DNA of 64,000 nucleotides from contig JBBQZX010000007.1 of assembly GCA_038207335.1 (NCBI GenBank), positions 64,001 to 128,000 of the forward strand, read 5' to 3'. A model generated the notes under the pieces. It was not told the DNA's origin. It worked only from the letters and a program-made list of their open reading frames with translations, and did no database searches. The translations under genes were made by a program, and so were the position numbers. Below, piece after piece: positions 1 through 64,000 of this stretch (the first letter of the stretch is position 1; each line of letters starts with the position of its first letter). This DNA comes from Chthoniobacterales bacterium (GTDB lineage: Bacteria; Verrucomicrobiota; Verrucomicrobiia; Chthoniobacterales; Chthoniobacteraceae).

Positions 1-713
<713 letters not shown>

Positions 714-756
714 CAGCATTCGCGGCCGATCGACCCGGCGCGCGCGATTTCCCTGC

Positions 757-1620
757 ATGTCCAGACTCCTGACACTCGGGCACTCGCCCGATCCCGATGA
801 CGCGTTCATGTTTTACGCGCTCGCGGAGCACAAGATCGAGACGCACGGCTGGCAGTTCGAGCACATCCTGCAGGACATCCAGACGCTGAACGAGCGGGCG
901 ACACGCGGCGAACTGCACATCTCCGCGATCTCGATCCACGCCTACGCGCACGTCCTCGACCGCTACGCGCTGCTGCCGTGCGGCGCGAGCATGGGCGACG
1001 GATACGGTCCGCTCGTCATCGCGCCAGCGGGCGACACCGCGCCCGACATTTCCGATGCGAGCGCCGTGCGCGCGTGGCTGCGCGGCAAAAAGATCGCCGT
1101 CCCGGGCAAGATGACGAGCGCGTATCTCGCTCTGCAGCTTTACGCCGGCGAGTTCGATCACGTCGTCGTGCCGTTCGATGAAATCTTTGAGTTTGTCTCT
1201 GCTGGAAAAGCGGACGCCGGGCTCATCATTCATGAGGGGCAGCTCACGTATCAGCGCGATGGATTCCAGAAAATCGTCGATCTCGGCGAGTGGTGGAAAG
1301 CGGATACCGGCCTGCCGCTGCCGCTCGGTGGAAACGTCATCCGCAAAGACATTGCGCCCGCCGACCGGAGCGCGATCAATGTGATCCTGCGCGAAAGCAT
1401 CCGCTACGGGCTCGAGCATCGCGCCGCCGGAGTCGCGCACGCGATGCCCCTGGCGCGAGGGATGGATACCACGCTCGCGGACGAATTCATCGGCATGTAT
1501 GTCAACGACTACACGCTCGACTACGGCGACTCCGGCCGCCGCGCGATCCGCGAATTTCTGTGCCGTGCCCACGCCGCCGGCCTCATCTCCGCGCCGGTGG
1601 AGTTGGAATTCGTGAGCTGA
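757..1620 (+). CDS. mqnD: 1,4-dihydroxy-6-naphthoate synthase (futalosine menaquinone pathway)
   Basis: GHSPDPDDAFMFYAL, DIQTLN, GASMGDGYGP, AGLIIHEGQLTY, LPLPLGG, MYVNDYT. Confidence 0.93.
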   Translation: MSRLLTLGHSPDPDDAFMFYALAEHKIETHGWQFEHILQDIQTLNERATRGELHISAISIHAYAHVLDRYALLPCGASMGDGYGPLVIAPAGDTAPDISDASAVRAWLRGKKIAVPGKMTSAYLALQLYAGEFDHVVVPFDEIFEFVSAGKADAGLIIHEGQLTYQRDGFQKIVDLGEWWKADTGLPLPLGGNVIRKDIAPADRSAINVILRESIRYGLEHRAAGVAHAMPLARGMDTTLADEFIGMYVNDYTLDYGDSGRRAIREFLCRAHAAGLISAPVELEFVS

Positions 1621-1633
1621 AGCGCGGCGCTTC

Positions 1634-3229
1634 CTAGTCCTCCGCGGCGAGTTCCTCGAGGCGGGCGCCGATGCGGACGTGCAGGATGCCGGTGCCGATT
1701 ACGAGAGCGGTGATGAGGCCGACGAAAGCCGCCTGTCCCATCATGTAAAACGCGAGCGGGACTGCGAACATGCTGCCCGCATATACGGCTGCGATGGCCA
1801 TCGGGAGCGCGCCCCATTTGAAGCGCAACGAGAACATCACCACGAGATGAATGCCGAAAATGACAAGTAGGAAACCAAACGTCATGCCCCCAATGGCCTG
1901 CCATTCGATCGCGACGCGGAGCGCCCGGTCGAGCCCGACCTTCTGTTTCCACTCCCACCATTTTTGCAGGCTTCGCACGATTTCCGGCGTGGCGCACGCG
2001 AGACCGATGAAGAAATAGATCACCACCGGGAGCCATGCGAGGAGCGCGGCGGCGACCTTTTGATACGCGATCGAGCGCATGGTGAGCGGGAGGGTCGCGA
2101 GACTGGAGAGCGTCTTCCAGCGACGCTCCTGGCGGAAGATGCGGCCGGAAATGATCGCGAGTTCGATGGCACCAGCGAGCGCGGAGCAAAGCATCAACGT
2201 GAAACCGAAACCGGACCAAGTCCATTTCGTGTTGTTGAGATCGACGATGTAAACGATAGCGAGGCCGGTGAAGGCGTAGGCGAGCAACTTCGCGATGACG
2301 GCGGTCAGGCCGCCGTTCACGAAGTTGAAATCTTTCCAAATCAGCGCCCAGCGCCACGGGCGGCCAGCGGCAAAAAGTCGCAGTTTCGATGTGCGCTTGA
2401 AGATGAATCCGCGGCGCGGGACGGCGTCTTTTTGATCGCGGCAGAAAAGCTCGAAGACGGACCACGCGATGAGAAAGCAGGCGAGGCCGAGCGCTAGATT
2501 GCTCCAGAATTGGAGGCCGATGAGTTCGCCCGTGAAGCCGGTCGAGAGCACCTCAGCAAAGCGCGAAAGCGGCGACATGCGCGTCCATGCCGCGAGCGCG
2601 GAAGCAAGCGCTGGAGCGGGTTGCGAGGCGGCGATCAGGCTGTATTCGTGGAGCACCCACTGAATCCCGGGGATCAGCACAGGTCCGACGAAAAAGAGGA
2701 AAAGCACGGTGCCAGTTTTCAGCGCGGCGCCCGCTGTGCGCGCGCTCATCACCGAGAAGAGCAGCGCGAGATTGCTGAGGAAGATGATGAAGGCCGCGAG
2801 CGCGAGATAAACCGCGAGAATTTGCCGGATCGAGATGCCGCCGAATGAGACTGCGAGGAGCGTGAACGGGATTTGCGTGGCGAGCAGGAGCAGCGCGCCG
2901 AAGAGCCGGCTCGTCGATTTCCCGAGCAGGATCGAGAGCGGGTTGAGGTTCGTCATCCGCAGCAGGCCGAGCGTCATCTCCTCTTTTTCCTCGGTGATGG
3001 CAGAGGCGAAGTAGCTGAGCCCGGCGAGGCCGATGAAGAAGAAATTCGCGGACGTGGCCGAGGCGAAAAACGCGAGCCCCGGCGCGCCGGACCAGCCGAG
3101 CGAGAGGTGCGTCGTGAACATCATCACGAGCATGAGCCCGACGAGCCCCGCGCGCGCCCAGTAGGTCGATTTCGCACGCACATCCTGCCGGAGCGAGCGG
3201 TTGAAAAGCGCGAGGAGCGGGCTGATCAT
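1634..3229 (-). CDS. ABC transporter permease (ABC-2-like, duplicated membrane domain)
   Basis: Many hydrophobic helices; ITEEKEEMTLGLLRMTNL...ILLGK motif, echoed as RQERRWKTLSSLATLPL; 4-nt overlap with the ATPase gene. Confidence 0.85.
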   Translation of the reverse strand: MISPLLALFNRSLRQDVRAKSTYWARAGLVGLMLVMMFTTHLSLGWSGAPGLAFFASATSANFFFIGLAGLSYFASAITEEKEEMTLGLLRMTNLNPLSILLGKSTSRLFGALLLLATQIPFTLLAVSFGGISIRQILAVYLALAAFIIFLSNLALLFSVMSARTAGAALKTGTVLFLFFVGPVLIPGIQWVLHEYSLIAASQPAPALASALAAWTRMSPLSRFAEVLSTGFTGELIGLQFWSNLALGLACFLIAWSVFELFCRDQKDAVPRRGFIFKRTSKLRLFAAGRPWRWALIWKDFNFVNGGLTAVIAKLLAYAFTGLAIVYIVDLNNTKWTWSGFGFTLMLCSALAGAIELAIISGRIFRQERRWKTLSSLATLPLTMRSIAYQKVAAALLAWLPVVIYFFIGLACATPEIVRSLQKWWEWKQKVGLDRALRVAIEWQAIGGMTFGFLLVIFGIHLVVMFSLRFKWGALPMAIAAVYAGSMFAVPLAFYMMGQAAFVGLITALVIGTGILHVRIGARLEELAAED

Positions 3230-4176
3230 GTCCGCACTCCAGGCTCGGTGAGGTCCATGAATGCTTGGTTGAGCTGTTTGGTCTCGGCCTCGAAGCCGGT
3301 GATTTGCGCGCCAGTGGCGAGGGCGGTTTGAAGGATCGTGTTCACCGGGAGTTTTTGCCGGTCGAAGACGAGGGTGTAGCGCGGGACAGTCGGCAGCGGC
3401 GAGCTCACGGCGGTCATGCCGGGGAGTTTCGAGAGGGCGTCGATGCTCGCGGGATGCTCAGCGGTGAGCGTGAGCACGTAGGTCGCGGTCTCGCTCGTGT
3501 CGTCTGAGATGAGGCCGCGCATGGTGCCGGTGTATTTCACCGCACCGCGATCCATGATGGTGACGTGGTCGCAGAGCGTCGCGAGTTCGCTGAGTATGTG
3601 GGAGCTGATAAAAATGGTTTTCCCAAGCCGCCGCAGCTCCTCGAGGATTTCCATGAGCTCGATGCGGGCGCGCGGGTCGAGGCCGCTCGCGGGTTCATCG
3701 AGCAAGAGCAAATCGGGGTCATGCACCAGCACGCGCGCGAGGCTGACGCGCTGCTGCATGCCGCGCGAGAGGCCGCTGATCATGTCGTCTTTGCGCCCGT
3801 CCATGTCGGTGAGGGTGAGGACGTCGGAAATGGTTTTGTCGCGCGCGGCTTGGGCGAGGCCGTATGCGGCGCCGAAGAAATCGAGGTACTCGAAGACGGT
3901 CATTTGCCGGTACATCGAGAAGTGGTCGGGCATGAAGCCGATCTTGCGGCGCACTTCGCGCTGGCTGCGCGCGATGTCCTGGCCGAAGACGCTGACGCTG
4001 CCGGTCTGCGGTTTCAGCAGGGTCGCGAGGATTTTTAAGGCGGTGGTTTTTCCGGCGCCGTTAGGGCCGACGAAGCCGTGAATCGACTGGCGATGGACGG
4101 TGAAAGAGATGCCTGTGAGGGCAAGATGCGCCTTGTACCGATGCTGAAGATTGTGGATTTCGATGATCGGTTCCAT
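3226..4176 (-). CDS. ABC transporter ATP-binding protein
   Basis: Walker A GPNGAGKTT, signature LSRGMQQR, Walker B LLLLDEP, H-loop SSH. Confidence 0.97.
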   Translation of the reverse strand: MEPIIEIHNLQHRYKAHLALTGISFTVHRQSIHGFVGPNGAGKTTALKILATLLKPQTGSVSVFGQDIARSQREVRRKIGFMPDHFSMYRQMTVFEYLDFFGAAYGLAQAARDKTISDVLTLTDMDGRKDDMISGLSRGMQQRVSLARVLVHDPDLLLLDEPASGLDPRARIELMEILEELRRLGKTIFISSHILSELATLCDHVTIMDRGAVKYTGTMRGLISDDTSETATYVLTLTAEHPASIDALSKLPGMTAVSSPLPTVPRYTLVFDRQKLPVNTILQTALATGAQITGFEAETKQLNQAFMDLTEPGVRT

Positions 4177-4356
4177 GTCGGGAGAAAGCGCGGTGCATTT
4201 GGAACAGGCGGCGGGGGCGGGGGCAACCCTCTGCTCAGGTTTGGCAGAAACCCAGGTGCGGCGTTGGTGCGACGGTGCGCGCCGAAAGGCGAAGCGCCTG
4301 CGGCGGGACGACGGACGAATCTCCAGAACTGGACGCCTCTAGCTCGACCGGCCAAA

Positions 4357-4374
4357 GCGGGAGCAAGCTCCCGC
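4357..4374. repeat. Short perfect palindrome (REP-like or terminator hairpin)
   Basis: GCGGGAGC-AA-GCTCCCGC just downstream of the 4389 stop, followed by TTT on the minus strand. Confidence 0.5.
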
Positions 4375-4388
4375 GCACGAAAGCCGGA

Positions 4389-4895
4389 CTATGCGCGCGG
4401 CTTTACGTAAACTCCGATGAGCGGACGCGGGGAGGGACGCGGCGATTCGAAGTCGCTCACGAATCCATACTGCGTGCGAATTTCCACATGACCCGCACCC
4501 TTACCCCCATAGACAATGACCGACCCGAGCGGCGCTTTATACGGGTCTTTGACGGTGAGCTTTTTGAAGCCGTAATCCTTTTGCAGCTCGCCGCCCGCCT
4601 CCTTCGCATTCGCGGTTTTCGGATACGAGTCGATCGTCTTCGAGTCGAGCAGCGCGGTTTTCACGTAGCGCCAGCAGCGGCTGATCGAGTGGCCGTGCGC
4701 CCGCTCTTGCGCGATTTCCGCGGCGTGGATCATCCGTTTGTCGTAGCGGTAGTTGCCGGACTGCGGGCCGAAGATCGCCTGCTTGCTCGCGTCGAGTTTT
4801 TGCGCGTTCGATTTGTCGTAGAGCGACTGGTCGGCGCGCCCGGTGAGTGGCGCGAGGGCAAAAATGAGGGTGAGGAGCAGGAGGGCTTTGTTCAT
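4389..4895 (-). CDS. Secreted CHAP/NlpC-P60-like cysteine hydrolase (putative)
   Basis: Start at MNKALLLLTLIFALAPLTGRA (signal peptide) rather than the 5513 ORF start; RCWRYVKTAL...GSVIVY...GHVEI gives a Cys/His pair. Confidence 0.65.
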   Translation of the reverse strand: MNKALLLLTLIFALAPLTGRADQSLYDKSNAQKLDASKQAIFGPQSGNYRYDKRMIHAAEIAQERAHGHSISRCWRYVKTALLDSKTIDSYPKTANAKEAGGELQKDYGFKKLTVKDPYKAPLGSVIVYGGKGAGHVEIRTQYGFVSDFESPRPSPRPLIGVYVKPRA

Positions 4896-5048
4896 CGTGG
4901 CTGGGAAAGTGGCGGAGGCTAGGGATCGAGGGCGGTGGGTCAAACAGCGAATCGGACAAATTTTGTTTCCCCGTAAATGCACTTTCCGAGCCGCGACGGC
5001 GCTTTTGAAAATCTTTCCCACGCCTCGAGCACGGCTAGATTCCCGCCC

Positions 5049-7133
5049 GTGAATCTCGAAACGCCGCTCGCCGAGCTCGACTGGATCGCGCCTCAGCGGC
5101 TGCGGCAGCTCGAGCGTTTCGGCCTTGCGAACGTCGGTGCGCTGCTCACGCATTTCCCACGGCGATACGAGGATCGCACTCGTTTTGATCGCTTCCCGGC
5201 CGGCGACGAGGAGCGCGCGGTGTGCGTCCGCGGCTGGGTGAAACGCGCTAGCTCGCGGCATGTGCGGAACGGCCAGAAGATGTTCGACGCCGTGCTCGAG
5301 GAGGCGCAGCCGCACGCGCTGAGCGAGCCGCTCGTGTGCAGGTGGTTCAATTCGTATTGGGTGGAAAAGCTGATCGCGACGGGGCAGGAACTCGTCGTGT
5401 ACGGCCGACCGAAGCGGTCGGGATCGAGCGTGGTGATCGCGCACCCGGAGTTCGAGGTGGTCGAGGAGGAGAGCGAGAATTCCGTCCACCTGAATCGCAT
5501 CGCGCCGATCCACGGAGCGACGGAAGGGCTCTCGCCGCGGATATTACGGAAGATCATTTGGGACGTGCTGGAGCATCTCGAGGCGGATGAAATTCCACCG
5601 CTCCTGCCGCCGTCGCTCGACCGGATGCTGCGCGCCGATGCGCTGCGGCAGATTCATTTCCCCGACTCGATGGAGCATCTGGAGAAAGCGCGGCGGCATC
5701 TCGTGCTCACGGAGTTTTTCACGATGCAGCTCAGCGTCGCCGCGAAGCGCACGGAGCACGCCGCGCAGTCCGGCGAGCCGCACGCCGGCGCGGACACACT
5801 CATGCGCGAGCTGCACGATTCTCTCCCCTTTTCCCTCACCGGCGCACAACAGCGGGCGATCGGCGAAATCCGCGCCGACCTCGCCTCGACGCGCCCGATG
5901 AACCGCCTGCTCCACGGCGACGTCGGCTCCGGCAAGACGCTGGTTGCCGCGAGTGCGATGCTGCTCGCGGTGGAGGCAGGCTTCCAAGCCGCGCTCATGG
6001 CGCCGACGCAGATTCTCGCGGAGCAGCATTACCTCACATTCAAGCGCCTGCTCGAGCCGCTCGGGATCGTCGTCGCGCTGCGGACGGGCACGCGGCGGGA
6101 GGAGACAGGCACGGGGCCACTCTTTGAAAATCACGCGCTCGCGGCAGCTCCGACTCCGGGTGGAGCACGCATCTTCATCGGCACCCACGCCCTCCTCTTC
6201 GAAGGCACCGGCATCACCAACCTCGGCCTCGCCGTCATCGACGAGCAGCACAAATTTGGCGTTGCCCAGCGCGCACGGCTGCGCGAGCAGGGCACTGCGC
6301 CGGATGTTCTCGTCATGACCGCCACGCCCATCCCGCGCACGCTCACCATGACCGTGTATGGCGACCTCGACGTAAGCACGCTCGACGAAATGCCCGCCAA
6401 TCGCGGCAAAATCGTCACCGCCGCGCGCGACTCCGCGAAGCTGCCCGACGCCGCGAAATTCATCCGCGAACACCTCGCCGCCGGTCGACAGGCGTATGTC
6501 GTCTATCCGCTCATCGACGAGTCGGAAAAGCTCGAGGCGAAAGCGGCGGCGGCGGAATTCGAGAAATGGAAGACGCTGCTCGCGCCGATGACCTGCGAGC
6601 TGCTGCACGGGCGGATTCCACCCGAGGAAAAGGACGCGATCATGGAGCGCTTCCGCCGCGGCGAGACAAAGGCGCTCATCGCCACGACCGTCATCGAGGT
6701 CGGCGTCGATGTGCCAAATGCCAATGTCATGCTCATCGAAAATGCCGAACGATTCGGGCTCGCGCAGCTCCACCAGCTCCGCGGGCGCATCGGGCGCGGC
6801 GAGCACAAAAGCTATTGCATCCTGCTCACCGGAAAGACCGACGCAGCCGCGCAGGAAAAGCTCCGCATCCTATGCGAAAGCTCAGACGGCTTCGAGATCG
6901 CTGAAGCCGACCTGCGCCTCCGCGGCCCGGGCGACATCCTCGGCACCGCGCAGAGCGGACTCGCCCCTCTTAAACTGGGCAATCCGCTCACCGATGCAGA
7001 CCTGATGAAGCTCGCGCGCAATCAGGCCCTCGCGATCTTCGCCACCGACCCGCACCTCGAGCGACCGGAAAACGCGCCGTTCCGCGCCCTCATCGGCGAC
7101 CCAAAAAAGTCCGCGCTGGCGCAAGTGAGCTGA
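5049..7133 (+). CDS. recG: ATP-dependent DNA helicase RecG
   Basis: HFPRRYEDR, wedge domain, MNRLLHGDVGSGKT, DEQHKFGV, MTATPIPRT, QLHQLRGRIGRG, DLRLRGPGD; GTG start at 5049 chosen. Confidence 0.97.
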   Translation: MNLETPLAELDWIAPQRLRQLERFGLANVGALLTHFPRRYEDRTRFDRFPAGDEERAVCVRGWVKRASSRHVRNGQKMFDAVLEEAQPHALSEPLVCRWFNSYWVEKLIATGQELVVYGRPKRSGSSVVIAHPEFEVVEEESENSVHLNRIAPIHGATEGLSPRILRKIIWDVLEHLEADEIPPLLPPSLDRMLRADALRQIHFPDSMEHLEKARRHLVLTEFFTMQLSVAAKRTEHAAQSGEPHAGADTLMRELHDSLPFSLTGAQQRAIGEIRADLASTRPMNRLLHGDVGSGKTLVAASAMLLAVEAGFQAALMAPTQILAEQHYLTFKRLLEPLGIVVALRTGTRREETGTGPLFENHALAAAPTPGGARIFIGTHALLFEGTGITNLGLAVIDEQHKFGVAQRARLREQGTAPDVLVMTATPIPRTLTMTVYGDLDVSTLDEMPANRGKIVTAARDSAKLPDAAKFIREHLAAGRQAYVVYPLIDESEKLEAKAAAAEFEKWKTLLAPMTCELLHGRIPPEEKDAIMERFRRGETKALIATTVIEVGVDVPNANVMLIENAERFGLAQLHQLRGRIGRGEHKSYCILLTGKTDAAAQEKLRILCESSDGFEIAEADLRLRGPGDILGTAQSGLAPLKLGNPLTDADLMKLARNQALAIFATDPHLERPENAPFRALIGDPKKSALAQVS

Positions 7134-7154
7134 CGCCCGCGAACATTCATCTCC

Positions 7155-8324
7155 ATGCGCCGCCTCCTCTTTTTCCTGCTGCTCCTCGCGCTCGTCTGGC
7201 TCGGCTATCATCGCTGGAATTCCATCGCCCCGCGCCGCGCGAGCGAGACCTTCACGCCCGTCGAGCATTCGAAAATTGACCTCAAGGACGTCAAAGTCCT
7301 CGCCGCGCTCGACGCCGAATACAGCACACTCATCGACCGCGTCGTCCCGTCCGTCGTCTGCATCCGCACGCGTGGCATGGCGCCCGTGGATCCAGTGCAG
7401 ACGCTCTTTCGCAGGCGATCGGGTTCGGCGGAAAAGCGCTCGCTCGGCTCCGGCGTCATCGTCTCGAAAGAGGGTCACATTTTGACCAACTACCATGTCA
7501 TCGAGGGCATGAGCGAAATCGTCGTGCAGCTCACCGACGGGCGAACCGTGCCCGCCGTCCTCATCGGCGGCGACAAGCAGGCGGACATCGCCGTGCTAAG
7601 GATCGACGCGCCGCGCATCGAGGCGCTGCCACTCGGCGACAGCGACGAGATGCACGTCGGGCAAATGGTCTTCGCGATCGGCAATCCCTTCGGCCTGCAA
7701 GAGACTGTGACGCAGGGGATTATCAGCGCGAAAGGGCGCGCGATTAGCGACAGCGGCGTCGAATTTCTCCAGACCGACGCCGCCGTGAATCAGGGCAACT
7801 CCGGCGGCCCGCTGCTGAATCTGCGAGGCGAAATCATTGGCATCAACAGCGCCATCTATTCCGAGACCGGCGGCTGGCTCGGCATCAGCTTCGCCATCCC
7901 GTCGAACAACGCGAAGCGCGCGCTAGAGAGCATCATCAAAATGGGCCGCGTCGTGCGCCCATACCTCGGCGTGCTCATGAGCGACCTCTCGCCCGACCTC
8001 GCCGAGCAATTCCATGCGCCCGACCCGCAGGGCGCGCTGATCCACGACGTAGTGCCAAATTCACCCGCCGAAAAAGCGGGGCTCAAACCCGGCGACATCA
8101 TCCGCAAAGTGAGCGACCATGCGGTAAAGAGCAGCGCCGCGCTACGCGACCGCATCGCCACCGAAGGCGTCGGAGCGAAGCTCGAAATCACCTTTTACCG
8201 CGACGGGAAAGAGCAGACCACAAATGCCGAAATCGTCGAGACGCCGCCCGACGCGCTGGCACCCGAAGAGCCTGCACCCGCACCAGCGCCACCCGGAAAA
8301 AGACGCGGCTCGCCCTTCAAATAA
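7155..8324 (+). CDS. HtrA/DegP-family serine protease with one PDZ domain
   Basis: N-terminal TM; LGSGVI, TNYHV, DIAVL, GNSGGPL catalytic motifs; PDZ (YLGV, SPAEKAGLKPGD). Confidence 0.95.
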   Translation: MRRLLFFLLLLALVWLGYHRWNSIAPRRASETFTPVEHSKIDLKDVKVLAALDAEYSTLIDRVVPSVVCIRTRGMAPVDPVQTLFRRRSGSAEKRSLGSGVIVSKEGHILTNYHVIEGMSEIVVQLTDGRTVPAVLIGGDKQADIAVLRIDAPRIEALPLGDSDEMHVGQMVFAIGNPFGLQETVTQGIISAKGRAISDSGVEFLQTDAAVNQGNSGGPLLNLRGEIIGINSAIYSETGGWLGISFAIPSNNAKRALESIIKMGRVVRPYLGVLMSDLSPDLAEQFHAPDPQGALIHDVVPNSPAEKAGLKPGDIIRKVSDHAVKSSAALRDRIATEGVGAKLEITFYRDGKEQTTNAEIVETPPDALAPEEPAPAPAPPGKRRGSPFK

Positions 8325-8329
8325 TCCCC

Positions 8330-8548
8330 TCACAACTCCGCGCTCTCGTCGCGCCGCTCGAGTTTCAGGAGCTGCTTCTTCACGACCTCGACCTCTTTCG
8401 TGAGCGCAAAAAGCGCTTTGTAGACTTCATCCTGAGTCGGCTTGTCCGCGAGCGCCGGGACGTGCGGATGGATGCGCGTCACCGCAGCAGCGGCTTCATT
8501 GCAGGCTTCGCGGATCTTTTGAATGCCGTCGGTTCGTGTGGCTGACAT
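8330..8548 (-). CDS. Hypothetical small helical protein (72 aa)
   Basis: Fills the gap between htrA and coaB; natural amphipathic composition. Confidence 0.65.
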   Translation of the reverse strand: MSATRTDGIQKIREACNEAAAAVTRIHPHVPALADKPTQDEVYKALFALTKEVEVVKKQLLKLERRDESAEL

Positions 8549-8649
8549 GCGTCGATCAAAGCAGGGGCGCCGCTCCTATCAACGCCGCACCCGCGTTTCT
8601 GCAAATCGCCTCTGAGCCATTCCTGATTCCGGTGCTACACTCCACCTTT

Positions 8650-9288
8650 ATGCGCGTCATTGTCACCTGCGGGCCGAGTTCCGAGCCGATCGATGCGGTG
8701 CGGCGGATCACGAATTTCTCCACCGGTGAACTCGGCATCCTGCTCGCAAATGCGCTGACCGCTGCGGGCCACAAGGTCATCTGCTGCAAAGGCGCGAGCG
8801 CGACCTGCCATATCCCGCTCGATTGCGCAGAAGCGCACGCTTTCGAAACCAACGACGACGTGCTCGCGTTGCTCCGCGCCGTGCCGAACCGCGAGTCGAT
8901 CGGCGCGATTTTCCACGCCGCCGCGCTCGCCGATTTTCGTGTGAAAGGCGTCGCGCTCGCCGATGGCACACAAGCGTCAGCGTCGAAGATATCCAGTCGT
9001 TCGGGCGAACTCACTCTCACGCTGGAGCCTGCCACGAAGCTGATCTCCGAGCTGCGCCCGCTCTTTCCCGCGAGCAAAATCATCGGCTGGAAATACCAAC
9101 TCGACGGCACGCGCGACGACGCGATCCGCAAAGCCCGCGAACAAATCGCTGAGGCGCATTCCAACGCCTGTATCGTGAACGGTGCCGCATACGGCGACGG
9201 TTTCGGCTGGTGCGCAGCGGCGGGCGAAGTCGTCCACCTCGCCGACAAGTCGGCGCTCTGCGCGTGGCTCGCGCGCAGAGCCGTCTAG
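8650..9288 (+). CDS. coaB: Stand-alone phosphopantothenate--cysteine ligase (CoaB domain)
   Basis: VIVTCGPSSEPIDAVRRITNFSTG, HAAALADF, KISS, IGWK; no CoaC flavoprotein domain; ATG at 8650. Confidence 0.85.
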   Translation: MRVIVTCGPSSEPIDAVRRITNFSTGELGILLANALTAAGHKVICCKGASATCHIPLDCAEAHAFETNDDVLALLRAVPNRESIGAIFHAAALADFRVKGVALADGTQASASKISSRSGELTLTLEPATKLISELRPLFPASKIIGWKYQLDGTRDDAIRKAREQIAEAHSNACIVNGAAYGDGFGWCAAAGEVVHLADKSALCAWLARRAV

Positions 9289-9340
9289 CGCGACTATTCG
9301 CTTGCGACCCCTTTTTACGTCCGCGACGTTCCGCATTCCA

Positions 9341-11170
9341 ATGAGCCTGTACTCCAAAGACGAGGCCGCGGGCAGCGCGGCATCCACCCCCACGCGTGAC
9401 CAAGTCTCCGCCAGCGACACTTGGGATCTCACTGTGCTTTTTCTCACGCCGGAGGCATGGGCCGCCGCGTTCGGAAATCTCCAGCGCAGCTATCAGGACT
9501 TGTCGCGCTTTAAAGGCCATGTCGGCGACTCCGCGGCGAGCCTGAGCGACTGCCTCGATTTCGAAAAACAGCTTAGCCAGCAGATCGAACGGCTCGGCCA
9601 TTACGCCTCGCTCAAAAGCTCGGAGGACAGCTCCGACGCGGCAAATCTTTCGCGCGAATCGCAGTTCGAAAACCTGATGACCCGCATCGGCGAGGCCGCC
9701 GCTTTCATCGCGCCGGAGATCATGGCGATCGAGGACGCCACATTTTCGCTCTACCTCGCGGATCCTTTGCTGGAGCCGTGGCGCGTCTCATTGACAAAGC
9801 TGCGTCGACTGAAGCCGCACACGCTTTCCGCCAATGAAGAGCGGCTCCTCGCCCTCGGCTCCAGCGCGCTCCGCGGGCACGGCGAGACATTCTCGCAGCT
9901 CACGAACGTCGATATGAAATTTGGCTCGCTCGCCGATGAAAAGGGCGAGCCGCGCGAGCTGACGCAGAGCAGCTATTCCTCGTTCCTCGTGAAGCGCGAT
10001 CAGGACCTCCGGAAGCGCGCGTTTCACCAATTCTACGAGGAATTTTCCGCGCACCAATTCACGCTCGCATCGAGCCTCTCGAACTCCGTGAAGGCCGACG
10101 TTTTCAGCGCCCGCGCACGGAACTACGTGAGCGCCCGCGAGGCCGCGCTTTTCCAGGACGACATGCCCGTCGCCGTTTACGACAATCTGATCGCGAGCGT
10201 GCGCGCGAATCTCGAGCCACTCTACCGCTACTACTCGCTCCGGAAGCGGCTGCTAAAGCTCGACGAAATCCACGCCTACGACACTTACGTGCCGGTCGTC
10301 GCCGACATCGAGACGCACGTTTCATTCGACGAGGCGACCGAGAAGGTCGTCGCCGCACTCGCGCCGCTCGGCGATGAATACTGCCGCGTGCTCGCCGACG
10401 GCCTGCGCTCGCAGCGCTGGTGCGACCGTTACGAAAGCAAGGGCAAGCGCAGCGGCGCATTCAGCTCATCAAGCTACGGCAATCCGCCGTTCATGCTGAT
10501 GAATTACAAGGCCGATGTTTTCGCCGACATCTACACGCTGGCCCACGAGGCGGGGCACTCGATGCACACCTGGTATGCGCAGCGCGCTCAGAGTTTTCAG
10601 GATTACAACTACCCGATTTTCCTCGCGGAGGTCGCCTCTACTTTCAACGAAGAGCTGCTCACGCATCATCTCCTGGAGCAAACGAGCGACCGGCAGATGC
10701 GCGCATATTTGATCAACCGGCAGATCGACGATATCCGCGGCACGGTCTATCGGCAGACGATGTTCGCGGAGTTTGAAAAGCTCACGCACGCGATGGAAGA
10801 GGCCGGCGAGCCGCTCACGGTCAAGACTTTCCGCGCGACGCACCGCAGCTTGCTGGAGGCGTATTTTGGGCCGGAGTTTTCGCTCGATGCCGAGCTCGAT
10901 CTCGAGTGCCTGCGCATCCCGCATTTCTACAGCGCATTCTACGTTTACAAATACGCGACCGGCATCAGCGCCGCGGTGAGCCTTTCGCAGCAGGTGCTCG
11001 CGGGCGGCGATGTGCGGCGATATCTCGGGTTTTTGGAAAGTGGCGGGGTCGAGTTTCCAATCCCGACCTTGCAAAAAGCGGGTGTCGATATGTCGAGCCC
11101 CGCACCGATCGAAGCGACACTGCGGCTCTTCGCGCAGCGGGTGGATGAGTTGGAGGGATTGTTAGGCTGA
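9341..11170 (+). CDS. pepF: Oligoendopeptidase F (M3B)
   Basis: TWDLT, GKRSGAFS, TLAHEAGHSMH (HExxH), AEVASTFNE, IPHFYSAFYVYKYATG. Confidence 0.96.
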   Translation: MSLYSKDEAAGSAASTPTRDQVSASDTWDLTVLFLTPEAWAAAFGNLQRSYQDLSRFKGHVGDSAASLSDCLDFEKQLSQQIERLGHYASLKSSEDSSDAANLSRESQFENLMTRIGEAAAFIAPEIMAIEDATFSLYLADPLLEPWRVSLTKLRRLKPHTLSANEERLLALGSSALRGHGETFSQLTNVDMKFGSLADEKGEPRELTQSSYSSFLVKRDQDLRKRAFHQFYEEFSAHQFTLASSLSNSVKADVFSARARNYVSAREAALFQDDMPVAVYDNLIASVRANLEPLYRYYSLRKRLLKLDEIHAYDTYVPVVADIETHVSFDEATEKVVAALAPLGDEYCRVLADGLRSQRWCDRYESKGKRSGAFSSSSYGNPPFMLMNYKADVFADIYTLAHEAGHSMHTWYAQRAQSFQDYNYPIFLAEVASTFNEELLTHHLLEQTSDRQMRAYLINRQIDDIRGTVYRQTMFAEFEKLTHAMEEAGEPLTVKTFRATHRSLLEAYFGPEFSLDAELDLECLRIPHFYSAFYVYKYATGISAAVSLSQQVLAGGDVRRYLGFLESGGVEFPIPTLQKAGVDMSSPAPIEATLRLFAQRVDELEGLLG

Positions 11171-11637
11171 TGGCCGACGGCGACGATCGCACGCTGCTCG
11201 CAGCGCAGGGATACAGCGAACTCGGCATGTTCGACGACGCGCTCGAAGAGCTCGCCGCGCTACCCATGGAGTCACGGCAAACTCCGCCCGCGATCGAGAC
11301 GCGGCTGCTGATCCTGATGCAGGCACGCCGATGGAAACACGCGCTCGAAGCAAGCCGCGAACTCTGCGTAGCGGCACCTGAGCGGCCCGTGGGATTCATC
11401 CATGCCTCCTACTGCCTGCACGAGATGGGAAAGACCGCCGAGGCCCGTGAATGCTTGCTCTCCGGGCCAGCGACGCTGCGCACTGAGCCAACGTATCACT
11501 ACAATCTCGCGTGCTATGAATGCCGCCTCGGTCAACTCGACCTCGCCCGCGCGCACCTCGAAAAGAGCTTCGCGCTCGACAAAAAATTCCGCGACTTCGC
11601 GAAGCACGACCCCGACCTCGCAGCGCTCCGCGAGTGA
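11170..11637 (+). CDS. TPR-repeat protein
   Basis: AAQGYSELGM...A, YNLACYECRLG...A, DPDL C-terminal TPR cap. Confidence 0.8.
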   Translation: MADGDDRTLLAAQGYSELGMFDDALEELAALPMESRQTPPAIETRLLILMQARRWKHALEASRELCVAAPERPVGFIHASYCLHEMGKTAEARECLLSGPATLRTEPTYHYNLACYECRLGQLDLARAHLEKSFALDKKFRDFAKHDPDLAALRE

Positions 11638-12800
11638 GCACGAAAATTGCATCGTACGGAGCGTTGCACCTCCGACGGGTGGCTGAGCTTTTTGAGGAGA
11701 ATTTCGAGGCGTTCGGCGAACTCGGAGCTTCCGTTTCGGTGTGGCAGGACGGATGCGAGATTTTGAGTCTCGCGAACGGGTTTCGCGACCGCGAGGAAAC
11801 CGAGCGGTGGACTGCTAGGACACCGGTTCTATTTTGGTCTGCGACCAAGGGACTGGCCGCCGCGTGTGTGCTGCACGCGTGTGAAACGCACGGCATTTCG
11901 CTCGAGGAAGATGTCGCAAAGCTGTGGCCGGAATTCGCGGCGGCAGGAAAAGATGGAATCACGATTGCGGAACTGATGTCGCATCGCGCAGGGCTGCCCG
12001 CGCTGTCGCAAGCGGTGTCGGTCCTCGACTACGCGGCGGTGGTGTCATCTCTCGCGAACGAGCCTCCACACTGGCCTCGCGGCTCGGGGCACGGTTATCA
12101 TCCGCGCACATTCGGGTTCCTGCTCGACGAGCTTTTGCGCCGAATCACCGGCGGCACACCGTTACGCGAATACTGGCGCGCGACGTTCGCCGAACCACTC
12201 GCGCTCGATCTTTGGATCGGGGTTGACTCCAATCGAGTCGAGCAGGTCGCGCCGATTTTCCCCGCGCGCACCACCCTGCCGAAAGGCGACCAGTTTTACA
12301 CCGCCTTCCTCACCGCGGGCTCGTTCACCGCGCGCGCATTCGGCTCGCCGCGCGGACTGCACAGCGTCGCACAAATGAATCTCCCTGCATCGCGCACCGC
12401 TTCGTTTCCGGCGTTTGGCGGCATCGGCACGGCGCAATCTCTGGCGAAATTCTACGCGATGCTCGCCGGCGGCGGCGCGCTTGATGGCCTGGAATTCTTC
12501 AACGCGGAAGCGCTCGCAGCGATGAGCACGACACTCACACAGGGACACGACCGGGTTCTTCAGATCGAAACCGCATTTTCCGCGGGCTTCATGCGCGATC
12601 CCGTCGATTCCGTCGGCTCAAAGTCGCGCGAGAATTTTGGCCCATCGCCGCGCGCCTTTGGTCATCCCGGCGCGGGCGGGAGCCTCGCGTTCGCCGACCC
12701 CGACCAGCGCGTCAGCTTCGCCTACGTGATGAACCAGATGGAGCCCGGCGTGCTACCGAATCGGAAATCGCTGAGGCTCGTCGAAGCGCTTTACGGCTGA
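11634..12800 (+). CDS. Serine hydrolase, beta-lactamase/family VIII esterase
   Basis: SATK (SxxK), LMSHRAGL, GYHPRTFG, FGHPGAGGS, FAYVMN; GTG start overlapping the upstream stop. Confidence 0.9.
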   Translation: MSTKIASYGALHLRRVAELFEENFEAFGELGASVSVWQDGCEILSLANGFRDREETERWTARTPVLFWSATKGLAAACVLHACETHGISLEEDVAKLWPEFAAAGKDGITIAELMSHRAGLPALSQAVSVLDYAAVVSSLANEPPHWPRGSGHGYHPRTFGFLLDELLRRITGGTPLREYWRATFAEPLALDLWIGVDSNRVEQVAPIFPARTTLPKGDQFYTAFLTAGSFTARAFGSPRGLHSVAQMNLPASRTASFPAFGGIGTAQSLAKFYAMLAGGGALDGLEFFNAEALAAMSTTLTQGHDRVLQIETAFSAGFMRDPVDSVGSKSRENFGPSPRAFGHPGAGGSLAFADPDQRVSFAYVMNQMEPGVLPNRKSLRLVEALYG

Positions 12801-12827
12801 AATCCGGGCGCGCCCGATTTCCTCTCG

Positions 12828-13595
12828 ATGAAACTCCAAAACAAAGTCGCACTCGTGACCGGAGCCACGAGTGGAATCGGCAAAGCCATCGCGGCTCGTT
12901 TCGCAGCGGACGGCGCGCACGTTGTGGTGAATTTCCGGCCTTCGCCGGAAAACGTTGAGAAAGCCGCGGCTCAGATCGCGGGCTACAAGACGCGCGGCAT
13001 AGGAGTCTCGGCGGATGTGTCGAAGCGCGACGACCTCGCGCGACTCGTGGAGAAGACGGTGTCCGAATTCGGACGGCTCGACATCGTGGTGAACAACGCC
13101 GGGATGGAGATCAAAAAGCCATTTCTTGAAGTCACGGACGACGAATGGGAAAAGGTGATCGCGCTGAATCTTTTCGGTCCATTCGCGCTATGCCAGATCG
13201 CTGCGCGCCAAATGGTGGCACAGGGCGGCGGCGGACGAATCATCAATATCTCCTCCGTGCATGAGGACGTCCCGTTCGCCGGTTACACCGCTTATTGCGC
13301 CGCTAAAGGCGGACTGCGAATGCTCACGCGCAATCTCGCGATCGAGCTCGCCCCTCACAAAATCAGCGTGAACAACATCGCGCCGGGCGCAATCGCGACG
13401 CCGATCAACCAAGGCGTGCTCGACAACGCCGAGCAGCTCAAGAACGCGATTTCCGAAATCCCTCTCGGGCGTTTTGGCCGCCCGGATGAAGTCGCCGCGG
13501 TGGCCGCATTCCTCGGGAGCGACGAGGCGGAATACGTCACTGGCAGCACCTATTACATCGACGGCGGACTTACGCAGCAAGTCACGAAGTATTGA
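12828..13595 (+). CDS. SDR oxidoreductase (glucose 1-dehydrogenase-like)
   Basis: TGATSGIG, NNAG, SSVHE, YCAAK, IAPGAIATPIN. Confidence 0.92.
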   Translation: MKLQNKVALVTGATSGIGKAIAARFAADGAHVVVNFRPSPENVEKAAAQIAGYKTRGIGVSADVSKRDDLARLVEKTVSEFGRLDIVVNNAGMEIKKPFLEVTDDEWEKVIALNLFGPFALCQIAARQMVAQGGGGRIINISSVHEDVPFAGYTAYCAAKGGLRMLTRNLAIELAPHKISVNNIAPGAIATPINQGVLDNAEQLKNAISEIPLGRFGRPDEVAAVAAFLGSDEAEYVTGSTYYIDGGLTQQVTKY

Positions 13596-13605
13596 GCGCG
13601 TGGCA

Positions 13606-14634
13606 TCATACGATGCGGCGTCCGCGCTCCGCAGCAGTCACGAGACCGCTTTCAAGATTGCGCAGCCGTGTCGTGGCAGAGTAAAAATTTCCGCTTACCC
13701 CGATGCGAGGTAGGCTATGGAGACTGGAGGCGTGTGAAGGAAAAAGGTTCCCGGTTGCCGTGGTCACCGCGGTCGTGAAACCGCATTTTTTTGCGAGGGC
13801 GAACTCACGCAGACCGGCAGCATTCCGCCCACCAAACGGATACGCAAAATGGCGAATCTCGGATTCGAAATGGGCCTCGAGATCACGCTTGGAATCCGAC
13901 ATCTCGGCGGCGGCCTCAGCGAGCGTGAGATTCGCAAGAGTGTGATGCTCGACGCTGTGCGCGCCGATACTCACGAGCGGATCGGCTGCGAGTGTCCGCA
14001 CCTCGCGCCAGTTTAAAATGAGGCTCTTCGCGTAGTCGAGTTGACGCGCATTCTCGGCGGAGAAAATCGCGTCGAGCAAATCCCGCTGCTCCTGTCCACC
14101 GGCGGCTCGGATGAGATGCGCGAGTTCACTAAAGGCGGATTCACGCGCGGCTTCGCCGTGGCAGCGGAACTCGCACGGTTGATCTTTCCAGCGAAACGCA
14201 AGCCGGTCGCGCGCGACGAGCAGACCCTCAAGAGCATACCACCACGGAGTCGCGTTGCCGGAGATGAATCCGGTCGTGACATTCACCGTAAATGGCACCT
14301 CGAACTCGCGGAAAATCGGCAGCGCGTGCGTGAGATTGTCGCGGTATCCATCGTCGAAGGTGAAGGCGATAAATTTACCGCGGCGCGGGTGCGCGAGCCG
14401 CTCTGGCACTGCATCGAGCGCGATCGGATCGAGGCCCCGCGCGCGAATCCATTCGAGGATTTCGCGCAACGTTTCTGGCGTGATTTCGAGCGCGCGATTT
14501 TCCAAAAAAGATGAACGCTCATCGGCTGGCACGACGCGGTGCAGGCAGAGGATGCAGCCAATCCCGCCATAGAGTGGGCGAAGCAAATACGCGAGCGTGG
14601 CGGCCGCGCACGCATGGAGAAATGAGGCGGGCAT
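13606..14634 (-). CDS. Polysaccharide deacetylase (CE4/NodB-like)
   Basis: LHRV, FTFDDGYRDN, IGAHSVEH, FAYPFG, LPRI motifs. Confidence 0.9.
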   Translation of the reverse strand: MPASFLHACAAATLAYLLRPLYGGIGCILCLHRVVPADERSSFLENRALEITPETLREILEWIRARGLDPIALDAVPERLAHPRRGKFIAFTFDDGYRDNLTHALPIFREFEVPFTVNVTTGFISGNATPWWYALEGLLVARDRLAFRWKDQPCEFRCHGEAARESAFSELAHLIRAAGGQEQRDLLDAIFSAENARQLDYAKSLILNWREVRTLAADPLVSIGAHSVEHHTLANLTLAEAAAEMSDSKRDLEAHFESEIRHFAYPFGGRNAAGLREFALAKKCGFTTAVTTATGNLFPSHASSLHSLPRIGVSGNFYSATTRLRNLESGLVTAAERGRRIV

Positions 14635-14757
14635 GATGACTGGGTTGGAAAACCAAGCCCGGAGCCAGCCGTCGGAGTGTGGCTGCTGACCTCCGGTTGA
14701 CGGCTTCCGCCGTTTTCTTTACGCGAGACGCACCGCCGTGGAAAGTGCGGAACAAGC

Positions 14758-16044
14758 GTGATCATCCCCGCATTTCCTTCATTTTCAGAGCTTTCCGAGC
14801 GCGCCGATTCTCCGGTTTTCGCCGTCGTATTTTGCGCGGAATCCTACAACGCTCTGGCGGTCATTCGCGCGCTCGGGAGGCGCGGCGTGCCGGTGCTCGC
14901 GCTCGGGCAGGAGGCGGATTCAATCGGCTTCCGTTCGCGCTTCGCGACCGAGAAGGCAGTGTATCCCGACCCTGTCGTGGACGAAGCGGGCTTTGTCGCG
15001 CGCGTGTCAGAACTCGGCGCGCGCCTCGCCACGAGGGGTGTGCGCGCGGTCACGTTTCCGAGCAGTGATCGCGTCGTTCGCATTTTGTCGGATCATCGGG
15101 AAAGCCTGGGGAAATACTTCCAGCTCTTCCTGCCATCCCGCGAAAGCGTCGCGGCGTGCCTCGACAAGCTGGCGCAATATCGCGTGGCCGCCGAAATTGG
15201 CGTCCCATTTCCGCGCACCTATTCCAACGGACAGGAGGACGAACTGCTCGCGGATCTCGCGGCGGAGCGTGCGCGGCTGCCGCTTTTTTTCAAGTCGCGC
15301 GGCCCGCTGCCCGATCACGAACTCAACCGACGCTTCCGGCGAGTGGTGCTCTCGGAGCGCGAGCAGGTTGCCACGATGCTGCGGGAGGCTGGTGAATGCG
15401 GCGTGCTTTTCGTGGTGCAGGAAATCATCCCTGGCGCGGACGATCAGCTCTACACGCTTGGAGCGACGATGGATGGAAACGGGGGAGTTCTCGCTGCTTT
15501 CACCGGGCGGAAGCTGCGGCAGATGCCTCCCGGATTCGGCATTTGCCGCGTCGGCGAAACGGTGGATACACCCGCGGTTCTCGATCACGGCGAGCGTCTT
15601 TTGCGTGCGCTGGAGTTCCGCGGGATTTCGCAGGTCGAGTTCAAATTCGATGTCCGCGATGGGGAGTTCAAACTCATGGAGGTGAACCCTCGAAGCTGGT
15701 CGTGGGTCGGCCTGCCGATCGCACTCGGATGCGATTTGCCTTACGCCGCGCTTTGCGCCGCGCTCGGGTTTTCACTCACCGGAAAAGTCTCTACACCGTC
15801 CGGGAAAGCGCTCTGGATCTCACTTTCCCACGATCTCGATTACTCCGTAAGCTGCCGAGATGGGCGTCCGTGGGCGCATCTTTTTCGCGGATACGATCGA
15901 GTCGTGGAGGCATATCACGCGAGCGACGACCGCGGACCTGGTATCGCGCACTTTCGCACAACGGCGCTCGATTTTGCCGCGCGCAGCGTTCGGAAACTCG
16001 GCAAGCTCGTCGGGATTACCGCTCGAAAAACCACCCCACCATGA
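14758..16044 (+). CDS. ATP-grasp carboxylate-amine ligase (D-aspartate-ligase-like)
   Basis: LAVIRALGRRGV, CLDK, GVPFPRT, VVQEIIPG, RKLRQMPPGFG, GISQVEFKFDVRDGEFKLMEVNPR. Confidence 0.88.
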   Translation: MIIPAFPSFSELSERADSPVFAVVFCAESYNALAVIRALGRRGVPVLALGQEADSIGFRSRFATEKAVYPDPVVDEAGFVARVSELGARLATRGVRAVTFPSSDRVVRILSDHRESLGKYFQLFLPSRESVAACLDKLAQYRVAAEIGVPFPRTYSNGQEDELLADLAAERARLPLFFKSRGPLPDHELNRRFRRVVLSEREQVATMLREAGECGVLFVVQEIIPGADDQLYTLGATMDGNGGVLAAFTGRKLRQMPPGFGICRVGETVDTPAVLDHGERLLRALEFRGISQVEFKFDVRDGEFKLMEVNPRSWSWVGLPIALGCDLPYAALCAALGFSLTGKVSTPSGKALWISLSHDLDYSVSCRDGRPWAHLFRGYDRVVEAYHASDDRGPGIAHFRTTALDFAARSVRKLGKLVGITARKTTPP

Positions 16045-16787
16045 AACGTCTCAAACTCCCGTCGCGTTCCGCAAAACCGCGCAAACACGGGCTCACAGCG
16101 ATCACCGACCTCGGCCTCACTGTCGCGGGACTGCGCGAATTGCTCACCGAATTCCACGACTATCTCGACATCGCGAAATTCGGAATTGGCACTGCGTATC
16201 TCACTCCGCGGCTTGATGAAAAACTCGCGATTTACCGCGAGTTCGGCGTCGTGCCGTATTTTGGTGGCACGCTTTTCGAGAAGTTTTTCCACCAGAAAAA
16301 GGTGGTCGATTACGTGAAGTATCTGCGCCAGCACGGAGTCGATTGGATCGAGATTTCCAATGGCACGATCGAACTCCCGCTGGCGCAGCGCGTGAAGCTC
16401 GTGAAGGAGCTCCGCGGTGAGTTCAAAGTCGTTTGCGAAGTCGGCTGCAAGGACGCGACGAAAGTGATGCCGCCCTCGGAGTGGATCGAGGAATTGCAGG
16501 CGACGCTCGATGCAGGCGCGAGCTACGTCATCACCGAGGGACGCGACTCGGCCACCGCGGGGCTTTACCGCGAGTCGGGTGAAATCCGCGAGGGACTGCT
16601 CTCGGACATCCTGAAATCCGTGGACCCGAAGCGCACGATTTTCGAAGCACCAACGCACCGCACTCAGATGTTTTTCATCAATCTCGTGGGCGCAGATGTG
16701 AATCTCGGCAACATCGCCGCGCACGATCTCCTCGTGCTCGAAGCAGAGCGGCGCGGGCTGCGTTACGAGACGTTTTTCAACAAGTGA
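16041..16787 (+). CDS. comA: (2R)-phospho-3-sulfolactate synthase
   Basis: KPRKHGLTAITDLG, AKFGIGT, GGTLFE, EISNGTI, EVGCKD, EGRDS, IFEAP, VNLGNI, LEAERRGLR; ATG at 16041 overlaps the upstream stop. Confidence 0.92.
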   Translation: MKRLKLPSRSAKPRKHGLTAITDLGLTVAGLRELLTEFHDYLDIAKFGIGTAYLTPRLDEKLAIYREFGVVPYFGGTLFEKFFHQKKVVDYVKYLRQHGVDWIEISNGTIELPLAQRVKLVKELRGEFKVVCEVGCKDATKVMPPSEWIEELQATLDAGASYVITEGRDSATAGLYRESGEIREGLLSDILKSVDPKRTIFEAPTHRTQMFFINLVGADVNLGNIAAHDLLVLEAERRGLRYETFFNK

Positions 16788-17323
16788 AGCTCGTGCTCGT
16801 GCGGCATTTGGCGACCACGTGGAATCTCGATGGACGCCTGCAGGGACACCGCGACATCCCGCTCGCTCCGCTCGATTCTGCCGCGCGCACCGCACTCGAA
16901 AGCCTGCGCGCATCGCTCGTCACGCATGGGCCATTCGACGCCATTTTTTGCAGCACGCTGCAACGCACTCGGCAGACCGCTGAACTCTGCGGCTTCGAAG
17001 CTGTTCGCGAGGATCCGCTGCTTGACGAATTGGACTTCGGGAAGTGGGAGGGAGCGCGGCGCGAGGAGTTCCTCGCGTCGGAAGGCGACGCGTGGAGATC
17101 ACATCCCGAGACGCTCGCGTTCGGCGAGACGATGCGCGCATTCGAGGCGCGCGTCCGTCATTGGATGAGCCTGCACAAAGGATCCGCGAGCGTGCTCGCA
17201 TTCGGCCACGGCGCATGGATGCGCGCTGCTCGCGCCATTTCGGAAACAGGGCAAATCACCACGATGAACCGCAGCGAACTCGTGAACAGCGCGGTTTTGA
17301 TCCTGCGTCCGCCTTCGGACTAA
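16784..17323 (+). CDS. Histidine phosphatase superfamily protein
   Basis: LVRHLAT..N...RLQG..DIPL, STLQRTRQTA, ELDFGKWEG, FGHG; GTGA overlap with comA. Confidence 0.88.
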   Translation: MKLVLVRHLATTWNLDGRLQGHRDIPLAPLDSAARTALESLRASLVTHGPFDAIFCSTLQRTRQTAELCGFEAVREDPLLDELDFGKWEGARREEFLASEGDAWRSHPETLAFGETMRAFEARVRHWMSLHKGSASVLAFGHGAWMRAARAISETGQITTMNRSELVNSAVLILRPPSD

Positions 17324-17329
17324 ATCCTC

Positions 17330-18529
17330 TCATTCGCAGCGACGGCTGACTCGCTCGCGTGCGGCAGCGGGGTTCGCAGATTCCGCTTTCCCGTCGATGA
17401 GGCGCGCGTGCTCGCCGAGGAGGTATCGGTCGGTCATGCCGGAAAGGTAATCGCAGACAGTGCGGTGGAGGCCGTCGTGTTTCACTCGTCGAGCGGTGGC
17501 AGCACCGAGTAGTTCGGGCTCGGCGAGATATGCCTCGAATACTTTTTTGAGCATCACGCAGGCGCGCTGGTTCACGCCGGCGACGCGTGGGTGGTAGTAG
17601 AGATTTTTGTAGAGAAAGCGGCGCAGCTTCTTATTTCCGGCGAGAAGCGGGAGGCTGTAGCGGATCAGCGGCTTTTTCTGACGGCGGACATCGTCGGCGC
17701 TTTGCACGTCGGCAGTGGCGATGAGTTCGTCGCTGGTCGCGATGACATCCTGGACCTGCCGATCGATGATGCAGCGGATGACGTAGCTGTGCAGTTCCTT
17801 CGCGCGGAGTTTTGGAAAACTTGCGCGTACCTCGGCGTAACTTTCGTCCCACACCTCGAGTTCGCTGAGCTGCCGCGGTGTGATGAGTGCAAAGTCGAGT
17901 CCGTCGTCGAGGTCGTGGCTGTAGTAGGTGATCTCATCGGCGAGGTTCGCGATTTGCGCCTCGAGCGACGGACAGAAGAATTTCGCGCCATCCTCGGAGG
18001 GCTCGGGTGGGTCGTAAAATTTCGCGTGCTTCTTGAGCCCCTCGCGGACTTCCCACGAAAGATTCAGGCCGGTGAAGCGGGGGTATTTCTGCTCGATCAG
18101 TTCGACGATCCGCAGGCTTTGCGTGTTGTGCTCGAAGCCGCCGTGCTCGCGCATCATTTCGTGCAGGACTTCCTCGCCCGAGTGGCCGAATGGCGAGTGA
18201 CCGAGATCGTGCGCGAGCGCGATGGCCTCCGTGAGGTCTTCATTCAGGCCGAGAGCCCGCGCGATGGTGCGACTGATCGAGGCGACCTCCATGGTGTGCG
18301 TGAGCCGCGTGCGGAGGTGGTCACCCTGGCCGTTCAGGAAGACCTGCGTTTTATATTCGAGGCGCCGGAAGGCCCGTGAATGAATGATCCGCGAGCGGTC
18401 GCGCTCGTACTCGGTGCGGAAAGGGTGGCGCGGCTCGGGATGCTCGCGGCCTGCGGAGTCACCGGATTTCTGTGCAAAAGACGCTAGTTTTTCCCTTTCG
18501 ATTTGCTCGAAGTCAGCGCGCGATTTCAT
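17330..18529 (-). CDS. dgt: Deoxyguanosinetriphosphate triphosphohydrolase (HD family)
   Basis: RDRSRIIHSRAFRRLEYKTQVF, RTRLTH, AHDLGHSPFGHSGE, ADEITYYSHDLDD, DYLSGMTDRY; start at MKSRADF. Confidence 0.95.
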   Translation of the reverse strand: MKSRADFEQIEREKLASFAQKSGDSAGREHPEPRHPFRTEYERDRSRIIHSRAFRRLEYKTQVFLNGQGDHLRTRLTHTMEVASISRTIARALGLNEDLTEAIALAHDLGHSPFGHSGEEVLHEMMREHGGFEHNTQSLRIVELIEQKYPRFTGLNLSWEVREGLKKHAKFYDPPEPSEDGAKFFCPSLEAQIANLADEITYYSHDLDDGLDFALITPRQLSELEVWDESYAEVRASFPKLRAKELHSYVIRCIIDRQVQDVIATSDELIATADVQSADDVRRQKKPLIRYSLPLLAGNKKLRRFLYKNLYYHPRVAGVNQRACVMLKKVFEAYLAEPELLGAATARRVKHDGLHRTVCDYLSGMTDRYLLGEHARLIDGKAESANPAAARERVSRRCE

Positions 18530-18831
18530 CGTGTGGAACTCACTTGCTCGCTCAGGACTTTCTCCGCGAGGCGGCGCTTTTCCTCTCGTGCGGCGCGGCG
18601 CATGAGTAGCATGTCGAAAAGCGCGAGGAGCAGATCGAAAAAAGTGAACCACGCGCAGACCGCCCAATAAACAACGAAGAGAAGTGGCCGCTCGCGGAGC
18701 CATACTGCAAGAAAAGTGGAGCCGGCAAAGAGGAGCGCAAGCGCGGTGAGGACGCCGTAAAACATGAGCAGCCGACGCCCGCGCGCATCGCGGATCAATC
18801 CTTTGCTGATGCTGGTGGTGAGCTTGATCAC
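18526..18831 (-). CDS. Small two-TM membrane protein
   Basis: GTG start; two hydrophobic segments and a basic tail; stop overlaps the dgt start. Confidence 0.7.
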   Translation of the reverse strand: MIKLTTSISKGLIRDARGRRLLMFYGVLTALALLFAGSTFLAVWLRERPLLFVVYWAVCAWFTFFDLLLALFDMLLMRRAAREEKRRLAEKVLSEQVSSTR

Positions 18832-18881
18832 GTCGCCGGCGAAAGTAGCGGAGTGGCTCGGATTGACAACCCGCGCCGGAC

Positions 18882-19631
18882 TCACCTCGGCAGGAATTTC
18901 GTGCCAGTTTGCTTGCCCGCGAGGATGTCGCCGATCTGCCGCGGCTTCCGCCCATGCGCGATTTGCGTGAGGATCCCCGCCTCCACGGCGAGCTTCACGG
19001 CCTGCAATTTCGAGATCATTCCACCGACGGAAAACTGCCCTTTTTCCTGCCGCGCGAGCGACGCGACCGAGTCGATATTTTCGACGACTGCGACGGTCGC
19101 TCCACTCTCGTCGAGGAGCCCATCGACGCTCGTTAGGAGGATGAGCAAATCGGCACGGGCGAGGATCGCGACTTCCGCGGAAAGCCGGTCGTTGTCTCCA
19201 AATTTCAGCTCTTCCACCGCTACCGAATCGTTCTCGTTGATGATCGGCACGACCGACTTTCGCGTGAGCAAATGCTCGAGCGTGTTGTGCGCGTTTGCGT
19301 ATCGCGTGCGGCTGTCGAGGTCGCCGTGCGTGAGCAGGAGCTGCGCGACATTCAGACCGCGGCTCTCGAACATCGTGGCGTAGAGCTGCATGAGTTTCGA
19401 TTGCCCCACCGCGGCGCACGACTGGCGCGCCGCGAGTTCGTCGGGTCGCGACTTTAGCCCGAGCGCCATGAGCCCCGCAGCAACCGCGCCGCTGGAGACG
19501 ACGACGCACTCGTGCCCCGCCTGCACGAGTTCCGCGACCTCGCCGCTGAGTCGCTCGAATTGCTCGCGATCGAGGCTGTTGCCCTCGGGATTCGCGAGGA
19601 TGCCGGAGCCGAATTTAAGGACGATGCGCAC
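18882..19631 (-). CDS. proB: Glutamate 5-kinase (no PUA domain)
   Basis: VLKFGSG, VSSGAVAAG, AAVGQ, PIINENDSV, FGDNDRLSA, GGMISKLQA. Confidence 0.95.
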   Translation of the reverse strand: MRIVLKFGSGILANPEGNSLDREQFERLSGEVAELVQAGHECVVVSSGAVAAGLMALGLKSRPDELAARQSCAAVGQSKLMQLYATMFESRGLNVAQLLLTHGDLDSRTRYANAHNTLEHLLTRKSVVPIINENDSVAVEELKFGDNDRLSAEVAILARADLLILLTSVDGLLDESGATVAVVENIDSVASLARQEKGQFSVGGMISKLQAVKLAVEAGILTQIAHGRKPRQIGDILAGKQTGTKFLPR

Positions 19632-19635
19632 TGGG

Positions 19636-20886
19636 TCAGAGCTGGGTTTCGACGGGCGTCTGCACGACCTGAAGCGGTGCCTCCGTGAGTTTGCCGTTTC
19701 CATTTTCACGAGTGATCCGCTGCGACCGCGCGCGGTCCTGAGCGAAAATGCGCGACTGTTGCGCGGCGAAGGGCGCGTCGAGAACGTCGAAGTTTGCCTC
19801 GTCATTCAGGCGCAGCGAGCGGTTGTCGAAATTCGCCGAGCCGATGGAGACGAAGAGGCCGTCGGCGATGAGGAGTTTACAGTGAATCATCGTTGGCTCG
19901 AATTCGTAAATTTCGATGCCGGCGTCGAGCAGCTTGTCCCAGCGTTTGCGCGAGGCGCGGCGCACCGCTTTTTGGTCGATGTGCTCGCCTGGTACGATGA
20001 TCTCCACATGCACGCCGCGCCGCGCTGCAAGCACGAGCGCCTCGATCGTTTTGTCGTCGGGGACGAAGTATGCGTTCTCGATTTTCAGCGACGTGCGCGC
20101 CGAAGCGATGGCGAGGTGATACATGAGCGGGACGGCGTAGTTCCCATTGCGCGGCGAGCTGTGGAAGCTGCTGGCGGCCACGGAGCCGGCGGGGCTCAAG
20201 GCGGGAAAGAAGTCGGGGCCGACGAGGAGTTCTTTCTGCGTGCGTAGCCAGTTCTCGGAAAATGCGGCTTGGATTTGCGCGACCGCGGGGCCCTCGATGC
20301 GGTAATGGGAGTCGCGCCAGTGTTCGGGGGAGTCGGCGTTTCCGTCCCACTGGTCGGCGATGCCGACGCCGCCGATGAAGCCGACTTTGCCATCGACGAC
20401 GAGGAGCTTGCGGTGGGTGCGGTTGTTGTAGCGGCGGATGTCCGGGTAGAAAACGGGATGGTAGCGCACGACTCGGACGCCGGCGGAGTCGAGCAGGTTG
20501 TTGTAAGCGCGCGATTTGCTCGCGCCGTGCGCATCGAGGATGACGAGGACTTTCACGCCAGCCCGCGCGCGCGCGGCGAGCGCCTCGGCAAAGGCGCGCG
20601 GGACCTCGCCTTTTTCAAACACGAACGTCTCGAGTGTGATCGTCTTTTTCGCGCCGCGAATGGCGCTGAGCATCGAGGGGAAAATTTCGACCCCGTTGCT
20701 CAGAGTGGTGATGCGGTTGCCGCCGATGAAGGGCGTGCCGATGACATTGCCCATGGACTGGCGGAATGAGGGGCTGCCGACGGGCGCCGCGCCGGAGATG
20801 GGTTCACGGAGGATTGACTGCGAGGCGCAGCCGCCCAAGGCGGTCGCGAGAGCGATCATGAGAATTGGGATGATGTTTTTGCGCAT
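19636..20886 (-). CDS. Phospholipase D family / cardiolipin synthase (ClsB-like), possible lipoprotein
   Basis: Two HKD motifs (HRKLLVVDG, HCKLLIADG), GSANFDNRS; LGGC lipobox-like leader. Confidence 0.9.
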   Translation of the reverse strand: MRKNIIPILMIALATALGGCASQSILREPISGAAPVGSPSFRQSMGNVIGTPFIGGNRITTLSNGVEIFPSMLSAIRGAKKTITLETFVFEKGEVPRAFAEALAARARAGVKVLVILDAHGASKSRAYNNLLDSAGVRVVRYHPVFYPDIRRYNNRTHRKLLVVDGKVGFIGGVGIADQWDGNADSPEHWRDSHYRIEGPAVAQIQAAFSENWLRTQKELLVGPDFFPALSPAGSVAASSFHSSPRNGNYAVPLMYHLAIASARTSLKIENAYFVPDDKTIEALVLAARRGVHVEIIVPGEHIDQKAVRRASRKRWDKLLDAGIEIYEFEPTMIHCKLLIADGLFVSIGSANFDNRSLRLNDEANFDVLDAPFAAQQSRIFAQDRARSQRITRENGNGKLTEAPLQVVQTPVETQL

Positions 20887-21011
20887 GCTTCGCGGGAGAC
20901 TCGGCGAAGAACCTGCGGGACGTGAACGAAAAACGCGGCAATGACGGCAGGTGAAGTTATGTTATACCAATGGACCACGGCCATTTCGTGAGAGCCGTCG
21001 ATTCTTCCGCT

Positions 21012-21380
21012 ATGAACGCCCGCCTCCTTTTCGCGATTTTTCTCGGACTCGTATTTTGCAATCTCTCGGTCGCCGCCGATCCGGAGCCGGCCACCGCGGC
21101 TACTGTCGATTACCTAATCCAGCACGTCGCGGAGTCGAAACTTATCTTCATCCGAAATGGCAGCGAGCATGACGCGGGGGAGGCGGCAAAGCTGATGCAG
21201 CGGAAATACAATTACGTGAAGAGTTCGGTGAAAACGACGGAGGATTTCATCCGCTTGGCGGGCACGGAGAGCCACCTTTCCGGCAAGCCGTATCTCGTCA
21301 AAATGCCGGACGGGAAGACGATTCCTAGCGCGCAGTGGCTCGGCTCGGCGCTCCGGGAATATCGCGCGAAATCGAAGTAG
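21012..21380 (+). CDS. DUF5329 (YfeK-like) secreted protein
   Basis: Signal peptide; FIRNGSEH...A...MQRKY, TTEDFI...T.S..SGKPY. Confidence 0.75.
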   Translation: MNARLLFAIFLGLVFCNLSVAADPEPATAATVDYLIQHVAESKLIFIRNGSEHDAGEAAKLMQRKYNYVKSSVKTTEDFIRLAGTESHLSGKPYLVKMPDGKTIPSAQWLGSALREYRAKSK

Positions 21381-21381
21381 G

Positions 21382-23067
21382 CTACCGCACCGGGTCGCGG
21401 GGAAATTTCACGTAGGGCAGGCGTGCGCCGCGATAGATGTAATTGTCAGCACGAACGTTTTCGTTCGGCAAAAAGCCCACGCTGCCGCTGGTGGAGATGA
21501 TGTCGTCTTGATCGACACCGTCGCCGGAAACGCCGACTGCGCCGATGAGTTGGCCATTACGATACAGCGGGAAACCGCCGGGGAAGATGGTGATGCCGTT
21601 CGGCAGGTTCGGATTGCCGGGAAAGCCACCGCCGGGGGCCTGCCGGAGAGTGACGGCTTCTTGAAATCCGAAGTACGGTCCGTGCGAGCGTCCATCGAGC
21701 CCCGGAGGAAAATAGCGCTGCGCGAGGAAGCCGACCGTGCGAGTGGACTCAGCGAGTTGGCGATTTGAAAAGAAGACTGCGGTGCGCGCCTTTTGCACGG
21801 CGACATCCCAGGAAAAATTTGTGGGTTCGCCCGCGCCAAAGACGCCGAGGATCGCCGGTGGCTCTCCAGCTTTTTGCGGATTATTGACGACCGTGATGAA
21901 GACATTCGCACTCAGTCCGATCGGCAAGCGGATGCCGGCACGTGTGATGGCTGCGCGTTCGGCTGCCTGGCGGATGATGCGCTCGACATCGCTTTTTTTC
22001 AGCCGCTCGGCACCACCGATTTTGCCCCGAACAGGGTCGTCTCTCAGCGGGTCGTCCCGAAAAGGAAAACGCACTTTTCCACCCACGCCATAGTCTCGCG
22101 TTTCGTAAGGATATTCCGCGGGCGATGCCTGCGGAGCTCCGCTTGCAAAGGCTCCGGAGCCGATGGGCACGTCGATCGGGTTGCCGTCCGATGACAAATC
22201 CGCGCGGCTGTCAGTATCCTGAATGTCCTCGAGACGCTGCGCGACATACGGCAAACGGATGCCGTTGATGAGGACGTTGGTCGCGACGATTTCGTCGCTG
22301 GGGCGAAAGTTCGTCTGCCCCGCCAGGGCGACCATTTCATCGTGATCGCTGCCTACTTTATATCCCGTGCTCGCATCCCGCTGAGTCTCGCGGAAAAAGA
22401 TCGCGCCTGCGGGAGTGAGGTCGGTCGGCGAACCATCGCCCGTGACGCCGATACCGCCGACGAGTTGGCCGTTTTTATAGAGCGGCACGCCACCCGGCGA
22501 GTCGTTCAGGGAGGTGAGTGGAAATAAAGGCGCGCGCACGCCGGGTGACGTAGTCGGCGGAACGGGCGCAGTGCCGTCGAAGCCGGGAGGGATGAGCTTC
22601 ACACGATTAACGTCGCTGTAAAAAAGGCTGGAAAAGCCGACACCGACGAGCGGGCCGGGCGAGGTATTGCGCACGCCCACAGGGAAATGCTGCTGGATGA
22701 TGAACCCGGCCGTGCGCGAGGTGAACGCTTCGTGGTTGCTACTCAAAAATGCAGCCGTGCTCGCCCGCGTGATCGCGCCCGCGACGAGGCTGTAGAGTTT
22801 CAGCGTGGGCTTCGTGAGTGCGAATGGAGGAAGGGGATTTTGCAGGTGCCCTTTCACATCCCAAAGCGCGAGCAGGAATCCGTCGCGATCGGTGATCGCA
22901 ATGATCGCGTTCGGATCCTCGCTTCGCGCCTTGTGCACAGCTTGCGCCAAAATTTGCGCCACATCGCCTTGGGTCAGTTGCGCGGTTTCCGCTCGGGCAT
23001 TTCCAGTCAGGGCTGTCAAGGCCAGCGCGAGGATGACCGGGATTCGACACGGGTTATTCGGCTTCAC
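21382..23067 (-). CDS. Secreted protein with two GlcG/HbpS-type heme-binding domains
   Basis: Signal peptide; two copies of GG.PLY.NGQL.G..GV.GDG; IAITDRDG and AVQKARTA motifs; GTG start at 23067 preferred. Confidence 0.8.
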   Translation of the reverse strand: MKPNNPCRIPVILALALTALTGNARAETAQLTQGDVAQILAQAVHKARSEDPNAIIAITDRDGFLLALWDVKGHLQNPLPPFALTKPTLKLYSLVAGAITRASTAAFLSSNHEAFTSRTAGFIIQQHFPVGVRNTSPGPLVGVGFSSLFYSDVNRVKLIPPGFDGTAPVPPTTSPGVRAPLFPLTSLNDSPGGVPLYKNGQLVGGIGVTGDGSPTDLTPAGAIFFRETQRDASTGYKVGSDHDEMVALAGQTNFRPSDEIVATNVLINGIRLPYVAQRLEDIQDTDSRADLSSDGNPIDVPIGSGAFASGAPQASPAEYPYETRDYGVGGKVRFPFRDDPLRDDPVRGKIGGAERLKKSDVERIIRQAAERAAITRAGIRLPIGLSANVFITVVNNPQKAGEPPAILGVFGAGEPTNFSWDVAVQKARTAVFFSNRQLAESTRTVGFLAQRYFPPGLDGRSHGPYFGFQEAVTLRQAPGGGFPGNPNLPNGITIFPGGFPLYRNGQLIGAVGVSGDGVDQDDIISTSGSVGFLPNENVRADNYIYRGARLPYVKFPRDPVR

Positions 23068-23195
23068 GAGGGGCAGAAATAGCACGCTTAATTCGAACAG
23101 CAATCCTCAAGCGCAGCCGATCGCTTTTTGCGGATTCACGACAAATTGCGTTGCTGTTCTCAACGACTTCAGCCTATCACCTGCGCGTGCGAAAA

Positions 23196-25580
23196 ATGGT
23201 TGCCAATACGCATCCCGGCTCGAAGCGACTGCCGTCCACGCGCTGTCTTGTCGCTGGGATCGCCTCCCTGTTCGTCGTGACCACGGCACGAGCCGAGGAG
23301 TCGCATCCCAAGTTCAAGAGCGGCATGCCGCTCCTGCGGCCTGTCTCCACGAGGCACGAATCCGTACCGCCCAAGTCCCCCTCGCAATTCAACCCCGACC
23401 CCGGCGGAGACCGCGAACCGGCCCCCGAACCAAATCCGGAGCCGCGCGACGTGCTTTTTCCCGATGAGCCCGTGCATCCCGCCTTTGGCTCCGAGTCGCT
23501 TCCGTACGGGTTAAAATTACCCAGGCGCGGGGTCTTCGGACCGCACCCGATCAATAAAGTCTGGGAATATCCGCAGTATCCGCTCGGTCGCGAAGGGCTC
23601 GGCGTGCTGCCTTACGCAAAGACCGCACCAAACCGCTGGTTCTTGAATTTTCCCCACTGGACGCGCTACCGCGATCCGACTCACGAGACGCCTTACCAAT
23701 ACGACACTCCGGCGCTCTGGCATCCTTATCGGCAGAGCACATTGAAAGGTGACGTGCCAATCATCGGCGAGGACATCTTCCTGAATCTCACAGCGAAAAA
23801 CTTTTCGCTTTATGAATACCGCAAGCTCCCCGTGCCGAGCGGAGTCAGCACCGCACAGCCGAACAGCTTCGATTTTTTCGGCCGCAGTCAGCAGCAGTTC
23901 ATCTCGAACGACACGTCGATCGCATTCGATATTTTTGAGGGCGAGACGGCCTTCAAGCCTGTCCACTGGCTCATTCGCGCCCTGGCTGTTTACAATCAAA
24001 ACTGGATCACGGTCCGCGAAAATGGCCTCGTCGATCCGGACCCGCGTGGTGCGGGTTTCAATGACAATCGCCGTCCGCCGAACACGAGCAAAATCCAAGC
24101 GATCGGCACCGATGGCAGGAACGTGAATCCGAAAGATGGATTTCCGGCGAACTTTACGAAGACGATAAATCCCGGCGACGCCTTTAATTACATCGCCCCG
24201 CAACTGACGCCCACCGGCAATGCGAAGACGCTCGTGAAAGTCGATCCCGAGACCAATGAGGTCCGCGACCCAAAGAAGGCGAGAAAGGAAGACCAAAAGA
24301 GCGATGGGAAAAACGGACGCAAAGACCTCGCTGGCACACGCTACACCACCCGACACCGCGACTTCTTTGCGCTGCAGGAGGCATTTGCGGAGATTCACAT
24401 CAGCGACCTATCCGACAACTACGACTTCATCTCATCGCGCTGGGGCATCCAGCCTTTCGTCAGCGACTTCCGTGGCTTCATCTTTGCAGATACGAATCTC
24501 GGCGCGCGAATTTTTGGAAACCTCGATAACAATCGAATCCAATATAACCTCGCCTACTTCAATCAGCGCGAGAAGGACACTTACTCCGACCTCAACACTT
24601 TCGAGTCACGGCATCAGGACATTATCATCGCGAATGTCTTTCGACAGGATGCGCTCTGGCACGGTTACACAGCAGAACTGAGCTTTCTCGCGAACTTCGA
24701 CGACGGCGGGACTCACTACGACAAGAATGGCTTTCTCACGCGCCCATCGCCCTTCGGCACGGTGCAGGACGACGGCGATTTCAGCGGGCGCGCAGGTGGG
24801 GTGAAAGGCCACGAGGTCAAATCGTTCTACTTTGGCTGGACGGGCGACGGACACATCGGGCGGCTGAACATCACGCACGCCTTTTACGAGGTGCTCGGGG
24901 AAGACACCTTCAATGGCCTCGCAGGTCGAAAGGTGGCCATCAATGCACAGATGGCCGCGCTCGAACTGAGCTACGATCGCGATTGGTATCGGCTGAAGCT
25001 CTCGGGCTTCTACGCCAGCGGCGATAGCAACCCAAACAACCGTACCGCGACAGGGTTTGACACGATCCTCGACAACCCGTCTTTCGTCGGCGGGCCTTTC
25101 AGTTGGTACGTGCATGAAGGGATCAACCTCGGCGGCACATCGGTAGGTCTCAAGCAGCGCGACTCCCTCGTGCCGAACCTGCGCACGAGCAAGACGGAAG
25201 GTCAGTCGAACTTTGTGAACCCTGGCGTTTACATCCTCGGCATCGGGAGCGACATCGATGTTACTCCAAAGCTCAAGGCATTCGCGAATCTCAACTACAT
25301 CTGGCTCGCGCAGACTAAGCCAATCGAAGTCGCGCTGCAGACCAACAAGGCGCGTAGTGATCTAGGTCTCGATGCAAGCCTGGGAGTCAAATACCGGCCT
25401 TTGCTCACGGACAATATCATCCTCTCCGCGGGCGTCGGTTTCTTTGTTCCCGGCGGTGGATACAAAGACATCTATCGACGCAACACGGAGCGCGTCCACG
25501 GTCTCGGCCCGCAGGATCAGGAAGGAAAAACCGATAGCTTTCTCTACAACGCGTTCGTGACGCTGACCTTCGTTTATTGA
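23196..25580 (+). CDS. Probable outer-membrane beta-barrel protein
   Basis: Signal peptide ending ARA, Pro-rich linker, alternating aromatic beta-strands, C-terminal VTLTFVY. Confidence 0.75.
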   Translation: MVANTHPGSKRLPSTRCLVAGIASLFVVTTARAEESHPKFKSGMPLLRPVSTRHESVPPKSPSQFNPDPGGDREPAPEPNPEPRDVLFPDEPVHPAFGSESLPYGLKLPRRGVFGPHPINKVWEYPQYPLGREGLGVLPYAKTAPNRWFLNFPHWTRYRDPTHETPYQYDTPALWHPYRQSTLKGDVPIIGEDIFLNLTAKNFSLYEYRKLPVPSGVSTAQPNSFDFFGRSQQQFISNDTSIAFDIFEGETAFKPVHWLIRALAVYNQNWITVRENGLVDPDPRGAGFNDNRRPPNTSKIQAIGTDGRNVNPKDGFPANFTKTINPGDAFNYIAPQLTPTGNAKTLVKVDPETNEVRDPKKARKEDQKSDGKNGRKDLAGTRYTTRHRDFFALQEAFAEIHISDLSDNYDFISSRWGIQPFVSDFRGFIFADTNLGARIFGNLDNNRIQYNLAYFNQREKDTYSDLNTFESRHQDIIIANVFRQDALWHGYTAELSFLANFDDGGTHYDKNGFLTRPSPFGTVQDDGDFSGRAGGVKGHEVKSFYFGWTGDGHIGRLNITHAFYEVLGEDTFNGLAGRKVAINAQMAALELSYDRDWYRLKLSGFYASGDSNPNNRTATGFDTILDNPSFVGGPFSWYVHEGINLGGTSVGLKQRDSLVPNLRTSKTEGQSNFVNPGVYILGIGSDIDVTPKLKAFANLNYIWLAQTKPIEVALQTNKARSDLGLDASLGVKYRPLLTDNIILSAGVGFFVPGGGYKDIYRRNTERVHGLGPQDQEGKTDSFLYNAFVTLTFVY

Positions 25581-25604
25581 GCGGCGGCGCGTGACGGAAC
25601 GGGC

Positions 25605-28600
25605 CTAACCGGGATGCGCAACGCCGCAGGAGCAGCGGGCGGGGCTGGCGCTGCTTGATGCGGCGGGGTCGTAGTTGAGGTTGGGGCCTAACCAGCGCTC
25701 GACTTCCTGGAGGGTGATGCCTTTTCGAAGATGGTAATCGAGGGCTTGGTCGCGGTCGATTTTGCCAAGGCCAAAGTAGCGTGCTTGCGGATGGGCAAAG
25801 TAGAGGCCGCTGACGCTGGAGCCGGGCCACATCGCAAACGATTCGGTGATTTGGATTCCTGCGCTTTTCTCGACGTCGAGCACCTTCCAGAGCGTGCCTT
25901 TTTCGGTGTGGTCGGGGCACGCAGGGTATCCGGCGGCGGGGCGGATGCCTCGGTACTTCTCGGCGATCATCTCGTCGTGAGTGAGCGCTTCGGATTTTCC
26001 GTAGCCCCACTCGTCGCGCGCCCGTTTGTGAAGATATTCGGCAAACGCCTCGGCGAGCCGGTCGGCGAGCGCCTCGGCCATGATCGCGTTGTAGTCGTCG
26101 TGATCGGCTTTGAAGGCCTCGACCAATTTGCCCAGCCCGTGGCCGCTCGTGACGGCGAACGCGCCAATGTGATCGGGCAGCCCGGTCGATTTCGGCGCGA
26201 TGAAATCGCTCAGCGATTGGTCGGGTTCGCCGTCTTTCTTGGCGATTTGCTGGCGGAGAAAATGGAGAGTAGAGAGGACATCTGTGCGCGTTTCGTCGGT
26301 GTAGAGTTCGACATCGTCGCCCACTGAATTGGCGGGGAAAAAGCCGTACACGCCGCGTGGAGTGAGCAGGTTTTCGTCGATGATTTTCGCGAGGAGTTGT
26401 TGCGCGTCAGCGAAGAGTTTACGCGCTTCCTCGCCGTATTTTTCGTGCTCGAGGATTTTCGGATACACGCCGCGCAGTTCCCACGTGTGGAAAAATGGCG
26501 ACCAATCGATGCACTCAGCGATCTCGGCGAGCGTGGGCGAACTATCCAACACTTGGGCACCAGTGAATTCCGGCTGCGGCAGATCCTCAGCGCGCCACTC
26601 GATCCGCGTGCGTTTTTCGCGCGCGGTTTCGAGCGGGATGAGCTGCTGCTTCGTCCCGGCGTGCGCGGCGCGGGCGCGATTTTGCTCGTCGAGATTTCGC
26701 GCCGCGAATCCCGCGCGTTGCTCGGGGCTGATGAGCGAACTCACCACCGGCACGGCACGCGATGCGTCAAGCACATGCACGACAGACTGCGAAAATCCGG
26801 GCGCGATTTTCACCGCGGTGTGCGCCTTGGAAGTCGTCGCGCCACCGATCAGAAGCGGCTGCTTCATGCCGAGCCGCTCCATCTCGCGGGCGACATGGAC
26901 CATCTCGTCGAGCGACGGCGTGATGAGCCCGGAGAGTCCGATCACATCTACGTTCAGCTCACGCGCGGTCTGCAAAATCTTGTCGCATGGCACCATCACA
27001 CCGAGGTCGATCACCTCGTAGTTGTTACACCCGAGCACGACTCCGACGATGTTTTTGCCGATGTCATGCACATCGCCTTTCACCGTAGCCAAAAGCACTT
27101 TTCCCTGCGCGCGCACTTCGCCGCCGGCGGCGAGCGTCGCCGCTTTTTCCGCCTCCATGAACGGCAGCAAATACGCCACCGCGCGCTTCATCACGCGCGC
27201 AGATTTCACCACCTGCGGCAGGAACATTTTCCCCGCGCCGAAGAGGTCGCCGACGATGTTCATCCCGTCCATCAGCGGGCCCTCGATGAGCGCGAGAGGC
27301 CGCCCATACTTGATCCGCGCTTCCTCGGTATCCTCGACGACAAACGCGTCGATGCCTTTCACAAGCGCGTGCGAGAGTCGCTCCTCAACCGGCAGTTTCC
27401 GCCACGCGGACTCCTCAACCGCGACCTCGGTTTTATCGCGATGCTTCACCGTTTCGGCGAAAGTGACGAGCCGTTCCGTCGCGTCGGAACGCCGGTTCAG
27501 CAGCACGTCCTCAACGAGCTCGCGCAGTTCCGGCGCGATCTCCTCATACACCTCGAGCATCCCCGCATTCACGATGCCCATGTCGAGCCCCGCGCGGATC
27601 GCGTGATACAAAAACGCCGAGTGCATCGCCTCGCGCACGTGGTTATTCCCGCGGAAGCTGAACGAGATATTCGACACGCCCCCGCTCACTTTCGCGTGGG
27701 GCAGGTTCGCTTTGATCCAGCGCGTCGCCTCGATGAAATTGATCGCGTAATTCACATGCTCTTCGAGGCCGGTCGCGACCGTGAGGATGTTCGGATCGAA
27801 GATGATGTCCTGCGGCGGAAAGCCGACCTTTTCCACGAGCAGCCGGTAGCTCCGCTCGCAGATTTCGCACTTCCGCTCGAGCGTGTCCGCCTGCCCTTTT
27901 TCGTCGAACGCCATGACGACGACCGCCGCGCCGTAGCGCCGCACGAGCCGCGCGTAGTGCAGAAATTTCTCCTCGCCCTCCTTCAGCGAAATCGAGTTCA
28001 CGATCCCCTTCCCCTGCACACATTTCAGCCCTGCCTCGATCACGCTCCACTTTGACGAGTCCACCATGATCGGCACGCGCGCGATCTCTGGCTCGGTCAT
28101 GATGTAATTCAAAAAGCGCGTCATCGCCGCCGCGCCGTCCAGCATCCCCTCGTCCATGTTCACGTCGATGATCTGCGCGCCGTTCTCAGCCTGGTGCCGC
28201 GCGATGCTCACCGCCTCCTCGTAGTTTCCCGCGAGGATCAGCTTCGCAAATTTCGGCGACCCCGTGACGTTCGCGCGCTCGCCGATATTGATGAAATTCG
28301 TCTCGGGCGTGAGCGTGAGCGCGTCATTGCCGCTCAGGCGCAGATACGGTTTAGCCTCCGGCACCACGCGCGGCGCGATGCCGCGGACGGCCTCGGCAAT
28401 TTTTTGAATGTGCGGCGGTGTCGTGCCGCAGCAGCCGCCGACGAGATTGAACATCCCCTCGCGCCCCCACTCCGCGAGTTGCGGCGCGAGCGATTCCGGC
28501 GTCTCGGGAAAGCCGGTCGGCAGCAGCGGATTCGGCAGTCCCGCGTTCGGATAAACGCTGACGTAGAGCGGCGCGAGCACGCTGAGTTCCTGGATCAGTG

Positions 28601-29420
28601 GGCGCATTTCCTCAGGACCGAGCGCGCAATTCATGCCGACGCTCAGCAGGGGGACGTGTGAGATCGAATTCCAAAACGCCTCGACGGTTTGGCCCGTCAC
28701 GCCGCGCGTGCCGCCTTTTTGGATGAAGGTCACGGACGCCATCAGGGGGATGATCTTTTTCCCGGGCTCAGGCGCGCGGCCGTAGGGCAAAGCAGTGATG
28801 CCGCGTTCCTCAAAGATTTGCTCGATCGCGAAGAACGCGGCCTTGGCGTTGAGCGTGTCGAAGATCGTCTCGACGAGCAGGACGTCCACGCCGCCGTCGA
28901 GCAGCGCGCGGACTTGTTCGCCGTACGCTTTTACCAGCTCGTCCCATGTCGTGCCGCGGGCGGAGGCGTCATTGGTGTCGGTGGAAAATGAGGACGTTTT
29001 TGTCGTCGGGCCGATCGCTCCGGCGACGAAACATTTGCGAGCCGGCTGCGCAGCCATCACTTCTTCCGCCGCCCGCCGCGCACACTCCGCACCGGCGCGC
29101 GACAGCTCATACGCGAGATCGCCCATGCCGTAGTCGCCGAGCGAGATGAACTGGCCGTTGAACGTATTCGTCTCCACCAAATCCGCTCCCGCCTCGAGAT
29201 AGCGCCGGTGGATTTCCTGGATGATCTGCGGCTGCGTGAGGTTCAGTAGCTCGTTGTTGCCCTTGAGGTCCTTGCCTTTCCAATCACGAAACCGCTCCCC
29301 GCGAAACTGCTCCTCCGTCAGTTTGTACTGCTGGATCGTCGTCCCCATCGCGCCGTCGATGATGACGATGCGCTGCTGCAACAATTCGGCGAGCGGATGC
29401 ATGAAAAGAGTCTCGGGCAT
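25605..29420 (-). CDS. metH: B12-dependent methionine synthase
   Basis: [61 protein letters not shown]; start at 29420 or 29402. Confidence 0.98.
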
Positions 29421-29464
29421 GACGCTCGCAATCTCTGCCGAGACGCGATTTTCCTCAAGAAACA

Positions 29465-29498
29465 AATGAACGCATCACGATGGGATGATGCGTTCATT
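29465..29498. promoter_or_regulatory. 13-bp perfect inverted repeat upstream of metH (operator or terminator)
   Basis: AATGAACGCATCA-N8-TGATGCGTTCATT; followed by TGTTTCTT on the minus strand. Confidence 0.6.
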
Positions 29499-29568
29499 AA
29501 ACTAATACGAGCCGGGACGCCCTCATCGTTGTCTTGATCTCGGGGCCGAAGGCGCCCAAGCACCGCAG

Positions 29569-30018
29569 CTACTTCTCGTAGCTCACGCGGTCGTCCACTT
29601 CGAGCCAGTCGAAGAGAGTGCTCTTCGCCGGGTCGATGCCGACGGATTTGCATTGCTCCGAAAACCATTCACGCTTTTCGGGATTTCCGTACGGGCTGGT
29701 CGCCTCGACTGAAGCGCTCCATTGCTCCACTTCCTCCGCCGTTTTCGGTGTTCCGCTTTTGTCGAGCCACGCGGCAAGATCGTCATTGGACGCGCCGCTC
29801 TCGACCTGAGCCTTGAAGTCGTCGCCATTCACGCCTTTGAAATCGAAGAGCATGTTATCTAGCGGACAGTCGTAGTGGTATTCGCCGATATTGCCTCCGA
29901 GGAGGGCACGGCATTTATCGGCGGTGCGGGCGAGAATCGCGTATCCGCCGGTGCGGACGCGAGGGCTGGTTGCTGGTTCTTTGGTGAGGTCTTTGCCGGT
30001 GATGGTTTGTGTGCTCAT
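29569..30018 (-). CDS. DUF5069 family protein
   Basis: DLTKEPATSPR...GGY..LAR..DKCRA...G.IGEYHYDCPLD...FDF.G...FD.LE.DD. Confidence 0.8.
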   Translation of the reverse strand: MSTQTITGKDLTKEPATSPRVRTGGYAILARTADKCRALLGGNIGEYHYDCPLDNMLFDFKGVNGDDFKAQVESGASNDDLAAWLDKSGTPKTAEEVEQWSASVEATSPYGNPEKREWFSEQCKSVGIDPAKSTLFDWLEVDDRVSYEK

Positions 30019-30091
30019 AGCGTTTTAAAGAGGTGGACAAACGATTCGTGCGCGAGCGACTGGCCGGTTGCCCCGTGGCCTCCTTCCCCTC

Positions 30092-33000
30092 TCAGGGCAG
30101 GATCACGGCGCGGTAAAATCGCATCGAGAGCGCCACCGCGCCCGGGTCGGTGATCGTCAGCGTCCCGCCCGTCCCGGCAAATTGATCGACGAGCGGCGCC
30201 CACGCGCCGCTCGCGAGCGAATCGCGCATTTCTAGGCGGTAGATTTTCCCGAGCACGCTCGGGAAGCTGATCGCCACATCGTTCACGGTCGTCGTGACAG
30301 ATCCGATCCGCATCGCGCTCGCGGAACTCTCAGGATCGGTGCCCGCGACGAACTCCTGAAAATTCGTCGTCCCATCGCCATCGCGATCGACTGCCGCGTC
30401 GTTGATTCCGGGATTCAGATGGTGCGCTGATTCGTAGATGTCGGGTATGCCGTCGCCGTCGGAGTCGGTCGTGGTCACGATGCGGGTCGTGGAAAAGGAC
30501 GACGTGTTTCCCGCGGGGCTCGTCGCGGTGGCGGTGATGAGTTGCCCGGCGGGAACGCTCGGCGCCAGCGGTGCGCTGAAGCTGGCGGTGCCCGAGCCAT
30601 TCGTATCGACGTCCATTCCGCCGAGGAAAACCGCTCCCTGACTTGTTCCCGGCGGGTTCGCGAAGAACTCGACACGGTAGATGCCAGCCGCCGCTGTGAG
30701 ATTTCCAGCCACCGTGGTCGTGAGTCCGAGCGTCGCGGAAGTCAGCGTCGGAGCGGCTTGAGAGGCGTTTGCGCTGCTGAAAAGTCCGATGCCGCCGCCG
30801 TTGTTCGCGTAGATCGAATTCGCGCGGATCGAGTTCTCGCTAGTCCCGGAATCGAAGAGCTGCACGCCACGCCCCGTGTTGCCGGCGACGATATTTCCGA
30901 GGCCGAGACCTTCGCCACCGATCGCGTTATTTTTCGGACCGCCGAAAAGCTGCACGCCCGCTTTATTGCCGATCGGCGCGGTCGCAGTCGCGTTCACCCC
31001 AATCGTGTTGCCTTGAATCGTGTTCAGATTCGTGCCCGTGCCGCTGAGTGAAATGCCTTCGCCGCCGTTGCCGGAGATCACGTTCCGCGCGCCGACGCCG
31101 CCCCCGATCTTGGTGAGCTGGGCACCGCTGTAGATGTCGATCCCCCGCCCTGTATTTCCGAGCGCGACGGTGCCGGTCGCATCGAGGCCGATGAAATTTC
31201 CCTGCACGAAATTTCCGTCCGTGCCCGCTTCAGAAATCGTCACGCCGCGATCGAGATTCGCGGAGATGACATTTCCCGCGCCGGGGACGACGCCGCCAAT
31301 CGAATTCGACGACGCGCCGGAAAAAATCGAGATGCCCGAAAAGGAGTTTGGCAACGCCGCCGTGCCGGCGAAGTCCGTGCCGATCTTGTTTCCAGCGATC
31401 ACATTTCCGGACGTGCCGACACTGCCGAGCGCGATGCCCTGGTTGCTGTTGCCGGAGATCAAATTTCCCGCGCCCGGCGCGACGCCACCGATCGTATTTC
31501 CCGATGCGCCGCTGAAGATGCCGATGCCAGCATACGCGTTGGGCCTCGCTGCAGTCCCGGCCGCATTCGTGCCAATGCGATTGCCCTGCACCGCGATCCC
31601 AGTCGCGCCGGAGTCGGCGAGATAAATGCCGTAACTCGCATTTCCCGAGATGACATTTCCCGCGCTCGCCACCGTGCCACCGATCGTCGCCGCCGTCGCG
31701 CCGCTGTAGATGCTCACGCCCGGCCCCATGTTTGGAGTCGCCGTTCCCGCCGCATTGAGGCCGATGACATTCCCCTGCAGAATCGTGCCGCCCGTCCCCG
31801 TGTCCGTGATCGCCACGCCCTCATTCGAGTTGCCCGCAATGACATTCCCCGCACCCGCCGCGGTGCCTCCGATGAGCGTCCCCTGCGCGCCGCCATAGAC
31901 CCCGATGCCCGCGTAGAAATTTGGCAGAGCGGTCATGCCTGCACTGTTGAGCCCGATGAAATTCCCACACACCACATTGCCCGTCGTTGCGGAGTCGTGG
32001 ATCGTGATACCGTACGAGCTGTTCCCCGAGATTACGTTGCGATCCGCTGGCGCGCTGCCGCCGATCGTGTTGCCGTGCGCGCCGCCGCTCACATCGATTC
32101 CGGAAAATGTATTCGCCACCGCCGAAGTGCCCGCCGCATCCGTCCCGATGAAGCACCCGCCCACGATATTTCCCGTCGCCGCCGGGCCGCTGATTGAAAT
32201 GCCAAATTGATTGAAAGCGTTGATCGCGAAACCTCTCACCGTGCAACTCGCCGCCCGCAGAACGAGGCCGTGCGAGTAGTTCGGTGCGACGATTTTCACC
32301 CCGCTCAAAATCACGCGCGGCAGGCTCGCCATGCCCGGCTGCGTCGTCGCGTCAATCGTCGTGCGGTCGCCCGGCGAGTAGGTCTGGGATGCGGGCTGCA
32401 TCGTCCATCGCCCGCTGGCGAATCCGAGATCGCTTGTCGGGATATTGAAAGTGACGGTTGTCGTCGCTGCGGGGAAATCGATCACGCGGTCGAACGCATA
32501 TTCCAGCGCAGTGCGCAGGCTGCCCGCGCCGCTTTCGCTCGTGTTCGTCACCACCGTTCCGGGTGAGATCGTGGGCACGCCATACATCAGCGCCATGCCT
32601 GCGCGGTCGAGCTTGCTGAGCGTACGGTCGGTCTCGCGTCCGATGATGTTCAAAAACGCGGTGTAAAGCGCGGTCGGCTCGATCGTGTCGCGCGCGGGGT
32701 CGTTGATCGCGGGATTCGGCGGCGGGCTCGTGTTCGTCGAAAGCGCGTTTCGCTCGTAGTGCATGACGGAGTAAAAATCGTAGCCACCCCGGTTCACCGA
32801 ATTCGTCAATTTCGTGAAATTTCCCGCCTGCCCTGTGGCGATATTTCCCGTGAGGATCGTGACGAACGTGTCTCGGTCGGTGCGCTGTTGCTCGTGCTGT
32901 AATCCGAGTGCGTGGCCGGTTTCGTGGCAAAGCGTGCCGTGGTTCCAGCTATTCGAGCCGATGTTGAGTTGCTGCGCGCCGCCGATCATTCCGACCGCGG

Positions 33001-33418
33001 AATTACCTCCACCGAGCGACGCCCCGCCGTCGTTCACCATCACATAATTCGCCTGCGAGACACGCGCGATGAAATGCACATTTGCCCACGTCTCCCAATC
33101 CGCCGCGGCGGTGATAAACACCTCGCGATGCTCCGGCGTCACGTTCCCATTGAAGGCGTAATAAATATTGCCTCCCGTCCACAGTAAGACACCCGCATCC
33201 GTCGCGGAATTTGGCGTGACCGTTCTGCCCGAGAGCCGGTCGCCCATCGCGCGGAGTGTCTTCGCGCGGAAAAACATGTCGCCGAGCGGCACGACCTCTT
33301 CCGGAGAAACCACACCCGCCAGCGCCGCTTCGATCACCGCGACATCCCACGAGTCTTTCGCGCGCAGCGAACCCAGAAATGCGACGAAAACCCATGCGCC
33401 GAAAAGCCACGTTTTCAT
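30092..33418 (-). CDS. Secreted astacin (M12A) metalloprotease with beta-helix repeats and a Ca-binding C-terminal domain
   Basis: HETGHALGLQHEQQRTDRD, Met-turn SVMHY; repeated IGG...GNVISGN units; DSDGDGIPD, DRDGDG..N..E..AGTDP; terminal RFYR. Confidence 0.88.
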   Translation of the reverse strand: MKTWLFGAWVFVAFLGSLRAKDSWDVAVIEAALAGVVSPEEVVPLGDMFFRAKTLRAMGDRLSGRTVTPNSATDAGVLLWTGGNIYYAFNGNVTPEHREVFITAAADWETWANVHFIARVSQANYVMVNDGGASLGGGNSAVGMIGGAQQLNIGSNSWNHGTLCHETGHALGLQHEQQRTDRDTFVTILTGNIATGQAGNFTKLTNSVNRGGYDFYSVMHYERNALSTNTSPPPNPAINDPARDTIEPTALYTAFLNIIGRETDRTLSKLDRAGMALMYGVPTISPGTVVTNTSESGAGSLRTALEYAFDRVIDFPAATTTVTFNIPTSDLGFASGRWTMQPASQTYSPGDRTTIDATTQPGMASLPRVILSGVKIVAPNYSHGLVLRAASCTVRGFAINAFNQFGISISGPAATGNIVGGCFIGTDAAGTSAVANTFSGIDVSGGAHGNTIGGSAPADRNVISGNSSYGITIHDSATTGNVVCGNFIGLNSAGMTALPNFYAGIGVYGGAQGTLIGGTAAGAGNVIAGNSNEGVAITDTGTGGTILQGNVIGLNAAGTATPNMGPGVSIYSGATAATIGGTVASAGNVISGNASYGIYLADSGATGIAVQGNRIGTNAAGTAARPNAYAGIGIFSGASGNTIGGVAPGAGNLISGNSNQGIALGSVGTSGNVIAGNKIGTDFAGTAALPNSFSGISIFSGASSNSIGGVVPGAGNVISANLDRGVTISEAGTDGNFVQGNFIGLDATGTVALGNTGRGIDIYSGAQLTKIGGGVGARNVISGNGGEGISLSGTGTNLNTIQGNTIGVNATATAPIGNKAGVQLFGGPKNNAIGGEGLGLGNIVAGNTGRGVQLFDSGTSENSIRANSIYANNGGGIGLFSSANASQAAPTLTSATLGLTTTVAGNLTAAAGIYRVEFFANPPGTSQGAVFLGGMDVDTNGSGTASFSAPLAPSVPAGQLITATATSPAGNTSSFSTTRIVTTTDSDGDGIPDIYESAHHLNPGINDAAVDRDGDGTTNFQEFVAGTDPESSASAMRIGSVTTTVNDVAISFPSVLGKIYRLEMRDSLASGAWAPLVDQFAGTGGTLTITDPGAVALSMRFYRAVILP

Positions 33419-33518
33419 GCCCCCATGGTGGCCCCATTTTCACCCGAAAAAAGCGGAATCTACGCGGCCCCTTTTCGACTTGCGCAAGCCGGTGCCTTAA
33501 TCCGATTCGGGCGTTGCT

Positions 33519-33956
33519 TCAAAGCCGAACCGGCGGAAACCAGACGTAGAGCATGAGATAGACGAGGACACCGGTGATGGAGACGTAGAGCCAGACCGGC
33601 ACGGTGATTTTCGCAATGCGGCGGTGGCGGTCGTAGCGGGCGCGCAGGGCCGGGATGACGGTCATCAGGACGAGCGGGACGGTGAGGCCGGCGAGCGGGA
33701 TGTGGGTGACGAGGATGAAGTAATAGACGCTCCGCGGCCAGCCGGGGTGTGTGAAGCGCGTAACGATGCCGTGCGAAAGCCAGTGGTAGGTGAGGTAGCT
33801 CGCGAGGAACGCCGTGGAGGTGACGAGGGCGCAGGTCATCAGGGTGATGTGCAGGCCCTTGCGGTCGGACTTGATCGCGGCGAGGCCGGCGCAGATGAAG
33901 AGGAAGCTCGTGCCGTTGAGGGTGGCGTTGAGCAGCGGGAGGTCGTGAACGGTCAC
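33519..33956 (-). CDS. DUF420 (CtaM-like) oxidase assembly membrane protein
   Basis: LP.LNA.LN, FL.SYL.YH, LVTHI.L, HRRIAK...PVWLYVSITGV.VY. Confidence 0.88.
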   Translation of the reverse strand: MTVHDLPLLNATLNGTSFLFICAGLAAIKSDRKGLHITLMTCALVTSTAFLASYLTYHWLSHGIVTRFTHPGWPRSVYYFILVTHIPLAGLTVPLVLMTVIPALRARYDRHRRIAKITVPVWLYVSITGVLVYLMLYVWFPPVRL

Positions 33957-34609
33957 CTGCTCTCCTTTCGCAGGCGCTCGAGGTCGGTGAGAAGATGGGC
34001 GCTGCCCTCAGCCGTGAGGGCGTCGTAAAAGCCGCGCACGTATCCGTTTTTATCGACGAGCACGAGCTTCGTGCTGTGCGTGACGGGCTCCTTCACGGTG
34101 CCGCCTTCGTCGCTGACTCCGAGCTTGAAGCCCTTGTTCGCAAATTCGTAGATCGCTGATTTGTCGCCGGTCAGGAAGAACCAGCCGTCGCCTGCGTGGA
34201 ATTTCGCGGCGTATTCTTTGAGGACTTCGGGCGTGTCGCGCCCGGGATCAGCGGAGATGGAGACGAGAGCGACATCGGGCATCGACGCGGTAACTTTTTG
34301 CAAATCCCCGAGGCGGCTCGTCATCATCGGGCACGGGCCAGGGCAGCTTGTGTAGAAGAAATCGGCGACCCAGATTTTGCCACGCAGGTCGGATTGCGTG
34401 ATGGTTTTACCGCTGCGCTCGGTGAATGAGAAAGCGGGCAGAAGCCAGTGGCGCGGGAGTTCACCGGCCGGCGCGGGAGCGTCGAGCATCTCGAAGGCGT
34501 CGTCCTTTTTCCCGCACGCCGCGAGGAGGACGGAGAGGAGAAGCATGGGCAGCAGGACGTGTTTAATCTTCGACAATCCAGCGAGTAAAGGTGGAATCCG
34601 TTTGCTCAT
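33953..34609 (-). CDS. SCO family copper chaperone (lipoprotein)
   Basis: LAAC lipobox; FFYTSCPGPCP (CxxxC); THSTKLVLVD. Confidence 0.93.
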   Translation of the reverse strand: MSKRIPPLLAGLSKIKHVLLPMLLLSVLLAACGKKDDAFEMLDAPAPAGELPRHWLLPAFSFTERSGKTITQSDLRGKIWVADFFYTSCPGPCPMMTSRLGDLQKVTASMPDVALVSISADPGRDTPEVLKEYAAKFHAGDGWFFLTGDKSAIYEFANKGFKLGVSDEGGTVKEPVTHSTKLVLVDKNGYVRGFYDALTAEGSAHLLTDLERLRKESR

Positions 34610-35526
34610 CGTTTTGTGAAGACCATGAGGCCGAGGATGAGCGGGAGGTAGAGGATCGATGCGAAGAAAAGGCGGCGGGCGACGGGGCGCGTGCGGTCGA
34701 GGAAAAAGTGCGCGGCGAGAGCGAAGAGCACGCCATTCAGGAGCAGCGCGCCGGCCAGGTAGAGGGTGTTATTCTGACCCGAAAAATAGGGGACGAGACA
34801 GATGCCCGAGAGCGCCGCCGCGAAGACGAGGCTGGTGAGCGCGGTCATCGCTCCGCTGGCATCGTCGCGTTTCAGCATGATGAAGCCGGCCTGCGCGTAT
34901 TCGTCGCGATACATCCAGGCGATGGCGAGGAAGTGCGGCATTTGCCAGGTGAAAAGGACGCCGAAAAGCACCCACGCGCCGAGGCCGACGGTCGGGCTTG
35001 CACCCTGTGCGGCGGTCCAACCAATGACCGGCGGGATGCCGCCGGAAACCGCGCCGACGATCGTGCAAAGCGCGGTGCGGCGCTTCAGCGGCGTGTAAAG
35101 GAAGAGGTAGATCGCGACGGTCGCGGCGGCGAGCGCGGCGCTGAGCGGGTTGGTCGCGAGCCAGAGCCACGCGACGCCGGTTGCCGCAAGCGCGATTCCG
35201 AGGAGGAGCGCGGTGCCGGATTTCATTCGGCCGGCGGGGAGCGGGCGCGATTTTGTCCGCTCCATGAGGCGATCGACGGGGCTCTCGATCCATTGGTTCA
35301 GCACGGCGGCGGCGGCGGCGGCGAGCGCGGTGCCGAGCGTGGCGCTGATGAGGCGCAGCCAGTCGAGCTGCGGCCCGCTGGCCATGCAAAAGCCGATGAA
35401 GGTTGTGATGATGACTAGCAGGCTGAGTCGCGCCTTCGTGAGCGTGAGCAGGTCGCTGACGAGGCCGATTTCGGGCGTCTCGGCCAAGTCGTCGAGCGCG
35501 AGGATGTCGTCGGTGGCGCGGCTCAT
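34606..35526 (-). CDS. ctaB: Protoheme IX farnesyltransferase (heme o synthase)
   Basis: LTKARL, NQWIE..VDRLMERT..RPLP, YTPLKR, WQMPHF, DEYAQAG; start at MSRATDD. Confidence 0.93.
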   Translation of the reverse strand: MSRATDDILALDDLAETPEIGLVSDLLTLTKARLSLLVIITTFIGFCMASGPQLDWLRLISATLGTALAAAAAAVLNQWIESPVDRLMERTKSRPLPAGRMKSGTALLLGIALAATGVAWLWLATNPLSAALAAATVAIYLFLYTPLKRRTALCTIVGAVSGGIPPVIGWTAAQGASPTVGLGAWVLFGVLFTWQMPHFLAIAWMYRDEYAQAGFIMLKRDDASGAMTALTSLVFAAALSGICLVPYFSGQNNTLYLAGALLLNGVLFALAAHFFLDRTRPVARRLFFASILYLPLILGLMVFTKR

Positions 35527-36764
35527 GCGCGAGCCTCCTCGAGCGCGGCAGCGGGCGCAAACTGCGTGGTGGAAAGTGCGCGCGTCCATGTCGCGCGGAC
35601 GGCGAGGAGGACCGTGGTGGCGACGAGCGCCGCGCCATTCAAGACGTGCGCGGTGCGGATGAGGAGGACGGCGACCTCGTGCGGCACGCGCTGGCCGGTG
35701 AGCGTAGCAGCGACGCCCGCGACTGCGGTGGCAAATTGCGCGCCGTCAGGATTCGAGCCGGACCACGCCCAGATGGTCATGACGCCGAGCGTGACTTGCA
35801 GCGCGAGCAGCCCGAGGAGCAGGACGGCAGGCACGATGATGCGGCTCTCCCCGCTCGCTCCGCGGAGCGAGCGGATGGCTGCGGCGACCACGAAAATGGT
35901 GACGAGCAGCGCCCCGAAACGGGTGTGTGTGAAATTGAGATCGACCGGCGCACTGTGCGCGTGCGGCATGAATCCGCCGTCGGGATTCGCAGTCGGGAAT
36001 GTCTGGATCGCGAGCCCCGCGCCCATGTGCCGCATGGTGGCACCGACGAGGAGTTGGAGAAAAATCACGCCGACTGCAATCCATGCGAGCCGCGCGATTT
36101 TCGGAAATGCCGGCGACCAGCGTATGCGCGGCCAGGCGGGCGAAAGCATGGCAGCGAGAGCGACAAGGAGGGCGAGTTCGAGCTGCGCGAAGCAGCCGTG
36201 GAAGATGCGGAATGCGACCGCGAGCTGCGGATCGCCGCCGCTCTCGATCGTGACGCGGAGCCCGCCCGCGACCGCCTGCGCGAGGACTCCCAGAAATGCC
36301 GCAAACGCCAGCCACCGCACGGCTGCCGGATGCCCGTCAGCGCGCTTTTTCCCGAAAAACAGCGCCACGGCAAATGTGAGCGCCGCGCTCCAGAGTCCGA
36401 TGTGCGCGACGATGGGGCCGGTTACGCCAGTGACTTTCGCGATCCCGGCGAGCACGATCGAGACGCCCGCTGACAGCGGTAACGCCCACTGGCGTTGCCA
36501 GACCCACGCGCACAAAATGCCGACGAGGAGGCCGACGGTTTCCGCCGTGAGCCGGTGCCCGTGCTCCAGCCGCTCGAAGAGATTCGCCCACCAGCCGCTC
36601 GGATTCAACGACCCGTGGCTCAGTGGCCAGTCAGGAAAGGCCATCCCCGCGCCGGAGGTCGTCGTGTGACCGCCGATGAAGATGAGCACGAAGGTCGCCG
36701 CGACGACGAGCTTTGCGAAGCGCGCCAGCCAGAGGTGCGGAAAAGTGTGGCCGGTGTCGTTCAC
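35523..36764 (-). CDS. ctaA: Heme A synthase (COX15/CtaA)
   Basis: GG.TT..GAGMAFPDWP, EHGHR, GGLRV, HGCFAQ, GATMRH, HTR, HVLNG. Confidence 0.88.
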   Translation of the reverse strand: MNDTGHTFPHLWLARFAKLVVAATFVLIFIGGHTTTSGAGMAFPDWPLSHGSLNPSGWWANLFERLEHGHRLTAETVGLLVGILCAWVWQRQWALPLSAGVSIVLAGIAKVTGVTGPIVAHIGLWSAALTFAVALFFGKKRADGHPAAVRWLAFAAFLGVLAQAVAGGLRVTIESGGDPQLAVAFRIFHGCFAQLELALLVALAAMLSPAWPRIRWSPAFPKIARLAWIAVGVIFLQLLVGATMRHMGAGLAIQTFPTANPDGGFMPHAHSAPVDLNFTHTRFGALLVTIFVVAAAIRSLRGASGESRIIVPAVLLLGLLALQVTLGVMTIWAWSGSNPDGAQFATAVAGVAATLTGQRVPHEVAVLLIRTAHVLNGAALVATTVLLAVRATWTRALSTTQFAPAAALEEARA

Positions 36765-36818
36765 GAGAGAGTCTTCTTGGCCCCGCGAAAGCAGCGCGGG
36801 TGTGCGGCCTTGCGCCGC

Positions 36819-37703
36819 TTAGTTCGGCGAGCCCGTGGATGTCCGCACGGGCGGAGCATCGGGCGTCGGCGGAGCGGAGACTGCCTTCTCGCCGGAGGGC
36901 GCTGGCTGTGCGGCGCCAGGAGCGGGTGCTGGAACGACAGGCGTGGGGGCGTCGGGGTGCTGGAGTTTCGCGAGTTCCTGATACCACGAGTCCCAGTCAC
37001 TCTGCGGCTCGACGGCCATCGTGGCGCGCATGGCGTAATGACCCGCGCCGCAAAGCTGCGCGCAGACGATCTCGAAATTGCCCGTCTTGATCGGGCGGAA
37101 CCAAACCGGCACACGCGATCCCGGAATCGCATCCTGCGTGATGCGCATGTTGTGCAGCGAAAGACTGTGGATCACGTCCTTTGAGGTAATCTCGATGACA
37201 GTCGGCTTGTAATTGATGAGGTGCAGTTCGTTTTTTGAAACCACGTCGTCCTTGCCTGCAGGGTCGTTCGGATCGAGGCCGAGCGGATTGTTCGCATCCA
37301 CGAGGTGCGCGTTCTGCCGTCCGAAGATGCCGTCAGGGCCGGGGTAGTGAAAATTCCACGCGAATTGCTCGCCGACAGCGTGGACACGCAGAGCCTGCGC
37401 TTTATCGGGGAAGGAATCCTCAGTCACGCGCTTGCCCCACAGCGGGAGGCCGAAGCCGAGCAGCAGCACCGCCTCAACGAGAACGACTGTGAACTCGAGA
37501 TGCGTGGAAACCTTGCTTTTAACACCGTGATAATTGGCGCGCGGATTCCGCGACCGATGGAAACGGTAGATCGTGTAGAGGAAAAAGATGAACCAGCCGA
37601 TGAACAGGAGGAGCATGAACCAATGGCAGAACTCGAGCATGTGATCGATCGAGTAGCCGTGTTCGGAAGCGTCGGGGACGATCCCCATCCATTTGTTGAG
37701 CAT
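36819..37703 (-). CDS. ctaC: Cytochrome c oxidase subunit II (CuA; no fused cytochrome c)
   Basis: Two TM helices; QFAWNFHYPG, DVIHS, CAQLCGAGHYAM; Pro/Ala tail. Confidence 0.95.
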   Translation of the reverse strand: MLNKWMGIVPDASEHGYSIDHMLEFCHWFMLLLFIGWFIFFLYTIYRFHRSRNPRANYHGVKSKVSTHLEFTVVLVEAVLLLGFGLPLWGKRVTEDSFPDKAQALRVHAVGEQFAWNFHYPGPDGIFGRQNAHLVDANNPLGLDPNDPAGKDDVVSKNELHLINYKPTVIEITSKDVIHSLSLHNMRITQDAIPGSRVPVWFRPIKTGNFEIVCAQLCGAGHYAMRATMAVEPQSDWDSWYQELAKLQHPDAPTPVVPAPAPGAAQPAPSGEKAVSAPPTPDAPPVRTSTGSPN

Positions 37704-37709
37704 GTGAGT

Positions 37710-37997
37710 TTAGTCGTTGTCTGCACCGTCGTCCTTGGACGAGTCGTCTGCGATGTCGAATTGCGGAGGCATGGGTGTATTCGCGCGCCTCGCGAGGGTG
37801 ACGCCGAACGCGCAGAGCAGCGCGAGGACTCCACCGATCATTCCCAGCATGAGAAAGATTGAAGCGTTCAGCGCGCCTGCGGCTTTGGAATTTGGGTCGC
37901 CCATGCACACGGCGCAGGCGGAGGCGGAGAGAGGATTGGCGAGCAGCGCGAATGTCAGCGCGACTCCGAGCGATCGGATCGAGGTGAAAGTGCTCAT
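37710..37997 (-). CDS. Small exported membrane protein with a CxxC motif
   Basis: Signal peptide ending ASA, then CAVCMG and one TM helix; ATG at 37997 overlaps the upstream stop. Confidence 0.7.
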   Translation of the reverse strand: MSTFTSIRSLGVALTFALLANPLSASACAVCMGDPNSKAAGALNASIFLMLGMIGGVLALLCAFGVTLARRANTPMPPQFDIADDSSKDDGADND

Positions 37998-38179
37998 GTG
38001 ATGATGTGGCGCGATTTTTTCAGAAACCAGACACCGTAAGCGACGAGACCGACCGCCACCACGACCGATCCTACGCCGAAATAAAGCTCCACTCCATTCA
38101 CAAATGCCCATGCAGCGCACCCTGACGCCAAGAGGATCGCCAGCAGGATGAACAGGATGTGAAAGGCTTTGAGCGACAT
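37994..38179 (-). CDS. Small two-TM protein in the oxidase operon (61 aa)
   Basis: MSLKAFHILFI...; abuts the subunit IV stop and overlaps the next start. Confidence 0.7.
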   Translation of the reverse strand: MSLKAFHILFILLAILLASGCAAWAFVNGVELYFGVGSVVVAVGLVAYGVWFLKKSRHIIT

Positions 38180-38551
38180 TTAGTGAGTGTTGTGCGACGT
38201 GCCGAAAATCGGATCCGTCCAAGCCAGCAACGTCAGCAAAAAGAGACCGCAGACGAAGAATGCGGTGAAGTAGAGGAAGCGAGTGATGGTCGGCTTCTCG
38301 CCTTTCAAGTGCATGAAAATCGCACCGACCAAGCTGACCTTGAACGCAGCAACGAGCAGCGCAATGACGATGTTCCGCGAGCGGGACCCGAAGTCGATGT
38401 AGGACAAAAAGACCGTGAAACCGGTGAGGGCGATGAGCGCCGCGCCGATGCCCCAATAGAGCTTCAGGTGCATGTCGTGGTGCCCATGCTCGTCGGCGTG
38501 TGCGGGTGCGTGATTGGTGGGAGTTACTGCGGGGCTGTGCGAGTCGCTCAT
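38180..38551 (-). CDS. Cytochrome c oxidase subunit IV family protein
   Basis: His-rich N-terminus; LT..TV, IALLVA.FK..LV...FMHLKGE. Confidence 0.88.
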   Translation of the reverse strand: MSDSHSPAVTPTNHAPAHADEHGHHDMHLKLYWGIGAALIALTGFTVFLSYIDFGSRSRNIVIALLVAAFKVSLVGAIFMHLKGEKPTITRFLYFTAFFVCGLFLLTLLAWTDPIFGTSHNTH

Positions 38552-38561
38552 GTCGGTAGGA

Positions 38562-39539
38562 TCAAAGGAGGTAGAAGAGCGGGAAGACGAAAATCCAGAC
38601 GAGATCGACGAAGTGCCAGAAAAGACCGACGACTTCGACACGATTGGCGAGGTGCTCAGGGTTGGTCTTGTAGAGCTTCGCGCCAGGTCCCCAGAAATAA
38701 AGGAATACCAGCACGCCCGCCAAGACGTGCGCACCGTGCAAGCCGGTGATCGTGAAATAGACCGCGAAGTAGGAACTGTGCCGGGGGATGAACATGCTGG
38801 GACTCGAGATTTCCAAGTCTTCCGCGTGGATGACCGCGGTCTTCATCGACAGCTTCTTCGGCCAGAAATGCGGACGTTCGTTGTCTTCACTGGTCGGCTC
38901 GGCGTTCACCTCATCAAGCTGGATCACGTAGTCGGTGGGATCATCCGTGCGGATGATCGGCGCGAGACCTTCTGCCGAGTGTTCACCCTCAGCATGCAGT
39001 TCGTGCTCGAAATGTTCGGCGTTCTTCTCTGCCACCTCTGCGTAGTGGGAACCCTTCGGAGCATCGAGCAGGTGACCAGTGATCTCGTAGCGCGGATCGA
39101 GGTTGTGCTCCTTGAGGAAGGCGTTGCCGAGATAAGGCTCATACTTCTCCAGTGACTCTTTTTTGATGAAGACGCCGAAGTGATTGAACTTCTGCGGATA
39201 CTCATACGCCAGCTTCACCACAAGGAAGAGGATGCCACACAAGATCGTGATGGCCATGTAGAACTTGTATTGCGCGAACTTTCGCATCTTCAGCGCAGCC
39301 CAAGACAACACTACCGTGACCGATGACAGGATGAGCACCGCGGTGTTGAATGTGCCAACTGGAACATTCAGCAAGCCGTGCGGCCAGTATCCCGGTTCAG
39401 CGCCAAGGCGGAGAAAGATGTAGCCCGAGAAAAGCCCGCCGAAGAGCATGACTTCCGATGCCAGAAAGAGCCAGATGCCCAGCTTGGCATTGTAGAGCCC
39501 CGTGTCCGGGCGCGCCGTTACTTCATGTGGAATTTGCAT
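38562..39539 (-). CDS. ctaE: Cytochrome c oxidase subunit III (short form with a large loop insertion)
   Basis: KLGIWLFLASEVMLFGGLF, NT.VLI.SS, YFTITGLHGAHV, GLFWHFVDLVWIFVFP. Confidence 0.93.
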   Translation of the reverse strand: MQIPHEVTARPDTGLYNAKLGIWLFLASEVMLFGGLFSGYIFLRLGAEPGYWPHGLLNVPVGTFNTAVLILSSVTVVLSWAALKMRKFAQYKFYMAITILCGILFLVVKLAYEYPQKFNHFGVFIKKESLEKYEPYLGNAFLKEHNLDPRYEITGHLLDAPKGSHYAEVAEKNAEHFEHELHAEGEHSAEGLAPIIRTDDPTDYVIQLDEVNAEPTSEDNERPHFWPKKLSMKTAVIHAEDLEISSPSMFIPRHSSYFAVYFTITGLHGAHVLAGVLVFLYFWGPGAKLYKTNPEHLANRVEVVGLFWHFVDLVWIFVFPLFYLL

Positions 39540-39542
39540 GTC

Positions 39543-41471
39543 TTAGTGTGCCTGAGCTGGAACCGGAACGGCGGAAGCGACGACTTTGACTCCAACCGGC
39601 TCAGTCTGAGGCGTGAAGTCTTTGTCTGCCCCAGGGACGCTGTATTCGTAAGGACCGCGATAGACGGTGATTTCGGTATCGAAGTTCCCATGTCCGGGAG
39701 GCGACGGCGCATCCCATTCGACGGTCGTCGCATCCCACGGATTCCGGCCGACTTTCTTTCCGTTAAACATGCTCCAGAAGAAATTGAAGATGAACGGGAG
39801 TTGGAACGCGGCGAGGCAGAACGCCGAGGTGCTCATGAATTTATTCCAGTGCAAGACGGGGCCCGCGAACTGATAAGTCAAGTGCTCCAAATCCGCGCCA
39901 CCGCCATCGTACCAGCGGCGATGCACACCCGCCATGCCTTGTAGGAACATGGGGAAGAAGAGGCCATTGATGAAAACCAAGGAACCCCAGAAGTGAATGC
40001 GGCCAAGGAAGTCATTCAACTGGCGACCGGTCGCTTTTGGGAACCAATAATAGACGCCGGCGAAAATAGCGAAAATCGTTCCCGGCGCGACGATGTAATG
40101 GAAGTGCCCGATGATGTAGTAGGTGTCGTGCAGGTAGAGATCGACGGCATTGAAGGCCAGCGGGATGCCCGTAAGACCGCCGATGCCGAACATTGGCATG
40201 AAGGCAGTGGCGAACATCATCGGCATGGTGAATCGGATCGACCCGCCCCACAGCGATAGCATGAGTGCGGTGATCAGGATGACCGATGGGATGGAGATGA
40301 GGATGGTCGTGACTTGGAAGAAGCCCGCGACCGTGGCGCCCATCCCAGTCATATACATGTGATGCGCCCAGACGATGAACGAGAGGAAGGCGAGGACGAA
40401 GATCGCGCCGACCATCGCTTTGTATCCGTAGAGCGGCTTGCGCGTGTTATTTGCCACGACCTCCGCGATTATGCCGATGCCGGGCAGGATGAGGACATAG
40501 ACCTCCGGGTGAGCCAAGAACCAGAACAAGTGCTGCCAGAGCAACGGACTGCCGCCGCCGGACCAGTCGGTGAGCCTTTGCCCCACGATCAAGCCCGTCG
40601 GCATGAAGAAGCTCGTGCCGAAGACGCGATCCATGAACTGGAAGATGCCCGCGGCCTCGAGCGGAGGGAACGCGAGAAGCAGGAGGAAGGCGGTGATGAA
40701 TTGCGCCCAGACGAAGAACGGGAGGCGCATCCAAGTCATGCCCGGCGCGCGTAATTGGATGATGGTCGCGATGAAGTTCACGGAGCCCAGTAGGGAGGCC
40801 GTGATGTTGAAAATCATGCCGGTGAGCCAAAGGGTTTGGCCGTTGAAAAAGTGGTGGTGGCCAATGCCCATGTCCGCGATGCCTGCGAGCGGCGGGTAGG
40901 CCGTCCAGCCCGATTTTGCGGCACCGCCGGGGACGAGGAAACTGACGAGCATGAAGATACAACTGATGAAGAAGCACCAGTAGCTCGCCATGTTGATGCG
41001 CGGAAAGGTCATGTCGGGCGCGCCGATTTGCAGCGGGACGACGAAGTTTCCAAAAGCGGCGAAGGCAATCGGCACGATGCCGAAGAAGACCATGATGGTG
41101 CCGTGCATCGCACCCATCGTGTTGTAGCCGTCGGGCGATAGGACTCCGGCAGGAAATTGGTCGCTGATGGCGCGCAGCCAGAACCAGCCGTCGAATTGCC
41201 CCGCGACGACTGGATGGGTCACGAGGAAGTTTTGCGCAGCGATGAAGGCGTGGCCGATGACTGGCACCGCGGTGCCAGGATGCGCGAGCTGCCACCGCAT
41301 GATGAGCATGAGGCAGAAGCCGAAGAACAGGAACGCGAGGCCGGTCAGGCCATACTGGATGCCGATCGTTTTGTGATCGGTGGAGAAGATGTATTTCCGC
41401 CAATAGCTGAGCTCGTGATGATGGTCGTCGTGATGCGCGGCGTGCGGATCGGCGTGTGTGTGAATTTCCAT
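39543..41471 (-). CDS. ctaD: Cytochrome c oxidase subunit I, A-family (A1 motif)
   Basis: STDHK, MHGTIM, PDMTFPRIN, GWTAYPPL, AHPEVY, WAHHM, HDTYYIIGHFHY, GVHRR. Confidence 0.97.
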   Translation of the reverse strand: MEIHTHADPHAAHHDDHHHELSYWRKYIFSTDHKTIGIQYGLTGLAFLFFGFCLMLIMRWQLAHPGTAVPVIGHAFIAAQNFLVTHPVVAGQFDGWFWLRAISDQFPAGVLSPDGYNTMGAMHGTIMVFFGIVPIAFAAFGNFVVPLQIGAPDMTFPRINMASYWCFFISCIFMLVSFLVPGGAAKSGWTAYPPLAGIADMGIGHHHFFNGQTLWLTGMIFNITASLLGSVNFIATIIQLRAPGMTWMRLPFFVWAQFITAFLLLLAFPPLEAAGIFQFMDRVFGTSFFMPTGLIVGQRLTDWSGGGSPLLWQHLFWFLAHPEVYVLILPGIGIIAEVVANNTRKPLYGYKAMVGAIFVLAFLSFIVWAHHMYMTGMGATVAGFFQVTTILISIPSVILITALMLSLWGGSIRFTMPMMFATAFMPMFGIGGLTGIPLAFNAVDLYLHDTYYIIGHFHYIVAPGTIFAIFAGVYYWFPKATGRQLNDFLGRIHFWGSLVFINGLFFPMFLQGMAGVHRRWYDGGGADLEHLTYQFAGPVLHWNKFMSTSAFCLAAFQLPFIFNFFWSMFNGKKVGRNPWDATTVEWDAPSPPGHGNFDTEITVYRGPYEYSVPGADKDFTPQTEPVGVKVVASAVPVPAQAH

Positions 41472-41566
41472 GCGGCGGTGAGATTTTAAACGGGGCGAGA
41501 CTTTAACGAGCGACTCGCGTTTCGCAATTGACGGGGTGTCTGCGGCCGATCATTCGGGCGGCGCGG

Positions 41567-42040
41567 TTACTTGGCGGCGGGTTCTTCCTTCCACGCCTTC
41601 AACTCAGGCTCCGTCCACGGTGTCTTTCGATCGGTGAATTTCTTGCGCGCGGCGGCCACGACATCAGCGGCGACGGCAGGCGCGATGTTGCCGAAATTGG
41701 AGCGGACGTAGGTCATCACGGCGGCGATTTTCTCGTCGGTGAGCATGGCTTCTTGGCCCGGCATGATGTTGTTGTAGGGCTTGCCTTCGACGGTCATCGG
41801 CCCGGCGTTTCCTTTCAAGATCATGGCTGCCATGCGCTCGGCAGGGCCATTGACGTATTCGGATTTTGTGAGCGGCGGGAATACTGGCGGGAGGCCGAGC
41901 CCGGTCGGCTGGTGGCACGCGAAGCAGACGGTCATGTAAACGGTCTTGCCCATCGCAACTTGCGCGGGCGGAGCGTCTTGTGCGGAGGCGGTGCTTAAGG
42001 TCGCGGCGACGGCGTAGGCGAGAGCGAGTAGGTTTTTCAT
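41567..42040 (-). CDS. Soluble periplasmic monoheme cytochrome c
   Basis: Signal peptide MKNLLALAYAVAATLSTASA; CFACH; NIMPG axial Met. Confidence 0.92.
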   Translation of the reverse strand: MKNLLALAYAVAATLSTASAQDAPPAQVAMGKTVYMTVCFACHQPTGLGLPPVFPPLTKSEYVNGPAERMAAMILKGNAGPMTVEGKPYNNIMPGQEAMLTDEKIAAVMTYVRSNFGNIAPAVAADVVAAARKKFTDRKTPWTEPELKAWKEEPAAK

Positions 42041-42704
42041 GGTGGAAAAGTGGTTACTGTGCGGGCGCTGGGGCGGCGGGTTCGGGCGCGGCAGGCGCGG
42101 GTGCTGGAATAGCGGGTGGCGCTGTCGGAGGAGGCTGCGAGGCAGGAGCCGGTGGCGCAATAGGCGGGGGTGGTGGCTCCGATTGAGCTGGTGCTGGAGC
42201 CCGTGGAACTGGCGCAGGTACGGGCATCGGAGCAAGGGCTGCTTCGGGCGTTGCCACGGCTGGCGGGATGGTTGGCGCTGCGGGAGCGGGTGTCGCTGGT
42301 ACGGCGGCCTCGGGCGCGGGCGCGGCACCGCCGAATGCTTTCAATTCCGGTTCCGTCCACGGCGTCTTGCGGTCGGCAAATTTCGCTCGCGCCGCCGCGA
42401 CGACGGCCGGCGAGACGGGCGGCGCGGAGTTGCCGAAATTAGCGCGGACGTAGGTCATCACCGCGGCAATCTTGTCATCGGTGAGCATCGCCTCCTGACC
42501 GGGCATCACGTTGTTGAAAGGCTTGCCTTCGACGGTCATCGGTCCGGCGTTCCCTTTCAGGATCATCGCCGCGAAACGCTCTTCAGGCCCGTTCGCGTAC
42601 TCGGACTTCACGAGCGGCGGGAAGACCATCGGCAGGCCGAGGCCTGTCGGCTGGTGGCACGCGAAGCAGACAGTCATATAGACCTGCTTGCCTTGCGCCA
42701 ATTG
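41591..42704 (-). repeat. Direct duplication of a cytochrome c domain (41591-41962 and 42333-42704)
   Basis: Two ungapped 124-codon segments; 20 amino-acid differences counted by eye. Confidence 0.9.
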
Positions 42705-43544
42705 CGCTGGGTCGGCAGAAGCGGGCGCGGGCATGGCTGCGGGCATTGGGGCTCCTTGAGCGGGAGTTCCAGCAATCAGGGGCGCGGGAGTCTCCGCTGC
42801 GGCAGCGGCAGGCGCGGGTGTGGCTGGCTTGGCTGCAGGCGCTGCACTCGGCGCGGCGTCGGCTTGTTCGTAGTTCGCATCCGCCGGAATTTGGAGTAGT
42901 TGCGCTTCCGTCCATGAGGCCGTCTGGTTCTCGAATTCCTTCTTCGCCGAGGTGACATCGGCCTCGGTCACTTCGGGCGCGGCATTTCCCCACTCCGAGC
43001 GGATGAAGCTCAAAACTGCAGCGATCTTTTTGTCGCTCAGATTCTTTTCCCACGGCGGCATGACGCCATTGAAAATTTGGCCTTCGACATGCACCGGGCC
43101 TTGTAGGCCTTTGAGCAAAATCGCGATCAGCCGCTTCTCGCCACCGAGCGCAAACTCGGACTTTACGAGCGGCGGAAATTGCCCCGGCACACCGAGCCCG
43201 TTTTGCTGGTGGCACGTCACGCAGTTCGCATAGACCGCCTTGCCCTGCTGCGCGAGCGTCAGCGTCGCGGCAGCTTCGGACTTTCCGCCGGCCTTTGCTG
43301 GCAGCGGAAAGAGCGCGGCAGGCGAACTTTCGTATTCGTTGTAGATATTCGACGAAAAACCCCCGTGGAATACGCCGAGGTAAGCACCCGCCCAAAGGAC
43401 TGCGACGCCGCAGACCGCGGTGAGCCACAGTGGGATCGGCGTGACGTTTGCCTTTGGGTCGCCGTGCTCGCGCTGGATGGCGGCATGCACTTCCGTGACG
43501 TCGTCGGTTTCGCGATAGTCGATGCGTTCAGGACCTTCGTTCAT
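42054..43544 (-). CDS. Membrane-anchored diheme cytochrome c (CcoP-like)
   Basis: N-terminal E..DP...TPIPLWL + TM; CVTCH and CFACH, each with a downstream MP; Pro/Ala linkers. Confidence 0.88.
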   Translation of the reverse strand: MNEGPERIDYRETDDVTEVHAAIQREHGDPKANVTPIPLWLTAVCGVAVLWAGAYLGVFHGGFSSNIYNEYESSPAALFPLPAKAGGKSEAAATLTLAQQGKAVYANCVTCHQQNGLGVPGQFPPLVKSEFALGGEKRLIAILLKGLQGPVHVEGQIFNGVMPPWEKNLSDKKIAAVLSFIRSEWGNAAPEVTEADVTSAKKEFENQTASWTEAQLLQIPADANYEQADAAPSAAPAAKPATPAPAAAAAETPAPLIAGTPAQGAPMPAAMPAPASADPAQLAQGKQVYMTVCFACHQPTGLGLPMVFPPLVKSEYANGPEERFAAMILKGNAGPMTVEGKPFNNVMPGQEAMLTDDKIAAVMTYVRANFGNSAPPVSPAVVAAARAKFADRKTPWTEPELKAFGGAAPAPEAAVPATPAPAAPTIPPAVATPEAALAPMPVPAPVPRAPAPAQSEPPPPPIAPPAPASQPPPTAPPAIPAPAPAAPEPAAPAPAQ

Positions 43545-43560
43545 TCTCGGAAATCTTTGG

Positions 43561-44214
43561 TTACTTCGCCGGCGCCAGCGCGCCTTTGACTTCCTTCAAG
43601 GGATGGGTGGAATCGAGCGAAAGGAGGTAAGCGACGAGCTGGCGGGCCTCGGCTTTTGGCACGATCTCGTACCCATCTTTCGTCGCGACATTCAAGGCAT
43701 CGACCGACCGCTGGCCGCTGATCTTCCGCGTCTCGAAAAGGTATCGGTAGGGCGGCATGTTCGACTCATGCACGATCACGGTGGGCTGATAGAGATGGAG
43801 GTAATGCCATGCGGCATCTCGGCGCGCAGGTTTGCGCGGGTCGTTGATGTCTTCGTTGCGCCACTCTTTCGTCCCAACATCGGTCAGGTCCGGGCCGAGC
43901 CGCATGTTACCGAGAAATGTGGGATTTTTATAAATGTAGTCCCGTGCGACGGTGCGCCGAGCTCCCCACCCGCGCTCGATGTCGAGGCCGTTTTGCGGGT
44001 CGCGAATTTGCTGCGAATGGCAGTAGAAGCAACCTTCGGAGGCATAGACCTCGCGGCCTTTGCGGGGATTGTAAACGGGATATACATCGCCCGCGTCTTC
44101 ATCGACCTGCGGCTGGAGCCCGCCCAACTGCACCTGCGGCACGAGCACGAGCGCAAAGCAGGAGATCGCGAACGATCCGAAGATTCCGGCGAAGAGATAG
44201 GATGAGCGGCTCAT
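43561..44214 (-). CDS. ccoO: cbb3-type oxidase subunit II-like monoheme cytochrome
   Basis: GREVYASEGCFYCHSQQIR, RLGPDL..VG, WHYLHLYQP, SNMPPY. Confidence 0.9.
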   Translation of the reverse strand: MSRSSYLFAGIFGSFAISCFALVLVPQVQLGGLQPQVDEDAGDVYPVYNPRKGREVYASEGCFYCHSQQIRDPQNGLDIERGWGARRTVARDYIYKNPTFLGNMRLGPDLTDVGTKEWRNEDINDPRKPARRDAAWHYLHLYQPTVIVHESNMPPYRYLFETRKISGQRSVDALNVATKDGYEIVPKAEARQLVAYLLSLDSTHPLKEVKGALAPAK

Positions 44215-45708
44215 TTAATGTTTCTCCTCTCCAGGGACCGCGAAGAGTGTCGGCGCGCCGCCCGGTTGTCCGATCCGCAGCAGCATGAGCAGGAAGTGGA
44301 GCGCGAAGATGATGTGCGCGATGGCTACAAAGCCAATCGCGAGTGTGTGACCGGCGAGATAGACTTGGCCGATGCCGATGACTTGGGTGAAGGTCGCCTC
44401 CGGATCGATCATCGCAAGGCCGGCGGCGAGACCGGAGAAGGCAAGCATGGCGATGAGGACTCCGCCGCCGTAAGCCGCTCCCCAGAAGTGGAGCTTGATG
44501 AGTGTGGAGGAAAGCCACTCGCAGCCGACGAGACGCGGCGTGATGTAATAGATCGCGCCGAACATGATCATCGAGAAGAACGCGTAGATGACCAGTTGAT
44601 GCTGCGCGGCTTGGAACTGCGTGAAGTGGACGATGCTATCGACGCTTCGGAGCGAGGTGAGGATTCCCACGACACTGGCGACCGCAAAAGCCACGGTGCC
44701 AAAGTAGGTGAAGCGGATGGTGGGAGAGTAATAGACCATCTGCGTGTGGCCGCGCATCGTGAAGATGAGGTTGGTCGTCACGGTTGCGATGGGCACGAGC
44801 ATCATGAGGCTCGCCGCGATGCTCACGGTCGCGAGCCATGCGGGGATCGGGCCACCGCTGAGACGCACCATCGCGGTGAGTCCGCCGAAAAGTGCAAATG
44901 TCCAGAAGCCGATAGTCGCGAGGTTGTAGCTGTAGATCGGCGTGTTGACGACTTTCGGAATGAGGTAGTAGGCCGCGGCCAGACCGATGGCGGTGAACCA
45001 CAGGACGAGGATACTTTGCGAATACCACGCGGCGACGACGCTCTGCATGACTCCTTGGAGCTGTGGCAAGCCGTTTAGGAGCTGCGCGACGCCGAAGAGC
45101 CACGGGAACCAGAAGAAGGCGCCGAGCAGATACCAGACAGAAATATAGACGGGCGATTTGCGGCGGAAGCGGTAAAGGATCGCGCCCCACAGACCGACGA
45201 GGACGTATCCTAGGAACATGATCGCCGCCGCGGCACGGGGGATCTCCATGCCTTCGATGCCGGAGGTTTTACCAGCGAGGATGCAGAGGATGCCGATGAC
45301 TAGGCCGAGATTCCAAAGCAACGCGCCGAAAACGAGAAAGCCAGGGTAGCGGATGGAGACGCGACAGAGTCGCGACATGAGCCAGATGCCGACGCCCATT
45401 CCAGCGAGGCTGGCCCAGCCGTAGGTCAGGGTGAGATTGTAAGCCGGGGCGATGCGGCCGTACGTGAGCCACGAGCAATCGGCGAGGAAGCCGGGGTGGT
45501 GGAGCTTCACCGAGGTGATGAAGCCGAACACGGTGGAGAGGAGGAGCCAGCCGATCGCGGTGGTGAAGAAGAGCAGCACCGGGCCCGCTGCGGCGGCGTC
45601 GATCGTCGCGCGTTCTATGGATACTTTGGCCTTCGCCGCTTGGGCGGGCACGGCCTCGATCGCGACGGCCGTTGTCGGTTTGATTTCTGGAGCGGCGACG
45701 GCGGTCAT
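44215..45708 (-). CDS. CcoN (cbb3 subunit I) homologue lacking the heme/CuB histidines
   Basis: About 12 TM; YGRI.P, E..E loop, YISVWY, YY.IPK...PIYSY, HFT, IYYITPRL, HFW match CcoN, but the ligand positions read Y, Q, VR and QxQ. Confidence 0.85.
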   Translation of the reverse strand: MTAVAAPEIKPTTAVAIEAVPAQAAKAKVSIERATIDAAAAGPVLLFFTTAIGWLLLSTVFGFITSVKLHHPGFLADCSWLTYGRIAPAYNLTLTYGWASLAGMGVGIWLMSRLCRVSIRYPGFLVFGALLWNLGLVIGILCILAGKTSGIEGMEIPRAAAAIMFLGYVLVGLWGAILYRFRRKSPVYISVWYLLGAFFWFPWLFGVAQLLNGLPQLQGVMQSVVAAWYSQSILVLWFTAIGLAAAYYLIPKVVNTPIYSYNLATIGFWTFALFGGLTAMVRLSGGPIPAWLATVSIAASLMMLVPIATVTTNLIFTMRGHTQMVYYSPTIRFTYFGTVAFAVASVVGILTSLRSVDSIVHFTQFQAAQHQLVIYAFFSMIMFGAIYYITPRLVGCEWLSSTLIKLHFWGAAYGGGVLIAMLAFSGLAAGLAMIDPEATFTQVIGIGQVYLAGHTLAIGFVAIAHIIFALHFLLMLLRIGQPGGAPTLFAVPGEEKH

Positions 45709-46199
45709 TTTTTGGTCTCGATGGGAGCGGGAAGAGCGGCGGGCGCGGCAGCGGCGGCAGGTGACGGGGCAGTCTCAAAGCGAATGGTATCCGCGCCTTG
45801 CGGGGATGACGGGAGCGCGGGTGGCGCGGGCTCTTTGGCGTCGGGGTCGTAGGGCGCAGGCATCGGGAGCGCGGGCTCGACTTTGACTTGGGAAGCCGCG
45901 GGTTTCTTGGAGTTCAGTTCGGCAAGCACGAGCTTGCGGGCATCGGCGAGCGGGATGTGCGCGACTCCTTTCGCCTTGTCCACCCAGCCAACGGTGCCGA
46001 GGCGTTCGTCGTCGGCTTTTTGAAGCGCTTCGCGCTTCTCGATGCGAGCGGCGGCACGATTGTCTTCGACCTGGCCGAGAGGGGCGCCGTTTCTCGCCCA
46101 GATACAGACTACGAGGGCGAAGATAATGAAGAAGAAGATCGCCCAAACGAAGGTCAGGAAACCGCTGGGCTTGGCATGAGGTGTTTCTTCGATCGTCAT
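45705..46199 (-). CDS. Single-TM accessory subunit, ActG-like
   Basis: Follows actF; one TM helix; GWVDKAKGVAHIPLADA motif; Pro-rich tail. Confidence 0.6.
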   Translation of the reverse strand: MTIEETPHAKPSGFLTFVWAIFFFIIFALVVCIWARNGAPLGQVEDNRAAARIEKREALQKADDERLGTVGWVDKAKGVAHIPLADARKLVLAELNSKKPAASQVKVEPALPMPAPYDPDAKEPAPPALPSSPQGADTIRFETAPSPAAAAAPAALPAPIETKK

Positions 46200-46200
46200 G

Positions 46201-47403
46201 TCAGTTGGTCAGTTTGATAGACGCTGCGAGCCGCGGGTCGCGGGTGGGGAAGAGATAGGTCGCCCCGAGGTTTTTGAAAAACAGCCACACGAGGATCGCG
46301 CCGATTCCAACGAGCGGGAGCAGGTCGAAAACGCTGGGTGATGCGCCTGTCGAGTGCAGCGCGGGGAGGACGACGACGTAGATGTCGATCATGTGGATGA
46401 AGAGAATCCAGCCGGCGACCATGCAGAGGTAGCGCGGCTTTTTCTTTGTCCACTGAAGTAGCAAAACTGGGAAAGGCAGGAAGAATCGTCCGACTACGAG
46501 CAGGGTGCTAAAATACCACCAGCTGTTGGTGTTGCGAATCTGGAAGTAGATCGTCTCTTCCGGGATATTCGCATACCAGATGAGCATGTACTGGCTGAAG
46601 CCGATGTAGGCCCAAAAAATGGTGAAGGTGAGCATGAACTTGCCCATGATGTGGTAGTGCTCGAGCGTGACCACGTTCAGATGCCCGCGAATCTTTAGCC
46701 AAGTGATGATGAGCACGAGCAGGGACATGGAGCTGCCCGCTGCACCGGCGAAGAGATAGACACCCCACATGGTCGAGAACCAGTGGTAGTTCAGGCTCAT
46801 CAACCAATCGACTCCAGAGAATGTGATGCCGAGAGCTACAGCGAAAATGCCCGCGACTCCCAACTTCCGCATCGCAAAACTATGCCTCGCCGCTCCATCT
46901 TTGTCTTGGAGAGTAGAGTGGCGCTTGAGTCCGAATGCGATGCCTCCGAGAGCAAGGAAATAAACGGCGGCGCGGATAAGGAAGAACGGCTTCGAGAGGT
47001 ACGGCTGCTTGGCGTCCAGTAACGGATCGATGCCCGGGCTAAGGTTCCACCATTTAAACAGGATGCCAGCGCAGAGCAGGATCGGGATGAAGAACAGGAC
47101 GAAGTACGGGATAAGGCTCGCGACGTTTTCCAACTGTCGCCGGACGACGACCGACCACTCCGCATCGGTGGCGTGATGGAGGCAAATCCAGAAAAGCGTC
47201 CCAACGCAAATCGTGAAGAAGTAGGTGAAGGCGAAGAGCCATGAGAACGCGAACTGCGGACGCCAGCCGGGGACGATGAGACCAATGAAGCTCAACAGGA
47301 TCGCGACCGCGCCGACGCCGAGCAAGATAGTCGGCAGGCCACCGAGTTTCTTGATATCGAACTTCTCGGCTACGGGAACAGGAGTGTCGTGTGAGTCGCT
47401 CAT
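46201..47403 (-). CDS. actF: Alternative complex III subunit F
   Basis: About 10 TM; A.WSVVVRR..E, DWLMSL..HWFSTMWG, FSQYMLIWYANIPEET. Confidence 0.92.
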   Translation of the reverse strand: MSDSHDTPVPVAEKFDIKKLGGLPTILLGVGAVAILLSFIGLIVPGWRPQFAFSWLFAFTYFFTICVGTLFWICLHHATDAEWSVVVRRQLENVASLIPYFVLFFIPILLCAGILFKWWNLSPGIDPLLDAKQPYLSKPFFLIRAAVYFLALGGIAFGLKRHSTLQDKDGAARHSFAMRKLGVAGIFAVALGITFSGVDWLMSLNYHWFSTMWGVYLFAGAAGSSMSLLVLIITWLKIRGHLNVVTLEHYHIMGKFMLTFTIFWAYIGFSQYMLIWYANIPEETIYFQIRNTNSWWYFSTLLVVGRFFLPFPVLLLQWTKKKPRYLCMVAGWILFIHMIDIYVVVLPALHSTGASPSVFDLLPLVGIGAILVWLFFKNLGATYLFPTRDPRLAASIKLTN

Positions 47404-48089
47404 TGCTTCTTTTCCTGCTGCAATTCTTTCTGCTGCGCCTCGGATAGATCGGCGAGCTTCGCATTTTGGCTGCGCTGGAGCGTGCGCAGGTAGCTCACGA
47501 TGGCCCAGCGATCTTCCACCGCGATCTGCGGACCGTAGGCACCCATCGTGTTCTTGCCGTTGGTGATCGTGCTAAAAATCTGACCGTCGGGCATCGTGCG
47601 GATTCGCTCGTCTTGCAGGTTTGCCACCGTGGCCCAGTTGCCGATTTGCTGGACGATTCCGTTGCCCATGGCGGTGTGGCCGTGGCAGACGGCGCAGTTG
47701 ATGTCGAAGCGCTGCTGGCCTCGCTGTATCAGCTTGTCGGTGACTTCGAGCGGGAAACCGTCGCCATAGACGTCGCCGAACTTGCCGGTGTTGTAATAGT
47801 CGGGCTGGTTGCTGAATCCCTCCTGCGCGAGCGTTCCGTTCTTTGCTCCGGCTTGAAGGTATCGGCCCGGCAGGCTGTAGCCGATCGGCACCGTTCCGGC
47901 GACGGGTTTGCGCTCGGCACTGCCGTCAGCGAAGAAGCCGCTCGTGTGCTGTGGCTGATACTTTGGCTGACGATCCATGTCCGGGAAAATCTCGAGCGGA
48001 GGCAGCTCGCTCTTTGCGCCGCGGAAGCCGGCGAGGGCGATCACCGCGCAGGTTATTAAGAGAAATGAGGCGAAGAAATAACGAAGCAT
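47400..48089 (-). CDS. actE: Alternative complex III monoheme subunit E
   Basis: PDMDRQPKYQPQ..S.FFADG, PV.GTVP, RG...F.INCAVCHG, MGAYG, DRWAIVSY. Confidence 0.92.
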   Translation of the reverse strand: MLRYFFASFLLITCAVIALAGFRGAKSELPPLEIFPDMDRQPKYQPQHTSGFFADGSAERKPVAGTVPIGYSLPGRYLQAGAKNGTLAQEGFSNQPDYYNTGKFGDVYGDGFPLEVTDKLIQRGQQRFDINCAVCHGHTAMGNGIVQQIGNWATVANLQDERIRTMPDGQIFSTITNGKNTMGAYGPQIAVEDRWAIVSYLRTLQRSQNAKLADLSEAQQKELQQEKKQ

Positions 48090-48102
48090 GTGGCCTTAGT
48101 TT

Positions 48103-48648
48103 CTAGTCGTGGATGAGGGTCACGTGCTTGCCGCCGATGCCTTCGAGAAGCTCGCGAGTCTTGGACTCCGAGAACTTCGGATCACGGGCTTCGATGACGA
48201 CGAAGAAGCCATCGTCGGTCGCGCGCTTGAAGCGCTCCCAGTTAAAGACCGGATGATACCACTTCGGCAGTTGGTTCATGATGAGCAGCGCGAAGACTGT
48301 GGCGAATGCCGAGCAAAGGATCGTGAGCTCGAAGAAGATCGGGAAAAAGGCGGGGACCGTGCGCCAATCGAACGGCTTGCCATGCACGATGAGCGGGTAA
48401 ATTCCCCACGAAGGAATGAAGGTGAGGCAAACTGCGGTGAGCAGACCGGTGATTCCGCCGCAAAGGACCGCAGCGGAAAGCCATGACTTGCCGAGACCCA
48501 TCGCGCTGTCCATGCCATGCACGGGAAATGGGGAGTGGACATCCCAGCGTTTGAAGCCGGCGTCGCGCACTTTTTCAGCGGCGATCATGAGGTCGGCGGC
48601 TGTGTCGAACTCCGCGCCCAATCCATATACTTTACGGTATTCAGCCAT
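48103..48648 (-). CDS. actD: Alternative complex III subunit D (DUF3341)
   Basis: AEFD, DVHSPFPVHGMD.AMG, GKP, PIFFELTIL, ATDDGF. Confidence 0.92.
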   Translation of the reverse strand: MAEYRKVYGLGAEFDTAADLMIAAEKVRDAGFKRWDVHSPFPVHGMDSAMGLGKSWLSAAVLCGGITGLLTAVCLTFIPSWGIYPLIVHGKPFDWRTVPAFFPIFFELTILCSAFATVFALLIMNQLPKWYHPVFNWERFKRATDDGFFVVIEARDPKFSESKTRELLEGIGGKHVTLIHD

Positions 48649-48658
48649 GTCGTTTGAC

Positions 48659-50107
48659 TTAGGAATGGTGAGCGTTTGTGCCGACGCCGGAACCGGGCTT
48701 GCGTTGATGCGGGTCAGCTTCTGGAGTGACGATTTTAACCTCGGACATCGCGATCATCGGGAGGAAGCGCATGAAGAGTAGGAAGAGAGTCAAAAAGATG
48801 CCGAAGGTGCCGACGAAGGTCCAAATTTCGACCCATGAAGGCGAGTAGTGCCGCCACGAGGACGGCAGGAAATCCTGAGCCAGCGAGGTTACGATGATGA
48901 CGAATCGCTCGAACCACATGCCAGTATTGACGAACATGCAGACGATGAAGACGACGATGTAGTTCGACCGTGCCCATTTCAGCCAGAAAATCTGCGGCGA
49001 AAGGACGTTGCATGTCATCATGCAATAGTAGGCCCATGAGTACCAGCCGGAGTTGTTGATGCCGATGCGTGCATGGAAGAAGGTAAACATCTCGAACTTG
49101 TTCGCGCTATACCACGCGATGAAGAGTTCCATCAGATACGCGTATCCGACGATGCTGCCTGTCAGCAGGATGATCTTCGCCATTTTATCGACATGCTGAC
49201 GGGTCAGGAGATCGTCGAGCTGCGGATAAAGAAGCCTGGCCGGAAGCAGGATGGTGAGCACCATTGCGAAGCCGCCGAAGATTGCGCCCGCGACGAAGTA
49301 AGGCGGGAAGATGGTGGTGTGCCAGCCGGGTAGGATGGATGTGGCAAAGTCGAAGGAGACGACGGAATGCACGGAGAGCACGAGCGGAGTGCTGATGCCG
49401 GCCAGGATGAGATAGGCCATCTCGTAGTGGCGCCATTGGCGGTTCGAGCCGCGCCAGCCCAAGGCGAAGATGCCGTAGAGGTAGCGGGAGACGCGGTTTT
49501 TCGCGCGGTCGCGCAAGGTCGCGAGATCGGGGACGAGGCCGGTATACCAGAAGAGGACGGAGACGGTGAAGTAGGTCGAGACTGCAAAGACGTCCCAGAG
49601 CAGCGGAGAGCGGAAGTTTGGCCAGATGGCGTTGCCGTTCGGAACGGGTGCCAGAAACCACGCCATCCAAACACGACCGACGTGGATGCCGGGGAAGATG
49701 CCGGCGCAGACGACGGCGAAGAGCGTCATGGCCTCGGAGGCGCGGTTGATGGAGGTGCGCCACTTTTGCCGGGTCAGGAAAAGCACGGCGGAAATGAGCG
49801 TGCCGGCGTGGCCGATGCCGATCCAGAAGACGAAGTTCGTGATGTCCCACGCCCAGCCGACGGTCTTGTTTTCCCCCCACATACCGACGCCGTTGGAGAT
49901 TTGCAGGCCGATACAGAAGAGGCCGAAGAGCGCAACCGGGGTCGTGATCAGCATCGCGAGCCACCACCAGAGCGGGGTGCGCGATTCGACGATGCTCGAG
50001 ACATTGTCTGAAATCCACGAGAGCGAGCGGTCGTTCTGCACCAACGGAACTTTGACGAGTTCCGGCTGAGTCGTGAGGGAAACTGTGGGGGCGTCGGCTT
50101 CAGTCAT
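48659..50107 (-). CDS. actC: Alternative complex III subunit C (NrfD/PsrC family)
   Basis: [66 protein letters not shown]. Confidence 0.95.
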
Positions 50108-53100
50108 TACGCTTCACCTCCGGGATGTTCGGCTTTGCCTTCATGGCTCTCGTGATGGTGTTCTCGCGAATAGGCTCCGACCTTCTCCGCACCCGGCATT
50201 TTCATGTTGGGGTTGCGGATACGGGCCAGATACCAGACGCGGGTGCCGACGTTGAGATACTCGAGGAGCCGGTAGCCGCGCTCAGTGGCGCGCACTTTCG
50301 AGACGCTGCTGTCGGGGTTCGCGATATCGCCAAAGGTGATCGCATCTGTCGGACAGGCTTGCGCGCAGGCTACTGTGAAGGCATCGGCGGGGATGCGGAT
50401 GTTATCGGAATCGCGCGCGGCGACCTTTGCAGCGATTTTAGCTTCCTGGATTCGTTGCACGCAAAAGGTGCATTTTTCCATGACTCCGCGCATCCGGACG
50501 GTGACGTTCGGGTTCTTCTGAAGCTTGATGGAATCCTCGGTGCCTTTCGGCGCGGTGAGGTTCCATTTATAAAGGCCGCGGTCTTCGATGTTGCGCTGGT
50601 TGTAGTCGAAGAAGTTGAAGCGGCGGACTTTGAATGGACAGTTGTTCGCGCAGTATCGGGTGCCGATGCAGCGGTTGTAGGCCATCACGTTTAGTCCGTC
50701 GTCGCTGTGAACGGTGGCGTTGACGGGGCATACGGTTTCGCACGGCGCATTCTCGCAGTGCTGGCAGAGCATGGGCTGATAGACCATCTCAGGATCGGCG
50801 GTCTCGTCGCCGACTCCCGCAAAGTAACGATCGGTGCGAATCCAGTGCATCTCGCGGCCGTTGTGGACCTGCTCTTTGCCGACGATCGGAATGTTGTTCT
50901 CCGACTGGCAGGCGACCATGCAGGCGGAGCATCCGGTGCAGGACGAAAGGTCCACGGTCATTCCCCACTGGTGCTGGTTCGTGAGCGGCGGGTGGGAATA
51001 GAGAGAGCTGGTAACAACCTCGGTTTTCTTGCCGTTGACGACTTTCCACTCGGCCTCGGCATCCATGCCGAGCGTCTTTGCGAATTCAGGGTTCTCCTTG
51101 TATTGCTCGATCGTCCCTTCACGGACGAGGTCAGGGCCACGGCCTTCGAGCGTGCCGTGCTCCTGCGTGACTGCGAGAAGGTAGGTGTCGCCGGTTTTCG
51201 CAACTTTCGCGCCGACGATGAAATAAGGCTGTGCGGTGCTGCGGAGGCGGTAGGCATTGAAGCCGGGGCTCTTGCCTGTTGCGTCTTTTCCGCCGACGCG
51301 ACCGGAGACTTCGCGGCCGTATCCGAGTGCGATCGAGAGTGAATTGTCGGCGTGCCCGGGCGCGATAAAAACGGGGATTTTCAGCGAACGCTCCTGCACG
51401 GTGATGTCGATCACGTCGCCGGTTTCGACGCCGAGCTTTGCGGCACTGGCGGGGCTGATGAGAGCGGCGTTGTCCCATGTGACCTTGGTGATCGGATCGG
51501 GGATTTCCTGGAGCCAGCCGTTGTTGGCGAAGCGTCCGTCATCGACTGTGTAGTCGGCAGTGAGGACGATCTCGAAGCTGTTTTCGTCGAGAGCGGGAGC
51601 GGAAAAATTGTCCTTCGCGGATGTCGTGGAGTCGGCGGAAATCGCGAGCGGCTCGGGCTTTGCAGCGCTGTGGGCGAGGAAGCCGTCGTGGAGGAATTTT
51701 GCCCACGCGACGGTGAAATCGGCGGGGCTGGCGGCTTGGCGGAAAGTTTCTTGGATGAGCTCGGGGCCGGTGGTTTTTGCGTGGCCGGCGAATTTTGCGA
51801 GGATGTCCAGCTCCGACCAGCCGTCGTAGAGCGGCAGGATCATCGGCTGGATGGAAAGGTGGCTGCCGTCGGTGGCGTAGGCGTCGCCCCACGACTCGAG
51901 ATAGGTCGCGATCGGCACCTGCCAGGTGGCGAGTTCGGAGGTTTCGTCTTCGTGCAGGCCGACGCGGACAATCGTGCCTTTTTTCTCGTCGCGGAGGGTC
52001 TTGAGGACTTTCGCGAATTCGAGGTCGGACGGCGCGTTGTAGATCGGATTGCCGCCGATGATGATGATCGCGCGGGTCGTGCCGTCGCCGATCGATTTGG
52101 TGAGTTCGCCGATGCTGGCGGCGGGCTTCGCGCCGCGGCGACCGGTGAGCGTTTTGTCGAGGTTGCCGAGCGCGGAGTTGATCGACGCGACGATCGCGTG
52201 GACTCCGGCGGGCTGGCGCGAACCGACGACGACGAGGCTTTTGCCTTTGTTTGCGAGAAGATCGGCGGCGGATTCTTTCACCCACTCCGCGGAGATTTTC
52301 GCGGTCGCGGGCGGGAGCGTTTTTACCAGCGCGAGGAGCGCGGAGTCGCTGGATTTCGCGCCGATTTCCTGCGCGAGGGCGAGGGCGAAGGCACCGATTT
52401 GGCTCGCGGGCATCCGCAGACGGTGGTCGGCCATGCCGCCGGTGACGGTGTAGCGATTTTCGACCGCGTAGAGGCGGTTCATCTTGCCGCCAGCGTCGGG
52501 CTTGCGGCGCGCGGTGAATTGCCGCGTGATGTCGATGGTCGATTCCGTGCCGAGGAAATCGCAGTCGAGCGCCATGATGACGTCGGCTTTTCCCATCTGC
52601 GGAATCGCGGAGATGCCTGCTCCGAAGCTGCCCTCCGGGCCGCCGAGCGGCTCATAAACGGCCCACATCGCCTTTGGAAATTTCTCCTCGATCTCGCCGC
52701 GCAGTCGCTCGCGAGTCGGCCCGTGAATTTCTTCCAAAAGGAACGCGATGCCCGCGCCGTCGGCGGCGTTTTTGATCAGCTCGTCGAGTTCTTTTTCAAA
52801 GGTCGCGACGTCGGACTTTTTGCCGTTTTTGAGGAAATGCTGTGAGCGATCCGGGTCGTAGAAATCGAGGATTGAGGCCTGGGCGAAGATGTCTGTCGCG
52901 CCTTTGCTGGCGGGGTGCAGCGGGTTGCCCTCAATTTTCGTGGGGCGTCCGTCGTGAGTCGTGACGACGAGCGGGATCGCGCCGTTGCGGGTCGGGTAGG
53001 CGCTGGAGAAAAATAGGGCCTTGCCGGGAATCGACCACTCGACGCCGCGCGTGAACGGGACGAGTTGCATTTCCGGCCGGCGGCAGCCGGCGAAGCTGAG

Positions 53101-53304
53101 GCCGGCGAGCGCCATCGACGCGCCCATGAGCTGGAGGAAATTGCGACGGGAAACTTCGCCGCCGCCGAACTCTGACGCACCTTGCGGGAACTCGCGCTCG
53201 AGCCAGCCGCGGAATTCCGGGGTGCCGGAGAGCTGGCCGAGGCTGCGCCAGTATTTCTTGCCAGTGGCGGCCTCGGGCGGGTGATTGAAAACGCGTTTGC
53301 TCAT
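50107..53304 (-). CDS. actB: Alternative complex III subunit B (molybdopterin-oxidoreductase-like + Fe-S domains)
   Basis: YWRSL leader; Tat SRRNFLQL with FAGC lipobox; [51 protein letters not shown]...CAQACP. Confidence 0.95.
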
Positions 53305-53316
53305 CGAAAAATTTCG

Positions 53317-53991
53317 TTAGCGGTGGCAGCCGGCGCAGTTGCCATCGGGCGGATGGACGTTCCATTCCGCCTTTAGTTTCAGGCCGAGCTTTTCCTGCGC
53401 GTCGGTCACGGACTGGCCTTTCTCAGTCGGCGCGGTCCAGTCGAGATTCGTGATTTGGTCGAGCGGGCGCAGCGCGTGCTCGGGGTTCCGGTGGCAGTTG
53501 AGGCAGAAATCCATCGACAGCGGCTTGGCTTGATAGACGACGGCCATTTCGTTGATCTTCCCGTGGCACTCGACGCAAGAGACGCCGCGGTTCACGTGAG
53601 CCGAGTGGTTGAAATAGACGTAGTCGGGGGTCTTGTGGACTTGCACCCACTCGATGGGTTTGCCGGTCTGCCACGAGTCGCGCACGGGCTGGAGCTTCGG
53701 GTTGTCTTTCTGAATCTGCCCGTGGCAGTTCATGCAAACCTGCGTGGTCGGAACGTTCGAGTGCGCGGCGACCTCGACGAAGCTGTGGCAGTAGCGGCAA
53801 TCCATGCCGACTTGCTTCACATGGATGTCGTGCGGAAACGGGACGGGCTGAACGGGTTGGTATCCGACGTTCGTGTATTTGTTGGTAAAGTAATACCCGA
53901 AGCCTGCCGTGAGCGCGACGCCGAGCACGGCGGCACATAGCGCGATTTTGAGAGGCAGGAAGTTGCTCGACCGTGGAAAGATGTTCGCCAT
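53317..53991 (-). CDS. actA: Alternative complex III pentaheme cytochrome subunit A
   Basis: One TM; GYQPVQPVPFPH; five CxxCH (CRYCH, CMNCH, CVECH, CLNCH, CAGCH). Confidence 0.95.
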   Translation of the reverse strand: MANIFPRSSNFLPLKIALCAAVLGVALTAGFGYYFTNKYTNVGYQPVQPVPFPHDIHVKQVGMDCRYCHSFVEVAAHSNVPTTQVCMNCHGQIQKDNPKLQPVRDSWQTGKPIEWVQVHKTPDYVYFNHSAHVNRGVSCVECHGKINEMAVVYQAKPLSMDFCLNCHRNPEHALRPLDQITNLDWTAPTEKGQSVTDAQEKLGLKLKAEWNVHPPDGNCAGCHR

Positions 53992-54068
53992 GCGTCAGGG
54001 TTGCTCGGAGCGTCGGAAGATCGGAAATGCGGCGGTCGGCATGGACGGAAAATCGAGAAGGGGCAGCT

Positions 54069-54097
54069 ATGATGGAGGCGGGTGAATTGGTTGGCAA
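54069..54097 (-). promoter_or_regulatory. Putative sigma70-type promoter of the act-cco-cta cluster
   Basis: Minus strand TTGCCA-17 nt-CATCAT upstream of actA. Confidence 0.4.
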
Positions 54098-54103
54098 GAA
54101 AGT

Positions 54104-54121
54104 TTGTGAAAAATTTCACAA
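54104..54121. promoter_or_regulatory. Rex-type (or CRP-family) operator
   Basis: TTGTGAA-AAAT-TTCACAA matches the Rex consensus TTGTGAAnnnnTTCACAA and contains TGTGA-N6-TCACA. Confidence 0.7.
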
Positions 54122-54172
54122 GCTCCCGAACCTCGCGATTTTCGCCTCGCCGGATCGACGCTTTCGCGGCGA

Positions 54173-55921
54173 TCAGGGGGGCGGATGATTCGTGATCGGC
54201 GCGGTGCGGTGCAATAACAAAACGTCGTGGTGATCCTTCTGGGCAAAGGTTTTGGCGATTTGAAATTCGGGCAGGCGCGTGGCGAATTTCTTGCGTTCCT
54301 GGTCGCGGATGAGGATGAAGTCGGCAGCGGGCGAGATTTGGTCGAGTTCGGTGGCGTAGCGGTAGGGGGCGCGGATGTAAAAGATGGCGGGGAGATATCC
54401 GGGGTCGAAAATTGTGAGCGATTTTCCGGAGGGGATTTCGGCGGTGATGGAGACACCGAATGGGCGGAGGTCATCGCGGCGGTTGAGAATTGGGACGATG
54501 GCGAGGGCGTAGAGAATGGAGGCGACGGCGAGGAGAGTGGCGGAAGTAATGGTGAGTCCGGGGAGCGTGAGGGAGTGCGGGCGGCGGGCGATGATGAGCG
54601 CGCAAATGGCGAGGAGGAGGCCGCACAGGAGGCCAATTTTTGCCACCGGGATTGCTGAGGAGAAGATCGAGGCGTCGGTGTCGAACGAGTGGCGGTTTGG
54701 AGCGACGGTGAATGGGGCTGCGAGTGCGGCAATGATGAGGAGGGCTGCGAGGATGCGGTTGGTGAGGTGCCAGCGGGCGGCGATGGGATTTTCGGGTTGG
54801 GAGTTGAAATGGAGGCAGAGAGAGAAGGCGAGGAGGAGGGCAATGGGGGCGCCGAGCGGGAGGATGTAGCGCGGGAGTGCGCCAGGGATGAGGAGGACGA
54901 TGAGCGCGGTGGCGGCGGTGGTGAGCGTAAGGAATTTGAGGAGGCGCGGGGTGAGGAGGTTGCCAGAGGCGATTGGCAGAAACGCGGGTGAGATATTGAT
55001 CGGACTAAGTGCCGGTGAGGGCGGTGACAGAGTCACTGGAGGTGCGATTTTTGGCGAGCACCGAAGCCGGAAGAGGATGAGGAATGGCGCGAAGATGAGC
55101 CAGGGGAGCTGGTCGGCGAGGGCGCGAGGGATGTTGAGCAGGTAGTTTGTGGGATTGAAGTCGCTGTCGGTGAAGCGGTCGATGCCTTGGCGCTTCCAGA
55201 CGGCGGCGGCGGCGACAGCCTCGGGGCTGTGGAAGAATGGGAAGGCCCATGCGGCGAAGATCGCGGCGGCAAGCGCGATGCCGGCGAGGTGCGCGGGATG
55301 GAGGAGCGCGCGGAGGTCGCGCTCGGCGGCGAGCGTGGCGGCGACGACGGCGTAGAAGAAAAGGAGGTGGAGGGAGGGGCCTTTGGCGAGGCAGGCGAGG
55401 CCGAGGAAGAGGAAGGAGGCGAGCCAGGTGAGCCAAGGGGATTTTTTGCCGAGGCGGAATGCAAGCCAGAGGGTGATCGCGATGCCGGTGAGGGGGGCGT
55501 AGATGCCTTCGATCTCGGCGCCGACGAATCGGGCTTTTGCGAGGAGGCCGAGCTGGGTGATGGAGAAGATGGCGGCAACGAGGGCGGTGGCGGGGTCCAT
55601 CCATCCGGGCGCGCCGCTGGTGGCTATGATCGTGGCAGCGAGGGCGAGGACGCAGAGGGCGGAGGGGAGTCGCGCGGTCCATTCGTTGCGCGTGCCGGTG
55701 ATTTTGAAGGAGGCGGCGATGAGCCAGTTGACGAGAGGCGGCTTGCGGAGGAAAGGCTTGCCGCCGACGCGAGGAATGAGCCACCCGCCGCCGTCGAGCA
55801 TCGTGACGGCGGGGAGGATGCGGCGGCCTTCTTCGCCCTTGATCTCGGTGGAGCCGAGGCCGGGAAGGTAGATCGCGGCCCAGAGGGCGGCGGCGATGAG
55901 TAGGGCGCGGAGGCGAGTCAT
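54173..55921 (-). CDS. ArnT/PMT-like (GT-C) membrane glycosyltransferase
   Basis: EEGRR..PA..M...GWLIP, KPPL..W, RLPSAL, LAKGP, RYILP; many TM helices. Confidence 0.85.
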   Translation of the reverse strand: MTRLRALLIAAALWAAIYLPGLGSTEIKGEEGRRILPAVTMLDGGGWLIPRVGGKPFLRKPPLVNWLIAASFKITGTRNEWTARLPSALCVLALAATIIATSGAPGWMDPATALVAAIFSITQLGLLAKARFVGAEIEGIYAPLTGIAITLWLAFRLGKKSPWLTWLASFLFLGLACLAKGPSLHLLFFYAVVAATLAAERDLRALLHPAHLAGIALAAAIFAAWAFPFFHSPEAVAAAAVWKRQGIDRFTDSDFNPTNYLLNIPRALADQLPWLIFAPFLILFRLRCSPKIAPPVTLSPPSPALSPINISPAFLPIASGNLLTPRLLKFLTLTTAATALIVLLIPGALPRYILPLGAPIALLLAFSLCLHFNSQPENPIAARWHLTNRILAALLIIAALAAPFTVAPNRHSFDTDASIFSSAIPVAKIGLLCGLLLAICALIIARRPHSLTLPGLTITSATLLAVASILYALAIVPILNRRDDLRPFGVSITAEIPSGKSLTIFDPGYLPAIFYIRAPYRYATELDQISPAADFILIRDQERKKFATRLPEFQIAKTFAQKDHHDVLLLHRTAPITNHPPP

Positions 55922-55982
55922 AGGAATGCGGTCGTCCCCGCCTGCGAGGCCGGCACAACAGGCGAGACGCTTGTCTTCCGGC

Positions 55983-58900
55983 TTACGCGCGCAGCTTCAC
56001 CAGCAAGTCGCCGGCTTCCACGGAATCGCCGACGCTGACGTTCACCTCGGCCACGACGCCGTCGGCGTGGGCGTAGAGCGTGGTCTGCATTTTCATCGCT
56101 TCGAGGGTCGCGAGTTTGTCGCCGTTGGCCACTTTTCCGCCGACGGTCGCGCTGAGGGCGGTGACCATTCCGGGAATCGGCGCGCCGATTTGCAACGGGT
56201 CGGCGGCGTCGGCTTTGGCCCGTGCTTTCGATTTCGGCGCGATCGATTTGTCGAAAACAACCGACTCGCGCGGTACGCCGTTGAGCTCGTAGCTGATCAC
56301 GCGGCGGCCTTCCTTGTCCGGCGCGCCGATGTTGATGAGCTTGATGAAAAGCACCTTCCCCTCCTCGATTGAGACGCTGATTTCCTCGCCGAGATTCAGC
56401 CCGTAGAAAAACGCGGGCGTCGGCAATTTGCTCACGTCGCCGAAATCACGCGCGAACTTCGCGTAGTCCGCGAAGACGCTTGGATACATAAGATGCGAGT
56501 AGAGGTCGTCCTCGCTCGGCTCGCGTTTAGTCTTCGCAGCGACCTCGGTTTTCGTCTCCTTGAGCTTCACCGGCGCGGGCTTCGTGCGCTTGGGTTTCGT
56601 CGAGCCGAGCACGGCTTTCACGACCGGCGCGGGCCAGCCGCCCATCGGCTCGCCGAGCCCACCGCTGAGCATGTCGATCACACTTTCCGGCCACGAGGTT
56701 CCGGGCGGGAGATTTACCACGTCGGCGGGCTTGATCCCTTTCGTGAAAAGGAACAGCGCCATGTCGCCGACCACTTTGCTCGACGGCGTGACCTTCACGA
56801 TGTCGCCGAAAAGGTCGTTCACCTCGCGGTAGGTGCGCGCGATTTCCGGCCAGCGATTTCCGAGCCCCATCGCGTTCGCCTGCTCCTTGAGATTCGTGAA
56901 CTGCCCGCCCGGCATCTCGTGCAAATACACCTCCGCGCTGCCGCTCCTCGGCGCCGTGTCGAAGGGCGCATAAAACGCGCGCACCTGCTCCCAGTAGTCG
57001 GAGAATTCGTTGAGCGTATCGACGTCGAGCCCGGTGTCGCGCGGCGTGTGCTCGAGCGCGGCGACGATCGAGTTGAGATTCGGCTGCGAGGTCGAACCGC
57101 TCATCGACGCGATCGCTAGATCGACCACATCGACGCCCGCGTCCGATGCGCGCAGGATCGAACCCGCATTGATCCCGCTCGTGTCGTGCGTGTGAAAATG
57201 CACCGGGATGCCGATCTCCTCTTTCAGCGCCGTCACCAGCGCGCTCGCGGCATACGGCCGGCAGAGCCCCGCCATATCTTTGATGCAAAGGAAATGCGCG
57301 CCCATTTTTTCCAGTTCCTTCGCGAGTCCGACGTAGTATTTCAGCGAATATTTCGAGCGCTTCGGGTCGAGGATGTCGCCGGTGTAGCAGAGCGCGCCTT
57401 CGCAGATCGCGTGCGTGTTCTGCACCGCCTCCATCGCGGCCCGCATGTTCTTGAGATCATTCAGCGAGTCGAAGACCCGGAAGATATCCATGCCGCACGC
57501 CGCCGCGTGCTCGACGAAACCGGCGACGACATTCGGCGGATAACTCGTGTAGCCGACCGCGTTCGCGCCGCGCAGGAGCATCTGGAAACAGATGTTCGGC
57601 ACCTTCTCGCGCAGCAGCCGCAGACGCTGCCACGGGTCCTCGTGCAGGAAGCGCATCGCCGTGTCGAAAGTCGCGCCGCCCCACATTTCCAGCGAGAACA
57701 GCTCCGGCGCCCGCCGCGCCACCGCGCCCGCCACCGCCGCCATGTCGAAGGTCCGCACGCGCGTCGCCATCAGCGACTGGTGTGCATCGCGGAACGTCGT
57801 GTCCGTGACCAGCAGCCGCTTCTCCTTCAGCGCCCATTGCGCGAACTTCTTCGGCCCCAGCTCCAGCAAAAGCTGCCGCGTCCCCGGCTGCGGCTCCGCC
57901 TTCCGATCGTAGTCCGGCAGCGGCGCGCCGGTCAGCGGCACCGCCGGCTTGTAGCCCTTCGCGTGCGGATTCGAGTTCACGATCACGTTGCTCAGAAAGC
58001 CCAGCAGCTTCGTCGCGCGATCCCGCCGCGGCTTGAATTCGAACAGCCCCGGCGACGTGTCGATCATCGTCGTCGTCGCCTTGCCGGTGCGGAATTGCTC
58101 CGCATGGATCACGTTATCCAGGAACGGAATATTCGTCTTCACCCCGCGGATGCGGCACTCGCGCAGCGCCCGATCCATCCGGTCCAGCGCCATCTGGAAA
58201 GTGCTCGCCTTTGCCGTGATCTTCACCAGCAGCGAATCGTAGAACGGCGTGATCACCGCGCCCGACTCACCCATCCCCGCATCCAGCCGGATGCCGTATC
58301 CGCCCGCGCTGCGGAAGGTCGCGATCTTCCCGTAGCTCGGCATGAATTTGTTCTCCGGGTCCTCCGTCGTCACGCGGCACTGCACCGCGAAGCCATTGCG
58401 CTGAATCTCCCCTTGCGGCGGCAGCGCGATCTCCGGCCCATGCAGCTCAAAGCCCTGCGCCACCAAGATTTGCGACCGCACGAGATCGATCCCCGTGATC
58501 TCCTCCGTCACCGTATGCTCCACCTGGATGCGCGGGTTCATCTCGATGAAAAACCACTCGTCCGTGTCCAGATCCAGGAGGAATTCCACCGTCCCCGCAT
58601 TGTCGTAGCCGATCTCCTTGGCGATCCGCGTCGCCGCGTCGCACAGCTCGTGCCGCACCTTGTCGCTGAGCCCAAAGCTCGGCGCGATCTCCACCACCTT
58701 CTGGTGCCGCCGCTGCACCGAGCAGTCCCGCTCGTGCAGGTGCAGCACATGCCCGTGCTTGTCGCCTAAAATCTGCACCTCGATGTGCTTCGCTCGCCCG
58801 ATGTAACGCTCGAGAAACACCGCCGCATTCCCAAAGGCCCGCTCCGCCTCCCCCTGCGCCTCATCCAGCAGCGCATCCAGGTCCCCCGCCTTCTGCACCA

Positions 58901-59453
58901 CCCTCATCCCGCGCCCGCCGCCCCCAAATGCCGCCTTGATGATCAGCGGAAACCCGATCTGCGCCGCCGCCTTCAGCGCCTCCGCGCGATCCGTCACCGG
59001 GTCCTCCGTCCCAGGCAGCGTCGGCACCTTCAGCTTCTGAGTCAGCGCGCGCGCCGCCACCTTGTCGCCCATCAGCTCCAGCAGCTCCGGCTTTGGCCCG
59101 ACGAAAGTGATCCCCGCCTCCGCGCACGCCTTCGCGAATTTCGCATTCTCCGACAGAAACCCATACCCCGGGTGAATCAGCTCCGCCCCGTGCTCCTTTG
59201 CCACCGCGATGATGCCCGCGATATCCAGATACGCCCCCACTGGCCCCTTCCCCTCGCCCACGCGATACGCCTCATCAGCCTTGAAGCGATGCATCGAGAA
59301 CCGATCCTCCTCCGCATAAATCGCCACCGTCCTGAACCCCAGTTCCGTCGCCGCCCGCATCACCCGGATCGCGATCTCTGACCTGTTTGCGACGAGTAAC
59401 TTTCGCGGTTTGCTCGGAGTGGCGGATCGTGCTGCGCGCGTCGGAGTGTTCAT
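55983..59453 (-). CDS. pyc: Pyruvate carboxylase
   Basis: ANRSEIA, HPGYGFLSEN, GGGGRGMR, RDCSVQRRHQK, RDAHQSL, WGGATFD, IKDMAG, HTHDT, KVTPSSK, EAMKM; start at MNTPTR. Confidence 0.98.
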   Translation of the reverse strand: MNTPTRAARSATPSKPRKLLVANRSEIAIRVMRAATELGFRTVAIYAEEDRFSMHRFKADEAYRVGEGKGPVGAYLDIAGIIAVAKEHGAELIHPGYGFLSENAKFAKACAEAGITFVGPKPELLELMGDKVAARALTQKLKVPTLPGTEDPVTDRAEALKAAAQIGFPLIIKAAFGGGGRGMRVVQKAGDLDALLDEAQGEAERAFGNAAVFLERYIGRAKHIEVQILGDKHGHVLHLHERDCSVQRRHQKVVEIAPSFGLSDKVRHELCDAATRIAKEIGYDNAGTVEFLLDLDTDEWFFIEMNPRIQVEHTVTEEITGIDLVRSQILVAQGFELHGPEIALPPQGEIQRNGFAVQCRVTTEDPENKFMPSYGKIATFRSAGGYGIRLDAGMGESGAVITPFYDSLLVKITAKASTFQMALDRMDRALRECRIRGVKTNIPFLDNVIHAEQFRTGKATTTMIDTSPGLFEFKPRRDRATKLLGFLSNVIVNSNPHAKGYKPAVPLTGAPLPDYDRKAEPQPGTRQLLLELGPKKFAQWALKEKRLLVTDTTFRDAHQSLMATRVRTFDMAAVAGAVARRAPELFSLEMWGGATFDTAMRFLHEDPWQRLRLLREKVPNICFQMLLRGANAVGYTSYPPNVVAGFVEHAAACGMDIFRVFDSLNDLKNMRAAMEAVQNTHAICEGALCYTGDILDPKRSKYSLKYYVGLAKELEKMGAHFLCIKDMAGLCRPYAASALVTALKEEIGIPVHFHTHDTSGINAGSILRASDAGVDVVDLAIASMSGSTSQPNLNSIVAALEHTPRDTGLDVDTLNEFSDYWEQVRAFYAPFDTAPRSGSAEVYLHEMPGGQFTNLKEQANAMGLGNRWPEIARTYREVNDLFGDIVKVTPSSKVVGDMALFLFTKGIKPADVVNLPPGTSWPESVIDMLSGGLGEPMGGWPAPVVKAVLGSTKPKRTKPAPVKLKETKTEVAAKTKREPSEDDLYSHLMYPSVFADYAKFARDFGDVSKLPTPAFFYGLNLGEEISVSIEEGKVLFIKLINIGAPDKEGRRVISYELNGVPRESVVFDKSIAPKSKARAKADAADPLQIGAPIPGMVTALSATVGGKVANGDKLATLEAMKMQTTLYAHADGVVAEVNVSVGDSVEAGDLLVKLRA

Positions 59454-59799
59454 AAAAAGCGCACTTTCTAAACGGCCCACCGCCCGCAAAGCCAGCGCAG
59501 ACTTGGTTTCGCGAGGAAAAACACTCGCTGCGCGCGCCCGCTCCACTTACGTCCGCTCGCGATCTTCGTCGGGTGAACGCGAGACATCTACGCTGGCATT
59601 CCCATCTCTGGATCGAACGAGAGCTGAAAGGTCTCCATTTCGAGCTTGCTCAGTTCAGCGCGGGAGCGGAGAACGTCGCAATGAGGTTGGACCTGCTGCG
59701 CTAGGAACAGAAGCACCTGCCTACGCCCAGAAGCAATACTGCGGCTCTTGGCGCAGCCGACCACCCCACCGCGACCCCCAGCCAATTCACCTAGTTTTT

Positions 59800-60080
59800 G
59801 TTAAGCGGCATCGAACCCCACACAACACCACAGCGAAGCAAACACACCATGAAAACATCCCAAAAGAACAAGCTCGTGAAGACCAACACAATTCTTTGGC
59901 TCGCAGCGATAGGTTTGCCTGTATTTTTGCACTTTGCCCTTGCCGCTTCCAAGTTTCCCTGGCCGGTGATTCTACCTTTTTTGCTCCTTGGACCGATGCT
60001 GGCCTCCAACAATATGCTGACCAAAGCAATTGGGGACACGACAGATGATGCCGCGTAACCATGCGCTTCAGCGACAGCGG
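59800..60080 (+). mobile_element. Orphan integron-type gene cassette with a truncated attC
   Basis: GTTAAGCGGCATC (59800-59812) is 12/13 complementary to GATGCCGCGTAAC (60047-60059), which overlaps the ORF stop and is followed by CATGCGCTTCAGCG; low GC. Confidence 0.55.
59849..60058 (+). CDS. Hypothetical 69-aa membrane protein (cassette ORF)
   Basis: ATG after a C/A-rich leader; two hydrophobic segments; stop codon inside TAAC. Confidence 0.6.
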   Translation: MKTSQKNKLVKTNTILWLAAIGLPVFLHFALAASKFPWPVILPFLLLGPMLASNNMLTKAIGDTTDDAA

Positions 60081-60778
60081 TCGCAGACGCGTCGCGGCGT
60101 CTCGCAGGATGTCCTGATATTCTCCAGAGAAAGCTTCGACAGAAATTCATTTCCGTTGTTCTTGCCGGAGCATCAACCGAAATGACCGCAGCACCGAGCC
60201 ATCGACTACGGCGAGTCGCTTCTTTTCAATAGGCCGTTGGTTTTCGCAGCTAACTACACCCCCAACCAACCACATATCCGCTTTATTATCCCTCGATGCT
60301 GATGGTGCGGCGGATTTCTTCAGTTTTGAAGCCAATGGCGCTGGGCATGGTGATGCCGGGGAGGAGCCCTACGTCGTAAAGTTCGCGGACGACGCCTAGG
60401 GGGGCTGCCATACGGGGCGGAAGCTGTGGGTCTCGCTCGGGGCGGCGAGGCAGGAGAAGAGGGTATTGACGAAGATGGGACGCGCGTCGCGATCGAGCGC
60501 GATGTCGTGGGCGTCGATGTCGTGATGATCTTTTCCTGCCTCCTTCTGGTCATTCCGCTCTCCCTCGGGGCTCTTCACTTTTTTCCTCGGTAGTTTTGCA
60601 GCACGTTGATCTGTTTGCTGGAGAATGAGTTCGAGCGGATTGCCGAAGACCAGATTCATGAGCTTTGCCGTGAATGCCATCGAAAAAGACTCCGGCTGGC
60701 GCGCCTCGAGAGCCCGGGCATTATCGCTTGTCGACGTGGCCATTGGGGCGGAAACTGCGGGGAAATTTACTCTCACGT

Positions 60779-63700
60779 GTGAACTCCCTTCAAACTCTTT
60801 TCGCCGTCTGCGCCGTGAGCTGGGGGCTCCTCGCGCCGGGCAGCGCGGTGGAACTCATCAGCGCGGATTCCGTTTCCGGCCAGTCCGCCAAAGGCGCGAG
60901 CACTGAGCCGGCGCTGAGCAGCGACGGGCGCTTCGTGGTTTTCGCTTCGCTGGCCAGACTCACGCCGGATGACACAAATACGGTCAGCGATGTGTATTTA
61001 AAGGATCGGCTGACGGGGAAGCTCGAACGCATCTCCGATGAGCGGGGCGGCGATCAACCCATCCTGAGCGGCACCGGTCGCAAAGTCGTCTTCCGTGCAC
61101 TCGATGCCTTTCCAAAACTACGCCTGGTCGATCGCGAATTCGACCCCGCGCCGCGGACCATTTCGTTTCCCTTCGGCGGCGGGCGCTCGTTCCGTTACTC
61201 GGATTCGGCAGTGATCACACCCGATGGCCGGTACGTGGCGTTTACCTTCCGCCCCATTCCGGGCTTCTCGAATTCCTCGGAAACGCAGCTCTGTCTGGAC
61301 GATACGACGGAGCCGGATCGCAATAATCTTGGGAACATTTCCATCACGGACGGGAACAACGCCAGCTTTCTCCTGCACACCCTCGGCCGCAGTGCGATGG
61401 ATGCCGCCGCGACGTTCTTTTTCATCGAGACGGACGAAGGATTGGCCGGCTTCGATACGAACGGAGCGACCGATATTTATCGAATCGAAAGCAACGGCAA
61501 TTTTCTGCGGGTCAGTGCGGCGTCGGATGGACTGCCCAATTCGGTCGGCGAGGAGGCGGGCAAGGGCGCGCACGATCCTGCGCTGAGCGGCGATGCGACA
61601 AAGCTCTTCTTTATTTCCGACCGGCAGCTTCGCGCGGCGGATACCGATGGCGGGCCGACGATCTACCGCAGCACTTCCAATGATAACTTCAACGTCCCCG
61701 AGCCCATCCTCCCGGACGTGCGGCCGCTGGCACTCTCGCGGCAGGCGACGGGGAACGGCGACTATCTCGTTTTCCTGGGGCAACCGAAGAGGGGTTCCGT
61801 CCGGCCCTACCTGCTGAATGTGAATTCAGGGGCGCTCACCGAACTCGCTGCAAGCGCGCCCGAAGCCGGCGGTGCACCGGCGATCTCGGCGGATAATCAC
61901 ACCATCGCTTTTGTCACCAAGGCAGCCATCGCGACGTCGCCCGCGACCGACCGAAACCGCGGGGAAGATGTGGCGGTGATCGAGAACCCGGAACTCGCGC
62001 AAATCCCGACGCCCTTCGTGACGCTGACGGCACCCGCGGATGGGACAGTCATCACCACCTCGCAAACGGCCACTCTCGGCGCCAGCTCGACCAGTCCCGG
62101 CGGCGCGGTCATCCTGACTGCAGTCGAAGTGGACGGCTTCATCTTCAACTCTCGAAATGGCACCAGCGTGCCGACGGGAAATTTTGCCCTCGGCGTCGGC
62201 ATTCACAAACTCCGCGCGCTGTCGTTTACCCGCGATGGGTTGGTCGCCCAGACTGCGCTGCAGACGCTTATCGTCCGGCAGGCTTCCGCCGTCGGCCTGA
62301 CGGGTCTGAATTCACTGACGCAAAACCGGCGCGCTGACGGTTCGGTGGATTTCGCGGCCAGCGTGCGCGTGGACAATGCGATCGCCTCCTCGCGCGACGT
62401 GCGGGTGCATTTCATCGAGACAACGCCAGGCGCAAAATGGGAGCTTTTCGGCAACGCGCCCGACGATGGAGATAATCGCATTCTCGAAACCTTCACGCAA
62501 ACGCTGGCGGCCAACGGCTCGGCGAACGCCGTGATTTCCAGCAACGTGGGAGCCACGCAGGTTATTCCCGATCCGAACGGCAATTTTCAAGGCGTCGGAC
62601 GGCGCGTGGTGGCACGCCTTCAGGTAAATAACGGGGGCTCATTCGTCGATGTCGGCAACCTTTTCACCGTGCTCGAAGTATTCCCCCTGCTGGATGAAAA
62701 TACGCCCGGGCCCAACGGCGGCATTCCAGTGCTGAACGGGCCGAATGTGGCGCCTTTTAATCCGGTGACGCTCCAATCGTTGCAGATCGTCGGCAGCACT
62801 TCGGTGCCGGAATTGACGAAAGCGACCTATCGCGCCAACGCCGTCTTCAATACCGAAACCAAAGCATGCACGCCCGTCTGGTCGGTGGTGAATGGCGGCA
62901 CGTTTGCCACGATTTCGTCGAGCGGGCTGCTGACGCTCGGCAATGTCCCGTCCGCGCGCACCTTTCAAGTCAAGGCGGCGTTTGGCGGCCTGGAAACCCT
63001 CCAGAACGTGACCGTGCAACCCGTCTCGCCGGTTGTTTCCGTAGTCGCTGCGGACAAAAAAGCCGCCGAGGTCGCCGGATCCGGAAAGGTCAATCGCGGG
63101 GCATTCAAACTCGTGCGAACGCCAGCTCAAAGCTCTGCGCTGACGGTCCATTACACCATTTCCGGCACGGCGACGCCGGGTGCCGACTACGGGACGTTGA
63201 GCGGAACCGCGACTTTTCCGGCCTCGGTCGGGTCAGTGGTCCTGCCCGTGAATGTGCTCGACGACTCTTTTTTTGAAGGCAACGAAACCGTGATCGTGAC
63301 CCTCGCGTCTTCCGAAGATTACCGACTCGGGAAGGCGTCCGCCGCGACGGTGACGATCAGCGATGACGAACCGGTGCCGGTCGGGTTGCCCGACGCGATC
63401 ATCAAGCGCGGACAGGCCGTCGGCACGCTCATCTTTAGCAACGACAGCTCGCAACAGCAGTCGGTCATCGCGAAAGGCGTGCGCAACGTGGCGGCAACAT
63501 TCACCGTGCAGTTCGACAACCGCAGCGGTACCGATGCGCAGTACACAATCACCGGGGCGGGCGATTTTCTCGGGTTCAGCGTGCAGTATTTGAACGGGAA
63601 GACGGACGTGACCACGGATGTCGTCGCGGGGAATTTCAGCGCGGCCATTTCCGCCGGGAAAACCGCCAATCTCACCGTAAAAATCACGCCGTCGGATGAC

Positions 63701-63799
63701 ACACCGCTCAAAGCGGTCATGCGTTGCCCGATCACCGCGCAGGACCGCACGACGGGGTTTCAAGACGCCGTCGAAGCAGTCATCCAGCGGATCCGATAG
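60779..63799 (+). CDS. Large secreted/surface protein: TolB/PD40-like propeller, Ig-like and Calx-beta domains
   Basis: Signal peptide from the GTG at 60779; PALSSDGRFVVFAS..LT.DDTN..SDVY repeats; VTLTAPADG; ISGTATPGADY, DD...EGNETV.VTL, ATVTISDD. Confidence 0.85.
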   Translation: MNSLQTLFAVCAVSWGLLAPGSAVELISADSVSGQSAKGASTEPALSSDGRFVVFASLARLTPDDTNTVSDVYLKDRLTGKLERISDERGGDQPILSGTGRKVVFRALDAFPKLRLVDREFDPAPRTISFPFGGGRSFRYSDSAVITPDGRYVAFTFRPIPGFSNSSETQLCLDDTTEPDRNNLGNISITDGNNASFLLHTLGRSAMDAAATFFFIETDEGLAGFDTNGATDIYRIESNGNFLRVSAASDGLPNSVGEEAGKGAHDPALSGDATKLFFISDRQLRAADTDGGPTIYRSTSNDNFNVPEPILPDVRPLALSRQATGNGDYLVFLGQPKRGSVRPYLLNVNSGALTELAASAPEAGGAPAISADNHTIAFVTKAAIATSPATDRNRGEDVAVIENPELAQIPTPFVTLTAPADGTVITTSQTATLGASSTSPGGAVILTAVEVDGFIFNSRNGTSVPTGNFALGVGIHKLRALSFTRDGLVAQTALQTLIVRQASAVGLTGLNSLTQNRRADGSVDFAASVRVDNAIASSRDVRVHFIETTPGAKWELFGNAPDDGDNRILETFTQTLAANGSANAVISSNVGATQVIPDPNGNFQGVGRRVVARLQVNNGGSFVDVGNLFTVLEVFPLLDENTPGPNGGIPVLNGPNVAPFNPVTLQSLQIVGSTSVPELTKATYRANAVFNTETKACTPVWSVVNGGTFATISSSGLLTLGNVPSARTFQVKAAFGGLETLQNVTVQPVSPVVSVVAADKKAAEVAGSGKVNRGAFKLVRTPAQSSALTVHYTISGTATPGADYGTLSGTATFPASVGSVVLPVNVLDDSFFEGNETVIVTLASSEDYRLGKASAATVTISDDEPVPVGLPDAIIKRGQAVGTLIFSNDSSQQQSVIAKGVRNVAATFTVQFDNRSGTDAQYTITGAGDFLGFSVQYLNGKTDVTTDVVAGNFSAAISAGKTANLTVKITPSDDTPLKAVMRCPITAQDRTTGFQDAVEAVIQRIR

Positions 63800-64000
63800 T
63801 CGTTCGGCATCGGATCGTACCGGCCACCGATCCGAGAAGCCCGTGCTCCTCCGGCCCGGGAAGCTGGGCTAGAATGGGCCGGCCCGCGCCCACGCGATGA
63901 AAGGCTGACGCGGTGCCGACACTCAGCCCGGAGAGCGGCAGCGTGCCGGCGACTAACGCCGGGGCGATGCGGGTTTCGAGCGGTTCTACGATCGAGGAGC
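63780..64000 (-). pseudogene. Short or truncated ORF with a LEPR-XLL-like leader motif (start outside the window)
   Basis: Minus-strand frame reads SSIVEPLETRIAPALVAGTLPLSGL... and stops at 63780-63782. Confidence 0.4.

Follow-up and report, generated by a model that had tools for sequence, protein, structure and literature searches.

A CcoN homologue without metal ligands in the alternative complex III operon of Verrucomicrobia, a candidate membrane scaffold for c-type cytochromes

Introduction

Membership of the heme-copper superfamily rests on metal ligands. In CcoN of the Pseudomonas stutzeri cbb3 oxidase, we take H60 and H347 to bind low-spin heme b, H345 to bind heme b3, and H207, H257 and H258 to bind CuB, while T215, Y223, S240 and Y317 presumably line the K-type proton channel. 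Alternative complex III (ACIII) itself contains non-catalytic copies, namely ActF and the N-terminal part of ActB. In the ACIII-aa3 supercomplex of Flavobacterium johnsoniae, the link between the two enzymes is reportedly made by an extra heme domain of ActA. A passage of PMC8498564 describes electron transfer in that supercomplex without an extra soluble cytochrome, and another notes a "C-type oxidase with ACIII" for Verrucomicrobia. Sections of three papers credit verrucomicrobial methanotrophs with a cbb3 oxidase, which one of them ties to high O2 affinity (PMC6688271, PMC8498564, PMC10205796).

Here we describe an ACIII operon that ends in a CcoN homologue without these ligands, hereafter CcoN*. 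A literature search, with most subscription papers outside its scope, found no account of a CcoN lacking its ligands next to ACIII, and such a protein is apparently not yet in print.

Results

Gene organization of the locus

In the window, that is, the whole 64,000-nt stretch analysed, the locus comprises the following genes.

33519..36764, minus strand: ctaA, ctaB, sco and DUF420 assembly genes
36819..41471, minus strand: coxA, coxC, coxD, two small ORFs and coxB, encoding an A-type oxidase
41567..42040, minus strand: monoheme cytochrome c of 157 aa with a signal-peptide-like start
42054..43544, minus strand: CcoP-like tethered cytochrome c with one membrane helix and two heme domains joined by Pro/Ala linkers
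43561..44214, minus strand: ccoO, membrane-anchored monoheme cytochrome c with CxxCH and Met153; Asn103 at the position of the Ca ligand Ser102
44215..45708, minus strand: ccoN*, a 497-aa, 12-helix CcoN homologue without metal ligands, from alignment and predicted model
45705..46199, minus strand: actG-like gene, overlapping the ccoN* start, with a profile match to ActG
46201..53991, minus strand: actA (5 hemes), actB, actC, actD, actE and actF, encoding ACIII

The ccoN* frame is uninterrupted, its start shares 4 nt (ATGA) with the upstream gene, and its stop abuts ccoO without a gap (TAA-ATG), as the preliminary description had stated for frame and coupling. The upstream gene had no match in a single-sequence search of the PDB, but a profile built from 83 homologues matched ActG (8k9e_G, E 4.4e-5). 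ActF was named from its position and its likeness to the second ACIII operon of the genome, having no Pfam match, and CcoO matched PF02433 at 77.8 bits. A complex prediction for ActF, ActG and CcoN* made with alignments scored 0.01 against a mark of 0.32 and was given no weight for or against an association. A scan of 41300-46400 returned no promoter site, and terminator-like matches there were at chance level.

Whole-genome tblastn gave no other ccoN in the window, and among the other window genes scanned CoxA alone matched a CcoN profile, weakly; the claim that no intact ccoN occurs there is therefore upheld. The same search located an intact ccoNO fusion with ccoP on another contig (C45), answering the question whether an intact copy exists elsewhere in the genome. 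A second ACIII operon, on contig C1, has a caa3 oxidase alongside and no ccoN.

CcoN* keeps the fold and lacks every metal ligand

Ligand sites were mapped with HMMER, using as references solved CcoN and the intact CcoN encoded elsewhere in this genome. The results showed that the low-spin heme b pair H60/H347 is replaced by Y90/Q371, the heme b3 ligand H345 by Q369, and the CuB ligands H207, H257 and H258 by Q231, V281 and R282. The cross-linked Y251 of helix VII corresponds to G275. The replacement of all six His and the Tyr, previously read by eye from motif pairs, is thus confirmed; the pairs themselves were correct, with H370, the single His of its helix, one position off the ligand site. 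In the NO reductase NorB (cNOR), these six His positions bind two hemes and a non-heme Fe, and CcoN* has no His at any of them. With all metal ligands missing, CcoN* would have no possible function as an O2 reductase, as had been proposed.

The polar K-type channel is incomplete: T239 and Y247 are kept, and the Ser and the second Tyr are replaced by A264 and F341. Both glutamates of the ExxE loop are retained (E152 and E155, equivalent to E122 and E125). The Ca ligands of cbb3 are given in a section of PMC10256718 as CcoN E122 and CcoO S102; here E152 is present, and the CcoO partner position is Asn rather than Ser.

The retained CcoN framework was borne out by the predicted fold (pLDDT 90), which superimposed on 3mk7_A with TM 0.85/0.90 and an rmsd of 2.5 A. 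Within the heme-copper oxidase fold, the model was nearest to the C family, with NOR structures ranked lower, and ESM Atlas matches fell only in COX1/cbb3 clusters. CcoN* matched PF00115 at 149 bits and TIGR00780 at 106.3 bits, against a cut-off of 583.15 below which intact subfamily members, unscored, may fall too.

Ligand loss is probably repeated and CcoN* is under selection

The actABCDEFG-ccoN-ccoO-cytc operon is widespread in the class, and the expected synteny with act genes across relatives was found, actF and ccoO flanking the gene in 90/96 loci. Among the 96 sampled genomes, 51 copies had all six His and 44, here called dead, had 0-2, including 15 with no His at any ligand site. A scan of named records, biased to intact copies by its patterns, was left out of these frequencies. 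Residues of the proton channel and of the Ca and heme contacts eroded alongside the ligands: T239, S264, Y341, R87 and E152 occurred in 51/51 intact copies each and in 7, 3, 22, 9 and 15 of the 44 dead ones, so that the ExxE loop is kept in CcoN* and E152 in only a minority of dead copies. Searches found 829 CcoN* homologues; in the best 120, none had more than two of the six His, and neither H90 nor Tyr275 occurred (0/120 each). The two closest relatives among the homologues listed have His at both 369 and 371. For ten divergent representatives, names were obtained for five clusters and taxa (Verrucomicrobia, Opitutales) for two.

An AU test rejected a single clade of dead copies (p 0.00026), and a mixture-model CcoN tree of a subset had four changes forced by starred branches. 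We preferred these to a FastTree CcoN tree, which warned of long branches meeting and gave only four changes, including one (G363) that amounts to a single substituted His. The ActC tree, a quick tree rather than the careful search, needed nine changes, five forced. From these phylogenies we infer that ligand loss arose at least four times in Verrucomicrobia.

CcoN* is under purifying selection. Its dN/dS against nine relatives was 0.068-0.268 (one pair saturated), similar to the values of ActF and CcoO for these pairs; comparisons between dead copies within four families gave 0.07-0.41, and dS was near saturation in most pairs. Simple decay, for which dN/dS near 1 had been named as the sign, was not borne out by these values far below 1, and a pseudogene is refuted by them for the lineages tested.

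The tethered cytochrome is retained more strictly than CcoO

CcoO, the diheme and the monoheme cytochrome had been described as keeping CxxCH and axial Met, and all three do so here: CcoO has one such site, the 496-aa tethered cytochrome one in each of its two domains, and the 157-aa cytochrome (start 42040) one. The last is a duplicate of the second heme domain of the tethered cytochrome (83% aa; 78% DNA over 300 nt). The tethered cytochrome has one domain in most relatives and two in this genus, and the layout with the extra monoheme cytochrome was shared by 6/7 relatives compared.

In dead operons, CcoO kept CxxCH in 43/43 and lacked the axial Met in 10/43, and its Ca-ligand position was Thr or Ser in about 11/43, compared with Thr in 98% of 51 intact operons. 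The tethered cytochrome kept both CxxCH and axial Met in 39/39 dead operons, with a relaxed charged N-terminal motif. Since its Met is kept throughout and that of CcoO is lost in some operons, these results point to the tethered cytochrome, rather than a CcoO wire, as the probable working carrier. Fusion to CcoO was seen in two dead copies (P0207, P0267), both single-member clusters on short contigs.

Partner oxidases

CoxB in the window has the CuA motif and no CxxCH, and ActA has five CxxCH. Both had been offered as support for a heme relay from ACIII to CuA, and neither discriminates: ActA is a five-heme protein whatever the state of CcoN in its operon, and CoxB adjoining the operon has no fused cytochrome c beside either an intact or a dead CcoN (9/9 sampled-genome and 14/14 named loci). 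The best CoxB was unlinked and carried a fused cytochrome c in 15/18 dead genomes tested. From this pattern, the CcoN*-cytochrome module follows ACIII, not the aa3 genes. An A-type CoxA match was found in 44/44 dead genomes; the eight gene-bearing genomes without one all had intact CcoN, and 5/8 came from one genus. Because intact CcoN also lies beside aa3 genes in many genomes, an A-type oxidase would permit ligand loss and not force it.

Methylacidiphilum fumariolicum SolV and annotation

In SolV, the gene annotated CcoN has 1/6 ligand His and is a dead copy, and the draft genome gave no other CcoN match. According to supplement 4 of PMC10205796, transcription was 36-47 TPM for ccoN*, 40-123 for act and 264-628 for cox genes, placing ccoN* at the level of the ACIII genes. 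Public databases label such proteins "cbb3-type subunit I", and canonical CcoN above cut-off was present in only 21/42 dead-gene genomes; marker-gene counts for microaerobic respiration in these bacteria are therefore likely inflated. Scoring CcoN* as a high-affinity oxidase would mislead, and physiology inferred from genomes in which dead CcoN was counted as cbb3 needs correcting. SolV is in culture, so the question is directly testable.

Discussion

Judged from sequence comparisons, CcoN* is probably a non-catalytic membrane scaffold that holds CcoO and the tethered cytochrome c, through which electrons would leave ACIII. A heme-less scaffold for c-type cytochromes had been suggested in the preliminary description and is still the best reading, minus the two arguments from ActA and subunit II. 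An ancestral verrucomicrobial operon may have combined ACIII with a divergent, functional cbb3 oxidase, whose oxygen chemistry, once an A-type oxidase was available, would have been dropped several times independently, apparently starting with the CuB ligands and ending with heme b, and the proton path presumably closed by non-polar residues. ccoN*, ccoO and the cytochrome would have been kept because ACIII still needs cytochromes positioned by CcoN*. Electrons would run from quinol through ActC/ActB/ActA/ActE to the CcoP-like tethered cytochrome, perhaps extended in this genus by its second domain and soluble copy, and end at CuA of the A-type oxidase or at other periplasmic acceptors; part of the role of CcoO is likely structural. 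It is odd, however, that cytochromes carrying their own anchors should need a 12-helix holder, and in the clade of CcoN* itself (best 120 of 829 homologues) E152 is still present in 106/120 and R85 and H361 in 120/120. A wider version, in which the ACIII of Verrucomicrobia has gained three cbb3-derived extra subunits and the oxidase core has turned, separately in many lineages, into a pseudoenzyme docking a cytochrome c arm between ACIII and the A-type oxidase, all in one supercomplex, is possible but tentative. Present-day copies at different stages (without CuB ligands, with heme b alone, without any ligand) would record the steps of such a history.

A fixed wire, with ACIII, CcoN*-CcoO-cytochrome c and aa3 in one supercomplex and electrons passing via CcoO and the diheme cytochrome to CuA, fits the position of the cox genes directly after the operon in Methylacidiphilum and this family, the adjacent CoxB that never has a fused cytochrome c, the heme domains gained in this genus just upstream of coxA, and the caa3 oxidase at the ccoN-less second ACIII operon; we nevertheless think it unlikely, given the unlinked cytochrome-bearing CoxB of most dead genomes tested, the missing CcoO Met and the SolV cox transcripts several-fold above act/cco. 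Slightly less likely still is structural entrenchment, with CcoN*, CcoO and the cytochrome serving only ACIII assembly or stability and the hemes lying off the productive path: the strict linkage to actF, the relaxed CcoO Met and Ca-ligand positions and the conserved CcoN* residues, mainly Gly, Pro and aromatics, would suit it, but the tethered cytochrome keeps its heme sites in every dead operon and was duplicated in this genus. A single heme could also have stayed in the low-spin site as redox relay or sensor, held by two His in some lineages and by Tyr and His in this clade. Both heme b His are kept in 5/10 copies of one family (f3), E152, R85 and H361 are conserved in the clade of CcoN*, and Y90 co-occurs with H371 in 63/90 against 2/30 of the best 120 of 829 homologues, about 5:0 in independent pairs (median p 0.06); with His or Gln counted at 371, Y90 showed no coupling (median p 0.6). 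Together with His369/His371 in the two closest relatives, the co-occurrence of Y90 and H371 makes a residual heme conceivable in relatives. Yet CcoN* has Gln371, R87 has given way to hydrophobic residues in the clade, copies without any ligand His exist, and a Tyr-His hydrogen bond over an empty pocket could explain the coupling equally well, so that we regard this as improbable.

The CoxA of the window keeps its His ligands. It has Leu for the K-channel Lys (P. denitrificans K354), and Y247 survives in 42/44 dead copies, which would favour a role of CcoN* in conducting protons or other ions, for instance for that oxidase. Other channel positions have become non-polar (S264 to Ala in 39/44), however, the charged N-terminal motif of the cytochrome relaxes, and CoxA without the Lys also lies beside intact CcoN (G174, L179), with the reverse pairing, Lys present and CcoN dead, in G216, making a conduit very improbable. 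Least credible is a decaying pseudogene or assembly peculiarity. Dead copies do sit on longer branches than intact ones, matches of a few relatives (G396, G403, G357, G426) contain stops or split frames, and a spare intact ccoNO exists in the genome; against these stand the low dN/dS, the 829 homologues, the full length with tight gene coupling and the transcribed SolV copy.

The favoured scaffold reading predicts unseen ACIII subunits, and a ligand-free heme-copper member under selection, its ligands apparently lost at least four times, offers a natural experiment in turning a respiratory enzyme into a structural part.

Comparison with known systems

With the C-family cbb3 oxidases (P. stutzeri 3mk7/5djq, P. 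aeruginosa 8smr), CcoN* shares the 12-helix fold (predicted TM 0.90), the ccoN-ccoO-cytochrome c order, the CcoO heme motif, the RxGPDL loop and the E122/E125 equivalents. It differs in lacking the heme b, heme b3 and CuB ligands and the cross-linked Tyr, in the replaced polar channel residues and CcoO Ser102 of its operon, and in sitting at the end of an ACIII operon. The intact ACIII-linked cbb3 subfamily of Verrucomicrobia is its direct orthologue, with the same operon and 39-49% identity, but has the six His, the Tyr and the T/Y/S/G/Y channel set in 51/51 copies, whereas CcoN* has no ligand. Named records of this subfamily come from Opitutaceae and Chthoniobacterales. As in the F. johnsoniae supercomplex, the ACIII genes lie beside those of an A-type oxidase; here a cbb3-derived module lies between them instead of an extra heme domain on the five-heme ActA. 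As regards ACIII membership, ccoN* lies in the act operon at 90/96 loci and is transcribed in SolV at act level. A parallel is offered by the N-terminal region of ActB and by ActF, enzyme-derived folds kept as structural subunits, but these are ancient core subunits, whereas the loss in ACIII-operon CcoN is recent, repeated and limited to part of one class.

The ACIII-ccoN* locus

The genes of the locus are arranged as follows:

upstream of ccoN*, minus strand: actA-actF of alternative complex III (ACIII), then an actG-like gene
44215-45708, minus strand: ccoN*, the 497-aa CcoN homologue
after ccoN*, minus strand, in this order: ccoO, a two-heme tethered cytochrome (CcoP-like, one membrane helix), a one-heme cytochrome
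after the one-heme cytochrome, minus strand: A-type oxidase and its assembly genes

Throughout the stretch that starts with actF and ends with the one-heme cytochrome, neighbouring genes overlap or sit at most 16 nt apart, and 95 nt separate the one-heme cytochrome gene from coxA. At 41567-43544, a cytochrome domain is duplicated at genus level: the tethered protein has two such domains, and a further copy with a signal-peptide-like start is encoded separately; the copies share 78% DNA identity over 300 nt and have long Pro/Ala linkers. In the A-type CoxA (39543-41471) every His ligand is present, as are HPEVY and the D-channel Asp, but Leu replaces the K-channel Lys (ISIPSVILIT). This Leu recurs in CoxA of three genomes (G174, G123, G081), family f13 and loci L119, L120 and L179; other linked CoxA have the Lys. 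Two small membrane ORFs lie between coxD and coxB (37710-38179), one with a CxxC motif and found at the same place in relatives including Methylacidiphilum fumariolicum SolV. A 1108-aa protein (30092-33418; labelled by eye) has a zinc-metalloprotease-like HExxH motif (HETGHALGLQH), after which come numerous repeats rich in Gly and Asn.

Loss of metal ligands within a predicted CcoN fold

Alignment to solved CcoN chains placed Y90, Q231, V281, R282, Q369 and Q371 of ccoN* at the six ligand His and G275 at the cross-linked Tyr, and the source genome's own intact CcoN gave an identical ligand-site mapping. The AlphaFold model (pLDDT 90) matched the solved P. stutzeri CcoN (3mk7_A) with TM-scores of 0.85/0.90 and an rmsd of 2.5 Å. 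Both alignments and the predicted fold thus bear out the preliminary description of a kept CcoN framework with every metal ligand replaced, and none of the six positions holds His. ccoN* is a CcoN descendant that lacks the defining features of an oxidase.

An intact ccoN does exist elsewhere in the genome: contig C45 (L001) carries it fused to ccoO, with ccoP and further genes following the usual cbb3 order. Genes labelled by eye as grpE-like and dnaJ-like lie beside them. A second ACIII operon on contig C1 has a caa3 oxidase alongside and no ccoN; this locus (L002, G000:C1:272000-291999) is complete and continues into sco and the caa3 oxidase, with HPAVY for HPEVY.

Distribution, repeated loss and selection

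A protein search found 829 relatives of ccoN* among 8000 scored candidates; in the best 120 of the 829, the six sites held no His in 43, one in 61 and two in 16. Matches occurred in 93/301 genomes of the phylum and 109/121 of the order. We tabulated 96 ACIII-type copies, a non-random sample of most class-level matches plus the best 30 of the 109 order matches (other cbb3 subfamilies, found in five genomes and as three second copies, were excluded, as was the C45 gene). All six His were present in 51 (intact), zero to two in 44 (dead) and five in one. Of the 150 top representatives at 50% identity, 130 had no gaps at the ligand sites and 126 of these were not intact, a proportion skewed to dead because such clustering favours fast-evolving dead copies. 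Intermediate types had lost the CuB ligands and kept both heme sites (loci L164 and L172, cluster P0121), or kept the heme b pair alone (5/10 copies in family f3). At position 231, the site of the first CuB His, two copies that are otherwise intact (L109 in genome G363; L171) have Arg instead, which may mark an early stage of the loss. In a different class of the phylum, another intact CcoN subfamily follows a seven-heme cytochrome (L055, L056).

Synteny with the act genes held: actF and ccoO shared a locus with the gene in 90/96, most exceptions being loci that end or are cut near it. ACIII is the constant neighbour of the ccoN module. The five hemes of ActA and a subunit II without fused cytochrome c had been cited as fitting a scaffold relay; neither sets such a relay apart, since both features occur with intact and dead copies alike. 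Operon-adjacent CoxB lacked the cytochrome domain, intact or dead, at 9/9 loci of our set and 14/14 named loci (the sets may overlap), and in 30 genomes searched the best CoxB match had a fused cytochrome in 15/18 dead and 12/12 intact. A-type CoxA was matched in 44/44 dead genomes; the eight genomes with the gene and no CoxA match were all intact, five of them from one genus.

After removal of the active-site columns, a tree inferred under a mixture model from 23 selected rows needed five intact/dead changes, four of them forced by branches with strong support; a single dead clade was rejected by the AU test (p 0.00026). FastTree on 104 rows needed four changes (three forced), and nine (five forced) were required on the ActC tree, which had 49 rows. 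Because all outgroups are intact, the changes are read as losses, and intact-to-dead loss occurred more than once.

Nei-Gojobori dN/dS of ccoN* against nine relatives was 0.068-0.268 (one pair saturated), near the values that the same pairs gave for ActF and CcoO. Dead-dead pairs within families (>=60% identical) gave 0.07-0.41 (one saturated), and intact pairs with dS <1.5 gave 0.02-0.24. With dS about 1 or above in most pairs the values are rough, yet all are far from 1, so ccoN* represents a conserved family and no decaying gene. Simple decay has next to no chance of being the explanation.

Relaxation of the heme path and the probable role of CcoN*

Channel and heme-contact positions that are invariant in the 51 intact copies were kept in few to most of the 44 dead copies (T239, 7; S264, 3; Y341, 22; Y275, 1; R87, 9; E152, 15; E155, 33), and the Gly, Pro and aromatic framework residues were retained. 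Dead-operon CcoO kept CxxCH in 43/43 and the axial Met in 33/43. PMC10256718 describes Ca bound between the two b hemes by CcoN E122 and CcoO Ser102; the Ser102 position is Thr in 98% of intact operons and Thr or Ser in about 11/43 dead ones. The tethered cytochrome kept CxxCH and Met in 39/39 dead operons, while its N-terminal charged motif relaxes. As CcoN contacts, the CcoO Ca-ligand position and the charged motif all relax, the path into the CcoN hemes decays from either side; the outer cytochrome, its motifs kept in 39/39, remains redox-competent as far as sequence shows. Two dead ccoN copies are fused to CcoO. In five copies (L049, L095-L098) the CcoO axial Met is Cys, which would alter heme potential, and at L047, L049 and L256 a heme-bearing cytochrome-like ORF occupies the actG position upstream of dead ccoN.

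We consider it fairly probable that CcoN* is a sealed, metal-free scaffold. It would anchor both CcoO and the tethered cytochrome to ACIII; from that cytochrome electrons would go on to the A-type oxidase or another acceptor. In the source genus the second heme domain and the soluble copy would lengthen this arm. What we say of binding, heme content and the electron path is inference. A fixed supercomplex wire is unlikely, and a purely structural role somewhat more so. Residual heme in CcoN* is quite improbable. Two observations speak against a complete absence of heme: Y90 is paired with H371 in the clade of ccoN* (63/90 vs 2/30, best 120 of 829 relatives; about 5:0 in independent pairs, with a median p of 0.06), and His occupies positions 369 and 371 in the two relatives nearest to ccoN*. 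ccoN* itself has Gln at both. An ion conduit is very improbable. In our search of the literature, mainly open-access papers, we found no description of a ligand-less CcoN beside ACIII.

The cultured case of Methylacidiphilum

This operon is also present in the named records of SolV (L120) and of Methylacidiphilum sp. Yel (L119), where the six sites read S/E/S/H/F/V; in these drafts, whose completeness is not given, no CcoN match appeared beyond the operon gene and two A-type subunits. Two papers count a cbb3 type among three oxidases (PMC8498564, PMC10205796); in a third, the ACIII-adjacent genes of strain Kam1 are called a cbb3 oxidase and tied to high O2 affinity (PMC6688271). For IT6, 'cbb3' transcripts are reported to stay the same in oxic and anoxic growth (preprint 10.1101/2024.01.15.574570). 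By eye, SolV protein MFUM_v2_0384, called CcoN in PMC10205796 supplement 4, does not differ from the translated L120 gene. If the two styles of tag in this supplement are treated as equivalent, TPM in the two reactors was 36 and 47 for ccoN*, 40-123 for act genes, 49-96 for ccoO and the cytochrome, and 264-628 for coxA/C/D/B. These values place expression of the SolV gene called CcoN within the ACIII unit.
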